Of a DNA stretch of 64,000 nucleotides, positions 1 to 64,000 are shown piece by piece. Both the position numbers and the translations under genes were made by a program. The stretch comes from Chloroflexota bacterium (lineage in GTDB: Bacteria; Chloroflexota; Anaerolineae; Promineifilales; Promineifilaceae). The notes under the pieces are model-generated. The model did not search any database. It was not told the origin of the DNA and saw only the letters and a list, made by a program, of their open reading frames with translations. Numbering within the stretch: the stretch's first letter is position 1; every line of letters starts with the position of its first letter. The stretch spans positions 3,130 through 67,129 of the forward strand of contig JAKQCM010000240.1 of assembly GCA_029559155.1 (NCBI GenBank). The letters run 5' to 3'.

Positions 1-214
1 CTCCTCACAAATTGGTTTGGTGCAGGGAACCCTCGCAAATAGCACTGAGCAATTTTACCCCTGCGTGACGTTTGTCAGCCTACCTGTAAATTTCGATTGG
101 CAAGCTGTCTACCCATACGCAGGTCTGTTACAAAAGTTGCAGCGAGCCAACCCTGCCACTCACGCTGCTTCAGGTAGGGGTCTCAACTTGGTGGCTCTCC
201 GGAAACCGGTATAA
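1..214 (+). CDS. possible 3-prime end of a CDS entering from upstream of the window (unknown product)
   Basis: Frame 2 is open from base 2 to TAA at 212-214. The listed ORF 17..214 is its ATG-limited part. No recognisable motif, so it could equally be non-coding. Confidence 0.2.
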   Translation, partial: SSQIGLVQGTLANSTEQFYPCVTFVSLPVNFDWQAVYPYAGLLQKLQRANPATHAASGRGLNLVALRKPV

Positions 215-215
215 T
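188..215 (+). promoter_or_regulatory. sigma70-like promoter candidate upstream of the PrsW-family gene
   Basis: TTGGTG (188-193), 16-nt spacer, TATAAT (210-215), about 80 nt upstream of the ATG at 293. Confidence 0.3.
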
Positions 216-292
216 TTTGTGGATGCATCACCTGTTCGAGATCAGGTCATACGTGGAAACCCTGACCTTCCAGAAACCACCCGGCTGACCGA

Positions 293-1303
293 ATGCATGA
301 GCCTTTCATGGCCTTATCTACCACTCAAATTTTTTTACTCTCCACGGCCGTTGCCACTCTGCCAATCTTGCTCTACATTGCTCTCATTTACTGGTTCGAC
401 CGGTATGAAAAAGAGCCGTGGTGGTTGTTGACGGCTACATTTTTTTGGGGCGCCATACCCAGCATCCTTTTCGCTTATTTTTTCAACACCCTGCTCAGCG
501 CGCCGATTTACTGGCTAACTGGTGAAACCCTGGGAGAAACCATTAGCGCCAGCCTGATCGCCCCCATTGTCGAAGAATCGATTAAAGGATTGGCTGTTCT
601 GGCGATTTTGCTTATCTGGCGAGATGAACTCGACAGCCCTTTGGATGGCATCATCTATGGCGCGATGGTTGGGTTGGGGTTTGCGCTGGTGGAAAATGTG
701 TTTTATTTCATCAGCGTGTATCAGGAGGGCGGCTTAGAAGCGTGGGGGATGAATGTGTTTGCCCGCAGCATTGTGTTTGGGCTAAACCATGCCCTATTTA
801 GCAGTATGACAGGTCTGGGTATTGCTCTGGCGCGGATGGCGACTCAACCGCTCGTTAAAGCAGCGGCGTTGATTGGGGGATGGAGTACGGCCGTTTTCCT
901 CCATTTCCTCCATAACTTCACCGTCTCCTTTGGCAATTTACTTTGTCTGGTAGCCTTGGTGAGCGATTGGGGCGGCGTACTGCTGACTTTGCTGATTATC
1001 GTTTGGGCGCTGCTGCAAGAAAGGCAGTGGCTGCGCCAATACCTCGCTGAAGAAGTAACTCTGGGCCATCTGGCCAACACCCATTACCTGACCGTTTGTT
1101 CTGGCCGCCGCCGGATCCGGGCGCAATTAACCTGCTTTTTAGATGATGGGCCGGTGGCTTATTGGCGGTTGGTGCGATATCACCAAAATCTGAGCGAGTT
1201 GGCCTACAAAAAGCGCCATTACGCCCTGTTTCAAGATGATTCCAGTTGGAAATTAATCGAGGTTTTACGCCAAAAAATTCAGGTGAACAGCCCAGGCCTG
1301 TGA
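293..1303 (+). CDS. prsW: PrsW-family intramembrane glutamic/metallo-protease
   Basis: 336-aa polytopic membrane ORF. PrsW-type motifs IVEESIKG (EExxK) and NHALFSSMTG (HxxxF). Confidence 0.8.
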   Translation: MHEPFMALSTTQIFLLSTAVATLPILLYIALIYWFDRYEKEPWWLLTATFFWGAIPSILFAYFFNTLLSAPIYWLTGETLGETISASLIAPIVEESIKGLAVLAILLIWRDELDSPLDGIIYGAMVGLGFALVENVFYFISVYQEGGLEAWGMNVFARSIVFGLNHALFSSMTGLGIALARMATQPLVKAAALIGGWSTAVFLHFLHNFTVSFGNLLCLVALVSDWGGVLLTLLIIVWALLQERQWLRQYLAEEVTLGHLANTHYLTVCSGRRRIRAQLTCFLDDGPVAYWRLVRYHQNLSELAYKKRHYALFQDDSSWKLIEVLRQKIQVNSPGL

Positions 1304-1325
1304 CTCTTGCCTCGGCAGCGCGGGC

Positions 1326-1802
1326 CTAATGGCGCACAAGCAGTTGCAATTGATCCCAGTGCGCCTGATCATGTTTCACAGCCAGATTGAGAAGCTCGTG
1401 AGTGCTGGTGGGACCAAAAAAGGAATGGCGTCCCTGCCGCGCCCAAATGGGATCGTCGGGTGGCGGGAGCATGGCAATGGTGCGGCTGCGGGCTGCCAGA
1501 AACTCGTTTAGGGCGATACGGCCGTTCTGCTGTGCATACTGTCGCTCTATCACCCAATCATCCGACGTCGCCCCGGAAATGAACGCATTTGCCGCAGCCA
1601 TCATGTTTTGGAAGCGCGGTTGGTGTACTTCCTGCTCCACATCGCGCAAATGGCAACATAATTCGGTCAGGTTCCATTCGCCCGGCGACGGCCGCCACTG
1701 CCAGTCGATAGTATCCACGGCGAGGGTTTGGGAAACGGCCGTAGCAAACTGCTCCAACTCCGCTAACAATTCGACGACAGGCGGCGGCTCCTGCAACATC
1801 AA
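1326..1802 (-). CDS. DinB/YfiT-like metal-dependent four-helix-bundle protein
   Basis: 158 aa. His triad context (CHLRDVEQEVH ... KHDQAHWDQL). 4-bp start/stop overlap with the upstream HAD gene. Confidence 0.65.
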   Translation of the reverse strand: MMLQEPPPVVELLAELEQFATAVSQTLAVDTIDWQWRPSPGEWNLTELCCHLRDVEQEVHQPRFQNMMAAANAFISGATSDDWVIERQYAQQNGRIALNEFLAARSRTIAMLPPPDDPIWARQGRHSFFGPTSTHELLNLAVKHDQAHWDQLQLLVRH

Positions 1803-2545
1803 GACCCCCTAAAAGGTGCAGCTTCGGGTGACCGATTGCCCACCAACCAGTCATAAAACTGCGCCAGAGATCCGGCTCCGCTGATTAGGGTCTTATCCGG
1901 CGGCTCAGAAGCGACAGATGCCAACCAAAAAGTATTGAGGCCAACCGCCGCGGCCGGCTCAATGTCATTTTCCCAATCATCGCCGATCATCAAGGCTGCC
2001 GGCGCAGGAACCTGAATTATGTCCAAAATTTCCTGGTAATAAGCCGGATGAGGTTTTGTCGCATGCATGTTTTCGTAAGTTGTAACCAGATCGAAAGGAA
2101 AGTCGGTGATGGGCAGCCCAGCCCAGCGCAATCGTTCTTCGATGGCAATTCGCGGAAACATGGGATTGGTGGCGATCACGACTTTGAGGCCTTGAGCAAA
2201 ACAAAATTGAACCAACTCGCGGGCACACGGCCGCTGCGCGCTCACGTCAGCTAATGTGGGGAATTGATCGCGATAAAAGCTTTCAAAAAAGGCTTCCATT
2301 TCCACGGGATCCAGGCCAGTGCGCTGTTGGAAGGCTTGCCAAAACGCATCACGGTTAGAAACGGCCGTGTCCCCATGATCAATCATCGCCTGCGTACAAA
2401 TCATTAACTCCTGCAAAAATTTATCACGCGGCATATACCGCTCGGCATACTCACCCAGCAGCGCAAAATAGCGGGGAATAAAGGCGTCCATGCCATTTCC
2501 CAACAACGTATCGTCTAAATCGAACAAAATCGCTTGCAGTTGCAT
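1799..2545 (-). CDS. HAD-superfamily hydrolase
   Basis: Motif I FDLDDTLL (DxDxT). Motif IV-like IGDDWENDI. 248 aa. Confidence 0.85.
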   Translation of the reverse strand: MQLQAILFDLDDTLLGNGMDAFIPRYFALLGEYAERYMPRDKFLQELMICTQAMIDHGDTAVSNRDAFWQAFQQRTGLDPVEMEAFFESFYRDQFPTLADVSAQRPCARELVQFCFAQGLKVVIATNPMFPRIAIEERLRWAGLPITDFPFDLVTTYENMHATKPHPAYYQEILDIIQVPAPAALMIGDDWENDIEPAAAVGLNTFWLASVASEPPDKTLISGAGSLAQFYDWLVGNRSPEAAPFRGS

Positions 2546-2566
2546 GGTTCTCCCCTCAGAAACAGG

Positions 2567-2908
2567 CTACTCGGCATTAAATAAATCACGCAGGCCCGGT
2601 TTTTCGCGGGCGCACTTCAGGCAGCCAATGTGTGGTTCGGGCACGTCAATCAGATGGCGGCTGCACGATGCCTTCACTTCTACCCGACGATTCATGCCCA
2701 GAAAACCCTTTTTGATGGTCGCTTCCAGTACCAGATAGGGACTGCTGTTTGCCAGCAATATGCCCGGCACAGGGCAGGCAAAACAATCGTCGGGCTTCCA
2801 GGGCTCCGAATGTGATTTTTGCGCTACCAGGCGGCATTCTTGGGTAGAATTACCCCGATGAAAATCCTGGTAGTAGAAGTGGCATTCTTTTCCGGCAGGT
2901 GTTTTCAT
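2567..2908 (-). CDS. Cys-rich hypothetical protein
   Basis: 113-aa ORF with several Cys pairs (CHFYY..C, CFAC, CLKC). No family recognised. Its start lies 13 nt after the tRNA terminator. Confidence 0.5.
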   Translation of the reverse strand: MKTPAGKECHFYYQDFHRGNSTQECRLVAQKSHSEPWKPDDCFACPVPGILLANSSPYLVLEATIKKGFLGMNRRVEVKASCSRHLIDVPEPHIGCLKCAREKPGLRDLFNAE

Positions 2909-2920
2909 AACGGATTTCCC

Positions 2921-2951
2921 AAAAAAAAAGCGACCCCAAATGGTGTCGCTT
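2921..2951 (-). terminator. rho-independent terminator after the tRNA cluster
   Basis: The minus strand reads AGCGAC-ACCATTTGGG-GTCGCT followed by a run of 9 T. Confidence 0.7.
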
Positions 2952-2957
2952 GTTTAG

Positions 2958-3031
2958 TACGCCCTGAGAGACTCGAACTCCCGACCTACTGGTTCGTAGC
3001 CAGTCGCTCTAATCCACTGAGCTAAGGGCGC
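2958..3031 (-). tRNA. tRNA-Arg (anticodon ACG)
   Basis: Reverse complement folds as a cloverleaf: GCGCCCT-TA-GCTC..GAGC-G-ACTGG-CTACGAA-CCAGT-AGGTC-GGGAG-TTCGAGT-CTCTC-AGGGCGT-A. No encoded CCA. Confidence 0.9.
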
Positions 3032-3123
3032 ATGTAAGACCTCTATAAAATTATCACAGTTTGCTTCTTTGAACAACTTTGTTTCATGAAAGCTTACCTA
3101 AAACAGGTGTTGAAGCAAAAAGG

Positions 3124-3214
3124 CGGGGAGACAGGGATTCGAACCCTGGAACGGCTTTTTAACACCGTTAACCGCTTAGCAGGCGGCCCCAATCGACCAC
3201 TCTGGCATCTCCCC
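3124..3214 (-). tRNA. tRNA-Ser (anticodon GCT), long variable arm
   Basis: Reverse complement starts GGGGAGA. Anticodon stem-loop GCCGC-CTGCTAA-GCGGT. Variable arm AACGG..CCGTT. T-arm CAGGG-TTCGAAT-CCCTG. Acceptor 3-prime strand TCTCCCC-G. No encoded CCA. Confidence 0.9.
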
Positions 3215-3277
3215 GTTTATAAACCTGTGGAGAGGTTTTATTAACCTGTTAAGTAACTCCGGTTACAAAATTGTCAA

Positions 3278-3363
3278 CGGAGGGAGAGGGATTCGAACCC
3301 CCGGTGAGCAAAGCCCACTACGGTTTTCAAGACCGTTGCCATCGTCCACTCGGCCATCCCTCC
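3278..3363 (-). tRNA. tRNA-Ser (anticodon TGA), long variable arm
   Basis: Reverse complement starts GGAGGGA. Anticodon stem-loop ACGGT-CTTGAAA-ACCGT. T-loop TTCGAAT. Acceptor 3-prime strand TCCCTCC-G. No encoded CCA. Confidence 0.9.
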
Positions 3364-3447
3364 TTCCCTCAGGGAGGTCCCTACAAGGTTGCGAAGTATA
3401 ACACGGCCGTTTTGCCATGTCAAAATTTTTGGGTATGCGCAGCACGG

Positions 3448-4329
3448 CTAACCAGAGGTTGGGCTGAGGCGCAAATCGCTAATTTCCAACCACTGGGTTT
3501 GGCTTGTGGGCAGCACGCCCCAACGGAAACGGCCGTCACATGTAGCCACCATGTATTGATTGTCCAACCAACAGACAAACCCCAGCGGACCTCTGGGGCT
3601 GTGGGCGGTGCGCAGGATTGTCTCGCCATCTATGACAAACTGACACCCTGTCGGCAGCCAGAGTAATTCGTAGGTGTGCCAGGCGGTCATAACGGCCGTT
3701 AGCGGCGCAAAACTAATGCCCAGGCGGCGGCGAACAGAAGGCCAGAGTCGTTTGCGCAGCGCCGGCAGCCGGTTCAACAAGAGAATGATCGGCGAAATAG
3801 GTATGAGGGAAACGGCCGTGGCCCGACCGGCATCCAGCGTAGCGGCAAACCAGCCACGCCCCGGACCTTGCGCCGCCAATGGCAAATCTGAGGGCGGTGA
3901 GGCAAAGAAAAACCAGGTCGCCTGCGGCAGCGCCGGCCGCCGCACGGATGGGTCGCCGAATGGCGCGTTCCAAAAGCCGAAACCGGCCGTGCCGACCAAC
4001 TGATCGCTATCATGCGAAAAACGGGCGCGCAACGACAGATGAGTCCCCGGAGACCAACGAAAAAGAGAACGGCCGTGACCGGCATATTCCTTATTTCCCG
4101 GCCCATAATCGTCTAACTGAGCGTCAGCATAACCAGCGACCACCGGCGGCAGCCAACAGGTGTATATCGGACCTCCCGTGACAACGCCGCCATGCAATTC
4201 CAACAGCCGGAATTCAGTATCCGCCAAATGCTTCACCTGTCTATTATTCAGGAATCGAGTATAATCATGGCCACGAAGGAGAGCGTTTTTTATGGAAATT
4301 TCCTGGTATGGACTTAGCTGCTTTCGCAT
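3448..4329 (-). CDS. hypothetical protein (family not recognised)
   Basis: 293-aa ORF with coding-like composition. The listed start overlaps the divergent MBL gene by 38 nt, so the true start is probably internal (non-ATG). Confidence 0.5.
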   Translation of the reverse strand: MRKQLSPYQEISIKNALLRGHDYTRFLNNRQVKHLADTEFRLLELHGGVVTGGPIYTCWLPPVVAGYADAQLDDYGPGNKEYAGHGRSLFRWSPGTHLSLRARFSHDSDQLVGTAGFGFWNAPFGDPSVRRPALPQATWFFFASPPSDLPLAAQGPGRGWFAATLDAGRATAVSLIPISPIILLLNRLPALRKRLWPSVRRRLGISFAPLTAVMTAWHTYELLWLPTGCQFVIDGETILRTAHSPRGPLGFVCWLDNQYMVATCDGRFRWGVLPTSQTQWLEISDLRLSPTSG

Positions 4330-4924
4330 TACCGAAAGAAAACATGCTACCGTAGTAACAGACCCTTATGATTCTGGTCTTGGGCTACCATCCCTAAAAC
4401 TAAAAGCAGATATTATCACAGTCAGCCATGACGCTAAAGGCCACAACCGGCCAGAAGTTGTCTCCGGCTATCAACACGTCTTAACCGGGCCAGGCGAATA
4501 CGAGATTGGCAATGTCTTCGTCACCGGCATTGCCACGCCAGGCGAGGCCAAATATGCCCCCAACGTCATTTATGTGTTCGATTACGACGGCCTGACCGTC
4601 GCCCATCTGGGTGATATGCAGAAGGTTCCTACTCAGACGCAAATAGAAGCATTAGAAGAAGTTTCGGTACTGCTTTTGCCGGTGGGCGGTGGGAACAGCC
4701 TGAACGCCGCCCAGGCATCGGAACTGGTATCGATGATCGAGCCTAACATCGTCATCCCCATGCATTATCAACTGCCTAACCTTAGCATCGAACTGGATGC
4801 TGTGGATCGTTTCTTAAAGGAAATGGGGGTTACGGAGCCAAAGGAAGAAAGCGCGCTAAAAATTTCTTCCGGCAATTTACCGGAAGAGACTGAGATCATC
4901 TTGTTGACGCCCCGCTCATCGTAA
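4292..4924 (+). CDS. MBL-fold metal-dependent hydrolase (UPF0173-like)
   Basis: N-terminus MEISWYGLSCFRI.. is typical of this family, as is VSHDAKGHN. AAGGAG sits 8 nt upstream of the ATG. Confidence 0.8.
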   Translation: MEISWYGLSCFRITERKHATVVTDPYDSGLGLPSLKLKADIITVSHDAKGHNRPEVVSGYQHVLTGPGEYEIGNVFVTGIATPGEAKYAPNVIYVFDYDGLTVAHLGDMQKVPTQTQIEALEEVSVLLLPVGGGNSLNAAQASELVSMIEPNIVIPMHYQLPNLSIELDAVDRFLKEMGVTEPKEESALKISSGNLPEETEIILLTPRSS

Positions 4925-4946
4925 AATATGGGATTGATGGAATTTT

Positions 4947-5249
4947 ATGGCAACCAAACTTTTAATGCGCTGGAATATTCGCCCTGAAACCGAGTCGGAG
5001 TATTATGAATTTCTCGTACATGAATTTATGCCGGGAATGAATAAGCTGGGCATTGACGATATTCAGGTCTGGTATACCACCTTTGGCGATTGCGAGCAGA
5101 AGTTGGCCAGTGGCATTACGCCGTCGATGGAAAGAATGAATGATGCGCTTCACAGCGACGCTTGGGAACAATTGCGCAACAAGCTGCAAACTTTTGTAAC
5201 CGACCTGGATTTCAAGCTCGTTTCGGCGACGCGGGGCTTCCAAATTTAA
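4947..5249 (+). CDS. small hypothetical protein
   Basis: 100-aa ORF immediately downstream of the MBL gene, followed by a strong terminator. Confidence 0.55.
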   Translation: MATKLLMRWNIRPETESEYYEFLVHEFMPGMNKLGIDDIQVWYTTFGDCEQKLASGITPSMERMNDALHSDAWEQLRNKLQTFVTDLDFKLVSATRGFQI

Positions 5250-5277
5250 TTTTTCGCTGGATTTGTGGATTTAACAC

Positions 5278-5310
5278 AAACGCCTGCCTTGGTTAAGGCA
5301 GGCGTTTTTC
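5278..5310. terminator. rho-independent, potentially bidirectional terminator
   Basis: Perfect 10-bp stem AACGCCTGCC/GGCAGGCGTT (5279-5288 / 5297-5306), 8-nt loop, T-run. Lies between convergent genes. Confidence 0.8.
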
Positions 5311-5334
5311 TATGATGGTAGAGGTGGGGTTGGG

Positions 5335-5673
5335 TTAAACGGCCGTTGCCGACGGCGCCTCGCTCTTTGCCGGTTTTGCCGCACTCTCGGGGCTGCTTTT
5401 GGCAGAACTTTCGCCTTCTCCGCTGCTCGCCCCATCTGAGCTGGCGGCCTTGTCGCTCTTGTCCGATTTGCTTCCCGGCAATGTTGCACTTTGTCCGGAG
5501 CGATTATCTGTTACATAAAACCCTTTGCCTTTAAACACGACGCCAACTGAATTGACGACACGCCGTATTTCTCCTGAACACACGGGGCATTCCGTTAAGG
5601 GATCATCCGTCATGCGTTGGCGGACTTCAAATTCATTGTCACATTCTTTGCAACGATACGTATAGATTGGCAT
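5335..5673 (-). CDS. FmdB-family zinc-ribbon protein with Ser/Ala/Lys-rich tail
   Basis: MPIYTYRCKECDNEFEV...CPVCSGEIRRV (CxxC...CxxC). The ORF track starts 4 codons earlier (5685). The family normally starts at MPxYxYxC. Confidence 0.8.
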   Translation of the reverse strand: MPIYTYRCKECDNEFEVRQRMTDDPLTECPVCSGEIRRVVNSVGVVFKGKGFYVTDNRSGQSATLPGSKSDKSDKAASSDGASSGEGESSAKSSPESAAKPAKSEAPSATAV

Positions 5674-5714
5674 TGAACAACTCAAGCTGTTGATTAAAAT
5701 TTAAGTGACTGTAC

Positions 5715-5776
5715 AAGACCCTGAGGGTTTGCTCATGAGAAGTAAGACCTTCGGGAACTCAAACCCTTAGGGTCTT
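5715..5776. repeat. hairpin-forming REP/MITE-like element, copy A
   Basis: AAGACCCTGAGGGTTTG (5715-5731) is inverted against CAAACCCTTAGGGTCTT (5760-5776). The internal TCGGGAAC is shared with copy C. Confidence 0.7.
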
Positions 5777-5954
5777 CCCAGAGAACCCTGAACAGTAACA
5801 AATTTAGATTGAATGAAAATTTATTGTAACGGTCAGATTATGTTTTGACAACCCGATGACCGTGCATTATGCTATCAATGTTTCGTAAAATTTAGATTAG
5901 CAAATCGGGTTATTTAACAAATTTCGTTTAGCAGGTATACCAAAAGGAAAAAAC

Positions 5955-6512
5955 ATGTCCATTCAAGATACACACGCTCAGTTAAAATCTGAAATTTGGC
6001 AGGCCGTAGAGCAATCAGGCATCGACCTAAGCGGCATCGACAAAGGAACTCTAACCAGCCTGGTCGATGTGATTATGGACGCCACGCTGATGGCTTTGGA
6101 TGACGAAATGGGCAAACAAGTTCAGAGCGAAACGTCCAAAGTGGTGGGAACGGCCGTTTCCAACGAAGTCCTCGACGACGACAAAGAAGACATCCTCTGG
6201 GAAGGTCGTCCATTCCTTTCCATCTCCCTGCAATACACCATCACCGACGAACGGATACGCATCACCTCCGGCTTCTTGGGCAAAGCCCGGGAAAACATCG
6301 AGCTGGTACGCATCCAGGACCTGGACTACAAACAAACGCTGAGCGAACGCATGATCAATGTCGGTGACATTTCCGTCCTCAGCCATGATCGCAGCGAGCC
6401 GCGTATTGTCCTGAAGAATATCAAAGACCCGGAAGCCGTCTATGAGATCCTGCGGCGCGCCGTGCTGCACGCGCGTAAGCGACATGGATTTACCTACCGA
6501 GAAGAAATGTAA
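5955..6512 (+). CDS. bacterial PH-domain (bPH_2/YdbT-like) protein
   Basis: ILWEGRPF...ITDERIRITSGFLGKARENIELVRIQDLDYKQTLSERMINVGDI is typical of the membrane-flanked PH domain. Confidence 0.7.
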   Translation: MSIQDTHAQLKSEIWQAVEQSGIDLSGIDKGTLTSLVDVIMDATLMALDDEMGKQVQSETSKVVGTAVSNEVLDDDKEDILWEGRPFLSISLQYTITDERIRITSGFLGKARENIELVRIQDLDYKQTLSERMINVGDISVLSHDRSEPRIVLKNIKDPEAVYEILRRAVLHARKRHGFTYREEM

Positions 6513-6522
6513 GGAATTGGTG

Positions 6523-6556
6523 AAAAGCCCGGCTTTGCAAAAAGTCGGGCTTTTTT
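6523..6556. terminator. rho-independent terminator between convergent genes
   Basis: AAAAGCCCG...CGGGCTTTTTT hairpin flanked by A- and T-runs. Confidence 0.65.
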
Positions 6557-6569
6557 GATGGCCTATGGC

Positions 6570-7829
6570 TTAATCAGGCAGCAGAAACCCGACCAATGCC
6601 CCGCCGCCCGGCACGTTTTCCGCCCAGATACGGCCGTTATGCGCCCCCACAATCGCCTGAGCAATGGCTAAACCCAGGCCTGCGCCGCCTGCAGCCCGCG
6701 TCCGGGCCTGTTCACCGCGGTAAAACTGTTCGAACACACGCGGTAAATCAACTGCGTTAAAACCCGCGCCGCTGTCGCGCACCGTCACTACCACACCATC
6801 AGGAGTGCGCACGGCCGTTACCCAAATGCTTCCCCCATCCGGCGTATACCGCAGACCATTGCTAAGCAAATTTGCCAACACCCGGTGAATCTTCGCCACA
6901 TTTAGCCGCACAGGGTCCACATCCTGCCCCACATTGGCCACCAAAGACACCTGCCGCTGTTTGGCCAGCGCTTGAAACGTCTCCAACGTTTCCACAATCA
7001 CATCGCCTAACGAATGCCGCCCAAACTCCATGCTCAAACCGCCAGCTTCTAACTGCGCCAATTCGAACAGATCATCAATCAGCCCATTAAGCGCAATGAT
7101 ATCGGCGCGAATGGTGCGGTAATATCGCTGTACGGTTTGTGGGTCTTCCACCACGCCATCATGCAGCGCCTCAATCATCGCCCGGATGCTGGTGAGCGGC
7201 GTACGCAAATCATGCGAGGTCCAGGCAACCAGATCACGGCGTAAGTTCTCTAATTCTTCTTGCTCATTCGCCGCTTGTTGCAGCTGTGCAGCCATCTGGT
7301 TAAATGTGGCGGCCACCCGCGCCACCTCGTCCTGCCCCTGCACAACCGCTCGCGTATCCAGATTACCGGCGGCAATCTGCTGGGCCGAATCGGCCAGTTC
7401 ACGCAGCCCGGCGTTTAAATTGGCGGCCACAAACACGCCGAACGACGTGGCCACAATGGCTGCAAACAATAGCAGCACGCCGCTTAAAATGAGATCATGT
7501 TGACTGGCAAACATGCGTTCCGACATGATCCAGACGTTAAAAAGCGTTACCACACCAGCCCACCCATAGGTCAACACCAAAGTCAGGCTAAACGATGGCG
7601 AGCGGCGAGCCGCATAACGGAACAAAACATAGCCCACGCCGAGCGAAATCAGCGAGGTAACGGTGAGTGTGGTCACCATTTGGGCCACATCGGCCAGCGG
7701 CGCTTGCATGAGCGCCTGCATTAACAAGACAGCGACCAGCAAAGCGAACGCAGCGCCCAGCAGCAAGATGCGCCAGGATGCACGCAATAACCAGGCCAAT
7801 GGTTTGCTTTGGTCGAGTGTGTTGATCAT
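6570..7829 (-). CDS. sensor histidine kinase (TM-HAMP-HisKA-HATPase)
   Basis: H-box SHDLRTPLTSI. N-box LLSNGLRYT. G1 DSGAGF. G2 GGAGLGLAI. Two N-terminal TM helices. Confidence 0.9.
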   Translation of the reverse strand: MINTLDQSKPLAWLLRASWRILLLGAAFALLVAVLLMQALMQAPLADVAQMVTTLTVTSLISLGVGYVLFRYAARRSPSFSLTLVLTYGWAGVVTLFNVWIMSERMFASQHDLILSGVLLLFAAIVATSFGVFVAANLNAGLRELADSAQQIAAGNLDTRAVVQGQDEVARVAATFNQMAAQLQQAANEQEELENLRRDLVAWTSHDLRTPLTSIRAMIEALHDGVVEDPQTVQRYYRTIRADIIALNGLIDDLFELAQLEAGGLSMEFGRHSLGDVIVETLETFQALAKQRQVSLVANVGQDVDPVRLNVAKIHRVLANLLSNGLRYTPDGGSIWVTAVRTPDGVVVTVRDSGAGFNAVDLPRVFEQFYRGEQARTRAAGGAGLGLAIAQAIVGAHNGRIWAENVPGGGALVGFLLPD

Positions 7830-7835
7830 GGTGAT

Positions 7836-8558
7836 TTATCCTGGCTCAAATTTGTAGCCAACGCCCCACACCGTCGCCAGCCAGACGGGGTTTCCCGGGT
7901 CGATTTCGATTTTTTCGCGCAGGCGGCGAATGTGGACGGTAACTGTGCTGGGATCGACATACTCAGAAAAACCCCAAACTTTTTCCAGCAATTGGTCGCG
8001 TTTAAAGACCTGGCGTGGATGGGAGGCCATAAACCAGAGCAGGTTAAACTCGGTGGCCGTTAGCTCGATATTTTTGCCGCGAACGGTTACCAACCGGGTA
8101 TTGGGATCGATGGCGAGATCGGTGAAGGTTAACGGCCGTTGCCCGCCATCATTCCCCATCGTCCCCGCCGACCGCCGCAAAACCGCCTTCACCCGCGAAA
8201 CCAGTTCCGCCGGCGAAAAGGGCTTTGTCACGTAATCGTCCGCACCCAGCTCCAGGCCATAAATGCGGTCTGTTTCTTGCTGGCGCGCCGTTAACATAAT
8301 AACCGGAACATTAACGGCCGTATCCCCGCGCAGCTCGCGCAAAATCGACAGGCCATCCACCTCCGGCAGCATCAAATCCAACACCACCAGGGCTGGAAGC
8401 TGTTTACGCACAGCCTCTAACGCCTGACGGCCGTCTCGCGCCACCCGCACCTGAAACCCTTCGCGCTTCAAGTACAGACTCACCACTTCCACCACCGACG
8501 CTTCATCATCGACAACTAAAATGTCGCCCAATTCCGTGAGAGTGTTCATGTATTCCAT
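7836..8558 (-). CDS. OmpR/PhoB-family response regulator
   Basis: Receiver motifs (VVDDE, LDLMLP, MLTA, KPF). C-terminal winged helix (TVWGVGYKF). Lies 6 nt upstream of the kinase gene. Confidence 0.9.
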   Translation of the reverse strand: MEYMNTLTELGDILVVDDEASVVEVVSLYLKREGFQVRVARDGRQALEAVRKQLPALVVLDLMLPEVDGLSILRELRGDTAVNVPVIMLTARQQETDRIYGLELGADDYVTKPFSPAELVSRVKAVLRRSAGTMGNDGGQRPLTFTDLAIDPNTRLVTVRGKNIELTATEFNLLWFMASHPRQVFKRDQLLEKVWGFSEYVDPSTVTVHIRRLREKIEIDPGNPVWLATVWGVGYKFEPG

Positions 8559-8626
8559 CTACCTTTTCTTATAATGGCAATACCTTACAGATGTCTTACA
8601 CAGGCGAATTTTTACACGAGGTGTAA

Positions 8627-9382
8627 TCATTTTGTAATAGATGTTGTGGGCTGCTGGCTGGCGGTGGGCGGCGGCTGGTCGGCTGTGTCCCGTTGGCAAT
8701 GGGGCCACGGATCTTCCCCGGCCAGCAGCGCCGCCAGCGCCGGGCTGTCGGCATAATAACCATGATAAGACGGCGGCAGCAGGGCCGCAATCTGCGCCAT
8801 AATGAATTGTGTATAAACGGGCAAATCCTTTGTACGCACCCGTTCCCCATCGGTCGGCAGCGTGAACGGCCGTCCAATTCTCACTTCCAACGTCGTCGGC
8901 CGCAGCCGCTTAAAATTGTGAAACAACCGATCCCCATTCACCAATCCAACCGGCAAGATGGGCACATTGGCCCGGCTGGCCAAAAAAGCCGCACCATCTT
9001 TTGCGGCCATCAACTGCCCGGAATAGCTGCGCGTGCCTTCCGGAGCCAGACCAAACACCGTACCCGAAGCAATCGCCGTCAGCGCCTCGCGCAGCGACTG
9101 CCGATCCGCCTCGCCCCGGCTGATATAGATTGCGCCCAACCAGGCCATAATCGGCCCAAAAATAGGGTGATAGCGCCACTTCTCCACTGCGAAAAATCGC
9201 CATTTTTGCACAGGAAACGTAAGCAGCAGCACCGGCGTGTCCACAACGCTGGTGTGATTGAGGACCACAATATAAGGGCCTTCGTGGGGAATATTTTCCC
9301 GCCCGATCACTTTAATGCGCGCCAGAATAATCAGGCGCACCACATTCATAGCCAGACGAATTAGGCGATAACGAAAAAGCAT
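8627..9382 (-). CDS. plsC: 1-acyl-sn-glycerol-3-phosphate acyltransferase family protein
   Basis: HX4D motif NHTSVVD and PEGTRS motif. Confidence 0.8.
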   Translation of the reverse strand: MLFRYRLIRLAMNVVRLIILARIKVIGRENIPHEGPYIVVLNHTSVVDTPVLLLTFPVQKWRFFAVEKWRYHPIFGPIMAWLGAIYISRGEADRQSLREALTAIASGTVFGLAPEGTRSYSGQLMAAKDGAAFLASRANVPILPVGLVNGDRLFHNFKRLRPTTLEVRIGRPFTLPTDGERVRTKDLPVYTQFIMAQIAALLPPSYHGYYADSPALAALLAGEDPWPHCQRDTADQPPPTASQQPTTSITK

Positions 9383-9441
9383 AAGTCTCCTGAAACGATG
9401 GAATTGAAAGTCCGCAAAAAATACGGAACATGGATGACGAA

Positions 9442-10437
9442 TTACGGCGCAGCACTTGCCACACGCTGCCCAAAAGCGATGACCTGCACGGTAACGGCCG
9501 TTCCGCCCGGCGGCGCGGCTTGCATGGTAAACGGCCGTGTCTCTCCCGCCAGCAGCACATCCGGCAAAGTCATCTGCTGAAAACCGGCCAGATTGCCCTG
9601 AGCGTCGTATAAACTGGCCACCACAATCACCTGGGCGGCGGTTTCGCCCACATTTTGCACCTGCCCGCTAATTTCCACCCGGTCGCTCTGGGCCGAAACG
9701 GCCGTATCCCCCACAGCCAAATCCAGATAACGCGATCCCAGGTCCACCACAGCATCGCCGCCCGATACTGCGATCAGCGGCGCACCCCATTCGGCGGGCG
9801 GGGCGGCCAGCAGCACGCCAAACGGCGACACACCGCCCGGCGGGATGATAGCGGCGCTGGCCCAGGCCACGGCCGTTGCCGACGGACCGCCAGCGGCATC
9901 GGGCAGTTCCAGGGTCAGCGTCACATTATCGACTGGCGTGTCGCCATCGTTTACCACTTCGCCCAGCAGCCACACCGCGCCCACCGGCGTGCGGTAAACC
10001 TGAATTTGGCGCACGCGCACTTGAACGGGCACGGCCGTACCCACCAATCCGGCATAATCGGCCACAACCGGCGGCGGTAAAATCAACGCCTGCCCAATTT
10101 GTAAAAGCTGCGGCTGCACCTCAGGGTTCAGCGCTTTAATCTCTTCCACCGTCGTATCGCGGGCGATGGCAATGCCCAACAACGTATCGCCCTCGGCTAC
10201 CAGATAGATGATTGGCGTGGGCGAGGGTGTCGTTGTGGGCGCAGGCCGGGGTGTGGGTGTGGTTTGCAGCACCACGGCCGTCGGCGGCAATTTGGTCGCC
10301 AGGGTAATGCCGATGGCGGGAATGGGCGTTACAGTAGGCGGGGAAACGGGGGTGACGGCCGTTTCCAATTCTGACGATTGGCACTGCGCCAGAAAAATCA
10401 GCGCCGCCAAAAGGAAAATGATCGCTTTTTTATCCAT
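9442..10437 (-). CDS. LysM-domain lipoprotein with Pro/Thr-rich linker
   Basis: Probable start at MDKKAIIFLLAALIFLAQC (lipobox). The ORF track extends to 10593. LysM: YLVAEGDTLLGIAIARDTTVEEIKALNP...LILP. Confidence 0.7.
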   Translation of the reverse strand: MDKKAIIFLLAALIFLAQCQSSELETAVTPVSPPTVTPIPAIGITLATKLPPTAVVLQTTPTPRPAPTTTPSPTPIIYLVAEGDTLLGIAIARDTTVEEIKALNPEVQPQLLQIGQALILPPPVVADYAGLVGTAVPVQVRVRQIQVYRTPVGAVWLLGEVVNDGDTPVDNVTLTLELPDAAGGPSATAVAWASAAIIPPGGVSPFGVLLAAPPAEWGAPLIAVSGGDAVVDLGSRYLDLAVGDTAVSAQSDRVEISGQVQNVGETAAQVIVVASLYDAQGNLAGFQQMTLPDVLLAGETRPFTMQAAPPGGTAVTVQVIAFGQRVASAAP

Positions 10438-10552
10438 AGACGCCGGATGAGTATAACGAATTTTAACCAGCGGGCGAACATGGCGCGCGGCGGCAACCGG
10501 AATATCAGCCGCCGGGTTGTCGGGCGGCGCAGGACGTATTACACTCTGACGC

Positions 10553-12913
10553 GTGATAAAATCGCCGTTCACCACCCGTTTTTTACGCCCCAACAGCCGA
10601 TTACTTCACCTCGCCGAGTGGGTTGTTTTGTTCATGGCGCTTATCGGAGCGATCTGGGCGGCTACTCAAAGCCAGAATGCGCCGCAGCTCATTTTGTTGG
10701 GGCTGCTCATGATCATCACCCTGAATTTTGGTTTGCCGCCGGAGCGCGGCGCGGCCGGTTTAACGCCGGTGGTGGTGATCAGCAGTTTGTTGATGGTGGG
10801 ACTGGAAACGGCCGTTATCCTCTTCATCCTCAGCATTATCCTGGCCGAAATTGCCCGCCCCCTCTGGAACCCTCTGTGGGAATACGTCGACGTCGCCCGA
10901 CCATCCTGGCCGCAGCGCCTGGGCATTGGCCTGGTACACCTGATCAGCCTTATTTTCGCCGGGCTGGCGTTTCAACGGCTTGGCGGCGTGGCGCCCCTCA
11001 CCGTCGAATTCATCGAAGAATTAGACCTCAATTTGCTCACCTTGCTGGCGATTGTTTATGGCGCGACTTATTTTTTGTTGATGTGGCTGATCTGGCTGTT
11101 GATGAAACGGCCGTCGAGCCGCTTTTTCCGCGACAATGCCTTATCGGTCGTCACGTTTGGCTTTTTGGCCCAGCCGTTCGCCTGGCTGGGCAGCATCACC
11201 TTTGTGCGCGACGGTCTGCCGACATTTGTGATTTTTACTCTGGGCGTTGGCGTTTTCAGCGTCCTGATCTGGATTTCCTGGCAGCGCCGCTTCATCATGG
11301 AGCGGCGGCTGGCGCAATTTGCCGCCCTGAATCAGACCGGCGCATCGCTGCGAGAAACATTGGACCTACCGGTTGTGTTGGCGCGGACGCATGAACTGGT
11401 TAGCGAATTGGTTGCCGTGGACGAGTTTGCCGTTGTGCTGCGCAGCGACTCCGGGCAGTGGCAACGGCCGTTCCCCAACACCTCATCCCCCAACCCGGCC
11501 CTTGACGAGCCGGATGATTTTACGCGCTGGGTGATGGAAAACGGCCGTGTTCTCGACCTGGACCCGCGCAATATGCCCTTCGCTGCCCGCCATCAACTCA
11601 CCCCACCCCGCCCCCTGCCCACAGCCTGGCTGGGGATTCCCCTCACCTCGGCCAACCAGATAAACGGCGTTCTGATTGTGCAGCGTCAGCCGCCCAATCC
11701 TCCCTTCAACCAATGGCAACGCGAACTGCTGATCACAATCGCCGGGCAAGTAAGCGCCGCCATCCAAAACGCCCGCCTTTACAGCGAAACCCTCCGCCTC
11801 TACACCCTGACGGACGAAGCGTTGGCGCAACGAGTGAAACAGTTACAGGCTTTGCTGGATTCTATTCAGGAAGGCGTGCTGATGGTGGACAAAAACGGCG
11901 TCATTGTTTTGCTCAATCCCATAGCCGCGGCCTTGTTAAACCAACCGGCCCAACTGCTTTACCGGCAGCCTCTGGACGCAGGCAGCGCCGCCGAACCGTT
12001 GGGGTTTACGGCCGTGCAGCTTTCCAACCTGCTGCAACAAATCCAGACCGGCAGCCTGCCGCCAGAGCGGCAAACCACCTTCAACGCCAGCAGTCAGCGC
12101 ATCTTCACTCGCCTGGAAGCGCCCGTCCGGACCGCCGATAATCAGGCGCTTGGCTGGCTGATGCTGTTCCGCGATGTGACCGAGGAGCAAAAACTGGCCG
12201 AACGGCGCACCGACCTCACCCGCATGATCGTCCACGACCTGCGGAATCCGCTCACCACATTGGTCAGCACCATCAACTTGTTAGAAAACCAATCCGCCGA
12301 GAACCAGAGCGACCTGCTAGACACCGCACGGCATGGCTGCCTGGACATGTTGGATATGGTCGATTCGCTGATGGACATCAATCGCATGGAGGCCGGGGTA
12401 TCGGTCGTAGAAGCGGAGGCGATGCGCCTGCCGCCGTTGGTGGATCGGGTGGTAAAACGGGTTCTGCCGCTGGCGCAGCAGCGCGGCATTAGCCTGTCGT
12501 TTGATCCGCCGCCGCCCGAACTGCCGGCCATTTGGGCCGACGAGGAATTGGTGCGGCGGGTACTCATCAACCTGTTGGATAACGCGCTGAAGTTTACACC
12601 GGCGGGGGGAAGGGTAAACGGCCGTCTACAAACCGAATTCGATCCGACCAACGCCGGCGAACCAGGGGTGCGCTGCCTGATCCGCGATACCGGCCCGGGC
12701 ATTCCGCCAGACTTGCAAGAGCGCGTCTTCGACCGCTTTACACGCACCAATCAAGACGGCGCACCGGTCCGTGGGACCGGCCTGGGTCTGACTTTTTGTA
12801 AACTGGCGGTTGAAGCGCAAAACGGCCGTATCTGGGTCGAAAATGCGCCCGATGGCGGCAGTCTGTTCATCTTCACCCTGCCCGGAATCCCGTACTTTGC
12901 CCTGAATAGTTAA
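10553..12913 (+). CDS. multi-TM GAF/PAS sensor histidine kinase
   Basis: Hydrophobic N-terminal third. H-box VHDLRNPLTTL. N-box LLDNALKFT. G1 DTGPGI. G2 GTGLGLTF. GTG start is uncertain; ATG at 10634 is an alternative. Confidence 0.85.
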   Translation: MIKSPFTTRFLRPNSRLLHLAEWVVLFMALIGAIWAATQSQNAPQLILLGLLMIITLNFGLPPERGAAGLTPVVVISSLLMVGLETAVILFILSIILAEIARPLWNPLWEYVDVARPSWPQRLGIGLVHLISLIFAGLAFQRLGGVAPLTVEFIEELDLNLLTLLAIVYGATYFLLMWLIWLLMKRPSSRFFRDNALSVVTFGFLAQPFAWLGSITFVRDGLPTFVIFTLGVGVFSVLIWISWQRRFIMERRLAQFAALNQTGASLRETLDLPVVLARTHELVSELVAVDEFAVVLRSDSGQWQRPFPNTSSPNPALDEPDDFTRWVMENGRVLDLDPRNMPFAARHQLTPPRPLPTAWLGIPLTSANQINGVLIVQRQPPNPPFNQWQRELLITIAGQVSAAIQNARLYSETLRLYTLTDEALAQRVKQLQALLDSIQEGVLMVDKNGVIVLLNPIAAALLNQPAQLLYRQPLDAGSAAEPLGFTAVQLSNLLQQIQTGSLPPERQTTFNASSQRIFTRLEAPVRTADNQALGWLMLFRDVTEEQKLAERRTDLTRMIVHDLRNPLTTLVSTINLLENQSAENQSDLLDTARHGCLDMLDMVDSLMDINRMEAGVSVVEAEAMRLPPLVDRVVKRVLPLAQQRGISLSFDPPPPELPAIWADEELVRRVLINLLDNALKFTPAGGRVNGRLQTEFDPTNAGEPGVRCLIRDTGPGIPPDLQERVFDRFTRTNQDGAPVRGTGLGLTFCKLAVEAQNGRIWVENAPDGGSLFIFTLPGIPYFALNS

Positions 12914-12967
12914 CCAAAGATTGAACCAATCTTTACGATGGGTCCAATCGCAAATTTAGGAGAAACC

Positions 12968-14383
12968 ATGACATCATCCAATCCCTTTTTACAGCTAGAC
13001 CGGCAAATGGTCGGCGACGTGTACACCAGCAGCGAAGTGATGGACAATCTGACCATCCTTTGCGACGAGTTTGGCTCGCGGTTTGGCGGCACGCCCGGCG
13101 AAAAACAGGCCGCCGACTTTATGCAAGCCAAACTAATAGCCTACGGCCTGCAAAATGTTCACCTGGAACCCATCAATTACATTGGCTGGCGGCGGGGCAG
13201 CGTGAAGTTAGAAATTATCGCCCCCATCCAAATGGAGCTTCCGTGCATCAGTCTGCCTCATTCACCAGCCTGCCAATTAGAAGGCACGCTCATCGACATG
13301 GGTGAAGGCGCGCCAGACGATTTTGAAGCCCGCGCCGACGAAATCCGTGGCCGGATCGTCCTGACGACCAGTGAAGCCCGGCCAAAAGGCAGCAAACGTT
13401 GGGTACACCGCATGGAAAAACACGGCCGTGCCATTGTCGCCGGAGCCACCGGTTTCATCTTCATCAATCATTACCCAGGTTTTGGTCCGGCCACTGGAGG
13501 CATTGGCAATGATGGCGAGTCTCTCATCCCCGGCATATCCGTCGCCCTGGAAGATGGCGCCTTTTTGCAGCGCCTGCTCAAACGGCACGGCGAGGTCAAA
13601 ATCCGCCTCACCAGCACCGACGAATGCGCCCCAATGGTTTCCTGGAACGTCGTGGGCGATCTGCCAGGCAATCAAGCGCCGGAGCAAATCATCATGCTCG
13701 GCTGCCATTATGATGGCCACGACATTTCCCAAGGCGCGACCGATCCGGCTTCCGGGACAGCAGCTTTGCTGGAAGCCGCCCGGGTTCTGGCCGCGTATGC
13801 GGCCGGCAAACTACCCTTCACTGTGCGATTTGTCTTATGGGGTGTAGAAGAAATTGGCCTCATTGGATCAACCCAATACGTGCAACAGCACCAGGACGAG
13901 ATGGCGAATATCCGCTTTTATCTGAACATGGACATGGCCGGAAGCCTGCCGAACAAAGGCATTGTGTTGAATAAGTGGCCGTCTCTGGAACCGATTTTTG
14001 CGGGTTGGAGCACAGAAATGGCGCTGCCATTTGGCATCGACCAGTCGATCAACGCCCATTCGGACCATTATCCATTTTTAATGGCGGGCGTGCCGACGGG
14101 CGGCATCGGCAGCGTAGGGGGACCGCCGAGCAGCGGCCGGGGATATGCCCACACGCGCTACGATACGCTGGACAAGACGGAGATCACCAGTTTGCGCGAA
14201 GCGGCTGTGCTGGCGGCGCGATTGGCGCTGCGCATGGCCAACGCGGCTGATTGGCCGGCTCAGCAGCGCAGCCAGGAAACAGTCGCCGATTTACTGGATA
14301 ATCCAGACAATCGTGAAGAATCCGCATTTTTTGCGCGTTTGGATGCCTATTATGCTCAGGCCCGGAAGGAATCGGCAGGCTAA
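12968..14383 (+). CDS. M28-family aminopeptidase with PA domain
   Basis: Zn-ligand contexts HYDGHD, EEIGLIGS, NMDMAG, HSDHYPF. AGGAG sits before the ATG at 12968. The ORF track starts at 12938. Confidence 0.8.
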   Translation: MTSSNPFLQLDRQMVGDVYTSSEVMDNLTILCDEFGSRFGGTPGEKQAADFMQAKLIAYGLQNVHLEPINYIGWRRGSVKLEIIAPIQMELPCISLPHSPACQLEGTLIDMGEGAPDDFEARADEIRGRIVLTTSEARPKGSKRWVHRMEKHGRAIVAGATGFIFINHYPGFGPATGGIGNDGESLIPGISVALEDGAFLQRLLKRHGEVKIRLTSTDECAPMVSWNVVGDLPGNQAPEQIIMLGCHYDGHDISQGATDPASGTAALLEAARVLAAYAAGKLPFTVRFVLWGVEEIGLIGSTQYVQQHQDEMANIRFYLNMDMAGSLPNKGIVLNKWPSLEPIFAGWSTEMALPFGIDQSINAHSDHYPFLMAGVPTGGIGSVGGPPSSGRGYAHTRYDTLDKTEITSLREAAVLAARLALRMANAADWPAQQRSQETVADLLDNPDNREESAFFARLDAYYAQARKESAG

Positions 14384-14485
14384 TTTGCGTCGACGCCGGC
14401 AAAAGAGGCGCACCTGACGGCAAATACATCGCTGGGTTTGCAGATTGGTTCGATCCGAGAGATTGAAGCAATATTACCGGTAAAC

Positions 14486-14529
14486 AAAAAGAGCCTGGCT
14501 GTCTAGGAAAAGTCAGCCAGGCTCTTTTG
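14486..14529. terminator. bidirectional rho-independent terminator
   Basis: 12-bp stem AGAGCCTGGCTG/CAGCCAGGCTCT flanked by AAAAA and TTTT. Lies between the convergent M28 and PspC genes. Confidence 0.8.
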
Positions 14530-14547
14530 CTTGGTGGGGATGGTGGG

Positions 14548-14754
14548 TTAGCGGCGAGGGATGATAATCCAGAGCAGGACGTAGGGCAGGAAACCGGGTA
14601 AACCACCGGGCAGCAGCAAGATCAGGAAGAGCAGGCGAAACCAGAAGGGGCTGATGCCATAAAATTCGCCTAGACCGCCGCAGACGCCGCCCACGATGCC
14701 ATTTTGCCGTCTTAATTTATTTGTTGCTTTCATCGTACTCATTGTTACCTCCAA
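14548..14754 (-). CDS. PspC-domain small membrane protein
   Basis: GIVGGVCGGLGEFYGISPFWFRLLF followed by a hydrophobic segment. 68 aa. Confidence 0.7.
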   Translation of the reverse strand: MEVTMSTMKATNKLRRQNGIVGGVCGGLGEFYGISPFWFRLLFLILLLPGGLPGFLPYVLLWIIIPRR

Positions 14755-14836
14755 ACAGCAGCCAAGCTGCTGTGCATTTGCGTTTTCCAGTTACGGCTAC
14801 CATTACGCAGGTGGGTCACAATGGTTGCGCTAGTGA

Positions 14837-16147
14837 CTAGATGATCTGGCCGCGTTCATTGCGGATGGCTGATACCAAACGCTCCAGGCTTTGATCGCGG
14901 CGTTGTATGTAGCCGACAAGTTCGCGAACCTTAGGGCCTTTGCCCTCACCCGGTAAATAGTCGTATTCTAGGCCTAAATCAAAGCATAGGGTCCGGAGTT
15001 CCTGGTAGTCGAAATAGTCGTTGAGCAGGCGGCGGATCTCGGTGGGACTGATGTTGACGGGGAGGGAAACGGCCGTTTCCGTTTCATCTTCGTCTGCGTT
15101 ATTGGCGTGCTGGCGGATCCATTCGGCAAAAATAGCGCCGTTGACATTCCAATCGTTGAGGCCGGGCACAATGAAGCCCAAAGCGCGCAGTTTGCGCCGC
15201 GCTGCATTGAGGGCTGGAGAATGCGCCCAATCGGGGTGAACGGCCGTACGCAACGCTAGACTGCGCAAATAATCCCGTTCACATTTAGTCAGATCGCGCC
15301 ACCATTGCTCCATGTAGGGAGCCAGCGAGACCAACAGTTGCGGCAGCAAGGCGTTAAACGTCGGGGGCATCCCGTAGAGTTTTGTCTCGTACCATTTGGC
15401 GGCCGTAGCCTGCACAAAAAATGGCAGCGATCCGGCCAAGGCGTGGATGTCGGCCACTTCGTTGTCGACATATAACAAACCGGTTTGCATAGCCGGTTGG
15501 CGAATCAGCAATTCCACTTCGCGCATCTCCAGACCAGGCAAATAAAGCGGTGTTGGATAAAAAATGTTGTAAAAAGGGGAGGTAGGCGGCAGCCCAATCT
15601 GTTCGCCCAACTGCGACAAATTCCAATAGGATGAGGTAATACAGGCCAGTTCATAGTCAAATACGCCGGTCATGGCGCGTAGTTCTGTTAAAAAATCTTC
15701 CGTAAAAGAGCCGGTCCGAATATGGTCAAATTCATCCAGGAGCAATATGATGCGGCGATGGGGATGCTGGCACAAAATGGATTCTACGTCATACAAATTG
15801 GCCTCGCCAGATGGCGACTGCCAGAGGTTAAGTGGTCTCGTACCGCTTAAGACATGGTTTAGTTTGTTTATTAGACGGTGGTAGAAATCGGCAGGCGTTC
15901 TGCAAGAGGACATGTCGATGTAAACCATGATGTAATCACGGGGATTGGGGACATAACGAGCCATGACTTCGCGGTGTGAGACGTATTGGAAAAAAGACGT
16001 TTTGCCCGCGCGGCGCACGCCCAAAACGCTTAAAGATTGCGCCTGAATGCCTCCGACGATTTCAAAGAATCGGGAGACTTGTTCGGTACGGCCGTAAAAA
16101 TCTTCTGGCCGTTTTATCGGATGGCCAACCACATATGTCAGCATCAT
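14837..16147 (-). CDS. P-loop ATPase (Arch_ATPase/AAA_16-like) with C-terminal effector-associated (death-like) domain
   Basis: Walker A GVRRAGKTS (aa 43-51). Walker B IILLLDEFD (aa 133-141). C-terminal aa ~365-432 PTEIRRLLNDYFDYQELRTLCFDLGLEYDYLPGEGKGPKVRELVGYIQRRDQSLERLVSAI matches the EAD pattern. GGGAGG SD 4 nt before the ATG, and 10 nt after the upstream stop. Confidence 0.8.
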   Translation of the reverse strand: MMLTYVVGHPIKRPEDFYGRTEQVSRFFEIVGGIQAQSLSVLGVRRAGKTSFFQYVSHREVMARYVPNPRDYIMVYIDMSSCRTPADFYHRLINKLNHVLSGTRPLNLWQSPSGEANLYDVESILCQHPHRRIILLLDEFDHIRTGSFTEDFLTELRAMTGVFDYELACITSSYWNLSQLGEQIGLPPTSPFYNIFYPTPLYLPGLEMREVELLIRQPAMQTGLLYVDNEVADIHALAGSLPFFVQATAAKWYETKLYGMPPTFNALLPQLLVSLAPYMEQWWRDLTKCERDYLRSLALRTAVHPDWAHSPALNAARRKLRALGFIVPGLNDWNVNGAIFAEWIRQHANNADEDETETAVSLPVNISPTEIRRLLNDYFDYQELRTLCFDLGLEYDYLPGEGKGPKVRELVGYIQRRDQSLERLVSAIRNERGQII

Positions 16148-16157
16148 GCACCCTCCC

Positions 16158-19100
16158 CTAATCTAATAGAGAGCCTAACGGCCGTTTACTAACAATCCAA
16201 CTACGCAGCAAATCAAACGATACAGCATACGCATAATCCTTACTTATTAAAGTTGGCTGCCAGCCGCCCGGACGTGGCAGCCGTGTCTGCATCTCCCTCT
16301 CCACTGCCTGCCGCGTAATCAGCCGGCGTTGCTCCAAACTCTTCAACGCCTGATTCAACACTTCATCCGCAAAATCGACATGGCGCAATCTCTGGGCAAT
16401 CTCTGGGCGTAAAATGGCCTCTTCCCCCAATTCAGCGCTGCCCGACAAAGAAGCCAATACCAACTGCTCTTCTCGCGAACACTCATTCCACAGATGCAGC
16501 AAGTGACTGTCATCCTCTTCCAAAATTCGATCAAATGTCTCCCGCACATCAGCAATGGATATTAATTTGCTGCGATTATTTGTCAAATTCGTCGCACTGA
16601 TCAGCCGGTGGCAAATTAACTGGCTGAAATAAGGATGCCCACGCGCTGCCAACCAGATTCGTTCAACTGCCAAATCGTCGTACTGGATCATGGGAGCAAC
16701 CGGCTCGCGGATCAGGCGTTCAGTCTCGTCTCGCGTTAATGAAACAATCTCACGGCTAATGCCTACATGAAAAATAATACTCCAATAATCTTCCACCAAC
16801 TGGTTTGTGCCTACCAGAATAAAGGTGACTCGGGTACGATGCTGCATGAGCGAGCGCAAATAGGACAAAATGTCCTGGCTGAGTTGGCCTCGCTCAATGC
16901 TTACTTGCAACTGCTCCAATTCATCCATGATCAATACCAGCAGGCCATTTTCCGGCAATTTGTCCTCTACTTTGTCCAAATAGTCGTCAAAATCACGGAA
17001 AAGCGTCCCATTGATAGACCAGGAAGCGGGAGGACTCACTTCAATGCCTCGGCGGTGCAGGTTGCGGGAAATGTCATGGCTTAAGCGATCAAAAAACTCC
17101 GCCGTCTCGCAGCCCGCCAATCGTTGTAAATCGATGTACACAGGATAGATGGGGTAACCGGGATATTCTCGTATGTTTTTACCTCGATGACCGCCCACCA
17201 ATTGATATAGTGTCGAAGTTTTACCCATTCGCCGCTGGCCGTACAAGATCAGTGTGTGTGGCTGTGTTTTACCAATCAGGTTCTCTTCGATCCAGCGGAA
17301 GACATCTTCTCGCCCGACATAAAGGGATTCGGAAGCGGCCGTTAGCGGCTTACCGACAACATAAGGGTTATCGACATGGAAGGAGCTGCGCGCCAGCGAA
17401 TCAAACTGAACTTCTGATTCTAAAATTTGCTGATATTCATGGCCGCGAACATCGTAATATGTCGCCCGAATCATGATGCGTGCCTCTTTTTCCCTGGGAT
17501 GCAGCCAGATAGTCAGCGGAACGCTTTGGGCTGGGTTCACTGCGCCAATTTGGATAACGGCTGAATCTTTTTCAGCCTCATAAGCTGGCGAGGGTAGTAT
17601 GTCTAAGGTCAGATTTTCGATGATATCGGCATACTGTGGGTTGGTTAGCAATCCTACAATTTGGGCGCGCCCCCGGCTGACAACGATATGATCGCGGTCT
17701 AGTTGAAAATCCAAAATGGTGGGCATGTCCCGTTCGTCTGCGGTAATTTCACCTAATTCATAGAGGATCATGCGCGTGGTAGTCGAAATTTGGCGATTGG
17801 TAAAGGTACGAAGTCGTTCGATTTCGGCGCGGGAAACAAGGACGTTTTCACGTTCGGGTGATAATTTTTGCGCGAACCAGTCATATTCTTCTTTGGTAAG
17901 TGGGTGCCGGGGCAAAAATTCGATCTTGAAGACGTGAAATTCGTAATCTTTGAAGATGTAGTCGCGCTGCGAAAACTGCCGCTGGTGCAGGGGCTTGTAT
18001 TCCCAAACGATACGATAATCGCGAGGACTTTGCAGGCCAAGTTCTTCCAGCAACTTGCGCTGGATGGTTCTGGCGAATGAGTCTTTATCGCCCTGATTCT
18101 GGTCCATTCGGCCGCCAACCAGGTTGAACATGTCCCAATTGGCATTCCACTGTAGCAAATAGCGTCGGTCCTCTCCGCTGCCAATGGTGATCAGGGCGAA
18201 GGCGCTACGTGCGCGTAATGTGTTGAGAATGCGGCTTACTTCTAACGGCCGTTCAATGCCCCGCACCGCATGTTTCCCCGCTACCAAACCAGAACATAAA
18301 GCCAATCTTTTGGCCCAGGGATACCAGGGCGCGTTTTCTAATTCTTCAAACTTCAAAGCTGCCATGCTTTGGAAGAAAACCGCTACCGGATAATGATAGC
18401 GGAAACGCTCCGGACTGTGCGTCTTGGCCATCTGTCGCAGCGAAAACAAGAAATAAAACAGGTTTTCTGAATATAACGGGAATTGCGTATACAACGTGTC
18501 GTACCATATCGGACGATAATCGCGTAAATCGCTAATAAAATCGGCAAAATCCCCTTCAGCCTGCCAGAGTACGTCTTCCAATAACAAGGCAAATTTGAAC
18601 GCTGTGTCCGAATCCCACAACCCCTCGTCGATCATTGATTTATAGAGACGATATAAGACATGCGTCCGAAATTCCACTTCCAATTTTGCCAGATCGTAAT
18701 AGATATGACCGGGGCGGGCATCGGAAAAATCGATCAGCCAGACGGCGACGCCGGTGTCGCCGGCTTCGACCAACACGTTTGTGGTATTGAGATCGCCGTG
18801 TACGACCGGTGAAATCTGAGGAATAGGCACGATCATATCTTCGCGGCCAATCTCCCAAAGCAGGCAGCGGATATTGGTGACGGGTGAAATGAACTGCCCA
18901 GACCCCAGATCATAGCTGTCTGATTCCAGGTTGTACGGCCGTTCCGTAATCCGGGCGATATGCTGCGCCAAAATCGTCTCCTGCGACGCCACAACGCGAC
19001 CACGAACGCAAATCCGCTTACCCCGCCGAATCAACGGATGCGCCAGTATGTCCCATTCCGATTCAGAAAATGCAACCTTAAAACGCAAAATCGGGTGATC

Positions 19101-20360
19101 CTTACTCCTCAAAAGCGGCAGCGCCGGATACATGGCCAACAAATCGTCGTGCAAATAGATAACCCCATGAGCGGTATCCAATTCAGCCACCTCAAACCCG
19201 CATAATTTCACCCACGGCTCCTCTCCATGCCGCAGCGCCTGGCTAACTGCTTGCAATTTCACATTTCCCGGCACCGAAGATAACGTGGTCAGCTCTTCCG
19301 CCGAAAGTATAATATCGCTCTCGTTGTCATCATCCTGCTCCACCAAAACAGCATCAGCCAGAGTCAGATGGGGCGGCAAAACACGTGAATACAATGGCGC
19401 CCAATAACGTAGCTCGCTATCGCTGCTGCCAATATAAAGTTGTTCCAGGCTCATCCGAAGCTCTTCCAACAGAGCATCAATCAACTCTTTGCGCAGTCGA
19501 TTCTGGTCTTGTAAAAATTGAGTCAATGTAATCGCATCCCGTCTGGACCCTGCCAGAGCATAACAAGCTCCAGCTAGATGCTGACCCCGCACCATTTTCC
19601 CCTGTATCTGACCAACACGCTGATTCAATCGCGGCTGAATTAAAGTATCTTGTTTCTCCTGAATCATCTCCAGGCGGTCAGCCGCATCGATCTTTAGGAT
19701 ACGCCGCAGCTCATTTGTTGGTTTCACCCGATAAATGCGCGAGCCACTAAACCCCTCATCCATGCGAAAAATCTGGACAACGTCACTGGTCGCAAACAAA
19801 CGTTTGATGATATAGCGTTCTTCGGGATTGTCATTCAACGCCATCAGATCAGAGTTGCTCAAACCTGGTTCAATGCGCGGCTTAACCAGATCGCTGGCGT
19901 AACGATCAAAAATATCTGGCCAAACAACCGGGGAAAAAACGTGTTTATGAATTTGCTCGTTCAGCCGTTCTAATTTTGCCGACTGCTTGGTAAAATGCCA
20001 GGCTGCGCCCTCGCGCATCAGGTAACGAACGCGATCATCCAGAGCGCTGGTAAAAACGACAACCGGCAGCTTCGGTCGAATTTCCCGAACCTGGGTAATA
20101 AACATGGTGATTTCCGGCAACAGATCGTAATCTGCGTCCACAAAAATTAGATCGATATCTTCGTCCTGGTTTATGATGCGCAGCGCCTTTTCAAATGACC
20201 CAGCAATGAAAAAGCGAAATTCGTTTGTGTGACACAAGACAGTTCTGGGAAATTGGTCAGCCTGGATAGAAGTTCCCGGCTGAGTAAAATGTCCCCCAAC
20301 ACACAATGTTTTTAACTTCACAAACCCGTTCAAACTATGTGTGGGCGTTTCTGAAGGCAT
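16158..20360 (-). CDS. 1400-aa multidomain protein: pseudo-receiver, protein-kinase-like/APH-like, Nudix-like, beta-rich linker, P-loop ATPase, winged-helix C-terminus
   Basis: Single uninterrupted ORF. ATG with GAGGAG SD. Domain motifs are listed in the sub-features below. Confidence 0.9.
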   Translation of the reverse strand: MPSETPTHSLNGFVKLKTLCVGGHFTQPGTSIQADQFPRTVLCHTNEFRFFIAGSFEKALRIINQDEDIDLIFVDADYDLLPEITMFITQVREIRPKLPVVVFTSALDDRVRYLMREGAAWHFTKQSAKLERLNEQIHKHVFSPVVWPDIFDRYASDLVKPRIEPGLSNSDLMALNDNPEERYIIKRLFATSDVVQIFRMDEGFSGSRIYRVKPTNELRRILKIDAADRLEMIQEKQDTLIQPRLNQRVGQIQGKMVRGQHLAGACYALAGSRRDAITLTQFLQDQNRLRKELIDALLEELRMSLEQLYIGSSDSELRYWAPLYSRVLPPHLTLADAVLVEQDDDNESDIILSAEELTTLSSVPGNVKLQAVSQALRHGEEPWVKLCGFEVAELDTAHGVIYLHDDLLAMYPALPLLRSKDHPILRFKVAFSESEWDILAHPLIRRGKRICVRGRVVASQETILAQHIARITERPYNLESDSYDLGSGQFISPVTNIRCLLWEIGREDMIVPIPQISPVVHGDLNTTNVLVEAGDTGVAVWLIDFSDARPGHIYYDLAKLEVEFRTHVLYRLYKSMIDEGLWDSDTAFKFALLLEDVLWQAEGDFADFISDLRDYRPIWYDTLYTQFPLYSENLFYFLFSLRQMAKTHSPERFRYHYPVAVFFQSMAALKFEELENAPWYPWAKRLALCSGLVAGKHAVRGIERPLEVSRILNTLRARSAFALITIGSGEDRRYLLQWNANWDMFNLVGGRMDQNQGDKDSFARTIQRKLLEELGLQSPRDYRIVWEYKPLHQRQFSQRDYIFKDYEFHVFKIEFLPRHPLTKEEYDWFAQKLSPERENVLVSRAEIERLRTFTNRQISTTTRMILYELGEITADERDMPTILDFQLDRDHIVVSRGRAQIVGLLTNPQYADIIENLTLDILPSPAYEAEKDSAVIQIGAVNPAQSVPLTIWLHPREKEARIMIRATYYDVRGHEYQQILESEVQFDSLARSSFHVDNPYVVGKPLTAASESLYVGREDVFRWIEENLIGKTQPHTLILYGQRRMGKTSTLYQLVGGHRGKNIREYPGYPIYPVYIDLQRLAGCETAEFFDRLSHDISRNLHRRGIEVSPPASWSINGTLFRDFDDYLDKVEDKLPENGLLVLIMDELEQLQVSIERGQLSQDILSYLRSLMQHRTRVTFILVGTNQLVEDYWSIIFHVGISREIVSLTRDETERLIREPVAPMIQYDDLAVERIWLAARGHPYFSQLICHRLISATNLTNNRSKLISIADVRETFDRILEEDDSHLLHLWNECSREEQLVLASLSGSAELGEEAILRPEIAQRLRHVDFADEVLNQALKSLEQRRLITRQAVEREMQTRLPRPGGWQPTLISKDYAYAVSFDLLRSWIVSKRPLGSLLD
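16611..17378 (-). other. P-loop NTPase domain (Arch_ATPase/AAA_16-like)
   Basis: NPYVVGKPL...YVGRE lead-in. Walker A GQRRMGKTS (K1047). Walker B LLVLIMDELE (aa 1140-1149). Followed by a helical, winged-helix-like tail. Confidence 0.75.
17745..18209 (-). other. Nudix-like domain, variant Nudix box
   Basis: aa ~718-872. GGRMDQNQGDKDSFARTIQRKLLEELGL. The REUXEEXGU position reads R768-K769-L-L-E772-E773-L-G-L (E to K). Roughly half the positions are identical by eye to the standalone Nudix at 20556-21185. Confidence 0.7.
18261..19823 (-). other. protein-kinase-like (APH/ChoK-type) domain with a large insert
   Basis: Gly-rich loop EGFSGSRIYRV. Candidate Lys K223 (RILKID). Catalytic loop VHGDLNTTNVLV (aa 520-531). 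Metal-binding IDFSDA (D544). Confidence 0.65.
19956..20228 (-). other. receiver-like (CheY-fold) domain lacking the acidic Mg-binding pair
   Basis: aa ~45-135. DLIFVD (D75), VVVFT (T104) and HFTKQ (K125) are in receiver-like spacing. The beta1 end reads FFIAGS instead of xxDD. Confidence 0.55.
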
Positions 20361-20390
20361 GGTTGCTCCTCAATTTTGGCCGATTATGCA

Positions 20391-20420
20391 ATTTTATTTA
20401 CTACAATTTAATATTTTCAA
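20391..20420 (-). promoter_or_regulatory. promoter candidate for the 1400-aa gene
   Basis: On the minus strand: TTGAAA (20420-20415), 18-nt spacer, TAAAAT (20396-20391). Lies within a 195-bp AT-rich spacer. Confidence 0.3.
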
Positions 20421-20555
20421 ATTCCTAACATAACGTATCCACATTATGCACGAATATGCGAAGGGGAGGAACTGCGCTTTATAGGATTTTTGTACTAGGC
20501 ACGGCCGTTTCAGGCAAAACACGCAGCATCAATCAGGCAAAACCATGCTTTCAGA

Positions 20556-21185
20556 CTAACAATGAGCGCCATCCAAACAAATCGAATCGTTAAAAGGAAC
20601 AGGCGTCAACTCATCCAAGGCATTCAAGATATACCGCGTTGTCATCGAAATAGGACGATCGTCACAAGTGCGTAACCGGCAAATCTCATCAACGGACACA
20701 TAGATATTCTCTCTGCCAGTAGACAGCCAACGGGCGAAGGTATTTAGCCGGTGACGATCTAGTGCCAACTCCGGAAATAGCTCCACGGCAAAAATGCTAA
20801 AATGATAATTCTTAAAATGGTTGGTACGCTGGGAGTACTGGCGCAAATAAATCTGCTTCAACTCTTTGACGATAAAAAAATCACGCGGGCTGCTTAAGCC
20901 CATCTCCTCTTCAATTTCCCGACAAATGGTCCGTCGAAATGAATTTTGGTCTCCACACGCATTGTCCACTTTACCACCAATCAGATTAAACGCCCCCCAC
21001 TGGTGATTCCATTGCAGCAAATACCTTCTGCTGCTCCCTTCTCCGGCAATAATTCGAGCCAGGGCGCTTTTTTCTACAATTGGCTCAATGGCAGATGGGA
21101 AATAATTCATTTCAAAACAACTTGCTAGTAAATTTGTATGGAAAGCCTGTTGACGCACTTCATGATAGCCTAAAACATACGCCAT
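20556..21185 (-). CDS. standalone Nudix-fold protein, paralogue of the Nudix module in the 1400-aa protein
   Basis: 209 aa. Canonical second half of the Nudix box R89-E-I-E-E93-E94-M-G-L. RRYLLQWN..W..FNLIGG is shared with the fused copy. Confidence 0.8.
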   Translation of the reverse strand: MAYVLGYHEVRQQAFHTNLLASCFEMNYFPSAIEPIVEKSALARIIAGEGSSRRYLLQWNHQWGAFNLIGGKVDNACGDQNSFRRTICREIEEEMGLSSPRDFFIVKELKQIYLRQYSQRTNHFKNYHFSIFAVELFPELALDRHRLNTFARWLSTGRENIYVSVDEICRLRTCDDRPISMTTRYILNALDELTPVPFNDSICLDGAHC

Positions 21186-21238
21186 GAGTATTGTACTTTG
21201 GTCATTTTGCCCTTCGTTTGTCGTCTTTGGGAGAATTT

Positions 21239-22387
21239 TTAGCGCGGATGAAGGAGCGCTTGATAGAGGGAAAGCAGCTCTTGAGCCGCTTTTTGCCAGG
21301 AAAATTGACGTGCGCGACGGTACCCGGCAGCTACCAACTGCGCCCGCCAGGCCGGATCGGCGACCAAATTTTGCAGCGTGGTGGTCCAGGCATTCTGATC
21401 GTGAGGAGAAAGCTGCACGGCCGTTTCCCCCACCACTTCTGGCAGCGATGAACTATACGACGTCACCACCGGCACGCCGCACTGCATCGCCTCCAATAAG
21501 GGCAGCCCAAATCCCTCGTACAAACTTGGAAATAAAAACAAAGTCGCCCGACTGTACAGCGCCGGTAAATCCGCGTCGGCCACAAAACCTAAAAAGCGCA
21601 CACGGCCGTTTAAGCCCTGCCGCTCAATTTCCGCCAACATGTCGTCGTATAACCAACCTTTACCGCCGGCGATATACAAATTGTGCGGGTAAACAGCCGC
21701 CACCGGCGCAAATGCCCGGATAAGCATCTGATAATTTTTGCGCGGCTGCACGGTTCCCACCGACAAAAAATATGGCGTGTCATCCAGGTGGTAGCGGTTG
21801 GCAACGGCCGTTAATATCTCCGGTTCCGTGACCGGCCGAAACTGCTGGTTGACCCCGCTGTACAAGACCGTGATTTTATCCGCCGGGACTTGCCAGGCGG
21901 CCACCAAATCATCGCGCGTCGCGGCTGAATCGGCCAAAACATGCGTCGCCCGCCGAATCGACCACGGGACGACCCGATTCAAATACGCCACCAACACGGA
22001 CGGGTAAACCTCCGGGTAATGAACAAACGACAAATCATGAACGGTCAGAAGGGTGGGAATGCCTTTGGCAACCGGCGGCAGCACAAAATCCGGCGAATGA
22101 AACAAATCGAGCGGCCCGGTGGCCCACTGCACCGGCGCAGGAACCCGCAGGCGATACCACAGCCGATACAACCATGCTTCTGTCAACGGCGCGGCATGAA
22201 AATGAATGTGCTCACCAGATAGCAGCGGATCGGGCACGGCCGTTTGCCCCACCTGTTTGGCGGCAAATAAATGGTAATCGAAACGGCCGTCCAGCGCCGT
22301 CAGCGCCCGCACCAATTCCCGCGTATACCGGCCAATCCCGCCGCCCTGCGTCAGCGCCGAAGTCACATCAATGCCAATGCGCATCAA
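21239..22387 (-). CDS. GT4-family glycosyltransferase
   Basis: C-terminal [19 protein letters not shown] (EX7E region). 382 aa. Confidence 0.85.
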
Positions 22388-22851
22388 TCCACGTCACTAT
22401 AGGTCCAAAAACGATTGACGAAAAAATTCCAGAACAACACCACAACCGTGGCCAACATCTTCGCCGGAATGTAACCCGGCAGCGCCAAAACGCCCATCCC
22501 CGCCAGCAGCGAATCAAATACCGGCTCCATCAACACCAAAATTAAATTATTGATCACCAGTCCGATGATGCTGACCACGGCAAACTGGCCCATTTGCGAC
22601 ATCAAACTCTTGGAGCGCGAATCCGGGTAAGTCCAATACCGGTTAAGCGTGAAATTGCTAATCACGGCCGCGGTAAAGGAGATCGTATTGGCAACCACTG
22701 TCGCCAGCCCGGTGGTTTCTTTGAGCAATGTCAGCGTGCCAAAATCGACCACAAAACCAATCGTGCCGACGATTAAAAACTTGAAAAAGCGTTCGGCTTC
22801 TTTAGGATTGATGCCAAAGCTGCCAGCCACACGCACAAAAATCGCAATCAT
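22384..22851 (-). CDS. GtrA-family membrane protein
   Basis: FFKFLIVGTIGFVVDFG and four hydrophobic segments. ATG at 22851 is preferred; the ORF track uses TTG at 22893, inside the repeat element. 4-bp overlap with the GT4 gene. Confidence 0.75.
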   Translation of the reverse strand: MIAIFVRVAGSFGINPKEAERFFKFLIVGTIGFVVDFGTLTLLKETTGLATVVANTISFTAAVISNFTLNRYWTYPDSRSKSLMSQMGQFAVVSIIGLVINNLILVLMEPVFDSLLAGMGVLALPGYIPAKMLATVVVLFWNFFVNRFWTYSDVD

Positions 22852-22886
22852 GAATTTGCTAAACCTCACCGTAAAAAGAATGTAAC

Positions 22887-22933
22887 CAGACAAACCCCAA
22901 AGGTTTGCTTCCGAAAATTTGGGGTCTGTATGG
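22887..22933. repeat. REP/MITE-like element, truncated copy B
   Basis: CAGACAAACCCCAAAGGTTTG ... AAATTTGGGGTCTGTATGG. Shares TTGGGGTCTGTATG with copy C. Confidence 0.55.
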
Positions 22934-22936
22934 ATT

Positions 22937-24490
22937 TCAAGGCTTCGGCTGTGATGGAGTGGCCAAACGGCCGTCTGCTTTTTGCTTCAGCAACGCCAGC
23001 AGCCCTAACATCACGCCTAAATGAATGTAAATATTATTTACATAAAGTTTATCAACCAGGTGATGAACCGCCAAAGCAGCCCAACATGCCATCAGCCCCA
23101 AAACAATTCCCCGTTCGGCCCCATCCAACCGGGCCAAAAGCCGCCAGGTCTGCCAGACAATCACGCTCCACAGCAGCAAATAAGCCAGCAGCCCAATAAC
23201 CCCCACCTCAGCCAACAAGTTGAGGTAGTAATTGTGCGCGTGGCCCAGAGGATCAGGCCAGTTGATGAGCGCATAAGCCGCATAAGTCGGCTCGTAGTTG
23301 CCAAAGCCCACTCCCCACCAAAGTTGATCGCGGGCCATGCCCAACGCCGCCTGCCAATGGGCCAATCGCTCCAAAACGGCATAATTCGCGTCGTTGATAT
23401 CGGCGCCGCGCACATCGCCGAATTGCAAATCCGCGCCAAAACTTACCAACCGATCAGTGACGCCGGCCGGGATCAGATTAGCCTGCAAGCCAATGATGAA
23501 GAATAACGCGCCAACTACCAGCATGGCGACGCCCCATCGCCGCTGGCGCGGCCAAAAAAACAGCAGCACGGCCGTTCCCGCAACAAACCCCAACCACGCC
23601 CCACGGCTCCACGAAAATACCAGCGCCAACCCCGTCAACAAAGCAACGCCGCCTACCAACAGCAGCGGCGCCCAAACGGACACGGCCGTTAACGAAAAAC
23701 CTGGCTCCCGTTCCCGCCAGCGCCGCCACAAAACCGCTATCAGGCCCAAAACGATGCCTGCCGCCAGCAGCACAGACAAATTGATGAACCCGCCAAAGGG
23801 GTTTGGCTGCTCGAATGTGCCCGACGCGCGATAAAACCGGCCTAAAACAAGAAAATGCTCCGGTCCATCACCGCGCAGGCCAAACTGCCAGATGCCAATC
23901 GCTGCCTGCACTACACCGGAAAAAAGCAGCAGCCCAACCACAAGCCAGGGGAAGAAACGGCCGTTTCTCCCCACCTCCTGGCCTTCCTCCTGGTCCATTT
24001 CCTGGCCAAAATCCACCACCAGCAGGGCCAACAAGCCAATTTCCACCCACTTCATCAGCTCGCGCAAACCGACAGTCACCGAAGGCGCATCCACCACGGT
24101 TGCGGCCATCACCAGCAAAAAAAGGCCCAACGGCGCCGTAAGAAACGTATGGGGCAGCACCAGCCGCCGCCGCGACAAGCCACGCGCCAACCAGACGGCC
24201 AACGTCAGCAGCAGCAGTGCCTGGCCGCTGTCCAGCCCCCAGCCAAACAGCACGCTTTCCAGCGCGCCAAACGGCCCCAACAGAAGCATCAGACACAGCC
24301 CTACGAGCGGTTGGATAAAAGTTAGAAGGATAACGGCCGTTCCCCCCACCAATGCCGCGCCCCACAGCAAAGGCAGCCGTGCCAGCAACACACCCGCCGC
24401 CACTGCCAGCGCGCCAAATAATACTGGCTGGCGCAGCACGGCCGTGGTCCGCCAGCCGGGTTGCCATTTTTGGGGGATTAACGCATTCAT
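22937..24490 (-). CDS. O-antigen ligase/polymerase-like (Wzy_C) polytopic membrane protein
   Basis: 517 aa, at least 10 hydrophobic segments. Large loop with WSRGAWLG-type motif. Confidence 0.75.
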   Translation of the reverse strand: MNALIPQKWQPGWRTTAVLRQPVLFGALAVAAGVLLARLPLLWGAALVGGTAVILLTFIQPLVGLCLMLLLGPFGALESVLFGWGLDSGQALLLLTLAVWLARGLSRRRLVLPHTFLTAPLGLFLLVMAATVVDAPSVTVGLRELMKWVEIGLLALLVVDFGQEMDQEEGQEVGRNGRFFPWLVVGLLLFSGVVQAAIGIWQFGLRGDGPEHFLVLGRFYRASGTFEQPNPFGGFINLSVLLAAGIVLGLIAVLWRRWREREPGFSLTAVSVWAPLLLVGGVALLTGLALVFSWSRGAWLGFVAGTAVLLFFWPRQRRWGVAMLVVGALFFIIGLQANLIPAGVTDRLVSFGADLQFGDVRGADINDANYAVLERLAHWQAALGMARDQLWWGVGFGNYEPTYAAYALINWPDPLGHAHNYYLNLLAEVGVIGLLAYLLLWSVIVWQTWRLLARLDGAERGIVLGLMACWAALAVHHLVDKLYVNNIYIHLGVMLGLLALLKQKADGRLATPSQPKP

Positions 24491-24556
24491 GGGAGAAAAG
24501 GGTAGAGAGAATCGGCCGTTGGTTTTAAAGCGCCAACGGCCGTTTGCCTGTTAAAC

Positions 24557-25501
24557 TTAAACGCGATTTTGGAAATACGCCACAGTTTCCCGCAGCCCTT
24601 CCATCAAATCAACTTTTGGCTCCCAGTCCAACACCCGCCGCGCCTTTGTAATGTCTGGCTGCCGCAATTTGGGGTCATCGGTAAACCGATCATCCTTCGG
24701 ATTTACAAACAAAATGTCCGATCGGCTGCCCGAAACTTCAATCACCGCTTTGGCAAAATCCAGAATGGTCATCTCGCTCGGGTTCCCAATATTCACCGGC
24801 AGAGATTCGGCCGAAAACAGCAGGCGGTAGATGCCTTCCACCAGATCGGTGTAATACTGGAAGGAACGTGTCTGACGGCCGTCGCCGTACACCGTCAACG
24901 GCTTATTGGTGAGCGCCTGGTAAATGAAGTTGGGCACGACACGGCCGTCGTTCAACCGCATCCGTGGGCCATAGGTGTTAAAGATGCGCACAATGCGCGT
25001 TTCCAGGCCATGATACCGCTGATAAGCCAGCACCATCGCCTCTGAAAACCGCTTTGCCTCGTCGTAAACGCCACGCGGACCAATCGGGTTTACATTCCCC
25101 CAATACGTCTCAGGCTGCGGATTCACCTGCGGATCACCGTACACTTCGGAAGTAGAGGCCAGCAGATACCGTGCTTCCTTCACTTTGGCCAGACCTAACG
25201 TATTGTGGGTGCCCAAAGAGCCTACTTTCAACGTCGGAATCGGGTGCGTCAGATAATCATTCGGGCTGGCCGGAGAGGCAAAATGCAGCACCGCATCCAA
25301 TGGGCCTGGCACATAGATGTGATTGCTCACATCATGTTTAATAAACGAAAAACGTTCATTCCCAAACAGATGGGCAATGTTATCCATATTGCCCGTAATT
25401 AAATTATCCATACCCACAACTGTATGGCCTTCTTTGATAAACCGATCAGAAAGATGCGAACCTAGAAACCCGGCCGCGCCTGTAATTAAAACACGCATCA
25501 T
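24557..25501 (-). CDS. UDP-glucuronate decarboxylase-type SDR (UXS)
   Basis: GAAGFLGSH Rossmann motif. YDEAKR catalytic YxxxK. MDNLITG. GGAGG SD directly upstream of the ATG at 25501. The ORF track starts at 25540. Confidence 0.85.
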
Positions 25502-25651
25502 ACCTCCTATTGTTTGGTCAGATGCAAAAACACCCGACAAGTTATTTTAACCTAGCAATATATCTGCGACGAATCACGACCGGTAATCGTGGGGCAAACG
25601 GTCAACTCGCCATTCAATAAAGCTCGTTGTATACTCTAACAAGCTCACCAA

Positions 25652-26755
25652 ATGGAGTGTTTCATGCACAACACCAATGATAAACGGCCGTCCACTAGCA
25701 AAGCACCATCACCTAACATCCCATCTAACGACAGCCACGAAAGCCGCAAAGCCGACCACATTCGCATCAATTTAGAAGAAGACGTCACGTTCAACAAACT
25801 GACCTCCGGCCTAGAAAAATACTTCTTTCTCCACCAGGCGCTGCCTGAAATCGATCTGGCCGAAGTGAATACCCACACACAGGTTTTCGGCAAAACGCTC
25901 TCCACGCCGCTCCTCATTTCCTCGATGACCGGCGGCACAGCCGAAGCGCGGCAAATCAACCGCACGCTGGCCGCCGCTGCCCAAGAAGTTGGCATCGCCA
26001 TGGGCCTTGGCTCACAGCGCGCCGCCATCGAAGACAACACCCTGGCAGGCACATACCGCGTACGCGATGTCGCCCCGGATATTCTTTTGTTCGCTAACCT
26101 CGGCGCTGTGCAGCTAAATTATGGTTATGGCCTGGACCACTGCCGCCGCGCCGTCGATATGATCGAAGCCGACGCCCTGATTTTGCATTTCAATGCCCTG
26201 CAGGAAGCGGTGCAGCCAGAGGGCGACGGCAATTTTGCCGGTTTGCTAACCAAGGTAGAAGCCATTTGCCGCGCCCTGCCGGTTCCCGTCATCGCCAAGG
26301 AGGTCGGTTGGGGGTTTGCTGAAAACACCGCCCGCCAGCTGGTTTCTGCCGGGGTTGCGGCTATTGATGTGGCCGGAGCCGGAGGCACATCCTGGAGCCA
26401 GGTGGAAATGTACCGCGCGCCAACGGCGCGGCTTGCCAGGGTTGCCGGCGCATTTATTGATTGGGGCATCCCCACGGCCGTTTCTCTGCAATACTGCCGC
26501 GCCGCCGCCCCTAACCTGCCAGTTTTCGCCAGCGGCGGCATCCGTAACGGCATTGATGTGGCCAAATGCATTGCTTTAGGCGCGAATCTGGTCGGGTTTG
26601 CCGGCGAATTCCTGCGCGCAGCCGACAAAGGCGGCGTCGAAGGCGTAGTGGAATTGGCCGGCGCCATCACCGACGAGCTGCGCGTAACCATGTTTTGCAG
26701 CGGCGCAGGCGACCTGCCTACGCTCGCCCAGACCCCGCTGCGCCGCGAATTTTAA
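25652..26755 (+). CDS. fni: type 2 isopentenyl-diphosphate delta-isomerase (FMN-dependent)
   Basis: [22 protein letters not shown] motifs. ATG at 25664 has the better SD. Confidence 0.9.
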
Positions 26756-26813
26756 AGAGGCCGGCCCACTTCCGACCTGATATCTCCCATATGTCACCAA
26801 ACGGAAATAACGC

Positions 26814-27839
26814 ATGACCAACGAGCTACAAACAATATCACAAACCATGTTGGCCGCCCTGAACGACGAAATGCGGTCTGTTCTTCAAGCCAACAACACG
26901 ATGCCGGATACCTTTCACGGCATGATCCACTACCACATGGGCTGGGTGGACGAATCTTTTCAACCTGTCAATGTGCACCCTGGGAAGCAGATACGGCCGT
27001 TACTCTGCTTGCTCACGTGCCAGGCGGCCGGCGGCGATTGGCGGCAAGCCTTACCTGCCGCCGCCGCCATCGAAATCCTGCACAATTTCTCGCTGGTCCA
27101 CGATGATATCGAGGACGCCAGCCCCACTCGACGCGGCCGCCAGACCATGTGGCAAATTTGGGGCATCGAACAAGCCATCAATACCGGCGACGCCATGTTT
27201 GCCTTCGCCCACCTGGCCATGAACCGACTGATAGAACGAGGCGTGGCTGCCCCCATCGTCGTGCAGGCGCTGCGCCGTTTCGACGAAACCTGCGTGCGTT
27301 TAACCCAAGGCCAGCACGCCGATATGGATTTCGAGAAGCGTATAGAAGTTAGCGTAGCTGAATATATGGCGATGATTGAAGGGAAAACGGCCGTGCTCGT
27401 TTCGCTCAGCACAGAATTAGGCGCACGAATCGCCGGCGCAAACGAAGACACAGTAGCCCACTACACGCAGTTTGGCCTCGATCTCGGCCTGGCCTTCCAG
27501 GTGAAAGACGATATCCTCGGCATTTGGGGCGACGAATCACTCACCGGCAAATCGGCCGCCACAGACATCATCACCAAAAAGAAAACGCTCCCGGTCCTTT
27601 ACGGCCTGGAGCAAAGCGAAGCCCTGCGGCAGCTCTACCGGCAACCGGCCGCCAACGATACATTCGTCCGCGAGGCCATCCAAATCCTGGATGCCTGTGG
27701 GGCGCGCACCTTTACCCAAAATCGGGCCAGCGCATATTCCGAAGGCGCAGTTGATCACCTGCAAGCGGCTCATCCAAGTGGCAGTGCCGCTGTCGCCCTG
27801 CAAACACTCACAGAAATGCTGCTGCAGCGCAACGCATAA
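26814..27839 (+). CDS. polyprenyl (geranylgeranyl-type) diphosphate synthase
   Basis: First Asp-rich motif LVHDDIED. Second KDDILG. Confidence 0.9.
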   Translation: MTNELQTISQTMLAALNDEMRSVLQANNTMPDTFHGMIHYHMGWVDESFQPVNVHPGKQIRPLLCLLTCQAAGGDWRQALPAAAAIEILHNFSLVHDDIEDASPTRRGRQTMWQIWGIEQAINTGDAMFAFAHLAMNRLIERGVAAPIVVQALRRFDETCVRLTQGQHADMDFEKRIEVSVAEYMAMIEGKTAVLVSLSTELGARIAGANEDTVAHYTQFGLDLGLAFQVKDDILGIWGDESLTGKSAATDIITKKKTLPVLYGLEQSEALRQLYRQPAANDTFVREAIQILDACGARTFTQNRASAYSEGAVDHLQAAHPSGSAAVALQTLTEMLLQRNA

Positions 27840-27966
27840 TTTCCATCTCGCAGCTCGGTCTGATCAGTTTTCAACAAAACAACCAGGCATTGTCCTGTCA
27901 TTCTGAGCGAAGTCTTCAGAGCAAAGAATCCCTATAACCTGATTATTCCAAACAAGCCTAAAAACC

Positions 27967-27999
27967 AAAAGGGCGATTCGTCATGAATCGCCCTTTTTT
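27967..27999. terminator. bidirectional rho-independent terminator
   Basis: GGGCGATTC-GTCAT-GAATCGCCC flanked by AAAA and TTTTTT. Lies between the convergent polyprenyl synthase and rpoC genes. Confidence 0.85.
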
Positions 28000-28024
28000 G
28001 TGTTCCGTCAGCTTAGTTTTACAA

Positions 28025-31000
28025 CTAATCGATGTCTACATTACCCGACAAGCGCTGGGCATCAGCCGCATCAATCGCCGCCGCCGCCGCAATCGCCGCA
28101 AGAATGTCTTCATCCGTATCATCACCAATCAACGTTTTACTTAAATCGATGTCCTCCGGAAGCGCAGAAATCACATCCGCTTCTTCGCGGGCTTCGAGTT
28201 GTTCCTGGTGTTTTTTATAGCCGGTACCGGCTGGAATCAACTTACCGATGATCACGTTTTCTTTCAAGCCATGCAGTTGGTCTTCACGTCCACCGATGGC
28301 CGCTCCGGCCAATACCTTGATAGTGTGCTGGAACGAACTGGCCGAGAGGAAGCTCTCGGTATTCAGCGCAGCTTTGGTAACGCCTAACAAGACGGCTTCG
28401 GCCTGACCCGGAATACCACCTTCTTCGATGATTTCCTCGTTGTTAGCCTGGAAAATCGCCAGATCGATCAGTTCGCCGGGCAGCATTTCTGTATCGCCAG
28501 AGGCTGTTACGACCACTTTGCTCAACATCTTACGGATAATCACCTCGAAGTGTTTATCGTGGATGTTTTGCCCTTGCGGCCGATAGACGATCTGCATTTC
28601 ACGCAGCAAGTATTGGGTGACGGCATCGCGGCCTAAAATATCCAGAATGCGATGAGGGTTCTTGGAACCTTCTGTAAGTTGATCCCCGGCATTCACTTGT
28701 TGCCCATCGGAAATCAACATGCGCATACCGGCGGGAATTTCATAGTCGCGCTCGTCGCGGCTTTCCCAAATAATCCGTAGACCTTTGGCGTCTTTTTGCA
28801 CACGGCCACCATGACGCGCCGGAATGATCTCGTCGTCTTTTTCAGCGATGATTGTGCCAGCATCGATTTCTTCGTTGTTTTCGATTTTTAGCAGCCAGTC
28901 GGCCGGGATATCGTAAGCATCTTCCACCAGCTTGCTTTCGGTGATGAAGACGTGGCGTACGCCATCCACGACGCGAATTTCGGCGATACCGCCAATTTCA
29001 GTCATAACTGCTTCACCCTTGGGCCGCTGGCGGGCTTCGAAGAGTTCTTCAACACGGGGCAAACCCTGGGTGATGTCGCCAGCGGCGGAAGCGGTACCGC
29101 CGGTGTGGAATGTGCGCAAGGTTAACTGTGTGCCGGGTTCGCCAATGGATTGCGCGGCCACAATACCAACGGCCGTTCCCAATTCCACCAGCTTACCACG
29201 CGCCAGATCGATCCCGTAGCACTTCTTGCAAACACCGCGCCGCAGCTCACAGGTCATTGGCGAATAAACATACACTTCGGCGATGCCCAGTTCATCGACT
29301 TCTTGAGCCAGTTCGTCGGTAAACAGTTCGTTTTCGTGGATGATGATTTCGCCCGTTTCCGGATTGACGATGTTTTCGCCGGCGGAACGGCCGTATAACC
29401 GCTCTGCCAACGTCTGCTTGCCAAAATTATCCGACCGGCGGACATAAATGCCTTTCTTCGTTCCGCAGTCATCGGACATGATGATAATGTCTTGGGCGAT
29501 GTCCACCAGACGGCGTGTCAGATAACCGGCATCGGCCGTACGCAGCGCCGTATCCGCCAACCCCTTCCGCGCGCCGTGCGTCGAGATGAAGTATTCCAGG
29601 GTGTTTAAACCCATGCGGAAATTCGACTGAATCGGCACCACGATAATCCGACCGCTGGGGTCAGCCATCAAACCGCGCATACCGGCCAACTGGGTAATAG
29701 GGCCAAAACCGCCCTTCCCTGCGCCAGACAGAGCCATGATCGCAATCGGGCTGCCCGGATCCATCGCGTTTCGCACCGCTTTTTCCACCTGATCTTTGGC
29801 GTTGTTCCACTGCTCAACCGTGCGTTGATATTGTTCGTCTTCTGTCAGCAGCCCGCGCCGATACTGGCGGTCAATTTCGTCCACTTTCTTGCGCGCGCCT
29901 AACAAAATCTCGCCGCGCTCTTCCGGCACAGTCAGGTCGGCCACGGCAATGGTCGTGCCAGAAATCGTGGCGTACTTGAAGCCGATATTCTTGATGCTGT
30001 CCACCAGTTCAATTGTGGCATCGTCGCCCAGCAGGCGGTAAACCTTGTTGATCAACGAGGTGACGCCGCCCTTGTCCAGGACACGGTTCACAAAACGCGC
30101 TTCGCGGGGCAAGGACAGGTTAAACAACACCCGCCCCGGCGATGTTTCGATAATGTGATGGCGCGGTTTACCATCGACGTAACGTTCGTGGTTGTCTTTG
30201 TAGTATGTTTCAGTTTCCAGTTTGATACGGGCATGGATGTCCACATAACCAAGGTCGTATGCGGTTTGGACTTCTTCCATGGAGCTAAAGACGCGGCCTT
30301 CACCGAGACGGCCGTCTTGCATCAGCGTCAGGTAATACACACCCAACACCATGTCCTTAGACGGACCCACAATCGGCTCGCCGTTCGCCGGTTTCAGCAG
30401 GTTGCGCGTGGCCATCATCAACGATTTAGCCTCTTCCACAGCCCGATCCGACAACGGCACATGCACGGCCATCTGGTCGCCGTCAAAGTCCGCATTAAAC
30501 GCGGCGCAAACCAGGGGGTGCAGTTTGATGGCTTTGCCTTCCACCAACATCGGCATAAACGCCTGAATACCCAGGCGATGCAATGTCGGAGCGCGGTTCA
30601 GCATAATCGGCCGTCCCACGATCACTTCTTCCAACACCTGCCACACCTCTGGCTGCTGGCGTTCGATAAAGCGACGCGCGCCTTTCACATTGCTGGCATG
30701 ACCATACTTCACCAATTTGCTGATGACAAACGGCCGGAACAGTTCCAGCGCCATTGTTTTCGGCAAACCGCATTGGCCTAACTTCAATTTCGGCCCAACC
30801 ACAATCACCGAACGCCCCGAATAATCGACGCGCTTGCCCAACAGGTTGCGACGAAAACGCCCTTTCTTGCCCTTCAGCATATCCGAAAGCGATTTCAACT
30901 CGCGACGGCCGCGGCGGCTAAGCGCCTTGCCGCGCTGGCTGTTATCGATCAGGCTGTCGACGGCTTCTTGCAACATGCGCTTTTCGTTGCGCACAATCAC

Positions 31001-32362
31001 GTCCGGCGCGCCCAACTCCAACAAGCGCTTCAGGCGGTTGTTACGGTTGATGACGCGACGATACAAATCATTCAGGTCCGAAGTAGCAAAACGGCCGCCG
31101 TCCAACTGCACCATCGGGCGCAAATCTGGCGGAATAACCGGCAAAACGGTCAATATCATCCACTCTGGGCGGTTGCCGCTCTGGCGCAGGGCTTCCACAA
31201 CCTGCAACCGGCGCGTGGCGCGTTTTGCGGCTTGCTTGGAGCGCGTGGTACGCACTTCTCGCCACAGATCGCGTGACAATTTGTCCAAATCCATGCGCCG
31301 CAAAATTTCGTACAACGCTTCAGCGCCCATATCGGCCTTAAAAACATTGCCAAATTTGCTCTTTAGCTCACGGTATTCGGTCTCGTTCAAAAATTGCATT
31401 TGCGCCAGGCTTTCCAACTGTTCGCGGTTAGACTGGTACTGCTGCCGCAAGCGAGATTGCTTCATGCCGATGAAGTCTCGTTTTTCTTGTCCGACAGCCT
31501 GGGTTTCAGAACGCAGCTCAGCAATTTCTTTCTGCAAGGCAGCCACTTGTGACTGATGATCTTCTTCATGTTCGTGCTGCACGCGGGTCAGGCGGTCAGT
31601 CGTGATTTCTTGCACCAAAACTGCATGTTCGCGGCCAATGGACTGCCCTTTCTGGACAATGATTTCTCCATCCAGAATAATGTCTTCAGTGGCCGGATTT
31701 TTCTTCATGTTTTCCAGCCGCTGTTCCATCATTTTGGCTTCACGCACTACTTCATCCGTGATCTCAGCCAAACGATCATCAAATGTCGCGTTCAGTTCTG
31801 CTAATTGGCCTTCCAATTCTTCAAGACGAGCGGTGACGTCCAGCGTAGCATCGGCAACTTCGCCTTGCATTTCTTTTTCCAGACGCAGTTCAGCTTCTTC
31901 CAGTTCGTCGTCAAGACGTTTAAGGGCGCGCTGACGTGCTTCCTCATCGACATTGGTTGTAACATATTGCGCAAAATAGAGAACACGATCCAAATTTCGG
32001 CGGGAAACGTTTAAAAGTAAGCCCATGTGGCTGGGGACGCGGCGTGTGTACCAAACGTGCGCTACGGGAGCTGCGAGTTCAATATGCCCAAGGCGTTCGC
32101 GTCTGACCGAGGAGCGGGTAATTTCTACTCCGCATTTGTCACAAACAATACCCTTGTATCGGATATTTTTATATTTGCCGCAGTAACACTGCCAATCCCG
32201 TGTTGGGCCAAAGATGGCCTCACAAAACAGACCATCTTTTTCCGGCCGTAAGCGGCGGTAGTTGATGGTTTCAGGCTTGGTGACTTCACCGTAAGACCAA
32301 GACCTAATTTGTTCGGGGGATGCTAGACTGATTTTCAGCGAGCGGAATTCTGTTGTATCCAC
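28025..32362 (-). CDS. rpoC: DNA-directed RNA polymerase subunit beta-prime
   Basis: [29 protein letters not shown] and other universal beta-prime blocks. Likely GTG start at 32362, 7 nt after GGGAGG. The ORF track uses TTG at 32377. Confidence 0.97.
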
Positions 32363-32525
32363 CAGGTGACCTCCCAAAAGATTTGAAGCTCCGACCCAAT
32401 ATTCACGTTTATCAAGTGACGCTAAGCGTCGGGGGGACTAAAGTGCATAAACACATAAAAGAGCGTATGGCAGTTACGCCAACGCCCTTTGAGTAACCTA
32501 GAACACTTTATAACATAACCAATTT

Positions 32526-32553
32526 ATTCTAGTTGTAAAAAATGATATGTCAA
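32526..32553 (-). promoter_or_regulatory. near-consensus sigma70 promoter for rpoC
   Basis: Minus strand: TTGACA (32553-32548), 16 nt, TAGAAT (32531-32526). A second TTGACA-16-TACCAT lies at 32622-32595. Confidence 0.45.
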
Positions 32554-32649
32554 TAGAATTCTCATGAGAGAACTCTTAAAAAAGCCAATTGGCTATGGTA
32601 GCAAAGAAACTGTAAATGTCAATTTTTTAGCGGGTGGGTTTTTGAATGT

Positions 32650-33742
32650 TTAGGCTGGCTCACCGAGTATGTGTTTGAGGTAAGCTTCCATGAAATCATC
32701 TAAACGGCCGTCTAACACCGCCTGTGTATTGCCTGTTTCATAATTCGTCCGGTGGTCTTTGACCATTTTGTACGGATGCAGTACATAAGAACGTATCTGG
32801 CTGCCCCAACCGGCGTCTACATCTTCCCCTTTAAGCTCGGCCATTTCGGCGTCTTGTTTGCGCCGCTCCAGATCGAATAACTGCGATTTGAGGATGTTCA
32901 TGGCGACCTGCATGTTTTGAGTCAGAGATCGCTGGTTTTGGCAAGAGACAACAATGCCGGTTGGTAGATGCACGATGCGCACGGCCGTTTCGTTCTTTTG
33001 CACATGCTGACCACCGGCCCCACTGGCCCGAAAACGGTCAATGCGTAAATCTTTCTCATCGACCTCAATCTCAATATCTTCGGCCACATCTGGCCAGACT
33101 TCGACTTTAGCAAAAGAGGTGTGGCGTCGTTTGGAAGCGTCATAGGGAGAAATGCGCACCAGACGATGCACCCCACGTTCGGATTGGAGACGGCCGTACA
33201 CATAATCCCCTTCCACCGACATCAAACAGCTCTTAATGCCCGCCTCATCACCGCTGCTTTCATCCAGAATGGTGACCTGAAAACGATGCGCCTCCGCCCA
33301 ACGAATAAACATCCGCTGCAACATCTGCGCCCAATCCTGCGCCTCCGTCCCCCCCGCGCCAGCGTGAATCGCCAAAATGGCGTTCTCGTCATCATACTCG
33401 CCCGAAAACAACGCCCGAAATTCCAACTTAGCTACCAGCTCCGTCAGTTCGGTTAGTTCGCGCTCAATTTCTGCTTCCAAATCCTCATCACCCAAACCAG
33501 CCAGTTCCAACGCATCATTCAGGCGCTTGCTTAATACCTCCCAAACAGTCACCTGTTCTTTTAAGCGTGTCAGATCGCGCATCACCGACTGCGCCCGCTG
33601 CGGATCGTCCCAAAAATTCGTTTCGCTGGCGATGAGCTGAAGTTGTTGAATCTTGTCAATTTTAGCGGCTACGTCAAAGCCGCCTCCGCAAATGATTCAC
33701 CGTTTCTTGTAATTCACCTAATTGCGCAATTAAAGCTTCCAT
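32650..33742 (-). CDS. prfB: peptide chain release factor 2, requires programmed +1 frameshift
   Basis: Frame 0: ATG 33742 MEALIAQLGELQETVNHLRRRL, then in-frame TGA. Frame +1 resumes at 33675: DVAAKIDKIQQLQLIASETNFWDDPQRAQSVMRDL... and runs to 32650. GGQ motif SGAGGQHVQK. RISPYD. Confidence 0.95.
33673..33688 (-). promoter_or_regulatory. RF2 autoregulatory frameshift site
   Basis: The minus strand reads CGGAGGCGG CTT TGA C: an SD-like GGAGG, 3 nt, then the slippery CTT-TGA-C. Confidence 0.9.
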
Positions 33743-33759
33743 CACAAACTCCTTCGCCA

Positions 33760-34710
33760 TTACCCTTCGCTGGCAAACAGGCCATTCACAAATTGATCTG
33801 GGTCAAACGGGGCCAAATCTTCAATCCGTTCCCCCGTGCCAATAAAACGAACCGGCAACCCCAATTCCCGATAGATGGCAAACACCATGCCGCCTTTGGC
33901 CGTGCTGTCCAGTTTGGTCAGAATCACGCCGGTGGCTTTCACGGATTCCTTAAATTTGGCTGCCTGCACCAGGGCATTCTGCCCAGTTGGCGCATCCAAT
34001 ACCAAAAATACCTCATGCGGGGCTGCATGGACGCTTTTACGGCAAACGCCATACACTTTTTCCAACTCTTTCATCAGGTTGAATTTGGTGTGCAGCCGCC
34101 CGGCCGTATCGACAAAGAGCAAATCGTAGCCACGAGCGCGGGTAGCGCGAATCGCATCGTAGGCCGTGGCCGCCGGATCGCCGCCTGGTTGACCAGCGAT
34201 CACCGGCACGCCGGCGCGTTCGCCCCAAATTTTTAATTGATCAATCGCCGCCGCGCGAAAGGTGTCGCCGGCGGCCAAAAGCACATTTTTGCCCAGATTC
34301 TTATAGCGGTAAGCCAACTTGCCGATGGTCGTGGTTTTGCCGGAGCCATTGACGCCAACCACCATCACCACAGTCAGTTGGCGCGGCTGCTCCAATTCAT
34401 ACACAGGCGGATCAACGAGTATCGCACGCATCTCCTGTTTCATCGCCGCCAGCAATTGATCGGCGCGGAAAAGACCCTCGGCTTCGACGCGCTTGCGCAT
34501 GCCAGAAACCAGATCAATGGTAGTTGGCACACCGACGTCAGCCTGAATGAGCAGCGCTTCCAGGTCTTCCCAGGTCTCTTCGGTGATTTCGCCCATACCC
34601 AGAACATTCACAATCTGCCCAAAAACAGTTTGACGGGTACGGTTTAATGATTCACGAATACTTTTAAACAAAGCAACCCTCTTACACCTGACAAGGCAAC
34701 AAAATGACAA
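33760..34710 (-). CDS. ftsY: signal recognition particle receptor FtsY
   Basis: GVNGSGKTTT, DTAGR, TKLD motifs. The true start may be TTG at 34671 (MFKSIRESL..) after AAGAGGG. Confidence 0.93.
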   Translation of the reverse strand: MSFCCLVRCKRVALFKSIRESLNRTRQTVFGQIVNVLGMGEITEETWEDLEALLIQADVGVPTTIDLVSGMRKRVEAEGLFRADQLLAAMKQEMRAILVDPPVYELEQPRQLTVVMVVGVNGSGKTTTIGKLAYRYKNLGKNVLLAAGDTFRAAAIDQLKIWGERAGVPVIAGQPGGDPAATAYDAIRATRARGYDLLFVDTAGRLHTKFNLMKELEKVYGVCRKSVHAAPHEVFLVLDAPTGQNALVQAAKFKESVKATGVILTKLDSTAKGGMVFAIYRELGLPVRFIGTGERIEDLAPFDPDQFVNGLFASEG

Positions 34711-34788
34711 AATAATTTTGTCACGTAGTTTCCTTGATCAGTTCAATTTAATCGATGGAAACAACACGAAAGAGAAGTATAACAATGA

Positions 34789-35013
34789 TCAGGGTGAAGG
34801 CAATTCGATGATTTCGCCATCGGCGGTTAGTTGTTCGATGCGCAGTGTCGCCTGGTTGAGTTGCTTATGGCAGCGGTCGGCCAGTTTTTGGCCTCGTTCG
34901 AAGAGGGTCAGGGATTCATCCAATGTTAATTCTCCGGCTTCCAGTCGGGCCACAATGGTTTCTAATTCTTGTAAGGCTTCTTCAAATGATAAGGTCTCTG
35001 TTTCTTGTTGCAT
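34789..35013 (-). CDS. xseB: exodeoxyribonuclease VII small subunit
   Basis: SFEEALQELETIVARLEAGELTLDESLTLFERGQKL. 74 aa. Confidence 0.9.
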   Translation of the reverse strand: MQQETETLSFEEALQELETIVARLEAGELTLDESLTLFERGQKLADRCHKQLNQATLRIEQLTADGEIIELPSP

Positions 35014-35093
35014 TATTTACCTTTCCTGATTTTGTTGCGTGCTGCGCAGCCTATCCAAACCCGAAATAAGGTTGGCGTGCCTGCTATTTTCGG

Positions 35094-35615
35094 TTAACCG
35101 ATGGTCGGCTGATGATCGCCCTGCAAATATTCTTGTATGCGTATTTTCATGCCGCCGGTCACTTCCGCAGGCAGGTCCGTGAGGGGGAAAAAGCGGTGAT
35201 CGGCGATTTCAAAATCGGTACGGCCGTTTAATTGAAAATCTTCGCACACAAACAACACCACATGATCGCTCTTGCCGCCGTGGAGATAGGAATAAAGACC
35301 CCAGAAACGCACTTCGCCTAACGTCGCGCCAACTTCTTCGGAAGCTTCGCGGCGGGCTGCGGCTTCAAAACTTTCGCCGCGTTTCAGACCGCCGCCGGGG
35401 AAAAACCAGCCGGGCCGATAGGTGTGCCAAACCAGAAGCACCTGGTTGTCCTGGATCATCATCAGGCGTACACCCCAGGCCAATGGCTTGAAGATTCGCC
35501 AATAAATCCCGCCCAGGAAGTAGAGCAGGCGCGCTTTAAGATGCAAGGGAATTCTCGTTTTGCCGCTGCAGCAGATACCAGATGAGCCACACGGCCGTTC
35601 CCAAACACAGCACAA
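35094..35615 (-). CDS. NUDIX hydrolase
   Basis: Canonical Nudix box GGGLKRGESFEAAARREASEEVGA. The listed start overlaps the upstream gene by 80 nt, so the true start is probably internal (e.g. TTG 35546). Confidence 0.8.
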   Translation of the reverse strand: MCCVWERPCGSSGICCSGKTRIPLHLKARLLYFLGGIYWRIFKPLAWGVRLMMIQDNQVLLVWHTYRPGWFFPGGGLKRGESFEAAARREASEEVGATLGEVRFWGLYSYLHGGKSDHVVLFVCEDFQLNGRTDFEIADHRFFPLTDLPAEVTGGMKIRIQEYLQGDHQPTIG

Positions 35616-36186
35616 ACAAACTATAAAACGTCGCCTGGATGCCCATGGAATTAGAGGTCCGTACCGGGTCGCTGGGGTGCATCACCAGCGGCGTGCGCGG
35701 AATTTCCCACAGTAAATAAGCCGCCAGACCGGTGGCGAACAGGCCGCGCCAACGCCATTTTGGCAGCCAACCGGCCAAAACCTGGGCAATAATCGCCACG
35801 GCCGTCACATTAAAGACGGCCAGATTACGCGGTTCACGCCATAAAACGCCGCCCCAGTTCACCTGCTCCGCCCAAAGACTCACCACCACGCCCAATATAA
35901 ATACACCCAACGCCACGCCTCCAATGACCTGCCGCCAGCGGACCAAAAACGGCCGTGCCAGCGCCGCCTCAGCCAGCCCAACCAGGCCATTTACCAGCAT
36001 CAAAGCCATGCCGGTCCAAATCAGGGCCACATGGACGTATACCACTTTGATGCCCGAACCCAAAGATTGTTCGGCCGGAGCAAACGCCACAACGACGCCC
36101 ATCGCCGCCAGCAACGCCGCCAAAATGCCCCACACGACCAGATCGCGCCAGAACGGCCGTTTCCCCACCTTTTCCATGACCATCAC
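35536..36186 (-). CDS. polytopic membrane protein, tentatively CcmC/CcsA-like (heme-handling W-rich motif)
   Basis: VVYVHVALIW and W-rich WAEQVNWGGVLWREPRN resemble the heme-exporter WWD region. Assignment is tentative. Confidence 0.45.
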   Translation of the reverse strand: MMVMEKVGKRPFWRDLVVWGILAALLAAMGVVVAFAPAEQSLGSGIKVVYVHVALIWTGMALMLVNGLVGLAEAALARPFLVRWRQVIGGVALGVFILGVVVSLWAEQVNWGGVLWREPRNLAVFNVTAVAIIAQVLAGWLPKWRWRGLFATGLAAYLLWEIPRTPLVMHPSDPVRTSNSMGIQATFYSLFVLCLGTAVWLIWYLLQRQNENSLAS

Positions 36187-37406
36187 TCACTCACCTCCAC
36201 CGTAAATTGGCCGTCGGCTACCTGAATGGTTAAGCCTTCACCAGCCGCCACCTCGGCGGCGGCCCGCACCAGACGGCCGTCTTGATGACGCACAATCGCA
36301 TATCCCCGCGACAGGGTGGCCAATGGGCTGACGGCCGTCAGGCCCACCTCCGCCACCGCCAGCCGATTCCGCACGCGCACCAGTTGGCTCGTCAGCGCCC
36401 TGTCCAGCCGCGCCGAAGTCACATCCAGGCGCTGCCGATTGTTATCCAGCCGCGCCTGCGGGCTAAGATGGGTCAGCGCGCGCGCCAACGTTTGCACCTG
36501 CCACCGCTTCTGGCGAATCAGATCATCCATGTCGGCCCGCAGCATGGCGGCGTACCCTTGCAGCAACGGCCGAATCTCCTCGATATCCGGCGTGGCCAAT
36601 TCTGCTGCGGCCGAGGGCGTGGGCGCGCGTTGGTCGGCCACAAAATCGGCGATGGTAAAGTCTGTTTCATGCCCCACCCCGGTGATGATGGGATGTTGGG
36701 CGGCAAAAATCGCCCGCGCTACCCGCTCGTCATTGAACGCCCACAAATCTTCAATGGACCCGCCGCCGCGCGCCACAATGATGGTGTCGATGTCGGAACG
36801 GCCGTCCAACCACTGCAAAGCGCGCACAATTTGCGGCGGCGCGTCTGCGCCTTGCACCAGCGTCGGGGCAATCAACACAGACACCAGCGGATAGCGACGA
36901 TTTAACACATTCAAAATATCACGCAGCGCAGCCGCATCGGCCGACGTGACAATGCCAATTTTGCGCGGCGTCAGGGGGATGGGCTTCTTGTGCGCCGCCT
37001 CAAACAATCCCTCATCGGCCAAACGCTGTTTAAGTTGTTCAAAGGCGACAGCCAGATTGCCCCGCCCGGCCGGCTGCATGTGCTCCACATAAAGCTGATA
37101 CACGCCGCCAGCCTCGTAAACAGAGATACGGCCGTTAGCCACCACCGCATCTCCTTCCTCCGGCTGAAAAAACAATCGCTCCGCCGCCGATCGCCACATG
37201 ACGCATTTAATCTGCGCCCCGGCGTCCTTCAACGTAAAATACAAATGACCCGACCGCGCCCGCGTGAAATTAGAAATTTCACCGCTCACTTCCAGGTCTT
37301 GCAGCCGGTAGTCAATGGCAAATAATTCTCGAATGTAGGCCGTCAATTCGCTAACCGTCCAGGCAGATTGGCTCAATTGACCGGTGTCTCTGGCAAATAA
37401 TCCCAC
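36183..37406 (-). CDS. xseA: exodeoxyribonuclease VII large subunit
   Basis: N-terminal OB-fold block SELTAYIRELF...LEVSGEISNFTRARSGHLYFTLKD. 407 aa. GTG start after GAGAGG. Confidence 0.92.
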   Translation of the reverse strand: MGLFARDTGQLSQSAWTVSELTAYIRELFAIDYRLQDLEVSGEISNFTRARSGHLYFTLKDAGAQIKCVMWRSAAERLFFQPEEGDAVVANGRISVYEAGGVYQLYVEHMQPAGRGNLAVAFEQLKQRLADEGLFEAAHKKPIPLTPRKIGIVTSADAAALRDILNVLNRRYPLVSVLIAPTLVQGADAPPQIVRALQWLDGRSDIDTIIVARGGGSIEDLWAFNDERVARAIFAAQHPIITGVGHETDFTIADFVADQRAPTPSAAAELATPDIEEIRPLLQGYAAMLRADMDDLIRQKRWQVQTLARALTHLSPQARLDNNRQRLDVTSARLDRALTSQLVRVRNRLAVAEVGLTAVSPLATLSRGYAIVRHQDGRLVRAAAEVAAGEGLTIQVADGQFTVEVSE

Positions 37407-37415
37407 GATGCCTCT

Positions 37416-37922
37416 CTATCGCTGCTGCTCTTGCTCAGCGCGCCAGGTTTCATAGTCGGGCACATCCTCATCCACCGACCAGAAAAAGAAGTACGCGCCC
37501 ATTGGTCCCATAAATTTGAATTCCCGGCAAAACTTTTTGGCGCGTGCGTAGTAATCCTCGCCATCCCGGCTGCGCAAATAGGCGTAAAAGGAGCCGTGTT
37601 GGGCAATTAGCTCCTGGCAAACACGGGCATTGTGGATGGTGGCTTCAATTTTACGGCCGTTCCTCACAATCCCCTTGTCCTCCACCAACCGCTCCACATC
37701 CTCCGCCGTAAAAGCGGCCACCTTGTCTACCTGGAATCCGGCAAATGCCGTCTGGAAATTGGGCCACTTCTGGCGAATCACGCGCCAACTAAAACCGGCC
37801 TGAAACACTGCCTGAGTAATCTTTTCCAAATAACCGGCGTCATCCTCCGGTCGGATTCGCGGCGGAATCTCATAATCATCTGGCCCTGCCATTTTCACCT
37901 CACACAGAAACAACTTGCTCAT
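37416..37922 (-). CDS. tag: DNA-3-methyladenine glycosylase I-like (Adenine_glyco family)
   Basis: VFQAGFSWRVIRQKWPNFQTAF..F...VAAFTAEDVERLVEDKGIVRNGRKIEATIHNA parallels the Tag core. Confidence 0.8.
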   Translation of the reverse strand: MSKLFLCEVKMAGPDDYEIPPRIRPEDDAGYLEKITQAVFQAGFSWRVIRQKWPNFQTAFAGFQVDKVAAFTAEDVERLVEDKGIVRNGRKIEATIHNARVCQELIAQHGSFYAYLRSRDGEDYYARAKKFCREFKFMGPMGAYFFFWSVDEDVPDYETWRAEQEQQR

Positions 37923-38070
37923 TGTTCACTGGCTCATCTTGAGCCACGAACGCACTCAACGGTAGAACATACGCTCGGATTTTATGAGGGTTTTCATCCC
38001 ACGGCAAACGCAGTTGTCTTTGTTTCACGGATCATGTTAAAATTTTTGTAACTGTTCAGCTTCCTCTGGT

Positions 38071-38136
38071 AAGACCCCAAGGGTTTGGTACCCAAATAAT
38101 CCAAATTCCCGGGAACAAACCCTTGGGGTCTGTATG
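38071..38136. repeat. hairpin-forming REP/MITE-like element, copy C
   Basis: AAGACCCCAAGGGTTTGG (38071-38088) is inverted against CAAACCCTTGGGGTCTGTATG (38117-38136). Internal CCGGGAAC. Confidence 0.7.
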
Positions 38137-38198
38137 TTACAAATTTTTTATCTTTAGATTGGAGGTGACGTCTGGAAAGTCTAGAATTTGCTCATGTA

Positions 38199-38519
38199 TT
38201 GGTGGATTCCATCCTCGATAAAAAAGGCAGCGATATCGTGCTGCTAGATCTGCGAGAACACACTGTTTTTGCTGACTACTTTTTAATTTGCAATGGTGAA
38301 AACGACCGTCAGATCCGCGCCCTGGCAGAAAGTGTACGTACAGAAGCCAAGCAAGAAGCCGGTATTTTGGCTTCTGGCGTTGAAGGAATTCCGGAAGCCG
38401 GCTGGATTCTGATTGATTTTGGCGATCTGGTTGTCCATGTTTTTTCGCCGGACAAACGAGATTACTACAGCCTGGAGGATTTGTGGACAGATGCACGCGT
38501 GGTTTTACGAATGCAATAA
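38199..38519 (+). CDS. rsfS: ribosome silencing factor RsfS
   Basis: DKKGSDIVLLDLRE..FADYFLICNG.NDRQIRALAE...W.LIDFGDLVVHVF....R.YY.LE.LW. Start uncertain: TTG 38199, and the frame is open back to 38169 after GGAGG. Confidence 0.85.
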   Translation: MVDSILDKKGSDIVLLDLREHTVFADYFLICNGENDRQIRALAESVRTEAKQEAGILASGVEGIPEAGWILIDFGDLVVHVFSPDKRDYYSLEDLWTDARVVLRMQ

Positions 38520-38537
38520 AGCCTGCGACCACCTGGT

Positions 38538-38572
38538 AAAAAAAGAGCGCCAATATCAGCGCTCTTTTTTTT
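38538..38572. terminator. bidirectional rho-independent terminator
   Basis: AAAAAAAGAGCGC-loop-GCGCTCTTTTTTTT between the convergent rsfS and ndk genes. Confidence 0.8.
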
Positions 38573-38600
38573 ATGGCTTCAAAATTTCGCCAGGCGCTTG

Positions 38601-39053
38601 TTACTCACGAATCCAACTGTCGGTGACACGATTCCACGCCACCAGCTCGCCCGCCGAAAAGAAAAGGTTGACTTCTTTGGCGGCGTTTTCCGGGCTGTCG
38701 GAGCCATGTACCAAATTGCGGCCAATTTCCATGCCAAAATCACCGCGAATGGTTCCGGGGGCAGCCGCCACGGGGTTGGTGGCGCCCATAGTGGAGCGCG
38801 CAGCAGCGATGGCGTCTTTACCTTCCCATACCATCGCAACAACCGGACCGGAAGTGATGTATTCCACCAGGCTGTTGTAAAACGGCCGTTCCCGATGCAC
38901 AGCATAATGCGCTTCTGCCAACTGTTGGGACATCTGCAAGAATTTCATGCCCGCCAGTTTCAAACCCCGGCGCTCAAAGCGCCCGACAATTTCACCGATC
39001 AGCCCGCGCTGCACGCCATCGGGTTTTACCAAAATCAAAGTGCGTTCCATCAA
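38601..39053 (-). CDS. ndk: nucleoside-diphosphate kinase
   Basis: [20 protein letters not shown] and active-site NLVHGSDS. Confidence 0.95.
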
Positions 39054-39174
39054 GATTTACTCCCAAATTAAGATTCATTCAACAACGAAGGACGAAAAAC
39101 GCCAGTCATAAACCTTTGTTCTTCGTCCTTCGGTATCCGATAATTTTAAGCAAGGCTAGATTTGTACCTGATTT

Positions 39175-42100
39175 TTACATCTGGTCAAGCGCCTGTCGAT
39201 ACGTTTCCAGGGCTTTTTGCAGTTGGCCGTTGCGCATGTAGGCATCACCTAGCATCCTGCGCACGAGCGGTTTTTCTTGATGCCGCCCAGCAGCCGCTTC
39301 CAGATCGGCGATTAACGTATTGATGCCTTCACCCACTTCTACCAGACCCGCATATTCGTTCATCGCCTGGTCAAACTGACCCGCGTTCAACGCTTCTCGC
39401 GCAGACGCAAGCCGGTTCTGATCCAATTCGAGGGTCGAAATCCCCAGGCCTAAATCGGGCATCAACAAATCGTCGTCGAAATCCGGCTCCTCGAATCCGG
39501 GTAATTCAGGCAGTGGGCCGGTCTTGCGTTTGATAGACAATGGGCCAGTTTTCCCGCCTGGTTGATGAGCGACCGGCGGCTCGATTTCCGGCACACCGGC
39601 AATGGTCGCTTGCTCTTCTGCTGCCAACCAGCCATCCAGGTCCGGCTCAGGCAAACTTCCGAGCCAGTCTGTATGCCCGCCGACGCGAACGCTTTTTTCT
39701 TCGCCTTCGGTTGTCAGCCAGTCCGGTAACGATTCGTCCACCTCATCCAGATCCAAATCTTGTTCGTCGTGGGCGGCAAAGGTTGATTCGAAGTCCTTGA
39801 TGTCCGCCGATTCTTCCGCCTGGAAAATGTCATCCCATTCGTCTGCCGCTTGCAGTTGATCGTTTGCAACGGCCGTTTCCAGCTCTTGCGCCACTACAGG
39901 AGGTTCTTGTTCTGCAGCGACCTGAGCCGCCACTATCCAGTCCGGCATGCCCAAATCGTCATCCTCCAGCGCGGCTTCATCGACGCTGGGTAATTCATCC
40001 AATGACACTCCCTGCCGCGCGGCCAACCGCTCCAACCAGGCCATCGCATCGTCGATATTGTCCGGCGCGGCTTCGTCGATGGTGTCTGACACGGCCGTTT
40101 CTTCCTCCATCACCCCGGCAACAGCTGCCACTTCTGCCGCCATCAAGAGATCATCTGGTTCAGCCTCTGGGGCTACGGGTTCAAATTCTGCCTCGCCGGC
40201 CGTTTGTTCTGCGGTAATCCAATCGGGCGTCTTCAGGTCGCCGACTTCGCCGGTGACTGTGGGCAGCTCATCCAATGGCGCACCCTGGCGAGCGGCCAAT
40301 TGCTCCAACCAGGCCATCGCGTCATCGATGTTGTCGGGCACACTCAAGTCCGACTCAGCCGTTTCAGGCATTTCGGGCGTTTCCAGACTGGCGCCAACGA
40401 TATCTACGTCGGGGGAAACTGCCGTCAACTCTGCCAGTGTCGCCTCATCTGCGTCAGCCAAAGAGGGCAGCTCATCCAATGGCGCGCCTTGCCGGGCCGC
40501 CAGTCGTTCCAACCAGGCCATTGCCTCATCCGGATCATCCGGGATGGTTTCCAAAAATGTGTCGTCGGGCGATCCAACCTCTTCTGCGGTGATAATTTCG
40601 TCAACCGCCTCGGCGGCGGCAAATTCTTCCAGCGCCGGAGCATCTTCTTCCTCAGCTTCAGCCAACAGCGCCCCAAAATCCACGCCCCAATCATCCTCAT
40701 CCGCAGAAACAGCCTCTTCCAAGACCTCCGGCGTGGCTGTTCCAGCTGCGGGCAGCACAGCCAGCATATCTAGCTGAGCCAACGCCTCGGCCAGTTCATC
40801 ATCGGAAATTTCCCGTTCGTCCAGGTCGGCGGCTGCCGACGAAAGGGCATCGCTTTCCAGGCTGACTTCTTCCTCAAGCCACATCAGTTCGGCCAACAAC
40901 GCCGGACTGACAACCGGCAGCGGCGCCGGCTGGTCGGAAGCAGCGGGTTCGATTGCTTCCAGCTCGTCGTCGCCGGCCAGATCGGCCAGCCAGGCCATCG
41001 CCTCGTCCAACTCATCCTGCACGCCAGACGCAGGCTCGGCGGCAAATTGATCGGTTACCGCATCCCAATCCAGGTCGTCCGTATCATCCTGGCTGGCGGG
41101 GGCGGAAATTTCAGTTTCCAAGACCGTATCCATCTCGGAGGCAAAATCAGCTTCTTCTTCGATGGTCGACGGCCGTTCTATGGATGGCAGTTCGTCCAGC
41201 GGCGCACCCTGGCGAGCCGCCAATCGTTCGAGCCAGGCCATCGCTTCGTCTGGGTCATCGGGCACTTCGTCAACCGGTTCCAGAGCGGCGATCTCGTCAT
41301 CCGGGGCGACCAAAATCGTGGCATCCTGCAGCCACTCCTCATCCCAATCGGGCAATGCGTCTGCGTCGCCGTCGATTAACTCATCCAGCGCAGCCTCCCA
41401 ACTGACCTCTTCCGCCGGTTCATCGGTGATCGATGGTAGTTCGTCCAAAGGCGCGCCCTGGCGGGCGGCCAATCGTTCCAACCAGGCCATCGCTTCGTCC
41501 GGGTCGTCGGGCACGGCCAGGCTCAAATCGTCATCGTCTACGGCCGTTTCGCCCACCATTTCCGCGCCTATCAAGGTAGCGGCAAATAGATCCGGCTCCG
41601 GTGATTCCTCGATCGCCTCAGCCTCCTCAAGCTCGTCCAGTTCCGGGATTTCCATTTCGAGGGTGTCCTGGTCATCGACTTCCATTTCAGGCAGCGCGGC
41701 AGCGGTTGGGATAGACGGCAGTTCGTCGAGAGGCGCGCCCTGGCGGGCAGCCAATTGCTCTAACCAGGCCATAGCCGCTTCCGGGTCATCCGGAGGCATG
41801 TCGATGGGTTCATCAACGGGTGCGAGCAAGCCGGGTTCTTCGGCGGCGTCCTCAGCGGCAAACAGGTTGTCGAAGTCCATCGTGTAGGCGGCTGTAGGCA
41901 ATTCCTCGACAGGCGCATTGGGTTCCGCGGCCAAATCTTCCAGCCAGGACATGGCGTCATCCAGGTCATCGGGGAAATCGTTCAATTCGGGGACGATCTC
42001 GTCGGCTGGCTGGTCAATTTCGCTGGCGACGGCTGCCGGACTGCTAAATACATCCACCTCGTCCTCAAAAATGTCTGCCTGGTCGGGCAAATCTTTTAAC

Positions 42101-44967
42101 AAATCGTCTGCCTGGTCTTCCGGCCACTGCCAGGTGGGCAATTCGTCGATGGGTTGAGGGGATGGCTCACCTCCGGCCAGGGCATCCAACCAATCGAGTT
42201 CCTGGTCTTCTTCCAGAGGGAGCAGGGGTTCAGAAGGTTCATCGGCCACGGCCGTTTCCAATCCATCCTCTGGCGTCTCAGCCATAATTGTCTCCGGCGC
42301 ATCTAATTGCAGCCAATCGGGCAGTTCGTCGCTCTGGCTGAGGGAAGCAATGCTTGGACTGGCCGTATCCGAAAGCGCCGACAAATCGTCCAGCCAATCC
42401 AACTCGTCGTCTGGCGGCAGTTTGGGTTCTTCGGGCAAATCCTGTTTTCCTTGCGGGCCTGTTATTTTTTCGTCTTTATCGTCGCTCACAACTTCCTCCA
42501 CATCCAGGCTGGCGGTCACTAATGTTTCGCCGGTTTCTTCAGCGGGTAATAACCAATCGGGTAAGTCTTCGTGGGCCTGGCTTTCAGCGGCGAAAAAGTC
42601 GTCTTCGCTAGACAAATCCAGGGCAACGGCCGTACGCAGCATATTGCTCATCAGCGGTTCATCCACATCCCCTGGCTCGTCCACGGCCGTTTCGACCATC
42701 TCCTGCTGGAAGTCTACATCGGGTTCTTCCACAGCCGTGGAGGGAACCTTTGTCTCATCCAGCGGTGCAGAATCAAACGCGTCCAGGGTAGCGCCCATCA
42801 ACCAGTCGGGCAGATCGCCGGTATCGGTTGGTTGAATGGGAGGAGAAACGGCCGTGTCCGCTTCTTCCTGCAACCAATCCGGCAAGTCTGAGCTGATAAG
42901 GTCTTCATCGGCCAGAGTTTGATCGTCAACGGCCGTGTCCGCCAAATTGTGCGTGTCGAGCAACCCTGACCCCACAGCCGCAGGCACATCGCTGGCCAGC
43001 CAGTCCGGCAGATTGTCCGTTCCCGTCAGCTCTCTGAACGCATCATCATCGGCTTCAGCCGTTGAATCAGCGGCAAACAGGATTTCATCTGGCTCTTCAA
43101 TGGTCGCCCCTGCCAATTGTTTCGCTTCATCAGACTCAAACCAGTCAAAGTCCTCATCCGTCTCCGCTAACTCGGGGTTATTGGCGGCCACCCAATCGGC
43201 TAATTCGGCCGCCAATTGGTCGGTGACCGGTTTTGGCTCGTCGTAGAGATCGCTGATCTCGCCGCCGCCTATCAACCAATCCGGGATTTCGGCCGCATCA
43301 TCCGACAAGGCAGCCACAGAGAAGTCAACATCTTCCTCCATGCCGCCGGCCAATTCATCCAAATTCTCCGCCGCGTCTCTGGCCGTTAGCTCGTCGGTCA
43401 GACGCCATTCAAAGGTATCTTCATTTTCATCCTCGTCCGCCGCCTCGCCAAAATCGGCGAATTGGGTTAGGTCAATTTCCCCGGCGGCAAATTGATCATC
43501 AGTGATGGGAAGCGGTTCGGCGGGCGAGCCGAGCCAATCGAACTCGTCGTCGTCCGGCTTTTCTACTTCCGCACCGGCGTCTTCACGCAGCCAAACGGCG
43601 GCGGTGAGGGGATCAACATCTATCGGTTCCAGGTCATCCTGGGTCAGATCGGCCAACCAATCCGGTGTCAGATCGTCGATGATAGGTTGCGCTTTGGTCG
43701 GTTTGCCAGCGGGTTCGGGCTGGCTATGGTCTTCGGAGGCGGCCAACCAATCCATCGCCGCGGCATCTTCGTCTTCACCAAAAAGATCGGCAAACTCGAA
43801 CTCTGTATCCGGCTGTTTTTCGATGCCGGCCGTGACAAAGTCTAAATCTTGCTGCGGCTCTTCTTCAGCGGCAATTTGCATGCCGATTAACCAATCAGAT
43901 TGGTGCGTGGTAGGGGAAACGGCCGTTTCCTCTTCCGCCATCTTGTCTAACTGGAATCCTGATTCGGCCGTGGTTCTGGCCTCCGGCGGCGTGTCGTCCA
44001 ACGAGGGCAGTTCGCCGGTCAATCCTTCCAGCCATTGGTACAGGTCGTCGTCGCCTGCGTCGGCCTCGGTTTGGCCGGGGGCAACGGCCGTGCCAGAAAC
44101 CCAGCCCGCAGGTTCTTGATACTCCCTCGGCTCCAGGTCTGCGCCCAAATAGTCAACTTCGACCAGCCCGGGCAAGGGAACTGCCCCTTCCACATGAAAC
44201 GCGCTGCCTTCCGGCGATTCGCGGTCGATGTGGCGTTTATCGAACAACAACATGGTTTGGAGATGTTGGAGGTATCGTTGAGCTTCGTCCACGCGACCGG
44301 TTCGCAGCCAGATTTCGGCGATGATGGCGTTGGCGGCGATGCAGTTGGGCAGTTGGTCCAAGACTTGCAGGCAGACGTTGACAGCTTCAATGCGACGGCC
44401 GTCACGCCAGAGCGACTCCATCAACAAAACACGGAGATCGATACGCTCCGGGTCTTTTTCCAGGGTCGCGCGCAAAAGGGTTGCGGCTTGATCGTACAGT
44501 TGGCTGCGCAAGTAAAAGCGGGCCAACGCCCCGGCGTTGAGTGGTAAGCTGGTGTTCGGAACGGCCGTGTCGTCTTTTTGTTTCCCCCGGCGCGAATTCT
44601 CGAATTGGTAGACGTAGAGCGTGCGCAATTCATGTTGAATTGCCGCGTTATAAGGCTCGATTTCGTACGCGCGCTCCAGATGCCAGATGGCCTGCGAAAC
44701 GACATCTTCTTCCTTATAAATCACAGCCAGACCGGCATGAACGATATAATCATTGGGATCCGCGCTGAGAATCCGTTGGAATAATTCTGTAGCTCCGGCG
44801 TGATCGCCCTTTTCCAGAAGCGCTTTCGCCAACAGGCGGTAGGTCGCAATGTGCTGCGGATGCTGCTGCAAAATGTGGCGGCAGTGCTCAACCGCCAGAT
44901 CATAATGGCTGTCGTTTAGGAGCTTATCGATCTGTTCATGATATTTGTGCAGGGCTATGGTTGTCAC
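39175..44967 (-). CDS. 1930-aa TPR-capped, hyper-acidic repeat protein
   Basis: Single ORF. TPR-like helices at the N-terminus (~aa 1-260) and C-terminus (~aa 1830-1930). The centre is rich in D/E/A/L/P with recurring PDWL and AMAWLE motifs. Confidence 0.85.
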   Translation of the reverse strand: MTTIALHKYHEQIDKLLNDSHYDLAVEHCRHILQQHPQHIATYRLLAKALLEKGDHAGATELFQRILSADPNDYIVHAGLAVIYKEEDVVSQAIWHLERAYEIEPYNAAIQHELRTLYVYQFENSRRGKQKDDTAVPNTSLPLNAGALARFYLRSQLYDQAATLLRATLEKDPERIDLRVLLMESLWRDGRRIEAVNVCLQVLDQLPNCIAANAIIAEIWLRTGRVDEAQRYLQHLQTMLLFDKRHIDRESPEGSAFHVEGAVPLPGLVEVDYLGADLEPREYQEPAGWVSGTAVAPGQTEADAGDDDLYQWLEGLTGELPSLDDTPPEARTTAESGFQLDKMAEEETAVSPTTHQSDWLIGMQIAAEEEPQQDLDFVTAGIEKQPDTEFEFADLFGEDEDAAAMDWLAASEDHSQPEPAGKPTKAQPIIDDLTPDWLADLTQDDLEPIDVDPLTAAVWLREDAGAEVEKPDDDEFDWLGSPAEPLPITDDQFAAGEIDLTQFADFGEAADEDENEDTFEWRLTDELTARDAAENLDELAGGMEEDVDFSVAALSDDAAEIPDWLIGGGEISDLYDEPKPVTDQLAAELADWVAANNPELAETDEDFDWFESDEAKQLAGATIEEPDEILFAADSTAEADDDAFRELTGTDNLPDWLASDVPAAVGSGLLDTHNLADTAVDDQTLADEDLISSDLPDWLQEEADTAVSPPIQPTDTGDLPDWLMGATLDAFDSAPLDETKVPSTAVEEPDVDFQQEMVETAVDEPGDVDEPLMSNMLRTAVALDLSSEDDFFAAESQAHEDLPDWLLPAEETGETLVTASLDVEEVVSDDKDEKITGPQGKQDLPEEPKLPPDDELDWLDDLSALSDTASPSIASLSQSDELPDWLQLDAPETIMAETPEDGLETAVADEPSEPLLPLEEDQELDWLDALAGGEPSPQPIDELPTWQWPEDQADDLLKDLPDQADIFEDEVDVFSSPAAVASEIDQPADEIVPELNDFPDDLDDAMSWLEDLAAEPNAPVEELPTAAYTMDFDNLFAAEDAAEEPGLLAPVDEPIDMPPDDPEAAMAWLEQLAARQGAPLDELPSIPTAAALPEMEVDDQDTLEMEIPELDELEEAEAIEESPEPDLFAATLIGAEMVGETAVDDDDLSLAVPDDPDEAMAWLERLAARQGAPLDELPSITDEPAEEVSWEAALDELIDGDADALPDWDEEWLQDATILVAPDDEIAALEPVDEVPDDPDEAMAWLERLAARQGAPLDELPSIERPSTIEEEADFASEMDTVLETEISAPASQDDTDDLDWDAVTDQFAAEPASGVQDELDEAMAWLADLAGDDELEAIEPAASDQPAPLPVVSPALLAELMWLEEEVSLESDALSSAAADLDEREISDDELAEALAQLDMLAVLPAAGTATPEVLEEAVSADEDDWGVDFGALLAEAEEEDAPALEEFAAAEAVDEIITAEEVGSPDDTFLETIPDDPDEAMAWLERLAARQGAPLDELPSLADADEATLAELTAVSPDVDIVGASLETPEMPETAESDLSVPDNIDDAMAWLEQLAARQGAPLDELPTVTGEVGDLKTPDWITAEQTAGEAEFEPVAPEAEPDDLLMAAEVAAVAGVMEEETAVSDTIDEAAPDNIDDAMAWLERLAARQGVSLDELPSVDEAALEDDDLGMPDWIVAAQVAAEQEPPVVAQELETAVANDQLQAADEWDDIFQAEESADIKDFESTFAAHDEQDLDLDEVDESLPDWLTTEGEEKSVRVGGHTDWLGSLPEPDLDGWLAAEEQATIAGVPEIEPPVAHQPGGKTGPLSIKRKTGPLPELPGFEEPDFDDDLLMPDLGLGISTLELDQNRLASAREALNAGQFDQAMNEYAGLVEVGEGINTLIADLEAAAGRHQEKPLVRRMLGDAYMRNGQLQKALETYRQALDQM
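39970..41980 (-). repeat. eight in-frame copies of a ~75-nt coding module (D-D-x-D-E-A-M-A-W-L-E-x-L-A-A-R-Q-G-A-P-L-D-E-L-P)
   Basis: Plus-strand copies of ..GCTCATCCAATGGCGC.CC.TG.CG.GC.GCCAA..G.TCCAACCAGGCCAT.GC.TCATC.. near 39990, 40265, 40468, 40980 (divergent), 41188, 41436, 41718 and 41930 (divergent). Confidence 0.85.
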
Positions 44968-45090
44968 AGGGTAACCTTATTTCCTGCAAAACGTAAAACG
45001 GACCGGGGAATTGACATAAAAGAAATTGCGAGTTTTACGTTTTACGCGTGTGTTATGGTTAACTTCTGGCGATATTATGCAAAGTTTCGC

Positions 45091-46131
45091 CTAATTTAGC
45101 AAGTGACGAGCCTTGAGTTGGGATAGTAGATCAGTCACGTCGTTTTCTTGTTGGGGCATAGGGCCGATGGTGTCCTGGATTTCATCGCGGCCGATCAGGG
45201 CATACACGGTGTTCAGGATGCCGCTATTCAGGACGTTAAGCTCGTAACCGCCTTCGAGAATAAAGAGGATACGGCCGTGACACAAATCATTGGCCATTTG
45301 CACCAGGTACCGCGAAATTCGAGCATACCCGCGCAAACTCAGCCCTCCCTGTGCCAGCGGATCCTGCCAGTGGGCATCATACCCGGCCGAAACGAGCAAC
45401 AAATCGGGCTTAAACGCGGCCACTTTTGGCAAAACCAATTCCTTCATTATACGGCAGTACCCTTCGTCGCCCACATACGGCGGCAAGGGCACGTTTAGCG
45501 TATACCCCAACCCATGCCCCGCCCCGACCTCGTTGGAGCGGCCAATACCCGGATAAAAAAATGGAGCGAACAGATGGGTAGAAACAAACAAAACGCTGTC
45601 GTCTAAATAAAATATCTCTTGGGTGCCATTGCCATGATGCACGTCAAAATCAACAATTGCCACCCGTTTTGCCCCATGTACTTCCTGAGCGTGACGAGCG
45701 GCAACGGCCGTGTTGTTCAGCAAACAAAAGCCGCTCACCGAATTAAACCCGGCATGGTGCCCCGGCGGACGCACCAGGGCAATGCCATTTTTTGCCCGGC
45801 CCGTCATCACGCCATCCACAGCCTCGCAGCAGCCGCCGGCGGCCAAGCGCGCCAAACGAAAACTTTCCGGCGTCGCATATGTGTCGCCATGATCCAAAAA
45901 ACCGCCGCCCGACCAGGAAACCTGTTGGATATGCTCGATCAAATCCGCTGAATGCGTCCGCATTAACTGCTCCAAAGTCGCCGTCATCGGCTCGACGGGA
46001 GTCAAATCTTGCAGCACTCCAAATTTCTCCAGGTGTGGCAACACAGCAGCTAAACGGTGATGGCTCTCTGGGTGATAAGCTCTGGTGTGCGCCAGAGCAG
46101 GCGCATAAACAAGTAAACTACTCATCCGCAC
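45091..46131 (-). CDS. histone deacetylase-family amidohydrolase (AcuC/Aph-like)
   Basis: RPPGHHA and DFDVHHGNGTQ motifs. Confidence 0.88.
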   Translation of the reverse strand: MRMSSLLVYAPALAHTRAYHPESHHRLAAVLPHLEKFGVLQDLTPVEPMTATLEQLMRTHSADLIEHIQQVSWSGGGFLDHGDTYATPESFRLARLAAGGCCEAVDGVMTGRAKNGIALVRPPGHHAGFNSVSGFCLLNNTAVAARHAQEVHGAKRVAIVDFDVHHGNGTQEIFYLDDSVLFVSTHLFAPFFYPGIGRSNEVGAGHGLGYTLNVPLPPYVGDEGYCRIMKELVLPKVAAFKPDLLLVSAGYDAHWQDPLAQGGLSLRGYARISRYLVQMANDLCHGRILFILEGGYELNVLNSGILNTVYALIGRDEIQDTIGPMPQQENDVTDLLSQLKARHLLN

Positions 46132-46260
46132 ATCCTTTTCCCGCTAAAATCGCCGAACTCTTTATAATTATACGCCCTAAGAAAAAAGGGCGCAGCATGG
46201 TTAGCCGCACCCTTCCTAAATCAATCACAATTTGCTGTTGGGCAGGTTTGCGCCAACGCA

Positions 46261-48573
46261 TCAACCGCCATTCACCAGCATGTACAATAAACCCTGTCCA
46301 CCGGCAAAAGCAACCACCAGCCCGGCAAAAACCACCGAGACCATCGACATCAATTTAATTAAGATGTTCAACGACGGGCCAGACGTATCCTTAAACGGAT
46401 CGCCAACCGTATCGCCAACAACGGCCGCTTTGTGCGCTTGTGATCCCTTGCCGCCATGATGCCCTTCTTCAATATACTTTTTGGCGTTATCCCATGACCC
46501 ACCTGCATTGGCCATCATCACCGCCAGAGCAAACCCGGCGGCCAAACCACCCGAGAGCAGCCCTAACACACCAGCCACGCCAAACAACACACCCACAATC
46601 ACGGGCACAGCGATGGCAATAACCGATGGCGTCACCATTTCCCGCTGCGCAGAGGCGGTGCTGATGTCTACACAGCGCGCATAATCCGGCTTCGAGGTGC
46701 CGGCCAAAATGCCCGGATCGCTGCGGAATTGGCGGCGAACTTCTTCCACCATGCCGCCGGCTGCCCGCCCCACGGCGCGCATCGTTAACGCCGAAAAATA
46801 GAAAGCGGTGGCTGCGCCAATAAACAAACCGATCAAAACGGCCGGATTGAGCAAGGTCACGTTGTAATAAATCATAAAATCTTGCATGGTCATCGTGGCC
46901 ACAGCGACTGCCTTACCGGCGATTTGCACCGTTTCGATGCCGCGCAGTTCTGTAAGCACCAGACGGATTTCTTCCAAATAGGCCGCCAGGAGGGCCAGCG
47001 ATGTTAACGCCGCCGAACCAATGGCGAACCCTTTGCCAATGGCCGCCGTGGTATTGCCAACCGCATCCAGTTGATCGGTTCGGTCGCGCACTTTGGGATC
47101 GAGTTCGGCCATTTCGGCGTTGCCGCCCGCGTTGTCGGCGATGGGACCGTAGGCGTCGGTGGCCAGCGTGAAACCGAGCGTGGACAACATACCCACGGCC
47201 GCAATGCCGACGCCATAAAGCCCCATGAGGATACTGCTGTTGCCGCCTACCACATAAAAGCTAATGGCAATGCCGAAGACGATGGCAATAACGGGAATTC
47301 CGTTCGATTCCATGCCCACCGCCAGGCCTTCAATCAGGGAGGTGGCGGAACTGGTTTCCGCCTGTGCGGCGATGCCGCGTGTGGGTTTGAAGGCGTGCGA
47401 GGTGTAATACTCTGTCGCTTTGCCGACGATGATGCCCACGACGAGGCCGGTGACAACGGCCGTCCACACCTGCCACCAATTCGGCAAACCCAGACTATAC
47501 AAAATAGGCAGCGACAACACGGCTATGCCAATGGAACTGCCATATAACCCTCGGCTCAAAGCGCCGATCAACTGCGCTTGCGACGCCCCTTCGTCCGCCT
47601 GTACCAGATAGATCGCCATGATGGACAAAACCACGCCCACAGCCGCCAGGACAATCGGCGCAGACAAATAACGAAGTTGCAACTCCATAATGGTAAAGCC
47701 GCCCATGGCGGTTCCGGCCGTCGCCACGGCCGCAACGCCCAGCGCAGAAGTAGCCAAAATTGAGCCGGCGTATGATTCATAAAGATCGGCGCCCATGCCG
47801 GCCACATCACCCACGTTATCGCCCACGTTGTCGGCAATCGTCGCCGGGTTGCGCGGATCGTCTTCGGGAATACCGGCTTCCACCTTGCCCACCAAATCCG
47901 CGCCGACGTCGGCCGCTTTGGTGAAAATGCCGCCGCCCACGCGGGCAAACAACGCCTGCGTAGACGCGCCCATGCCAAAGCTCAACATGGTAGCGGTAAT
48001 AATGGACAGTGGGTTTGTGGCTGTGCTGATAAAGCTGTTGGGCAAAACGACCGGAAAGGCGTAATACAAAATCAAAAACCAGGCGGTTATATCCAGGAGG
48101 GCAAATCCGACGACCACCAGACCCATCACCGCGCCAGCGCGCAGGGCAATTTGCAAACCGTTGTTCAGGCTCTGGCTGGCGGCGTGCGCCGTGCGGGCCG
48201 AGGCATTGGTGGCCGTTTTCATGCCGAAAAAGCCACAAACGGCCGAGAACAGCCCGCCAGTGATGAAGGCAAATGGAACCACAGGGTTTTGCAGCTTCAG
48301 GAAGGACATGATGAGGAAAACCACAAAAAGAACGCCAAAAACAATGCCTACAACGCGATATTGGCGGGTCAGGTAAGCCATCGCGCCTTCACGGACCGCC
48401 TGGGCAATTTCTATCATGCGCGGGGTGCCTTCGCTTTCGGCCATGACTTGGCGATAAAAATAAAATGCGTACCCAAGGGCAACAATCGCGCCAATGGGGC
48501 CAAGCCACCATAACAACGGCACGGCCGTTCTGCCAGAAACTGCATCTTGGGCCATCAACATTGTTTGTTCCAT
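46261..48573 (-). CDS. hppA: membrane-bound H+/Na+-translocating pyrophosphatase
   Basis: 770 aa, polytopic. DNVGDNVGDVAGMGADL and GDTVGDPFKDT signature blocks. Confidence 0.95.
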   Translation of the reverse strand: MEQTMLMAQDAVSGRTAVPLLWWLGPIGAIVALGYAFYFYRQVMAESEGTPRMIEIAQAVREGAMAYLTRQYRVVGIVFGVLFVVFLIMSFLKLQNPVVPFAFITGGLFSAVCGFFGMKTATNASARTAHAASQSLNNGLQIALRAGAVMGLVVVGFALLDITAWFLILYYAFPVVLPNSFISTATNPLSIITATMLSFGMGASTQALFARVGGGIFTKAADVGADLVGKVEAGIPEDDPRNPATIADNVGDNVGDVAGMGADLYESYAGSILATSALGVAAVATAGTAMGGFTIMELQLRYLSAPIVLAAVGVVLSIMAIYLVQADEGASQAQLIGALSRGLYGSSIGIAVLSLPILYSLGLPNWWQVWTAVVTGLVVGIIVGKATEYYTSHAFKPTRGIAAQAETSSATSLIEGLAVGMESNGIPVIAIVFGIAISFYVVGGNSSILMGLYGVGIAAVGMLSTLGFTLATDAYGPIADNAGGNAEMAELDPKVRDRTDQLDAVGNTTAAIGKGFAIGSAALTSLALLAAYLEEIRLVLTELRGIETVQIAGKAVAVATMTMQDFMIYYNVTLLNPAVLIGLFIGAATAFYFSALTMRAVGRAAGGMVEEVRRQFRSDPGILAGTSKPDYARCVDISTASAQREMVTPSVIAIAVPVIVGVLFGVAGVLGLLSGGLAAGFALAVMMANAGGSWDNAKKYIEEGHHGGKGSQAHKAAVVGDTVGDPFKDTSGPSLNILIKLMSMVSVVFAGLVVAFAGGQGLLYMLVNGG

Positions 48574-48945
48574 GTAATTAACTTACGCCTCCTGCAAGGT
48601 TTTGTGGTAATCCGTGTCGTGAGGATTTTGCTACCGATTGTGTTGTAAGACTACATTTCAGGAGAAATTTTACCTGATTTTGTTCCTAAGTTTTGTCCCC
48701 TTTGTTTGGGTTTAACACGGGGAGCGGATTGTAACGAATCGCACAAACCATGTCAAACACGAGCAGCAATTCTCAATTTAGAGCATGGGTTGACAAAAAA
48801 AGAAAACAAGGTCATTACTATGGCGCACGATAACTAGATTTCCCTTGCAAGAGTTTTTCAAGACCTGGCAAACGGCCTGGGCTAACTTAATCAGGCGATG
48901 AGCGGCAAACGAGCCGGTAAAACGAGCCGGTAAACGGAACCTACC

Positions 48946-49437
48946 CTATTCCAGGTTCAGGAAGTCCTCTCGGATAATCCAATCCGCAATTTGTTAGGCC
49001 GTCTCTCACCGGCAGAATTTGCGCCCCAATATGAAAGGGTATAACGCTTGTAACCGATGGTTAGCAAAATGGTCGCTTCTGTTTACACCTCATTCCATCA
49101 CCTATCTAGGCGGCGATTTGTTTAGCAATCAGCCATTCTACGAGGCATGTATGGCCCAGACGCAACACTTCATCTTTGTGTGTAAACCAGATTCCCATGT
49201 TCAGCTATACCGCCGGTTGGACGCCCTTACGCTGGACAAACGCTCCAAACAGCGCTGGATTGGCTATCATGGCGAAATCTGGCGTTGGCACGCGAGGTTA
49301 TCTATCACAACAGGTGGGTGGTCAACCACCATTTGCAGGCCAATCTGGTTTCAAACGTGTGTACTTATGGTTGCACCCGCTGGAAGATTGAGAATGAGGG
49401 CATCAATGTATTGCAGGCGCGGCCTGGCTTGCTTTAG
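48946..49437 (+). pseudogene. degraded DDE transposase remnant (IS4-superfamily-like)
   Basis: Three frame-shifted fragments: LFQVQEVLSDNPIRNLLGRLSPAEF.., ..FIFVCKPDSHVQLYRRL.., and ..CTRWKIENEGINVL (RWKIENE block). Truncated, with no inverted repeats identified. Confidence 0.6.
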
Positions 49438-50077
49438 TGCGCAGCAGCACAATCCCCAGCCAGACAAACCAAATGATTTGGCCCAGGCCAAAGATTCCGA
49501 CCAGGCTGCCTGTCAAACCGGGGACAAGGGAGATGATGCCCACCGCCCCAACCCCCAGGCCGATGATATTCAAGCTTTTGGAAAGTTCACCTGCCCGCAG
49601 TGCGGCCAGGCTGACCAGCAGCACCCACAGGCCGCCCAGAATTTCGCCATTGGCGTTGCCCAGCCCGTTGGCCACGGCTTCAATACCCAGCCAGGTGAGT
49701 GCCGCCTGGGCCGGGTTTTGGGAATAAAGGGGCGCAATCGCTGCCAGCCCGGCGTTGGCCACCATGCCAGAGGCGATCAGCGAACCGGCCCAGATGATGG
49801 CAACGGCCGTTCCCACTTGCATGAGCGCGGGTGCGTTGGTGTGTAAACGGCCGTACAACGCCAACGACAGAACAATCAGCGCAAAGCCAAAGAACACGTA
49901 CATCAGCAGGTTGGTGGAAAAAACGATCATCTGTTTGTCAACGTTCAGGGCCACCTTTTGCGCCGGATCGGTGATGCTGGGGTAATCCAGAACGACGAGG
50001 AAGATGACGATGCCAGTCAGATAGGCAACTGCCATGTACAGTGCGGCCAAACCGCCCAATTTTTGTAAAGTTTTCAT
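49403..50077 (-). CDS. DUF4386-like polytopic membrane protein
   Basis: Start at MKTLQKLGGLAALYMAVAYL... Paralogous in layout to 50802-51506. The ORF track starts at 50101. Confidence 0.6.
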   Translation of the reverse strand: MKTLQKLGGLAALYMAVAYLTGIVIFLVVLDYPSITDPAQKVALNVDKQMIVFSTNLLMYVFFGFALIVLSLALYGRLHTNAPALMQVGTAVAIIWAGSLIASGMVANAGLAAIAPLYSQNPAQAALTWLGIEAVANGLGNANGEILGGLWVLLVSLAALRAGELSKSLNIIGLGVGAVGIISLVPGLTGSLVGIFGLGQIIWFVWLGIVLLRTKASQAAPAIH

Positions 50078-50110
50078 GTTTATCTCCTTTTTGATTGGCA
50101 TAAGACGTGC

Positions 50111-50767
50111 TTACGCCAGGGCAAATCGTAATAAGGCGGACAGGTCGTTTGGCGTCTGGCTGAAATGCTGGTTGAAGAAGACCACGATCAGGATGATGTA
50201 AGCCAGAAAAGCGATCACCATGCCGGTTTGCCGCCAGGTTATTTTCTGAATCTCCTGCTTGCTCTTGACAGCACAAACATCGCCCGGGCAGAGTTGAGAC
50301 CCTTCTTTATAAAACCAGGGGTAAACCAGGCAACCCAGGCAAATGCCAAATACAGATTCGAAGAACAGGAAAGTTAAACAGGTGATACAGGCGATGCCGG
50401 TAAAAAAGCTGGTTGAATTGAGTACAACCAGCAGGCCGAACATGGTGCCTGACAAAACCAGACCGATGCTCCAGGCAAACTTTTTGGGCGCAGCACTCAC
50501 ATATTCGGGGGTTTGCCTGCCGACGATCCAGCGACCGATTATTAAAGTGGGAGCATATTGGGGTTGGACAAAGACCCGGAGCAGCAGATCGGTCAGGAAA
50601 AGGGTGATGATATATTTCATCAACACAAAATTTTCTCTGAACAATATCTGCATCCACCCAATGAACATCACCAGGAACAGGATGCCTGCCGAGGCCCTGA
50701 TCTCTCTTTCATTTAATACCGGAATGGAATATCCCGGCACGCTTTCGCCAAATTTATTCGTTTTCAT
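50111..50767 (-). CDS. DUF4395-like membrane protein
   Basis: MKTNKFGESVPGYSIPVLNEREIRASAGILFL.. plus four hydrophobic segments and a C-terminal Cys cluster. ATG 50767 follows AAAGGTG. The ORF track starts at 50818. Confidence 0.55.
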   Translation of the reverse strand: MKTNKFGESVPGYSIPVLNEREIRASAGILFLVMFIGWMQILFRENFVLMKYIITLFLTDLLLRVFVQPQYAPTLIIGRWIVGRQTPEYVSAAPKKFAWSIGLVLSGTMFGLLVVLNSTSFFTGIACITCLTFLFFESVFGICLGCLVYPWFYKEGSQLCPGDVCAVKSKQEIQKITWRQTGMVIAFLAYIILIVVFFNQHFSQTPNDLSALLRFALA

Positions 50768-50801
50768 TTTCGCACCTTTTTCATTTGAAAAGACCCATTC
50801 G

Positions 50802-51506
50802 TTATGAACGAGACTCAACCAGCGTGGGAGCTTGATGCCCGACCCCCTTGATCAGCAGCCACAACGTCAACCCGGCCTCCGAGACTAAACCTAGCGGGTA
50901 ACTGATGAAGGTGATGGCGGTGAAGCCGGGGAAAAGGAAGTAGCAGACGAAGGTCGCCGACCAGGAAAAGAAATGGATAAGCAGAATGATGCCCAGAATT
51001 TTGGGCAGAAAACCCGACTTGAACACGAGGACGCCCAGCGGAAAAAGCCAGGCGGCGAAGAACAACTGGGCAAGCATGAACCCGTTTTCATTCAAATCGA
51101 GAAAGAACATGACCAGGGCTTGCACTTGCTCTGCTGGGAAAACGTTCATGCTGCCGGAACTATTTAATAGAACCAGGGGGGCGAACAGAAAAAGATCGCT
51201 CAAGCATTGAACGACCACACCGCCCAGATTTAATAACAGGAACAGCAAAGCCAGGTTTTTATTGACCGGCTTCAACAAGGCATATAACGCCCAGGCTGTC
51301 AAAAGAAATAACAGAGCGGCGAGCAGATCGATCATGAAGCCCAACCGAAATTGAGCCTCATGCGCCAAAATGTTGTTGACTGTCCCGGCTGCGTCCCCGG
51401 ATTTGATCAGAGCGGAGGCGCCAAACCCAGCGCCGAGGATCGTGATCACAATATATGCCAGGTAAAAAGCGCCTGCGGTTCTTGCGGTTTTATTAGACGG
51501 ATTCAT
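50802..51506 (-). CDS. DUF4386-like polytopic membrane protein
   Basis: MNPSNKTARTAGAFYLAYIVITILG.. is a typical N-terminus for this family. 234 aa. Confidence 0.6.
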   Translation of the reverse strand: MNPSNKTARTAGAFYLAYIVITILGAGFGASALIKSGDAAGTVNNILAHEAQFRLGFMIDLLAALLFLLTAWALYALLKPVNKNLALLFLLLNLGGVVVQCLSDLFLFAPLVLLNSSGSMNVFPAEQVQALVMFFLDLNENGFMLAQLFFAAWLFPLGVLVFKSGFLPKILGIILLIHFFSWSATFVCYFLFPGFTAITFISYPLGLVSEAGLTLWLLIKGVGHQAPTLVESRS

Positions 51507-51523
51507 TTTATTTCTCCTTGATT

Positions 51524-51934
51524 TTAGGCTTCTTCATGACGCCAGGCCCAGGCAAACCAGACGATCAGCAGCAGGCAAAGGGACTCAACGATAGCGATGA
51601 AAATGTAATGGGGATAAGACGCCATGCCGCCCCAGATATAAGCCAGGGTGACAATAGCCACGACGATATTTGTCCAGCGATTAATGTCAAACTTCAACAC
51701 GCGTGACAGGACAATCATGGCAATGCCGAGCTGTCCCATCACCGCGCCGGCCAACATCAACTGCGGAATGGTTGCGCCCACGCTGGCGGCGGTCCGTTCC
51801 ACTTCGCCCACCGCGTCTGGGATGAACAGTGAGAGGATGTCTGCTTTCAGCATGTTAATCATCACCACGATCCAGAGGGTGGAGAGCACGACTTTCGTAT
51901 CAACCTTTTTTGCAGAGGCTGCACTTGTGTTCAT
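51524..51934 (-). CDS. small four-TM membrane protein (DUF6326-like)
   Basis: VVLSTLWIVVMINMLKADILSLFIP. 136 aa. Confidence 0.5.
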   Translation of the reverse strand: MNTSAASAKKVDTKVVLSTLWIVVMINMLKADILSLFIPDAVGEVERTAASVGATIPQLMLAGAVMGQLGIAMIVLSRVLKFDINRWTNIVVAIVTLAYIWGGMASYPHYIFIAIVESLCLLLIVWFAWAWRHEEA

Positions 51935-51978
51935 TTTTTCTCCTTTTTTGCATCAACGTGAGCAATTTGATGTGGGCA

Positions 51979-52542
51979 TTAGGCTGCCAACAATGCAGCT
52001 ATCGACAGCAGCATTGTCAACACGAAGCCCACCAACAAGATGATCTGGAGACGTTTGCTCTGGGGGTGATCGACCCAGTACGTGAGAATGACGGATAATG
52101 CCAAGGTCTGGGCCAACACCTCCGGCCAACCGGCTATGTGATCCCATAACGGCAAATTAAAAAAAATCATGCCCTCAATGCCGCCCCAACTGGCTGAAAA
52201 TGGCGTCAAAATCCCTAAAACGACAAGCAGACACCACATGATCAACCAGCCTCTTCGGTTGCTAAATAGAACGTCTCTTAACAGGTAAAAAACAATCGCC
52301 AACAGTGCCGCCCTTAATGGCTGGAACAGCGGGCTGGCTATCAGAATCGGATCCGTGAGGTTGCGAATGATCGGGGCCACATCTGGCCGGATCATACGCG
52401 TTGCATAGCCAAGGAGAATCGAAGCGACAACGCCGGTAACGAAATAAGTGACGGTATGCGTCACCATCGTCCGATAGAGAATGGACCAAAAAGAAGGTTG
52501 TGGGGCATCCATCACTTGAATATGTTGAGGGCTCGTGTTCAT
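51979..52542 (-). CDS. hypothetical polytopic membrane protein
   Basis: 187-aa ORF with 5-6 hydrophobic segments. No family recognised. Confidence 0.5.
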   Translation of the reverse strand: MNTSPQHIQVMDAPQPSFWSILYRTMVTHTVTYFVTGVVASILLGYATRMIRPDVAPIIRNLTDPILIASPLFQPLRAALLAIVFYLLRDVLFSNRRGWLIMWCLLVVLGILTPFSASWGGIEGMIFFNLPLWDHIAGWPEVLAQTLALSVILTYWVDHPQSKRLQIILLVGFVLTMLLSIAALLAA

Positions 52543-52569
52543 GTATTTCTCGTTCTTTGAATCGTCTTG

Positions 52570-52779
52570 CTAAACGTCCGATACCTGGATTTGAACAACC
52601 GAAACCAGCGGCATTCCCAGGTCGCGCACTTTTTTGAGCAAGCCATGCAGCGCGGCCTGGTCAATGACGGGACCGACTAAAAGCGTGTCGCCATCTTCTT
52701 CCAGCGTGATCGTCAAGCCATCAAACCAGTCGGTCCATTGGCTTTCCAGGTGGCCTTTGATTCTGATCCGATAGATCAT
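52570..52779 (-). CDS. small conserved soluble protein (69 aa) downstream of the LuxR/MalT gene
   Basis: MIYRIRIKGHLESQWTDWFDGLTITLEEDGDTLLVGPVIDQAALHGLLKKVRDLGMPLVSV. The rest of the 184-aa listed ORF looks non-coding. An alternative ATG is at 52821. Confidence 0.55.
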   Translation of the reverse strand: MIYRIRIKGHLESQWTDWFDGLTITLEEDGDTLLVGPVIDQAALHGLLKKVRDLGMPLVSVVQIQVSDV

Positions 52780-52972
52780 GGGGTGGCTTACGGCCGTTTG
52801 CCATTCGCGTTTGTCCGACATTACCCTGTACCTGCTGTGGCCGACCGTTTGTCCGCGCCACCTGCCCAATGCACAGGTACTATACCCAGGCCACAGGGTT
52901 GCCGTATAGACACTTTGGTGTGGATTCGAAGTGTTGTTTTGATTGAGTAAAAATCTAGGGGAAAAAGGACCG

Positions 52973-55624
52973 CTACAGCAAGCCCAGCTCATGGGCACGG
53001 ACGATCGCTTCGGTGCGTCGCTGAACTTGTAGTTTTTCAAATATCCGGCGGTTGTGGCCCTTGATGGTGTCCAGGGCCAGGAAGAGTCGCTGGCCGATTT
53101 CCTGGTTCGAGAGGCCCTGGGCAATCAGGCACAAGACTTCCAGCTCGCGCGGGCTGAGTGGTTCGGCCAAAGTTGAAGGGCCGGGAGTGGAGGAAAACGG
53201 CCGTTCTTCCATGTTCTCTGCCACAAAGGCGGCCAACAACTTTTTCACATAGCCCGGTCGTACTCCCTGTACGGCCGTTGCCGATAGGAGTTCCGCCATC
53301 AAGGCCCCTTTGTTCAAGAAGAGACAGATGTAGCCGCCCGGCTCGGCCAGCGCCAGTGTCGCGCCAAGCAGGTCCAATGCCTGCGCCGTCTCACCACACG
53401 CATAAAAAGCGATCGATTGGACGGCCATTACCTCAAGCAATCTTTGCGCCGACCCTTTGGCTTCCACTTGCTGGCGCAAAGATTTTAACAATTTCAAGGC
53501 CGCGGATGGGTCGCCACCGGCAATGAAAGCACGTGCCTCCATGAGCGGCAGGTCATGTCGCCGTGCCAATTGGAAAACAGCCTCAAGATTTCCCTGGCGC
53601 AGGCAGATCTCCGACTGGCAGTAGGCCAGGTCCTGCAGACGAATGCGGATGTTCTTCTGGTACACGGTTTGTTCTGTCTGCCAGGCAATGCCCTCCGCGC
53701 CGCCCACATCTCCTTGGGCCAATTTCAGACGGGCCAGGTACAACTTGCTCAAAATCAGCCGGTCAACGACATGATCATACTGCTGCGCCCATTGTATGCT
53801 CTGCTCCAGGTATTTTTCAGCGGCATTCAGGTTGTTCCACTCATAATGGATATCCGCCAGGCCCATATATGCGACCGCCGCGTTCGACGGTGAATATTCA
53901 CAAATCAAATCCAGAGCCTGTTGGTAGGTTTCGGCTGCCTGGAAAAGCTGGCTGTTCAGCGCCTGAATCTGGCCCAAACGAAGTGAAGCCAGAATCGTGT
54001 TGGTGATGTCCCCATCTGTCTGAGCAAGCGCCAAGGCTTCGGCATAGGCCTGACTAGCAGCCGCATGATCCTCCTGGAGATAGCAGCCCTGGCCCAACAT
54101 CAACAGCGCTGTGGAGCGGTCCGGCAGGTTGGTAGAAGGCAGATATTCCAGGGCGCGGTGTGCCTGAGATAGGATGGTTTCTATCTCAAACTGGTGCGTC
54201 GCCAGGGTCGCCCTGGCAATGGCGATTTTCCCAATCAAGTCTCGGGTCGTGTCGTCCAATTTCGACCCTGACAACGATGCGGCAGCCAAGGCGGCCTCAG
54301 TCGCCTGGATTTTCTCCTCTACCCCTATCGTTTGGCCGATAGCCAGCAGCAGCGAAGCTTGCTTCCACCACAGGGCGGGTCGGGAATCTAGCCAGGTCTT
54401 GGGAAGTGAGTCCAACCAACTCAGTATCGTTGTTGCCGTGCCAGGAAGGTGCAGCGGCATCTTCTTACTTTCCACCAGCCATTCAGCACGCGCAATGTCA
54501 TTGGCCATGACTGCATGGCGGAATGCTTCCAGCATCAGGTTGTTGTTTTCACACCATTTGCTGGCCCGGATATGCAGGTCAGCGATTTCTTCTGGAGCAA
54601 GCCTTTGTCCCAACCGCTGGCGCAACAGGTCAGCAAAGAGATGGTGATACCGATACCAACGCCGTTCGTTATCCAAAGGGACAAGGAATAAGTTGACGTG
54701 TTCAAGATATTCCAGGGTTTCCTGTCCGGAATCAGGGAGAACACCCAAAACAGCGTCACACAACGGCCCGCATAGGCGGTCGAGGATTGAGGTATGGAGC
54801 AAGAAGGTTTGAACCATTTCAGGCTGCTGGTGGAAAACCTCTTCGAGCAGATAGTCGAGCACGAAGTAGTGGCTGCCCGTAAACGATTGGATAAAGCCTG
54901 TGGTGTCCTTAATTCCCTGCATGGAGAGCGCCGCCAATTGCAAACCGGCGATCCAACCTTCAGTGCGGGTTTCCAAGGCGGCGATGTCTTCGGGTGAGAG
55001 GGTCAATCCCATCACCTGGTTGAGAAATTCGGCCGCTTCAGGGGGATTAAAGCGTAAATCGGCCGTGCGCAGTTCTGTCAATTGTCGCCTGGCGCGTAAC
55101 CGTGACAGGGGTAGGGATGGATCTTCGCGCGTGGCGATGACCAGGTGCATCTGCGGCGGCTGGTGTTCGATCAGGAATGTCAGGCACTGATCGACCGGTT
55201 GAGAATCAATCGAGTGATAGTCATCCAACACAAGGGCAAAATCTTCTGGAATGCTGGCAATTTCATTTAGCAAGATCGTTAGGATGAATTCAGGTGATTG
55301 TTGCTGCGGCAGTTCGAGTATCCCGAACGCCTTCATCCCAATTTCGGGTGAAAGGGTTTGCAATGCAGCAATAAGGTAAGCGAGAAAGCGGGTGGGATCG
55401 CGGTCTCTTTCATCTAGGGAGAGCCAGGCAAACGGCCGTTCACATCTTTCGATCCATTCGCAGATTAACGTTGTTTTGCCAAAGCCGGCCGGAGCGGAGA
55501 CGAGTGTCAATGTGCCACCTGTTTGTAAACCCTGGTTGAGCTTGACGAGGAGTTGGGGTCGGGAAACAAGTGGTTGCCGTAAATGTGGCATGTGCAGTTT
55601 CGTCTTCAGCAGCGTATAAGCCAT
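52973..55624 (-). CDS. MalT-like LuxR-family transcriptional regulator (P-loop, TPR-like region, HTH)
   Basis: Walker A SAPAGFGKTT. Long helical-repeat middle. C-terminal LSPRELEVLCLIAQGLSNQEIGQRLFLALDTIKGHNRRIFEKL. Confidence 0.9.
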   Translation of the reverse strand: MAYTLLKTKLHMPHLRQPLVSRPQLLVKLNQGLQTGGTLTLVSAPAGFGKTTLICEWIERCERPFAWLSLDERDRDPTRFLAYLIAALQTLSPEIGMKAFGILELPQQQSPEFILTILLNEIASIPEDFALVLDDYHSIDSQPVDQCLTFLIEHQPPQMHLVIATREDPSLPLSRLRARRQLTELRTADLRFNPPEAAEFLNQVMGLTLSPEDIAALETRTEGWIAGLQLAALSMQGIKDTTGFIQSFTGSHYFVLDYLLEEVFHQQPEMVQTFLLHTSILDRLCGPLCDAVLGVLPDSGQETLEYLEHVNLFLVPLDNERRWYRYHHLFADLLRQRLGQRLAPEEIADLHIRASKWCENNNLMLEAFRHAVMANDIARAEWLVESKKMPLHLPGTATTILSWLDSLPKTWLDSRPALWWKQASLLLAIGQTIGVEEKIQATEAALAAASLSGSKLDDTTRDLIGKIAIARATLATHQFEIETILSQAHRALEYLPSTNLPDRSTALLMLGQGCYLQEDHAAASQAYAEALALAQTDGDITNTILASLRLGQIQALNSQLFQAAETYQQALDLICEYSPSNAAVAYMGLADIHYEWNNLNAAEKYLEQSIQWAQQYDHVVDRLILSKLYLARLKLAQGDVGGAEGIAWQTEQTVYQKNIRIRLQDLAYCQSEICLRQGNLEAVFQLARRHDLPLMEARAFIAGGDPSAALKLLKSLRQQVEAKGSAQRLLEVMAVQSIAFYACGETAQALDLLGATLALAEPGGYICLFLNKGALMAELLSATAVQGVRPGYVKKLLAAFVAENMEERPFSSTPGPSTLAEPLSPRELEVLCLIAQGLSNQEIGQRLFLALDTIKGHNRRIFEKLQVQRRTEAIVRAHELGLL

Positions 55625-55975
55625 GCAGATATTATAAAATCAGTAGATCGAAATGAGTAGACAAAATTAACAAGAAGCGCCACGATGAATCCTTCAATCT
55701 CTTTCAATAGAGGACTCGAAGTGGCTAAACAGAATAACAGCAATTCCCGGAGCTTTACCTTGCACCCCTCGACTGATAACTGATTTTTAGCGCAAAATCT
55801 TTACGAAACTATGTCCTATTTGAGTCGGGAGCAGATCGATTCGATACAACCCCAACAGAATCTCCATCACATCTTGATAATTCGTATGTATCCTTGTGCC
55901 AGAACAAATAAACGGCCGTAAGCGGTCTCGCCCTCCACCGGCCATCTGCAACTGCATACCACAAAAGGAACACAT

Positions 55976-57358
55976 ATGAACGGATTACTAAAAACAACGG
56001 GCACTCTGCTGCTGCTTCTCCTTGTCCTGGGGGTGGGGTACGTCGGGTATTCCAGCTCCAACAGCCAGACGGCCGACCTGCTAGGGCAAATAAAGACCAC
56101 GCTCGGCTCAGACGACACGGCCGTTGCCAATCCCATGCCCACACCGCCCCCCACCGTGCCAGTCGAACGCGGCGACGTAGAAGAAACCATCATCGCCCCT
56201 GGCCAATTAGCCGGCACAAAAGAACAGATCTTACCCGCCGGCGTGGGCGGCACAATCGCAGAATTACACGTGCGGCCAGGTGACAGGGTGAAAGCCGGAG
56301 AAGTGCTGGCGCAGATTGACCGACGGCCGTATGAAGAAGCCCTCTCTCTGGCCCAACTAAAACTCTCCCTCGCACAGGAAGAATTAATACGCCAGATCGC
56401 CAACGCAGAATTGGCCGTGCAGAGCGCCGCAACCGGCGTCGCCTCGGCGCAGGCGAGCTATCCCAACCAGACAGCCGCCCAAATCAGAGTGCAGCAAGCC
56501 CAACAATCCCTCGCCGACGCCCAGGCCGCCTACAACAAAGCGTTTGATCCGGGGCGCGACTGGGAACTCAACGACCCTTACCGCGCCGAGACGCTTAAAG
56601 CGGAGCGCGAAGCCGCCCCCCGGCAAGTGCAAATGGCCGAAGATACCCTGTCCATCGCTCAGGCAGAATTGGCGAGCGTGCAAAACCAAAGTTGGGCCAA
56701 CAGCCAGAGCGTCAACGGAGCTGAAATTAGCGTCACAAAAGCGCAGGCTGAATTGGATGCCTTACGAGCCAACGGCGTTGATCCCTTACTGCAATGGGCA
56801 GTGGATAAGGCCCAAGCCGACCTGGACGCGACCACTACCGTCGCCCCGTTTGATGGCGTGATACTGGAGGTGGGCGTGCGCGTAGGCCAAAATGTAAGCG
56901 CCGGTCAATTACTGCTGCTTCTGGCCGATTTGCAGCAGGGAGAGGTGCTGGCCTCGGTCATTGAGGAAGATTTGCCCCTGGTACGTCTTGGGCAGCGTGT
57001 CGAAATCTACTTCGACGCCGTACCCGACAGCACGATTACCGGCACGGTTAACCGCATAGTACCCCAACGCACGAACGCGGAACGTCCACTTTACGCGGTG
57101 TATATCACCGTGGATGAACTGCCAGAGATGCTGCTGCCGGGCATGACGGCCGACGCCATCATCATCATCCAGCGGCAAGAAGATGTGCTGCGGCTGCCTC
57201 GCACCTTGATTCGGGCGGGCGATGATGATACGGCGGTAGTGCAGGTGTGGCACAACGGCGCCGCTGAACCGCGCACCATACAGATCGGCCTGCGTGGTGA
57301 CACATATGTGGAAATCCTCTCTGGGTTAACAGAGGGGGAATTGGTATTAGGCCAATAA
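55976..57358 (+). CDS. HlyD/MacA-type periplasmic adaptor subunit
   Basis: N-terminal TM anchor, long coiled-coil hairpin, beta-barrel C-terminus. Directly upstream of the MacB-type ABC genes. Confidence 0.85.
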   Translation: MNGLLKTTGTLLLLLLVLGVGYVGYSSSNSQTADLLGQIKTTLGSDDTAVANPMPTPPPTVPVERGDVEETIIAPGQLAGTKEQILPAGVGGTIAELHVRPGDRVKAGEVLAQIDRRPYEEALSLAQLKLSLAQEELIRQIANAELAVQSAATGVASAQASYPNQTAAQIRVQQAQQSLADAQAAYNKAFDPGRDWELNDPYRAETLKAEREAAPRQVQMAEDTLSIAQAELASVQNQSWANSQSVNGAEISVTKAQAELDALRANGVDPLLQWAVDKAQADLDATTTVAPFDGVILEVGVRVGQNVSAGQLLLLLADLQQGEVLASVIEEDLPLVRLGQRVEIYFDAVPDSTITGTVNRIVPQRTNAERPLYAVYITVDELPEMLLPGMTADAIIIIQRQEDVLRLPRTLIRAGDDDTAVVQVWHNGAAEPRTIQIGLRGDTYVEILSGLTEGELVLGQ

Positions 57359-57381
57359 TACAGGGCCAAGGGTTTACCTCA

Positions 57382-58047
57382 ATGACAAGCATTATTCAAG
57401 TTGAGAATTTGGAAAAGACCTATACGCTGGGCCAAAACGACGTTCACGCTCTGCGCGGCGTTACCTTTCAGGTGGCGGCCGGTGAATTTGTGGCCCTGAC
57501 AGGGCCTTCAGGCAGCGGCAAATCGACGCTCATGCACCTGCTGGGCTGCCTGGACCGGCCGTCCGACGGCCGTTACCTCCTGCAAAACCGCGATGTTGGC
57601 CGTCTGTCCGCGGATGAACAGGCGGAAGTACGTAACCAGCACATTGGTTTTGTCTTTCAAAAATTCAACCTGCTGCCTCGGATTACGGCTTTGGAAAACG
57701 TCATGCTGCCTCTGCTTTATCGCGGCCGGGTGAAAGATGCTAAACAGCAAGCGACGGCCGCGCTGCACACAGTCGGGCTGGCCAACCGCGCCCACCATCG
57801 CCCGGCAGAGATGTCTGGCGGGCAGCAGCAGCGGGTGGCCATTGCCCGCGCCCTGGTAACAGACCCGGCCATCATTTTGGCCGATGAACCAACCGGCAAT
57901 CTGGACAGCCGCACTGGCGCGGAGGTATTGGATTTGCTGCTCAACCTGGCGGCTAACGGCCGTACCATCCTTGTTGTCACGCATGATCCCACGGTGGCCG
58001 GCCGCGCCGGGCGGGTGTTGCAAATGATGGATGGGGTGATGCAGTAA
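57382..58047 (+). CDS. ABC transporter ATP-binding protein (MacB/LolD type)
   Basis: Walker [10 protein letters not shown]. Signature SGGQQQR. Walker B ILADEPT. Confidence 0.93.
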
Positions 58048-58085
58048 ATGGGCGACCTGGCGCGCCGATTCAGGAGAAGAATGAG

Positions 58086-59381
58086 ATGACCTGGCTAAAC
58101 ATTATTCGCACGGCCGTACAAGGCATTACCAGCAACAAGCTGCGCTCCGCCCTGACCATGACGGGCATTATTATCGGCGTGGCTTCAGTGATCGCCATGC
58201 TGGCTTTGGGCAACGGCGCCCGCCAGGAGGTGGAGTCCAGCTTCCGCTTTCTTGGTTCGGACGAAATTGAAATTGGCATGGAACAGACGCTGGAAGATGG
58301 CGAAATGCGGCCGAAAGGCAAACTGCTCTCCTTTGCCGATGGCTTGGAAATGGTAGCCAACGTGCCCCTGGTTGACCGGGTAGAGATGATGGTAACGGGG
58401 TATGGCAAGGCGCGTAACGGCCGTTACGTGGCCGACATCACCGCGACAGGGGCCATGGCCGATGCGCTGCCGGGTCTGGCGCAAAAGAATCAGACCCAAC
58501 CGCTGGGCTGGCCGGACGGTCAACCTCTGACGAACGAGGCATTTTTGGCCAACGGCCGTTTCTTCACCCCCGCTGAAGTGGCCGGCGGCGCGGAGGTGTG
58601 CGTGCTGGCGCACAAAACCGCGCTCGACCTCTTTGCCGGAGATAACCCGGTTGGCGAGACTATCTGGTTAAACCGCCAGCGGTGCCAGGTCATTGGCACA
58701 CTACGCGAATTAGAATCCACCAATCCGCAGGAACGCTACGGGAGTACCAATATCAATGAAGGGCTTTATCTGCCGATTAGCACGGCCGTAACCCACTTGT
58801 TTGCCAAAGAGCCGGCCGTTCTTATCGCCGCCCATGTGCGCGACGAAGCGCAGATGGAAACGGCCAAAGAGCAAATTGCCGCCTACTTGCGCCAGCGCCA
58901 CGGCATCACCCCAGGCGACGCGGGCAATGATACCGATGACTTTTTTATGACCACGCGGCAGGACGTGTTGGGGGCCAAACTGGAAGCGGCGCGTACGTTT
59001 TCCCTGCTGTTGGCGGCCATGGCTACCGTCTCGTTGGTGGTGGGCGGCATCGGCATTATGAACGTGATGCTGGTGAGTGTGACCGAACGCACACGAGAAA
59101 TAGGGGTGCGCATGGCAATTGGGGCGCGGCGGCGCGACCTCATTCGGCACTTTTTGCTGGAAGCGGTGTTGATTAGTGCGCTGGGCGGGTTGTTGGGAAC
59201 GGCCGTCGGCATTCTGGTAATCCCGTTAGCGGCGCAACTGAACGGCAGTCCGGCGCTGTTGCAGCCAAACAGCATTCCCCTGGCCTTTGGCGTGGCCCTG
59301 CTGACAGGTGTCGTCTTTGGCCTCTACCCGGCCGTGCGGGCAGCGTATTTGAAGCCGATAGATGCGCTGCGCTACGAATAA
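58086..59381 (+). CDS. ABC transporter permease (MacB periplasmic core + FtsX domain)
   Basis: 431 aa. N-terminal TM, ~250-aa extracytoplasmic domain, C-terminal FtsX-like three TM helices ([14 protein letters not shown]). Confidence 0.88.
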
Positions 59382-59528
59382 GGCCACGCGTCAAACCCGA
59401 CCCAAAGCCCACACAATCTTCATCAAATCTTGACAACCGCTTACCTATAATACTTGCAAAACATGACAGGCACATTTCTTGAGCCGTCGCTCAAACAAAC
59501 AAACAAACATATTCGAGGAGAAATTAAA

Positions 59529-60095
59529 ATGACAGAAGAGACAATTGGCAAGAAAAACAACCGCGTAGGTTTATTCTTTGGTGGAGCTTTCGTATTGCTG
59601 CTGTTATTGGCCGCGACTTTTTTAGGCGGCAAACTCATGGCTCAAAATGAGGGGGGAGTGCCCTTAGCCGATGTCGCTCAGCCCATCACCTTGCAAGATG
59701 GCAATGTAGCCCAAAGTATTCCAGCCCCGCAAATGGAGATGGCTGCCGAACTGCCCGCCAGAGCGCCGGAAACAACAGGGCTGTTTGTGGGCCGCACCGA
59801 TGACACCCTGACCATTGGGACAGGCAATATCATGGCTATGATTTCCTCTGAACCCAACGCCGTGCCAGAGTTTAGCTACGACGGCATACAGCAAAATGTC
59901 TTGGTGACGAACAAAACCAGGTTATACATAGATAGAACCGAGTATGCTTTTGGGCAAACGGCCGTCCAACAAAAATTGGAGGAAGTGGAAAGCCTGGATG
60001 TACTAACAGAAAATGCCATCCTCGAAGTGTGGGGCGAGCGGTCTGGTGACCAAATCGTGGCCGAGGCTATTCTCTTGCAATTACCCAAGCGGTAA
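59529..60095 (+). CDS. membrane-anchored hypothetical protein
   Basis: GAGGAG SD before the ATG at 59529. Single N-terminal TM (VGLFFGGAFVLLLLLAATFLGG). No family recognised. Confidence 0.55.
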   Translation: MTEETIGKKNNRVGLFFGGAFVLLLLLAATFLGGKLMAQNEGGVPLADVAQPITLQDGNVAQSIPAPQMEMAAELPARAPETTGLFVGRTDDTLTIGTGNIMAMISSEPNAVPEFSYDGIQQNVLVTNKTRLYIDRTEYAFGQTAVQQKLEEVESLDVLTENAILEVWGERSGDQIVAEAILLQLPKR

Positions 60096-60259
60096 AATAA
60101 TAGGCAATACAAGGCAAGTGGTAAATGACCAGCGTCATTTACTACTTGCCATTTATTCCTTTGTTTTTAACTTCCTTTCCATTAAGATTCCAATGACGCC
60201 TCAAGTAGATGGCGTGGTCAGGAGGCCGGCCACAGCGGGGGTAAACGGTTGAGATTCCA

Positions 60260-60955
60260 ATGATGCCGCAAAAGATATTGGTAGTAGACGACGATGTGAA
60301 AATTGTGAACCTGGTAAAGTTGTACCTGGAACAGGAACGGTATCAGGTGTTTATGGCATTCGATGGGTTACAGGCGCTAGAAATAGCCCGGCAAAAACAA
60401 CCCGACCTGATCATTTTGGATTTGATGCTGCCAAAGATAGATGGCCTGGATGTACTGCGACTGCTCACCCAAGAAGGCGGCCCACCCATCATCATGCTTA
60501 CGGCCCGGCGTACGGAAGACGATAAACTAATTGGCCTGGAACTAGGCGCAGACGATTATGTGACCAAACCGTTCAGCCCACGCGAATTGGTGGCGCGGGT
60601 GCGGGTGGTGCTGCGTCGGCTGCAAAAAGCTCAATCTAACCAACCGGACCAGGTGCAGCTTGGCGAATTGGTGGTGGATTATGTGCGGCGAGAAGCAAGA
60701 AGAGCGGGCAGCATTCTTGCTCTGACACCGGCTGAGTTTAACTTGCTGGCTTTCATGGCCCAAAAGCCGGGCCGCGTTTACTCCCGCCAGGAGCTGCTAG
60801 ACGAACTATTTGGCTACGACGCCGCCAGCCTGGAACGCACCATTGATACGCACATCATGAACCTGCGCCGCAAAATAGAGCCTGACCCGGCCCACCCCAT
60901 TTATGTGCAGACAGTGTATGGGCAAGGCTATCGAGTGGAAGCTGGTGATCGGTAA
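60260..60955 (+). CDS. OmpR/PhoB-family response regulator
   Basis: VVDDD, LDLMLP, MLTA, KPF receiver motifs. Winged helix TVYGQGYRV. Confidence 0.92.
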   Translation: MMPQKILVVDDDVKIVNLVKLYLEQERYQVFMAFDGLQALEIARQKQPDLIILDLMLPKIDGLDVLRLLTQEGGPPIIMLTARRTEDDKLIGLELGADDYVTKPFSPRELVARVRVVLRRLQKAQSNQPDQVQLGELVVDYVRREARRAGSILALTPAEFNLLAFMAQKPGRVYSRQELLDELFGYDAASLERTIDTHIMNLRRKIEPDPAHPIYVQTVYGQGYRVEAGDR

Positions 60956-61070
60956 TTGGGAGCCGACACAAGGGTCGCTCCAACATCTGGCATCGACCCC
61001 ATGAACTCCTGAAGGGCCAGAAATTTGTAAAGCGCCTCTTCCAGCGCGCCAATTATTACCGGAAAAAGAT

Positions 61071-62600
61071 ATGCGCCACAAACTACAAACCCGCCTTTTC
61101 GTCACCCTGATCAGCGTCGCCGTGATTGCCTTGGCGATTGTGGTCATGGTTGCCATGCAACAGACGCGCCGCCAATTTGGAGCCTATGTGGCTCGTGACC
61201 AGATGATCACCCTGAACCAGACGGCGCAACTGTTTGAAGCGCCCATTCTGGCCGGCTCGTTGGCGGAACTGGACAGCCTGACGGCCGAAGTTGCCCAGGC
61301 ATATGGCATTATGGCCTACGTATACAATCCGGTGGGGGTGATTGTGGCCGCTTCTGATCTGGCGCAGGTAGGGCAGAGGGTAACGGCCGTTCCCCTACCT
61401 GCTGTTGGTCTGGCTCTCAAACAAGACGCGCCCAATGGAGAAGCCAGCACCATCCACTTCTTTTCCACGTTGGGAAACAACCAATTGGTAGAAGCGACAA
61501 TCAACATGCCCAGCAGCGCCGATCTAGTCGGCAATCGTCAATGGCTGGCGTCGGATTTATCAATCCCAGATGAAGCCTTCCTTGTAATCGGCGAAACCTC
61601 CTCCCCAACCACTACCTCCTCTCTGGCATTGGCTTACTCGCCTGTGCCGCTGCCCGATGTACTGATAGACACCTCTGCCAGCCAGAACGCTTTCGTGCAA
61701 CTTGTCAATCGCGCCTTTGCGGCGGCTCTGGGGATCTCGCTGCTGGTGGCCGTGCTGCTTAGTTGGGTTACGGCGCGCCGCATTTTGCGCCCCGTGCAAA
61801 CCCTCACCGCGGCCACCCGGCAAATGGGACAGGGCGATCTCAGCATTCGCGTGGCCGTGCGCGGCAAAGATGAATTGGCCGAATTGGGGCAATCGTTTAA
61901 CCAGATGGCCGCCGATCTGGCGCATCAGGAGGAACTGCGCCGTCATCTGGCCGCCGACGTAGCGCATGAATTGTTGACGCCGCTGACGGCCGTGCGCGGC
62001 CACCTGGAGGCAGTGCAGGATGGCCTGCTGGAACCCACGCCAGAGGTCATCAACTCCCTGCATGGCGAGGTGATGTTGTTGGATAAATTGATTGCCGACC
62101 TGCAAGAATTATCGCTGGCGGAAGCGGGACAACTGCACCTGGATATGCAGCCGGTTTCGTTGGTAGAAATCATCATGGGGGCGGTAACGGCCGTTTCCCC
62201 CCAACTCGTCGCCCGCAATCTGGCATTGACAACCCATCTGCCAGACAATTTACCCCTCATAGAACTCGACGCTCGACGCATGGGGCAGGTGTTCCGCAAC
62301 CTGCTGGGCAACGCCATCAAATACAGCGACCCCGGCGGGCAACTGACCGTCACCGCCTGGCAGTCGGGGGACGAACTGCTTGTTAGCGTGCGCGACACAG
62401 GCACAGGCATCGCGCCAGAGCATTTGCCGTATGTTTTCGACCGGTTCTACCGCGCCGACCCTTCACGGGCACGCGATACCGGCGGTTCCGGCCTGGGTTT
62501 GGCGATTGTGAAAGGAGTCGTGGAAGCGCATCACGGCCGTGTGTGGGCGGATAGCGTCCTCGGCGTAGGTTCCACTTTCACCATCAGCCTGCCGCTTTAA
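61071..62600 (+). CDS. sensor histidine kinase (TM, ~200-aa extracytoplasmic domain, HAMP, HisKA, HATPase)
   Basis: H-box AHELLTPLTAV. N-box LLGNAIKYS. G1 DTGTGI. G2 GGSGLGLAI. Confidence 0.9.
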   Translation: MRHKLQTRLFVTLISVAVIALAIVVMVAMQQTRRQFGAYVARDQMITLNQTAQLFEAPILAGSLAELDSLTAEVAQAYGIMAYVYNPVGVIVAASDLAQVGQRVTAVPLPAVGLALKQDAPNGEASTIHFFSTLGNNQLVEATINMPSSADLVGNRQWLASDLSIPDEAFLVIGETSSPTTTSSLALAYSPVPLPDVLIDTSASQNAFVQLVNRAFAAALGISLLVAVLLSWVTARRILRPVQTLTAATRQMGQGDLSIRVAVRGKDELAELGQSFNQMAADLAHQEELRRHLAADVAHELLTPLTAVRGHLEAVQDGLLEPTPEVINSLHGEVMLLDKLIADLQELSLAEAGQLHLDMQPVSLVEIIMGAVTAVSPQLVARNLALTTHLPDNLPLIELDARRMGQVFRNLLGNAIKYSDPGGQLTVTAWQSGDELLVSVRDTGTGIAPEHLPYVFDRFYRADPSRARDTGGSGLGLAIVKGVVEAHHGRVWADSVLGVGSTFTISLPL

Positions 62601-62844
62601 TACGCAACCGAATACTTTTAGCCTCCGCGTCCTCTGCGCCCTCCGCGGTAAAATTCCGGGATTCGTCAGTCAATCTGGATTGGAGACTGGTTCAATCCTC
62701 AATCTACCGTAGGCTATTTACGCCGCGTTCCCAACCAGAGAGGCCCCTTGCATCACGTTTCACGGCCAACCTCAAAAAATCCGAAAGTTCTACTTTTTAG
62801 CAGGAAGGAGACGACATGAGCGCAGGCTCAACACCATGAATGAA

Positions 62845-62906
62845 AATCCGCAGATTTCGCAGATGACACAGATTTTTTTCTCTGCGTTCTCTGCGCCCTC
62901 CGCGGT
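62845..62906. repeat. short structured repeat (CGCAGAT-type units facing CTGCG units); partial second copy at 62621-62649
   Basis: ATCCGCAGATTTCGCAGATGACACAGAT...TCTGCGTTCTCTGCGCCCTCCGCGGT. The 18-mer CTCTGCGCCCTCCGCGGT occurs at 62632-62649 and 62889-62906. Confidence 0.55.
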
Positions 62907-62926
62907 TTTATTTTCTGAGGAGACAT

Positions 62927-64000
62927 ATGAAACGAGATTTTGCATACATTGTTCTGGGATTGGGCGGCATCGGCAGCGGGGCGCTGTATTGGCTGGCGCG
63001 GCAGGCGGGCGGCGACGTGCTGGGGCTGGAGCAGTTTGAAATCGGCCACGTGCGCGGCGGCTCGCAGGACCATTCGCGCATCATCCGCTTGTCTTACCAC
63101 ACGCCGGGCTATGTGGAACTGGCCAAAGCGGCTTATGGCGCGTGGACGGCCGTCGAAACCGACCTCGGCCAATCACTCATCGTCAAAACAGGCGGGTTGG
63201 ACCTGTTTCCGGCCAATGCGGCCATCCCCAGCCGTGATTACACGGCCAGCATGGACGCTGGCGGCGTGCCCTACGACTGGCTGAGCGCCGCCGAGGTCAT
63301 GGCCCGCTGGCCCCAGTTCCGCCTGACCGACGACGTGCGCGCGCTCTTCCAGGCGGAAAGCGGCATCGCCCCGGCGGCGAAGTGCAACGCGGCCCATTTA
63401 AAGCTGGCGCAGCAGTATGGGGCTGTGGTGAAGGATGGCGTGGGAGCAACGGCCGTTACCACCCAGGGCAATACCATCGTTGTAAAAACCGGCGGCGAGA
63501 CCTATCACTGCCACAAACTCATCGTGGCCAACGGCGCGTGGACCAATCACACCCTGGTCCAATTCGGCCGTAAGCTGCCGCTGACCGTCACACAGGAACA
63601 GGTCGTCTACTACAATACGCCCCACGCCGCCGAATTTATGCCCGACCGTTTCCCCATCTGGATATGGATGGATGAGCCGAGTTTTTACGGCTTCCCGGTG
63701 TACGGCGAAGCCGGGCCCAAAGCGGCGCAAGACGTGGGCGGCGACGTGGTGACAGCCGAATCGCGCTCGTTTGAACCCAACCCGGCAGTGCAGCAGCGCG
63801 TAGACGATTTTGTCCAGCGCATCCTGCCCCACGCCTACGGCCCTCCCATTCTCACCAAGACCTGCCTGTACACCCTCACGCCGGACCGGGATTTTGTCAT
63901 CGACACGCTGCCGGAAAATCCCAATGTGATTGTGGCCGTTGGCGCGGGGCACGCCTTTAAGTTTGCCTCGGTGATCGGCCGGATTTTGAGCCAGCTGGCC
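62927..64000 (+). CDS. monomeric sarcosine oxidase / N-methyltryptophan oxidase-family FAD enzyme (3-prime end outside the window)
   Basis: Not in the ORF track because no stop is reached. GAGGAG SD, ATG 62927, open for 358 codons to the window edge. FAD-binding IVLGLGGIGSGALYWLA. C-terminal GAGHAFKFASVIG. Confidence 0.85.
   Translation, partial: MKRDFAYIVLGLGGIGSGALYWLARQAGGDVLGLEQFEIGHVRGGSQDHSRIIRLSYHTPGYVELAKAAYGAWTAVETDLGQSLIVKTGGLDLFPANAAIPSRDYTASMDAGGVPYDWLSAAEVMARWPQFRLTDDVRALFQAESGIAPAAKCNAAHLKLAQQYGAVVKDGVGATAVTTQGNTIVVKTGGETYHCHKLIVANGAWTNHTLVQFGRKLPLTVTQEQVVYYNTPHAAEFMPDRFPIWIWMDEPSFYGFPVYGEAGPKAAQDVGGDVVTAESRSFEPNPAVQQRVDDFVQRILPHAYGPPILTKTCLYTLTPDRDFVIDTLPENPNVIVAVGAGHAFKFASVIGRILSQLA

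Follow-up and report, generated by a model that had tools for sequence, protein, structure and literature searches.

A stretch of 64 kb of Chloroflexota DNA, here called the window and used as the coordinate frame throughout, carries three genes, A, B and C, whose products combine Nudix, kinase and ATPase domains. The question they raise is whether they constitute a defense cassette, part of an envelope pathway or a signaling switch. A preliminary description regarded them as a candidate conflict or signaling island of undescribed type. Its coordinates, strands and lengths for the three ORFs are exact, and the sequence agrees with the 10-nt gap and the AT-rich 195-bp spacer it reported on either side of B. 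The features are as follows.

14548-14742, downstream flank: small PspC-like ORF, called from a sequence motif alone
14837-16147 (-): gene C, ORF of 436 aa
14852-15037 (-): effector-associated domain 7 (EAD7), C residues 371-432 (Pfam 2.4e-17, 62.9 bits, cutoff 32)
16148-16157 (-): B-C junction of 10 nt, TAG-GGGAGGGTGC-ATG, with the Shine-Dalgarno-like GGGAGGGTGC ahead of the ATG of C
16158-20360 (-): gene B, the system's invariant core, ORF of 1400 aa
16161-17345 (-): ORC/Cdc6-STAND-type AAA+ ATPase, including lid and winged helix, B residues 1006-1400 (Pfam, AF2, Foldseek)
17400-17711 (-): β-sandwich (Ig-like) linker, B residues 884-987 (AF2)
17736-18215 (-): Nudix domain, B residues 716-875 (Pfam NUDIX, 23.6 bits), with the box GGRMDQNQGDKDSFARTIQRKLLEELGL
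18558-19766 (-): TCAD9 (APH-like) kinase, B residues 199-601 (Pfam)
19938-20315 (-): receiver (REC), B residues 16-141 (AF2 and Foldseek)
20361-20555 (-): A-B spacer, 195 bp, 39.5% GC
20556-21185 (-): gene A, ORF of 209 aa, or perhaps of 184 aa starting at M26
21239-22387 (-): GT4 (Pfam)
22384-22893 (-): GtrA (Pfam)
22937-24490 (-): Wzy_C (Pfam)
24557-25540 (-): epimerase (Pfam)

Domain architecture and conservation

The domains assigned earlier to A, B and C are borne out by Pfam or by AF2 and Foldseek, and K1047, D523 and D544 of B and E93/E94 of A lie in the expected motifs. B consists, in this order, of a receiver, a TCAD9/APH kinase, a helical region, a Nudix domain, a β-sandwich, an ORC/Cdc6-STAND-like ATPase and a winged helix. 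Its homologs form 114 clusters at 40-100% identity, nearly all of ~1400 aa (1333-1431), besides a few truncated fragments. To judge from the sequence, known domain families are combined here in a receiver-kinase-Nudix-ATPase architecture for which there is no PADLOC or NCBIfam model. The models of these two collections do not cover any of the three genes, in line with the earlier statement that no named system was recognized, and the 2020 and 2021 papers of Kaur et al. and the 2021 supplement were not found to describe the B/C architecture. The pointer to the catalogue of Kaur, Burroughs, Iyer and Aravind was apt: TCAD9, present in B, EAD7, present in C, and nSTAND1 and nSTAND2, matched by C orthologs, were defined there. 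The Pfam families behind the reading given below are themselves defined by inference.

The receiver of B is modeled by AF2 as a (β-α)5 fold (pLDDT about 80-90), and Foldseek matches it to the receivers of KdpE, Spo0F and CheY (TM 0.73-0.81); its Pfam and PDB profile matches are weak. The equivalents of D75, T/S104 and K125 are kept, but V-G-G takes the place of the Mg-binding acidic pair after β1, which makes classical phosphotransfer doubtful. The kinase scores 71.8 bits against TCAD9 (8e-20; cutoff 40) and 30.2 bits against APH, and its G-loop GFSGS, K223, H521-G-D523-L-N...N528 and I-D544-F are invariant across 104 homologs. A β-rich insert at residues about 332-500 is confidently modeled by AF2, whereas the model of the kinase core itself is of low confidence. 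In the Nudix domain, position 769 is E in 73/104 homologs and K in 31/104; the latter variant, E769K, replaces the first Glu of REUxEE by Lys and is confined to the clade of the window. The β-sandwich, with strands at 9-112 of the AF2 model of residues 876-1400 (pLDDT 85-93), is weakly conserved (mean top-residue frequency per column 0.61). In the ATPase, Walker A (GK1047TS) and Walker B (D1146-E) are kept among homologs. Linker and tail together are modeled with a pLDDT of 85.6, and their best Foldseek matches are ORC1, Cdc6 and ORC4/5 (E 3e-12); Avs3 ranks 50th. The ATPase matches Pfam ATPase_2/AAA_22 and does not reach the nSTAND models.

C is an nSTAND-type ATPase with a C-terminal EAD7 (Pfam AAA_22 and EAD7). 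Both Walker motifs and the LPPTSPFYNIFYP motif are invariant in an alignment of 118 orthologs. Of 60 C orthologs, 47 matched nSTAND1 and 41 matched nSTAND2. The view that C is a second ATPase akin to that of B was confirmed, as the two are paralogs by BLASTP (28% identity, E 1e-9) and by hhalign (probability 99.4%, E 1e-21, 302 columns). The counterpart in a clade at 40% identity, C', matches nSTAND2 (7e-20). EAD7 is a predicted homotypic adaptor. Its profile covers 9,844 representative proteins, frequently with tandem copies, and its relatives are joined to nSTAND1, NACHT, Roc-COR, TIR and CHAT and also co-occur with EAD1. Within +/-10 kb there is no EAD7 partner for C. A C ortholog, P0180, is found in a related Chloroflexi MAG (locus tags DWQ04_*), which also encodes an 'EAD7+nSTAND1+TM+FGS' protein, and 'STAND+TRADD-N+EAD7' proteins occur in Ardenticatenaceae (supplement, PMC8195603).

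A is a standalone Nudix protein with an intact R89-E-I-E-E93-E94. It scores 19.8 bits against Pfam NUDIX, under the gathering cutoff of 21.1, whereas an ortholog scores 42.8 bits. With 51% identity to B residues 718-873, A is a clade-restricted paralog of the Nudix domain of B. Since its first ~30 codons vary among orthologs, translation perhaps starts at M26. A is present at about 12/~36 loci, retaining REUxEE in every copy, and a MraZ-like gene takes its slot at other loci.

Inheritance and genomic neighborhood

As a trio, A-B-C is not syntenic, which in part speaks against the preliminary description. C adjoins B in every locus at 54-100% identity with room for it except one (L033), and B-C' adjacency recurs in the 40% clade. 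In contrast, A has the limited distribution just given, and C, and hence EAD7, is missing from clades at 50-55% identity; at two further loci (L023 and L025), C is a 351-aa protein without EAD7. Because EAD7 is missing in several B loci, the adaptor step is not essential to B.

B was seen only in Chloroflexota/Anaerolineae, never at more than one locus per assembly; in Promineifilaceae/Ardenticatenaceae, almost every assembly has it at a distance of a few genes from rpoC. Its divergence rate is that of its housekeeping neighbors; at locus L014, for example, identities are 67% for B, 67% for GT4 and 79% for rpoC. Thus, in Promineifilaceae and related Anaerolineae, B is a settled part of the core genome, vertically inherited at a fixed site and not part of a mobile defense island, and the term island had to be dropped. 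A mobile anti-phage cassette was set aside for the same reasons, i.e., fixed position and vertical inheritance.

A self-contained, unnamed anti-phage or abortive-infection system would have the NTPases of A-B-C sensing infection, and killing or arrest effected by nucleotide depletion or signaling through Nudix and kinase together with effectors recruited via EAD7. The domain families TCAD9, EAD7 and nSTAND, and the TIR, CHAT and NACHT fusions among EAD7 relatives, are consistent with such a system. So is the host, a filamentous (multicellular) Chloroflexota, since Kaur et al. report an enrichment of these systems in hosts of this sort (PMC7159879). In the 40% clade, moreover, a PNP_UDP_1 phosphorylase follows C'. 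This enzyme class acts as an effector in some defense systems. However, the locus does not change position, its inheritance is vertical, its divergence is ordinary and its domains are not shuffled; its surroundings are neither variable nor defense-rich, with housekeeping genes throughout the 64-kb window, and PADLOC gives no matching model. Furthermore, the A-B-C operon contains no effector, neither ATPase, that of B or C, carries TPR, WD40 or LRR sensor repeats, and some clades do without A and some without C. An anti-phage function of this kind is, therefore, improbable.

The flanks are as described before, with a glycan cluster upstream and the PspC-like ORF and an M28 peptidase downstream, but, contrary to what had been stated, they are not clearly unrelated to B in function. 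The surface-glycan module (epimerase, Wzy_C, GtrA and GT4; 21239-25540, minus strand) has the same orientation as B and is found upstream of it in 33/35 loci having enough upstream sequence, being absent only in the 40% clade. It is the most persistent neighbor of B, even where both outer flanks are rearranged: in the clades at 50-55% identity, an aldehyde dehydrogenase/CoA-transferase replaces idi/polyprenyl synthase/rpoC upstream, and the downstream gene differs in nearly every clade. A functional tie between B and the module may be inferred.

This persistence could mean that B serves the glycan pathway itself, as a regulator or enzyme controlling the supply of nucleotide-sugar or polyprenyl-linked precursors, with C and A as accessories. 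The kinase would then act on a sugar, the Nudix domain on an NDP-sugar, and ATPase and winged helix would form a MalT-like DNA-binding switch that integrates signals; the Pfam 'conflict' labels would be misleading. Glycan pathways do use APH-fold sugar kinases (NahK, WaaP/Kdo kinases) and NDP-sugar Nudix hydrolases, such as the GDP-mannose hydrolase WcaH/Gmm, and the catalytic loop of B has a weak match to the Kdo/WaaP family (E 0.01). The module directly upstream is retained in the 50-55% clades that lack C, other neighbors are also related to envelope or division (MraZ in the slot of A; FtsW/RodA plus PBP downstream in the 40% clade), and B is conserved like a core gene in single copy. Yet, the 40% clade has B-C' without the module, no profile places B in any known glycan-pathway family, EAD7 on C has no known biosynthetic role, and the adjacency could be gene order inherited within one bacterial order. 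Also, co-transcription with GT4 is not required, as B has an AT-rich spacer of its own (195-420 bp across loci), which in the window contains a promoter-like TTGAAA-18-TAAAAT at 20420-20391(-) with 10/12 matches. The hexamers noted earlier are thus present in the spacer, but promoter-like sites in the region as a whole are not above chance (6 found vs. 8.6 expected); no Rfam family matches the spacer. On balance, a dedicated role in glycan synthesis seems rather unlikely, though less so than an anti-phage function.

The same spacer, and the conservation of gene order as far as rpoC in many genomes, which indicates slow decay of synteny in the region, would suit a general lineage-specific regulator, e.g., in developmental or stress control of filament growth, whose neighbors merely reflect inherited order. 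Against this, the glycan block outlasts rearrangements on both sides, and the 10-nt Shine-Dalgarno junction in the window and the paralogy of C to the ATPase of B argue for co-function of the two. We regard such a regulator as the least probable explanation.

A proposed signaling switch

We favor, with a probability of roughly 0.45, the explanation that B, with C where present, is a lineage-specific NTP-dependent signaling switch of the catalogued 'conflict' kind that has been domesticated, and that a nucleotide-linked small molecule is what it acts on, with coupling in trans to EAD7 partners and possibly also to envelope-glycan synthesis. A hallmark of the catalogued systems is that they are 'highly diversifying', and the absence of diversification, shuffling and defense-island context here is at odds with it. 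In the first step, the ATPase of B and its paralog C would bind and hydrolyze ATP and form a hetero-oligomer, as suggested by their paralogy, intact Walker motifs, adjacency and 10-nt junction. This assembly may then position or gate the N-terminal enzymes of B, i.e., the APH-type kinase and the Nudix pyrophosphatase, which would synthesize or break down (or both) a small molecule that is phosphorylated and linked to a nucleotide, e.g., an NDP-sugar or a nucleotide derivative. The N-terminal receiver may serve as input or allosteric gate, whilst the EAD7 tail of C would recruit EAD7 partners encoded elsewhere in the genome. A is probably a recent duplicate of the Nudix domain of B, which supplies a canonical box in the E769K clade, possibly by subfunctionalization. 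Overall, the switch would have a conserved role in signaling or surveillance, plausibly tied to the adjoining surface-glycan module.

Comparison with known systems

Among described systems, the nearest precedent is the two-gene nSTAND2 operon, a computational prediction (Kaur, Iyer, Burroughs, Aravind 2021, eLife 10:e70394, Fig. 6C), but B-C lacks three of its four defining features. Like B-C, it consists of adjacent, co-oriented, paralogous novel-STAND NTPase genes with a predicted hetero-oligomer and extra enzymatic modules on one of the pair, and its nSTAND2 model is matched by C orthologs and by C' of the 40% clade. A GT4 glycosyltransferase is associated with both, fused in the operon and encoded by the neighboring gene at the B locus. 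However, one STAND of the operon has eroded NTP-binding motifs, whereas B and C both retain Walker A/B; its variable module, GT4 or HEPN, contrasts with the fixed receiver-kinase-Nudix array of B; and it is described as mobile, whereas the B locus is fixed and vertically inherited. The EAD7 tail of C is an addition, and the ATPase of B itself falls outside the nSTAND models.

The vWA-MoxR 'ternary' systems (Kaur et al. 2020, eLife 9:e52696) share with B and C the TCAD9 kinase (APH-like, catalytically active) and EAD7, and Nudix domains and histidine-kinase-independent receivers are sporadic effector or signaling modules in them. They have MoxR, vWA and VMAP genes, none of which was found in the 10 kb on either side of the locus or among the window's large ORFs, and their NTPase is MoxR instead of an ORC/STAND-type pair. 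The hypervariability of their effectors is not seen in B/C.

Avs-family STAND/NLR-like receptors resemble B in their winged-helix ATPase of the ORC/Cdc6-STAND type, Avs3 being among the Foldseek matches, and in having N-terminal enzymatic domains on one polypeptide with it. Unlike these receptors, B has no C-terminal repeat or sensor domain, no defense island and no PADLOC match, and it evolves slowly, like a core gene.

STAND transcription regulators of the MalT/AfsR type are large multidomain ATPases. Like them, B appears from its sequence to have a winged-helix tail of the DNA-binding type, and it lies next to a metabolic cluster that it possibly regulates. It differs from them in lacking a LuxR/SARP HTH and TPR sensor repeats, and in possessing three further catalytic or signaling domains.

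Genes A, B and C and their encoded domains

ORF calls and translations returned three minus-strand ORFs with exactly the coordinates of the preliminary description, and its 10-nt B-C gap and 195-bp A-B spacer were likewise borne out in the sequence:

20556-21185, minus strand: gene A, ORF of 209 aa
16158-20360, minus strand: gene B, ORF of 1400 aa
14837-16147, minus strand: gene C, ORF of 436 aa

The 10 nt from the stop of B to the start of C read GGGAGGGTGC. The A-B spacer has a GC content of 39.5% and contains a promoter-like TTGAAA-18-TAAAAT arrangement ~30 nt upstream of the ATG of B; the promoter-like hexamers pointed out earlier are present, but matches to the consensus in this region are not commoner than in shuffled sequences. 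An Rfam scan of positions 14000-26000 at a permissive threshold matched no family, and neither a riboswitch nor any other RNA was found upstream of B. At the 5' end of gene A (window positions 21110-21185), the first ~30 codons are not conserved among orthologues, and in L004, a homologous locus in a related genome, the ORF starts at the equivalent of M26. As judged from these comparisons, gene A may in fact begin with the ATG of codon 26, giving a protein of 184 aa. On the minus strand at 14480-14547, downstream of a PspC-like ORF, a long GC-rich inverted repeat is followed by a T-run (gcaaaagagcctggctgac...gtcagccaggctcttttt). By its sequence, it looks like a terminator closing a B-C-PspC transcription unit; it is not among the sites listed by a simple terminator scan.

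Pfam assigns residues 199-601 of B to TCAD9, the APH-like kinase of ternary conflict systems (Pfam PF19974). The match (71.8 bits, E 8.3e-20) is above the gathering cutoff of 40 bits and takes in positions 8-365 of the 429 in the profile, i.e., most of its length, an APH match overlaps it, and PF19974 was found in all 114 clusters of B homologues. In the 104 full-length homologues, little or no variation is seen at G203/S205/G206/S207 of the G-rich loop, the beta3 Lys K223, H521-G-D523-L-N525..N528 of the HxDxxxxN catalytic loop, and I543-D544-F545, the DFG equivalent with its metal-binding Asp. By these motifs, the kinase of B is a member of the protein-kinase-like/APH superfamily with a full set of catalytic motifs. 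An AF2 model of residues 1-720, made with an 11-sequence alignment, has an overall pLDDT of 64 and contains a confident beta-rich insert (about residues 332-500) and a helical region (553-720). Its kinase core, with a pLDDT below 50, is unreliable, and the kinase assignment is therefore based on sequence motifs and Pfam.

Residues 16-141 of B were modeled by AF2 with confidence as a (beta-alpha)5 fold, which superposes on the receivers KdpE, Spo0F and CheY (Foldseek; TM 0.73-0.81, rmsd about 3 Å). Receivers are recognized here by this fold and by a five-residue phospho-acceptor pocket (DD, D, T/S, K). D75 and K125 are each kept in 102 of the 104 homologues and T/S104 in 96 of them, and V-G-G replaces the Mg-binding acidic pair after beta1. 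The match to Response_reg is weak (15.3 bits vs. a Pfam cutoff of 30.2). The adjacent histidine kinase (10553-12913) was considered as a partner of the receiver and rejected, since no genomes but those of the closest relatives have it. A search of the PDB with a profile of B gave only sub-threshold receiver, APH and Nudix matches, and neither single-sequence nor profile searches of PDB sequences matched the ATPase modules or C.

The Nudix assignments are based on the box GX5EX7REUXEEXGU and the Pfam cutoff. Residues 722-829 of B score 23.6 bits, above the gathering cutoff of 21.1 bits, and A of the window stays just under it with 19.8 bits; an orthologue of A reaches 42.8 bits. The R-E-U-x-E-E part of the box is intact in all copies of A. 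In B, the form R-K-x-x-E-E, with the first Glu changed to Lys at residue 769, is limited to the clade of the window (31 of the 104 clusters). The upstream G/E spacing of the box reads as altered by two 2-residue insertions, with D replacing E. Membership of the Nudix fold is likely from these features, and the catalytic competence of the domain in the window's B is uncertain because of the Glu-to-Lys change and the insertions in the G/E spacing. A is 51% identical to residues 718-873 of B and is therefore a duplicate of the Nudix domain of B. Gene A is carried by all genomes of the clade with the R-K box in B. Since an intact box in A thus accompanies the R-K box of B in the same clade, subfunctionalization after the duplication is suggested. 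The most divergent copies of gene A (36-40% identity) are found in two related loci, L023 and L025. Searches of the PDB with A gave MutT-like matches at E>0.1 only, and PDB sequence searches provided no pointer to the Nudix substrate.

ATPase_2/AAA_22 was matched by Pfam on residues 1015-1188 of B. The AF2 model of residues 876-1400 (mean pLDDT 85.6) consists of a beta-sandwich (884-987), an alpha/beta P-loop domain, a helical lid and a winged-helix tail. In a Foldseek comparison of this model with the PDB, the best matches were ORC1/Cdc6/ORC4/5, with E values from 3e-12 to 1e-8 across 390-490 columns. Clamp-loader and RuvB AAA+ proteins came next, and the matches also include Avs3, a STAND protein, at a TMq of 0.41. 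On the basis of the model, this ATPase is placed, at the level of the whole clade, with the ORC/Cdc6-STAND ATPases of the AAA+ class. Its Walker A (GK1047TS) and Walker B (D1146-E) motifs are invariant or nearly so in the 104 full-length homologues, and neither the B nor the C family departs from GK[TS] in Walker A or from D-E in Walker B.

C matches AAA_22 and EAD7 in Pfam. It shares 28% identity with the ATPase-lid-WH module of B (E 1e-9), and hhalign aligned it with the ATPase of B at a probability of 99.4% (E 1e-21, 302 columns); sequence comparison thus identifies C as a paralogue of this module. Among 60 C orthologues, nSTAND1 was found in 47 and nSTAND2 in 41 (best 4e-16), and the window's own C has no nSTAND match at E<=0.01. 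The ATPase of B matched nSTAND1 in two of 16 sequences and nSTAND2 in none. Apart from the Walker motifs, conservation of C is highest at LPPTSPFYNIFYP (residues ~185-198, window positions 15550-15600), which is invariant in 118 C orthologues and missing from the paralogous position in B. EAD7 (PF19960) occupies residues 371-432 (62.9 bits vs. a cutoff of 32, E 2.4e-17, profile positions 1-61 of 62) and was matched in all 60 sampled orthologues. Conservation within C is lowest in the EAD7 tail, and two genomes encode a C of 351 aa without it (L023, 11037-12092; L025, 10507-11562).

Distribution and genomic context of the B locus

The 114 clusters of B homologues, of 40-100% identity, are nearly all full-length at about 1400 aa, with few truncated fragments. 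Every cluster with a taxon name derives from MAGs of the Chloroflexota/Anaerolineae, which include Promineifilaceae, Ardenticatenaceae, Ca. Leptovillus and Ca. Leptofilum; the window and Ca. Leptovillus affinis share about 98% identity. B loci never number more than one per assembly.

Gene order was derived by searching 31 genome loci with 22 window proteins in tblastn. In nearly every genome, it is rpoC, polyprenyl synthase, idi-like FMN dehydrogenase, epimerase, Wzy_C, GtrA, GT4, (A), B, C. The co-oriented genes from the epimerase to GT4, called the glycan block, lie upstream of B in 33 of the 35 loci with room for them. C, or the C-like protein C' of the 40% clade, is found downstream of B in about 28 of 36 loci. 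The upstream flank of B is conserved across the family; the content downstream of C varies, and the PspC-like ORF, an M28 peptidase and the histidine kinase are found in the closest relatives only.

Table. Genes flanking B, by clade (percent identity to the B of the window).
54-100% clade (except locus L033): upstream, epimerase-Wzy-GtrA-GT4; slot between GT4 and B, empty or gene A; downstream, C
50-55% clade (including L033): upstream, epimerase-Wzy-GtrA-GT4; slot, MraZ-like gene, a Nudix gene, or empty (L033); no C
40% clade: no glycan block upstream; downstream, 527-aa nSTAND2 protein, PNP_UDP_1, FtsW/RodA, PBP

In most loci of the 50-55% clade, the outer flanks differ although the glycan block stays. 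The MraZ-like gene of the 50-54% clades (141 aa, PF02381 2e-25; L035, 9513-9938, and also L037, L038, L040 and L042) sits between GT4 and B, in the slot of gene A in the window's clade, and is located just upstream of B without the usual rsmH/ftsL division genes after it. In L034 of the 40% clade (14192-20334), C' of 527 aa scores 71.9 bits to nSTAND2 (cutoff 24), EAD7 was not detected in it, and it is followed by a PNP_UDP_1 phosphorylase, FtsW/RodA and a penicillin-binding transpeptidase. B could be a dedicated regulator or enzyme of the glycan pathway, which is in line with its persistent linkage to the glycan block but less so with the absence of this block in the 40% clade; this explanation is possible, if rather doubtful. 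A general regulator with no direct link to its neighbors is highly unlikely.

When all loci were tabulated, the complete A-B-C trio was found in about 12 of them only, and C is missing in the 50-55% clade; conservation of the A-B-C neighborhood, proposed earlier as a check, does not hold for the trio as a whole. In locus L014, the identities amount to 67% for B, 67% for GT4, 83% for the epimerase, 56% for Wzy, 79% for rpoC and 52% for C, and by this measure B diverges at the pace of its neighbors. In the window, the GC content of A and B is 0.45/0.49 vs. 0.54. Other genomes show this dip weakly or not at all, and the GC content of B follows that of its locus across genomes, from 0.41 to 0.64. 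Low GC was rejected as a mark of horizontal acquisition, since the dip is modest and not reproduced elsewhere and B tracks its locus.

The neighboring genes in the window are those for glycan synthesis, idi/polyprenyl synthase, rpoC, a release factor, FtsY, XseA and H+-PPase, and the remainder of the window is housekeeping. Two further ORFs were recorded:

39175-44967, minus strand: ORF of 1930 aa with TPR repeats only at residues ~16-82 and ~1904-1928; its interior of ~1800 residues matches no Pfam family at E<=1e-5
52973-55624, minus strand: ordinary MalT-type STAND regulator (AAA_16 + TPR_MalT + LuxR/GerE HTH), unrelated to A-B-C

No integrase or transposase is present among the annotated ORFs of the window. 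The 'island' of the preliminary description has to be abandoned: B is fixed beside the glycan block near rpoC, is inherited vertically, occupies one locus per assembly and, in the window, is not accompanied by mobility genes among the annotated ORFs. The view taken there, if read as a self-contained anti-phage system, is consistent with the conflict-type domains of B and C but not with such a fixed, vertically inherited locus, and is unlikely.

Possible functions of B and C

The preferred reading, given a probability of about 0.45, is a domesticated signaling switch of the Aravind type of NTPases. In such a switch, B and C may hetero-oligomerize in an ATP-dependent manner, the kinase and Nudix domains would share one nucleotide-linked small-molecule substrate, the receiver domain would gate B, and EAD7 would recruit partners in trans. 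B may also be tied to envelope-glycan synthesis.

According to the EAD principle, the same EAD recurs on another effector or sensor protein of the same genome (Kaur et al., 2020, 2021), and EAD7 has been assigned to the class of effector-recruiting adaptors (Kaur et al., 2020). A phmmer search of all window ORFs and of about 31-33 related loci (+/-10 kb) found no second EAD7 gene besides the C orthologues. In a library of representative proteins, whose entries carry no taxonomy, the EAD7 profile matched 9,844 proteins, and many of these carry the domain in 2-8 copies in tandem. In the 88 best matches other than C, EAD7 is joined to EAD1 (19), AAA_16 (6), nSTAND1 (5), Roc-COR (4), TIR (3), CHAT (3) and NACHT (2). 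The combination 'EAD7+nSTAND1+TM+FGS' is listed for MAG DWQ04 and 'STAND+TRADD-N+EAD7' for an Ardenticatenaceae MAG (supplement of Kaur et al., 2021). Since these proteins are listed, candidate EAD7 partners in trans exist in the lineage; DWQ04 also encodes a C orthologue (P0180).

A further reading, which is decidedly improbable, would make B a core-genome 'guard' enzyme of filamentous Chloroflexota that senses the upstream glycan pathway, makes a nucleotide signal and triggers EAD7-tagged effectors via C. The pathway watched would be that of nucleotide sugars or polyprenyl glycans, commonly perturbed by phages and antibiotics, and its state would be turned into a phosphorylated, nucleotide-derived signal. 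C and EAD7 would then set off death or containment effectors (of the TIR, caspase-like or TRADD-N type) encoded elsewhere. The locus would represent a vertically inherited, NLR-like switch for integrity surveillance and programmed cell death rather than a mobile defense gene.

TCAD9, EAD7 and nSTAND have so far been described solely in catalogues of 'diversifying conflict systems' compiled by computation, and literature searches found no experimental tests of these families. The same parts occur here in the opposite evolutionary mode: fixed in length, at a single locus, passed on vertically throughout a bacterial family and firmly joined to the glycan block. What makes the finding notable is this core-gene behavior of 'conflict-type' parts. 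If the genes form a signaling or surveillance switch, they would show that multicellular bacteria can take immune-type NTPase and adaptor machinery into their core physiology by domestication. The locus would then be a defined, conserved target for studying the roles of the TCAD9 kinase, the fused Nudix domain and the EAD7 adaptor, with invariant catalytic residues and natural variants with or without C, with E or K at residue 769 of B, and with or without gene A. If they form a glycan-pathway regulator only, they would be a warning against taking Pfam 'conflict' labels as proof of defense. The hosts (Ca. Leptovillus, Ca. Leptofilum and Promineifilaceae), which were recovered as MAGs, are probably abundant filaments of activated sludge, and envelope regulation in them is therefore of applied interest.

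Comparison with known systems

The earlier impression that no named defense system covers these genes was upheld by profile checks with PADLOC and NCBIfam, which found no model for them. Scans of A, B and C against PADLOC-DB v2 gave nothing significant; the best matches were those of C to PDC-S27 (E 9.8e-4, 16 bits, in the P-loop region only) and of B to LmuC (E 0.009), and A had no match at all. Nor did an NCBIfam scan of the three proteins give anything significant. In literature searches, 'TCAD9' was encountered as a Pfam label only, and no experimental work on this architecture was found. None of the strings 'NUDIX+nSTAND1', 'Kinase+NUDIX' and 'nSTAND1+EAD7' occurs in the supplement of Kaur et al. 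(2021), the relevant terms are absent from one text supplement file of Kaur et al. (2020), and neither Nudix nor Chloroflexota comes up in a STAND survey of 2026.

In vWA-MoxR ternary systems, an active APH-like kinase, Nudix and histidine-kinase-independent receivers occur as sporadic modules (Kaur et al., 2020). However, such a system needs genes for a MoxR AAA+ protein, a vWA protein and a third component, none of which turned up in the surrounding +/-10 kb or in the large ORFs of the window.

Among described arrangements, the closest one is the predicted nSTAND2 two-gene operon, a mobile unit of adjacent paralogous STAND genes, one of which is inactive and fused to GT4 or HEPN (Kaur et al., 2021). 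By analogy, B and C would work like such an operon in outline. Both genes of that operon carry an nSTAND2 module, which is matched by C' and by most of the 60 C orthologues, but neither by the window's own C nor by the ATPase of B in any of the 16 sequences, although the latter is homologous to C. One of its STANDs is eroded, whereas here both ATPases look active by motif. Its fused GT4/HEPN effector is variable, whereas the receiver-kinase-Nudix array of B stays the same throughout the 114 clusters. It is mobile and sporadic, whereas the B locus is fixed and confined to Chloroflexota/Anaerolineae. Finally, GT4 is fused in that operon but is a separate gene upstream of B here. This GT4 neighbor scores 50.5 bits to PF20706 GT4-conflict (C-terminal half of the profile only) vs. 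110 bits to Glycos_transf_1, and it was rejected as a 'conflict GT4', the PF20706 match being partial and weaker than those to generic GT4 families. Because both ATPases look active, the array is invariant and the locus is fixed, A-B-C is not filed as a member of the nSTAND2 operons. In the literature searched, the B-C architecture is not described as such, and it is made up of parts of known kind.

Follow-up and report, generated by a model that had tools for sequence, protein, structure and literature searches.

What is the function of a large protein whose separate modules also exist as free-standing neighbours? In the window analysed here, which is a 64-kb (64,000-nucleotide) stretch of DNA from a filamentous Chloroflexi bacterium, three neighbouring genes termed A, B and C are built from duplicated parts. 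These parts are two Nudix domains and two STAND-type ATPases, and both duplications are ancient. The first-pass annotation of this DNA described B as a receiver and a kinase joined to an A-like and a C-like module, and proposed that the two Nudix domains act as an enzyme and its sensor. The interval 17745-21185 to which that annotation was attached includes only A and the portion of B through the end of its Nudix module, while C and the B ATPase fall outside it, at 14837-17372. Domain and alignment evidence supports the modular description of B (REC-like, kinase-like, A-like Nudix and C-like ATPase), homologous free-standing genes do persist on both sides of it, and each quoted sequence statement was correct on rechecking. 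The features of the locus are as follows.

14837-16147, minus strand: gene C, a 436-aa nSTAND1/2-type NTPase with EAD7
14852-15037, minus strand: EAD7 adaptor domain of C (aa 371-432; from Pfam)
15113-16147, minus strand: NTPase part of C, nSTAND1/2-type (aa 1-345; from profile matches of relatives)
16158-20360, minus strand: gene B, a multidomain protein of 1400 aa
16161-17372, minus strand: STAND-type NTPase, helical and winged-helix region of B, paralogue of C (aa ~997-1400; from profiles)
17397-17711, minus strand: all-beta sandwich (Ig/macroglobulin-like) linker domain of B (aa ~884-988; from AF2 and Foldseek)
17742-18209, minus strand: fused Nudix module of B, paralogue of A (aa 718-873; from BLASTP, Pfam and the model)
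18033-18059, minus strand: Nudix-box core of B, RKLLEELGL (aa 768-776; from translation)
18558-19766, minus strand: TCAD9 of B, with an APH/Kdo/RIO-like kinase fold (aa 199-601; from Pfam and motifs)
19956-20225, minus strand: REC-like domain of B (aa ~46-135; from a sub-threshold Response_reg match and PDB profile matches)
20556-21185, minus strand: gene A, a free-standing divergent Nudix protein of 209 aa
20604-21071, minus strand: Nudix module of A (aa 39-194; from alignment with B)
20895-20921, minus strand: Nudix-box core of A, REIEEEMGL (aa 89-97; from translation)

The claimed resemblance between A and the fused Nudix module of B is substantial. BLASTP aligns residues 39-194 of A with residues 718-873 of B without gaps, with 80 of 156 positions identical (51%, E=7e-48), and all of the shared blocks that had been listed (RRYLLQWN, FNL[IV]GG, SPRD, RQ[YF]SQR, FK[ND]Y, REN[IV]xVS and RLRT) are found in both proteins. 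In a neighbour-joining tree of 93 free and 138 fused modules, the two types form separate clades (bootstrap 186/200, 93%), with the free clade joining near the base of the fused tree. Fused and free copies also co-evolve, in that the pairwise distances of A and of B-Nudix are correlated across loci (r=0.83, Mantel p=2e-4), although A evolves about twice as fast by the same distance comparison. Because the distance between A and B is equal for same-locus and cross-locus pairs (0.512 versus 0.516), there has been no gene conversion between the two. As judged by these sequence comparisons, A and B-Nudix are ancient paralogues that have been co-inherited, and are not recent copies.

Gene A is a divergent member of the Nudix superfamily. 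It scores just under the cut-off for the Pfam NUDIX family (PF00293; E=8e-4, 19.8 bits versus 21.1), and a precomputed match to this family exists for most of its 86 homologues, which are nearly all 170-240 aa in length and come from Chloroflexota wherever the source is named. The N-terminal ~35 residues are of low confidence and are missing from many orthologues. The AF2 model (pLDDT 82) adopts the alpha/beta/alpha Nudix fold, and Foldseek matches it with probability 1.0 to NrtR, MutT1, Ap4A hydrolase and RppH at a TM of only ~0.45, while the best sequence match in the PDB has an E of about 0.09. These structural neighbours are generic Nudix enzymes. The corresponding segment of B exceeds the same Pfam cut-off (23.6 bits versus 21.1) and is likewise modelled as a Nudix fold (pLDDT 77), for which Foldseek finds many solved Nudix structures at a probability of 1.0.

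The two modules differ within the Nudix box. Compared to the consensus GX5EX7REUXEEXGU, A retains a canonical RE-x2-EE-x-G-U core, but the upstream half contains four inserted residues that solved Nudix proteins lack, and has N in place of the E. Alignment of REIEEEMGL in A with RKLLEELGL in B places K769 at the position of the first box Glu, as had been annotated. The R, E, E, E and G of the box (R-E-x-x-E-E-x-G) are invariant in 93 of 93 distinct free-standing family members. By contrast, the 138 fused modules carry RE in 91 cases, RK in 39 and NE in 8, such that the first Glu position is occupied by E in 99 and by K in 39, and the preceding R position by N in 8. The K is found in at least three separate fused-module clades. 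To judge from these residue patterns, the catalytic residues are strictly constrained in the free Nudix and clearly less so in the fused one. A and B also have a common set of invariant residues beyond the box (QWN, W, N, GG, D, Q-x-S, Y-x-F and E), which argues for the same ligand pocket in both.

A second paralogous pair is formed by the ATPase of C and that at the C-terminus of B, for which a family-level similarity had been proposed. Residues 5-246 of C align with residues 1000-1247 of B at 28% identity (BLASTP, E=6e-9), and a profile alignment with hhalign gives a probability of 99.6% and E=1.9e-23 over 306 columns. Because the match spans the NTPase, helical and winged-helix regions, the likeness amounts to more than a shared P-loop. 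The distances of C and of the B ATPase are again correlated (r=0.85, Mantel p=2e-4). Conserved in B are the Walker A sequence GQRRMGKT and an hhhhDE Walker B, and conserved in C are GxRRxGKT and LLLDEF. Among 14 paired loci, Walker A is intact in both partners at all 14 and Walker B (DE) at 13, the exception being locus L040, where C has DN. From sequence, then, the STAND NTPase modules of B and C are ancient duplicates that have both kept their Walker motifs.

The two NTPases are recognized by different profiles. The B module matches ATPase_2 and AAA_22 in 16-17 of 17 family members and nSTAND1 in three of the 17, and the nSTAND2 model matches none of these 17. Relatives of C match nSTAND2 (E down to 7e-20) and nSTAND1, and the combination of either domain with EAD7 accounts for most of the 120 matches listed out of 240. 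The EAD7 domain of C itself is recognized with E=2.4e-17 (62.9 bits versus a cut-off of 32). When an HMM of the EAD7 region was used to look for a second gene with this domain, only C was found in the 64-kb window and in the flanks of related loci (±10 kb). Gene C is absent from the clade whose B proteins are 50-57% identical, and in one C orthologue EAD7 is swapped for a different, possibly nuclease-like, C-terminal domain.

Homologues of B (n=115) are nearly all about 1400 aa in length, share 40-100% identity, and all come from Chloroflexota, with hosts among the Anaerolineae that include Ardenticatenaceae, Promineifilaceae, Ca. Leptovillus and Ca. Leptofilum. The 'receiver' of the first-pass annotation stands in part. 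The isolated segment does match Response_reg (PF00072), although with E=9.5e-4 it falls under the Pfam cut-off, and PDB profile matches to the Sln1 receiver and to response regulators are obtained at E=0.02. In an alignment of 17 family sequences, D70, D77 and K125 do not vary, but conservation is below 90% at Asp75, where the phospho-acceptor would be expected, and strand 1 is not followed by an acidic pair. By these features the domain is probably a pseudo-receiver. The TCAD9 region (E=8e-20, 71.8 bits versus a cut-off of 40) also matches APH (E=5e-7, 30.2 bits versus 23.2). Its kinase motifs, which are invariant over 17 B sequences down to 40% identity, are G203-x-S205-G206-S207, K223, H521-G-D523-L-N525-x-x-N528 and I543-D544-F545. 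These provide the Gly-rich loop, beta3 Lys, HxDxxxxN loop and metal-binding Asp of a protein-kinase-like active site, whose motifs are thus intact at the sequence level, and no solved kinase is among the best 50 Foldseek matches of the B model for this region. Between the Nudix module and the ATPase there is an additional beta sandwich without a Pfam match, which AF2 models with strands only (pLDDT about 80-89) and which Foldseek matches to complement C3 MG domains, TRAP-beta and the Ig-like domain of lacto-N-biosidase.

The pairing of Nudix and TCAD9 domains is not peculiar to B. This dyad recurs in unrelated architectures and in both domain orders, including Nudix+TCAD9, Nudix+TCAD9+TPR-S and Pkinase+REC-like+TCAD9+Nudix, and the same Nudix clade is found elsewhere fused to TIR+STAND and to DUF4062+NACHT.

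Upstream of A lies a set of genes with a glycan theme.

21239-25540, minus strand: upstream context genes (from Pfam)
21239-22387, minus strand: GT4 glycosyltransferase (from Pfam)
22384-22893, minus strand: GtrA-like (from Pfam)
22937-24490, minus strand: Wzy_C/O-antigen-ligase-like (from Pfam)
24557-25540, minus strand: NAD-dependent sugar epimerase/dehydratase (from Pfam)

By their ORF coordinates, GtrA and GT4 overlap by 4 bp, and the subsequent gaps are 53 bp (GT4 to A), 195 bp (A to B) and 10 bp (stop of B to start of C on the same strand). The order is fixed and conserved out to rpoC (rpoC ... epimerase-Wzy-GtrA-GT4-[A]-B-[C]), with A, where it is a plain free gene, placed between GT4 and B. 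The divergence of B equals that of the neighbouring GT4 (median 67% versus 67%), and across about 55 genomes both synteny and divergence match those of the flanking genes. B is inherited vertically and behaves like a core gene, which is unusual for such systems. No marks of a mobile or defence island are present in the window, PADLOC returned no significant matches, and no vWA, MoxR or VMAP gene is found among the Pfam-scanned ORFs flanking A-B-C or the called genes of the matching 9.8-kb contig. At one related locus only (L002), faint matches indicate a MoxR-like AAA gene ~2.5 kb downstream.

The nearest described case is a two-gene operon of nSTAND2 NTPases predicted to function against invaders (Kaur, Iyer, Burroughs, Aravind 2021, eLife 10:e70394; PMC8195603, section 15, Fig. 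6C). In that mobile, patchily distributed system, the paired NTPases are predicted to form hetero-multimers, and the NTP-binding motifs are eroded in one partner, which carries GT4 or HEPN as a fused, variable effector. Similarly, B and C are adjacent same-strand genes with related non-classical STAND NTPases, C and its orthologues match the nSTAND2/nSTAND1 models, a GT4 is associated, and one partner carries an effector or adaptor module. However, B and C both keep Walker A and B, the B NTPase has ATPase_2/AAA_22 matches (with nSTAND1 in 3/17) rather than an nSTAND2 match, and the GT4 is a separate upstream gene of a glycan operon and not a fusion. Also, C has the EAD7 adaptor instead of a direct GT4 or HEPN effector, B has a large REC-like, TCAD9 and Nudix head, and the locus is vertically inherited rather than mobile.

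Similar comparisons can be made with the vWA-MoxR-VMAP ternary and EAD-coupled NTPase systems (Kaur et al. 2020, eLife 9:e52696; PMC7159879). In that work EADs, among them EAD7, are adaptors that recruit effectors, and Nudix is named among the nucleotide- or NAD-related domains that may act on ADPr or NAD+. The term TCAD is absent from its main text and one supplementary file, while a figure legend in PMC10910872 associates TCAD9 and EAD7 with vWA-MoxR-VMAP systems. These accessory domains are present in the window proteins (71.8 and 62.9 bits, respectively), and the host is a filamentous, 'multicellular' bacterium. In contrast, vWA, MoxR and VMAP genes are lacking in the A-B-C cluster and its immediate flanks, the core NTPases are of STAND rather than MoxR type, and a cognate EAD7 partner gene, which is typically adjacent in EAD-coupled systems, is not nearby.

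Among Nudix proteins, NrtR, AraR and CFIm25 use the fold, as the fused module of B may do, as a non-catalytic binding module with a degenerate box, and they are structural neighbours of A and of the B module. However, they share only 12-16% identity at a TM of about 0.4-0.5, they are transcription or RNA-processing factors, and the box remains canonical in roughly two thirds of the fused B modules. Gene A resembles MutT, RppH, Ap4A hydrolase and ADPRase (PF00293) in its fold and REx2EE catalytic core, but differs in being very divergent, under the Pfam gathering score, and in the insertion within the N-terminal half of its box.

The first-pass annotation viewed one active and one degenerate Nudix domain as the pattern expected for an enzyme/sensor pair. 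In its strongest form, A would dock obligately on the degenerate module of B by an interface resembling that of Nudix dimers, with A providing catalysis and B regulation or sensing, and C would dock likewise on the B ATPase, a part that overlaps with the explanation we favour. Many Nudix enzymes are homodimers, and the ancient paralogy, co-location and co-inheritance of A and B are consistent with such a pair, as is the strict constraint on the free versus the fused Nudix. A canonical A does accompany an RK box in B in some lineages, including this window and close relatives (B at least 84% identical), but this does not hold as a general rule. Gene A adjoins B in only ~15 of ~55 loci from species-representative genomes, being missing in about 70%, and B therefore works without A in most lineages. 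Moreover, whether the box is degenerate has no relation to whether A is present (Fisher p=1). RE boxes occur with A at 10 loci and without it at 27, RK boxes at 5 and 12, respectively, and NE boxes without A at 4, so that RK or NE boxes lack A at 16 loci. Same-locus A/B pairs are no more alike than cross-locus pairs, and the faster evolution of A is contrary to a tight obligate interface. The comparative data thus argue against an obligatory enzyme/pseudoenzyme pairing, and we consider it improbable.

A housekeeping role is unlikely but carries some weight. B and A might act on NDP-sugars or polyprenyl-phosphate-linked intermediates of the epimerase-Wzy-GtrA-GT4 pathway, with TCAD9 as a sugar or lipid kinase, the Nudix as an NDP-sugar hydrolase or sensor, and the STAND pair as a switch for cell-envelope synthesis in filaments that has no role in conflict. 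Nearly all loci with B at least 50% identical have a same-strand GT4 directly upstream of it, and the insertion point of A is exactly between these two genes. A single long operon would agree with the short gaps on this strand, and inheritance is vertical at a housekeeping-like rate. Furthermore, the nearest general families of TCAD9 are small-molecule kinases (APH and Kdo kinase), and the NDP-sugar hydrolases GDP-mannose hydrolase and UDP-X diphosphatase are among the structural neighbours. However, the glycan genes are missing from the deepest B-C clade (40% identity), which nevertheless retains B and a C-like partner. EAD7, TCAD9 and nSTAND otherwise occur in predicted conflict systems, the same Nudix clade is fused elsewhere to TIR, NACHT and TPR-S modules, and the possibly nuclease-like domain in one C orthologue is also difficult to reconcile with this role. 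Nothing but the adjacency of similar sequences suggests a recent tandem duplication, gene conversion or assembly artefact without functional meaning, which is exceedingly improbable. It was ruled out by the separate clades (bootstrap 93%) and the equality of same-locus and cross-locus distances; in addition, A and B-Nudix have diverged by 49% in amino acid sequence, and the same A-B-C arrangement is present in independent assemblies and metagenomes.

The explanation we favour, in which we have about even confidence, is that A-B-C represents an NTP-dependent signalling module of STAND type that is fixed in the chromosome and belongs to a kind predicted to act in biological conflict or programmed cell death. 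The TCAD9, EAD7 and nSTAND families are already in the Aravind-lab computational catalogue of NTP-dependent conflict systems, and the 'conflict' label for these families is itself a computational prediction. The explanation draws on the recurrence of the Nudix-TCAD9 dyad and on the non-catalytic Nudix sensors among the structural neighbours. Points against it are the core-gene behaviour of B, the lack of a second EAD7 gene in the window and the flanks of related loci, the loss of C in the clade with B at 50-57% identity, the generic nature of the Nudix structural neighbours, and the lack of a solved kinase among the best 50 Foldseek matches. By analogy with the proposal for nSTAND2 two-gene operons, B and C might form a hetero-oligomeric, NTP-dependent switch. 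The TCAD9-Nudix dyad would bind or process a ligand derived from a nucleotide, for which an NDP-linked compound or a derivative of ADP-ribose/NAD is most plausible, and thereby control assembly of the switch, whereas EAD7 of C would recruit an effector encoded elsewhere in the genome. Hydrolysis may be dispensable in the fused Nudix. Presumably K769 makes the B module a binder rather than a hydrolase in this window, where the expected effect of the E-to-K change is based on mutagenesis of MutT. Free A would then be an optional trans-acting hydrolase of the same ligand, and not an obligatory partner subunit, that sets the activation threshold or resets the switch.

A more specific version, which we regard as speculative and improbable, is a self-contained small-molecule signalling circuit that uses one fold twice. 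A nucleotide-derived signal, which the adjacent TCAD9 might make or modify, would be read by the fused Nudix and erased by free A. As its output, the circuit would have a hetero-oligomer of the two STAND proteins, and this would control an effector recruited through EAD7. If true, the circuit would be fixed next to an envelope-glycan operon in the core genome of filamentous Chloroflexi, and would act as a domesticated switch for cell death or differentiation and not as mobile defence.

STAND/NLR-like NTPases with adaptor domains, as they occur in multicellular bacteria, have been proposed as precursors of the machinery for cell death and immunity in eukaryotes, and A-B-C is an unusually tractable case because it is a conserved, single-copy set of three genes. 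Its presumed ligand-handling Nudix is present both as a strictly catalytic and as a relaxed form, which separated long ago, and comparing the two might identify the ligand and distinguish its binding from its hydrolysis. The recurrence of the Nudix-TCAD9 dyad suggests that a nucleotide chemistry is shared. Finally, the core-genome behaviour of the locus beside a glycan operon calls into question whether every 'conflict-system' domain family has a role in conflict.

The window carries three consecutive genes on one strand: a free Nudix gene (A), a large multidomain gene (B) and a shorter ATPase gene (C). By the ORF coordinates, A and B are separated by 195 bp and B and C by 10 bp.

20556-21185, minus strand: gene A, 209 aa
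16158-20360, minus strand: gene B, 1400 aa
14837-16147, minus strand: gene C, 436 aa

The first-pass annotation had proposed that A resembles the Nudix module of B and that C resembles its ATPase, and both proposals are borne out by alignment. Residues 39-194 of A align without gaps to residues 718-873 of B, with 80 of 156 positions identical (E=7e-48), and every motif block that had been quoted is present in both proteins. The Nudix boxes also read as described, REIEEEMGL in A and RKLLEELGL in B, such that the first box Glu is replaced by Lys in B (K769). Residues 5-246 of C align with residues 1000-1247 of B at 28% identity (E=6e-9), and an hhalign comparison of the family alignments gives a probability of 99.6% (E=1.9e-23, 306 columns). 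Because this profile match runs through the NTPase, helical and winged-helix regions, it reflects a specific paralogy rather than a generic P-loop resemblance. Judged by these alignments, the modular paralogy among A, B and C is real and statistically solid.

The domains of B are as follows.

N-terminus: receiver-like part, weak
aa 199-601: TCAD9 (kinase-like; Pfam, 71.8 bits), with an embedded APH-type catalytic-loop match
aa 722-829: NUDIX (Pfam)
aa 1015-1188: ATPase_2/AAA_22 (Pfam)

In an alignment of 17 sequences with identity down to 40%, the kinase motifs of B (GxSGS, K223, HGDLNxxN and IDF) are invariant or nearly so, as are its Walker A (GQRRMGKT) and Walker B (hhhhDE) motifs. An AF2 model of residues 141-1000 (pLDDT 77) places an all-beta sandwich (aa ~884-988) after the Nudix fold, and Foldseek relates this sandwich to macroglobulin and Ig-like domains. 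Both regions are recognized among the Foldseek top 50 for this segment, and no kinase is. NCBIfam returns marginal APH/Kdo-kinase matches for B and none for A or C. C consists of a STAND NTPase followed by EAD7 (62.9 bits). Its orthologues match both nSTAND2 and nSTAND1, and one is named 'nSTAND1 domain-containing NTPase' in UniRef. There is no second EAD7 gene in the window or in the fetched flanks. PHROGs has no match for A or C, and a PDB sequence search with the A-family profile yields Nudix-box matches only (E about 0.1). The Foldseek neighbours of A (TM about 0.45) include enzymes acting on ADPR, Ap4A, RNA caps, NTPs and NDP-sugars, too many classes for a substrate class to be inferred from them.

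One C orthologue of 559 aa in an Ardenticatenaceae MAG (locus L028, 14313-15989) lacks EAD7 and carries another C-terminal domain of ~200 aa with a D...E-x-K-like motif (DILI...IAECK). This domain has no Pfam or PDB match and a weak PHROG match to a RusA-like resolvase family (E=0.005), and it could serve directly as a nuclease effector where other C proteins have the EAD7 adaptor. A further protein match of 568 aa (P0453) may be the same variant.

The age of the Nudix duplication was assessed with 231 distinct modules (93 free and 138 fused) from the proteins and loci gathered until then. A neighbour-joining tree parts the two groups with none misplaced (bootstrap 186/200). When the tree is rooted on the free clade, the earliest fused splits are the most divergent B lineages, which puts the duplication at roughly the age of the B family itself, although its basal branches are short. 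Among the 15 loci with both copies, A-A and B-B distances are correlated (r=0.83, Mantel p=2e-4), and the distances of C and the B ATPase behave in the same way (r=0.85, p=2e-4). By these distances, the free and fused Nudix copies are co-inherited, as are C and the B ATPase. The evolutionary rate of A is about double that of the fused module (mean p-distance 0.47 versus 0.24). The A-to-B distance is the same within a locus (0.512) as between loci (0.516), showing that gene conversion has not taken place. The separate clades and these equal distances speak against A being a recent duplicate of the B module or a copy homogenized by gene conversion, and recent duplication or artefact is excluded.

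The two families differ in their Nudix boxes. The R, E, E, E and G of the box are kept in 93 of 93 free modules, whereas the fused modules have RE in 91 cases, RK in 39 and NE in eight. Catalytic constraint is thus strict in the free copy and relaxed in the fused one. At the second box position, Lys is the sole replacement for Glu (39 of 138 fused modules) and occurs in at least three separate clades, suggesting a selected charge reversal rather than decay; on this pattern, the substitution is best read as a parallel change and not as random decay. Box state does not depend on the presence of A (RE with A, 10 loci; RK with A, five; RE without A, 27; RK without A, 12; NE without A, four; Fisher p=1), which discounts the idea that K769 compensates for or correlates with A. 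The proposed combination of one active and one degenerate Nudix therefore describes the sub-lineage of this window but, given the box counts and the Fisher test, not the entire system. Beyond the box, a set of residues (QWN, W, N, GG, D, QxS, YxF and E) is invariant in both families, which argues that they recognize the same kind of ligand.

A search of 1.84 billion representatives with the free-family profile gave 390 matches, 176 with E<=1e-10 and 31 with E<=1e-30. In this wider clade, Nudix is joined to TCAD9 in either order, as Nudix+TCAD9, Nudix+TCAD9+TPR-S and Pkinase+REC-like+TCAD9+Nudix, where the N-terminal Pkinase is a Ser/Thr kinase. Because it recurs in both orders, the pairing of Nudix with TCAD9 gives the impression of a conserved functional unit. 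Elsewhere the clade is fused to TIR+STAND, DUF4062+NACHT, sigma-54 AAA+ and nucleoside-phosphorylase-like domains; the TCAD9 fusions and these are represented by matches P0259, P0311, P0222, P0334, P0325, P0326, P0324, P0235 and P0287. It is joined to PAS as well. By domain annotation, the dyad keeps company with immune-type modules.

B (~1400 aa) is found only in Chloroflexota, with 115 protein clusters; 185,579 species-representative genomes contain 54 loci. A JGI metagenome contig carries the identical A-B-C set, and MAGs named Candidatus Leptovillus affinis and 'Chloroflexota bacterium' contain loci of 98% identity, which identifies the host as a filamentous Anaerolineae-type Chloroflexi. 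A 3.5-kb contig labelled Mangrovibacterium sp. (JBNKTK010000198.1, locus L050) encodes a free Nudix together with the N-terminal ~870 aa of a B protein, which shares 68% identity with the B of the window; as all other B loci come from Chloroflexota, this contig was probably misbinned into a Bacteroidota MAG.

Upstream of A on the same strand are genes for a GT4 glycosyltransferase, a GtrA-like protein, a Wzy_C/O-antigen-ligase-like protein and a sugar epimerase/dehydratase, and an M28 peptidase gene lies downstream of A-B-C on the opposite strand. GT4 precedes B almost everywhere at B identities of at least 50%. C follows B in about 40 loci. The clade with B at 50-57% identity has no C, and the one at 40% has a longer form that lacks EAD7. 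A occurs in about 15 loci. Of three free-A homologues traced to their contigs, two lie between GT4 and B, and the third is a Nudix-PAS fusion located elsewhere with no B nearby. The order rpoC - polyprenyl synthase - FMN-dependent dehydrogenase - epimerase - Wzy_C - GtrA - GT4 - [A] - B - [C] is kept in the window (14837-32377) and in two fetched loci (L002 and L071) at B identities of only 67-74%. Such synteny, reaching polyprenyl synthase and rpoC, is unusual for domain families described from mobile conflict systems. B and GT4 diverge equally fast (median identity 67% each), and B more slowly than Wzy, GtrA, C and A. Pfam on the scanned ORFs and PADLOC reveal no mobile-element or defence-island markers in the window, the only PADLOC matches being marginal ones to LmuC (0.009) and PDC-S27 (0.001). 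GT4 was also considered as a dedicated 'conflict' effector and rejected: it scores far lower against the GT4-conflict model than against generic Glycos_transf_1, its start overlaps the GtrA stop by 4 bp, and unrelated GT4 genes of the fetched loci match the GT4-conflict model as well.

Several further features of the region were recorded. Rfam has no match in 14000-22500, and a promoter and terminator scan gives site counts at or below shuffled expectation. A sigma-70-like TTGAAA-18-TAAAAT site (10/12) in the A-B spacer (20391-20420, minus strand), ~30 nt 5' of the B start, is a weak lead. G+C content is 0.49-0.50 across 16001-22000 (A, B and GT4) versus 0.54-0.59 in most flanking 2-kb bins. 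On the matching metagenome contig, a 61-aa PspC-domain ORF is annotated directly 3' of C (8288-8473 of locus L001, corresponding to ~14548-14733 of the window, minus strand); it is not kept there in the other loci inspected. In several Ardenticatenaceae loci (L002, 15800-18457; L072, 13968-16104), the genes after C are of the Bflower-like, 4HBT thioesterase and MoxR-like AAA (faint bpMoxR) types, a set absent from the window. The window also encodes a MalT-type STAND regulator (AAA_16 + TPR_MalT + LuxR HTH; 52973-55624, minus strand) and a 1930-aa TPR-rich protein with a weak ANTAR match (39175-44967, minus strand), for which no link to A-B-C was found.

A 2023 figure legend associates TCAD9 and EAD7 with vWA-MoxR-VMAP conflict systems (PMC10910872). 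Genes for vWA, MoxR and VMAP were not found among the ORFs scanned with Pfam in the A-B-C flanks. EADs are treated as effector-recruiting adaptors in PMC7159879, which also lists Nudix with domains whose substrates may be ADPr or NAD+; the main text and one supplementary file of that paper do not name TCAD domains. The B-C pair is also like a mobile two-gene operon described in section 15 of PMC8195603, whose two products, both nSTAND2 NTPases, are predicted to assemble as a toroidal hetero-multimer, with one partner inactive and fused to GT4 or HEPN. Several defining features nevertheless fail, since both NTPases of the B-C pair are intact, B has no nSTAND2 match, the locus is not mobile and the appended module is EAD7. 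A-B-C is best filed as a variant of the computationally predicted paired-STAND/EAD systems, with its function likewise a prediction.

The account that we favour, at roughly even chances, is that B and C would form an NTP-dependent hetero-oligomeric switch. We infer that the TCAD9 and Nudix head of B would bind or process a nucleotide-derived ligand that gates assembly, and that EAD7 of C would recruit an effector encoded elsewhere. The fused Nudix would act mainly as a binder, or reader. To judge from what the corresponding Glu does in MutT, K769 probably abolishes hydrolysis in the fused module of this window. Free A would be an optional hydrolase of the same ligand, an eraser that sets the threshold or resets the switch.

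The main rival has the module controlling the neighbouring envelope-glycan pathway instead, by way of NDP-sugar or lipid-linked intermediates; the tight synteny and core-gene behaviour speak for it, and we regard it as unlikely overall. The obligate enzyme/pseudoenzyme dimer of the first-pass annotation is weakened by the distribution data, leaving it an improbable reading. Two aspects of A-B-C have apparently not been described before: an ancient pair of free and fused Nudix copies under contrasting catalytic constraint, and fixation, next to a glycan operon, as part of the core genome.
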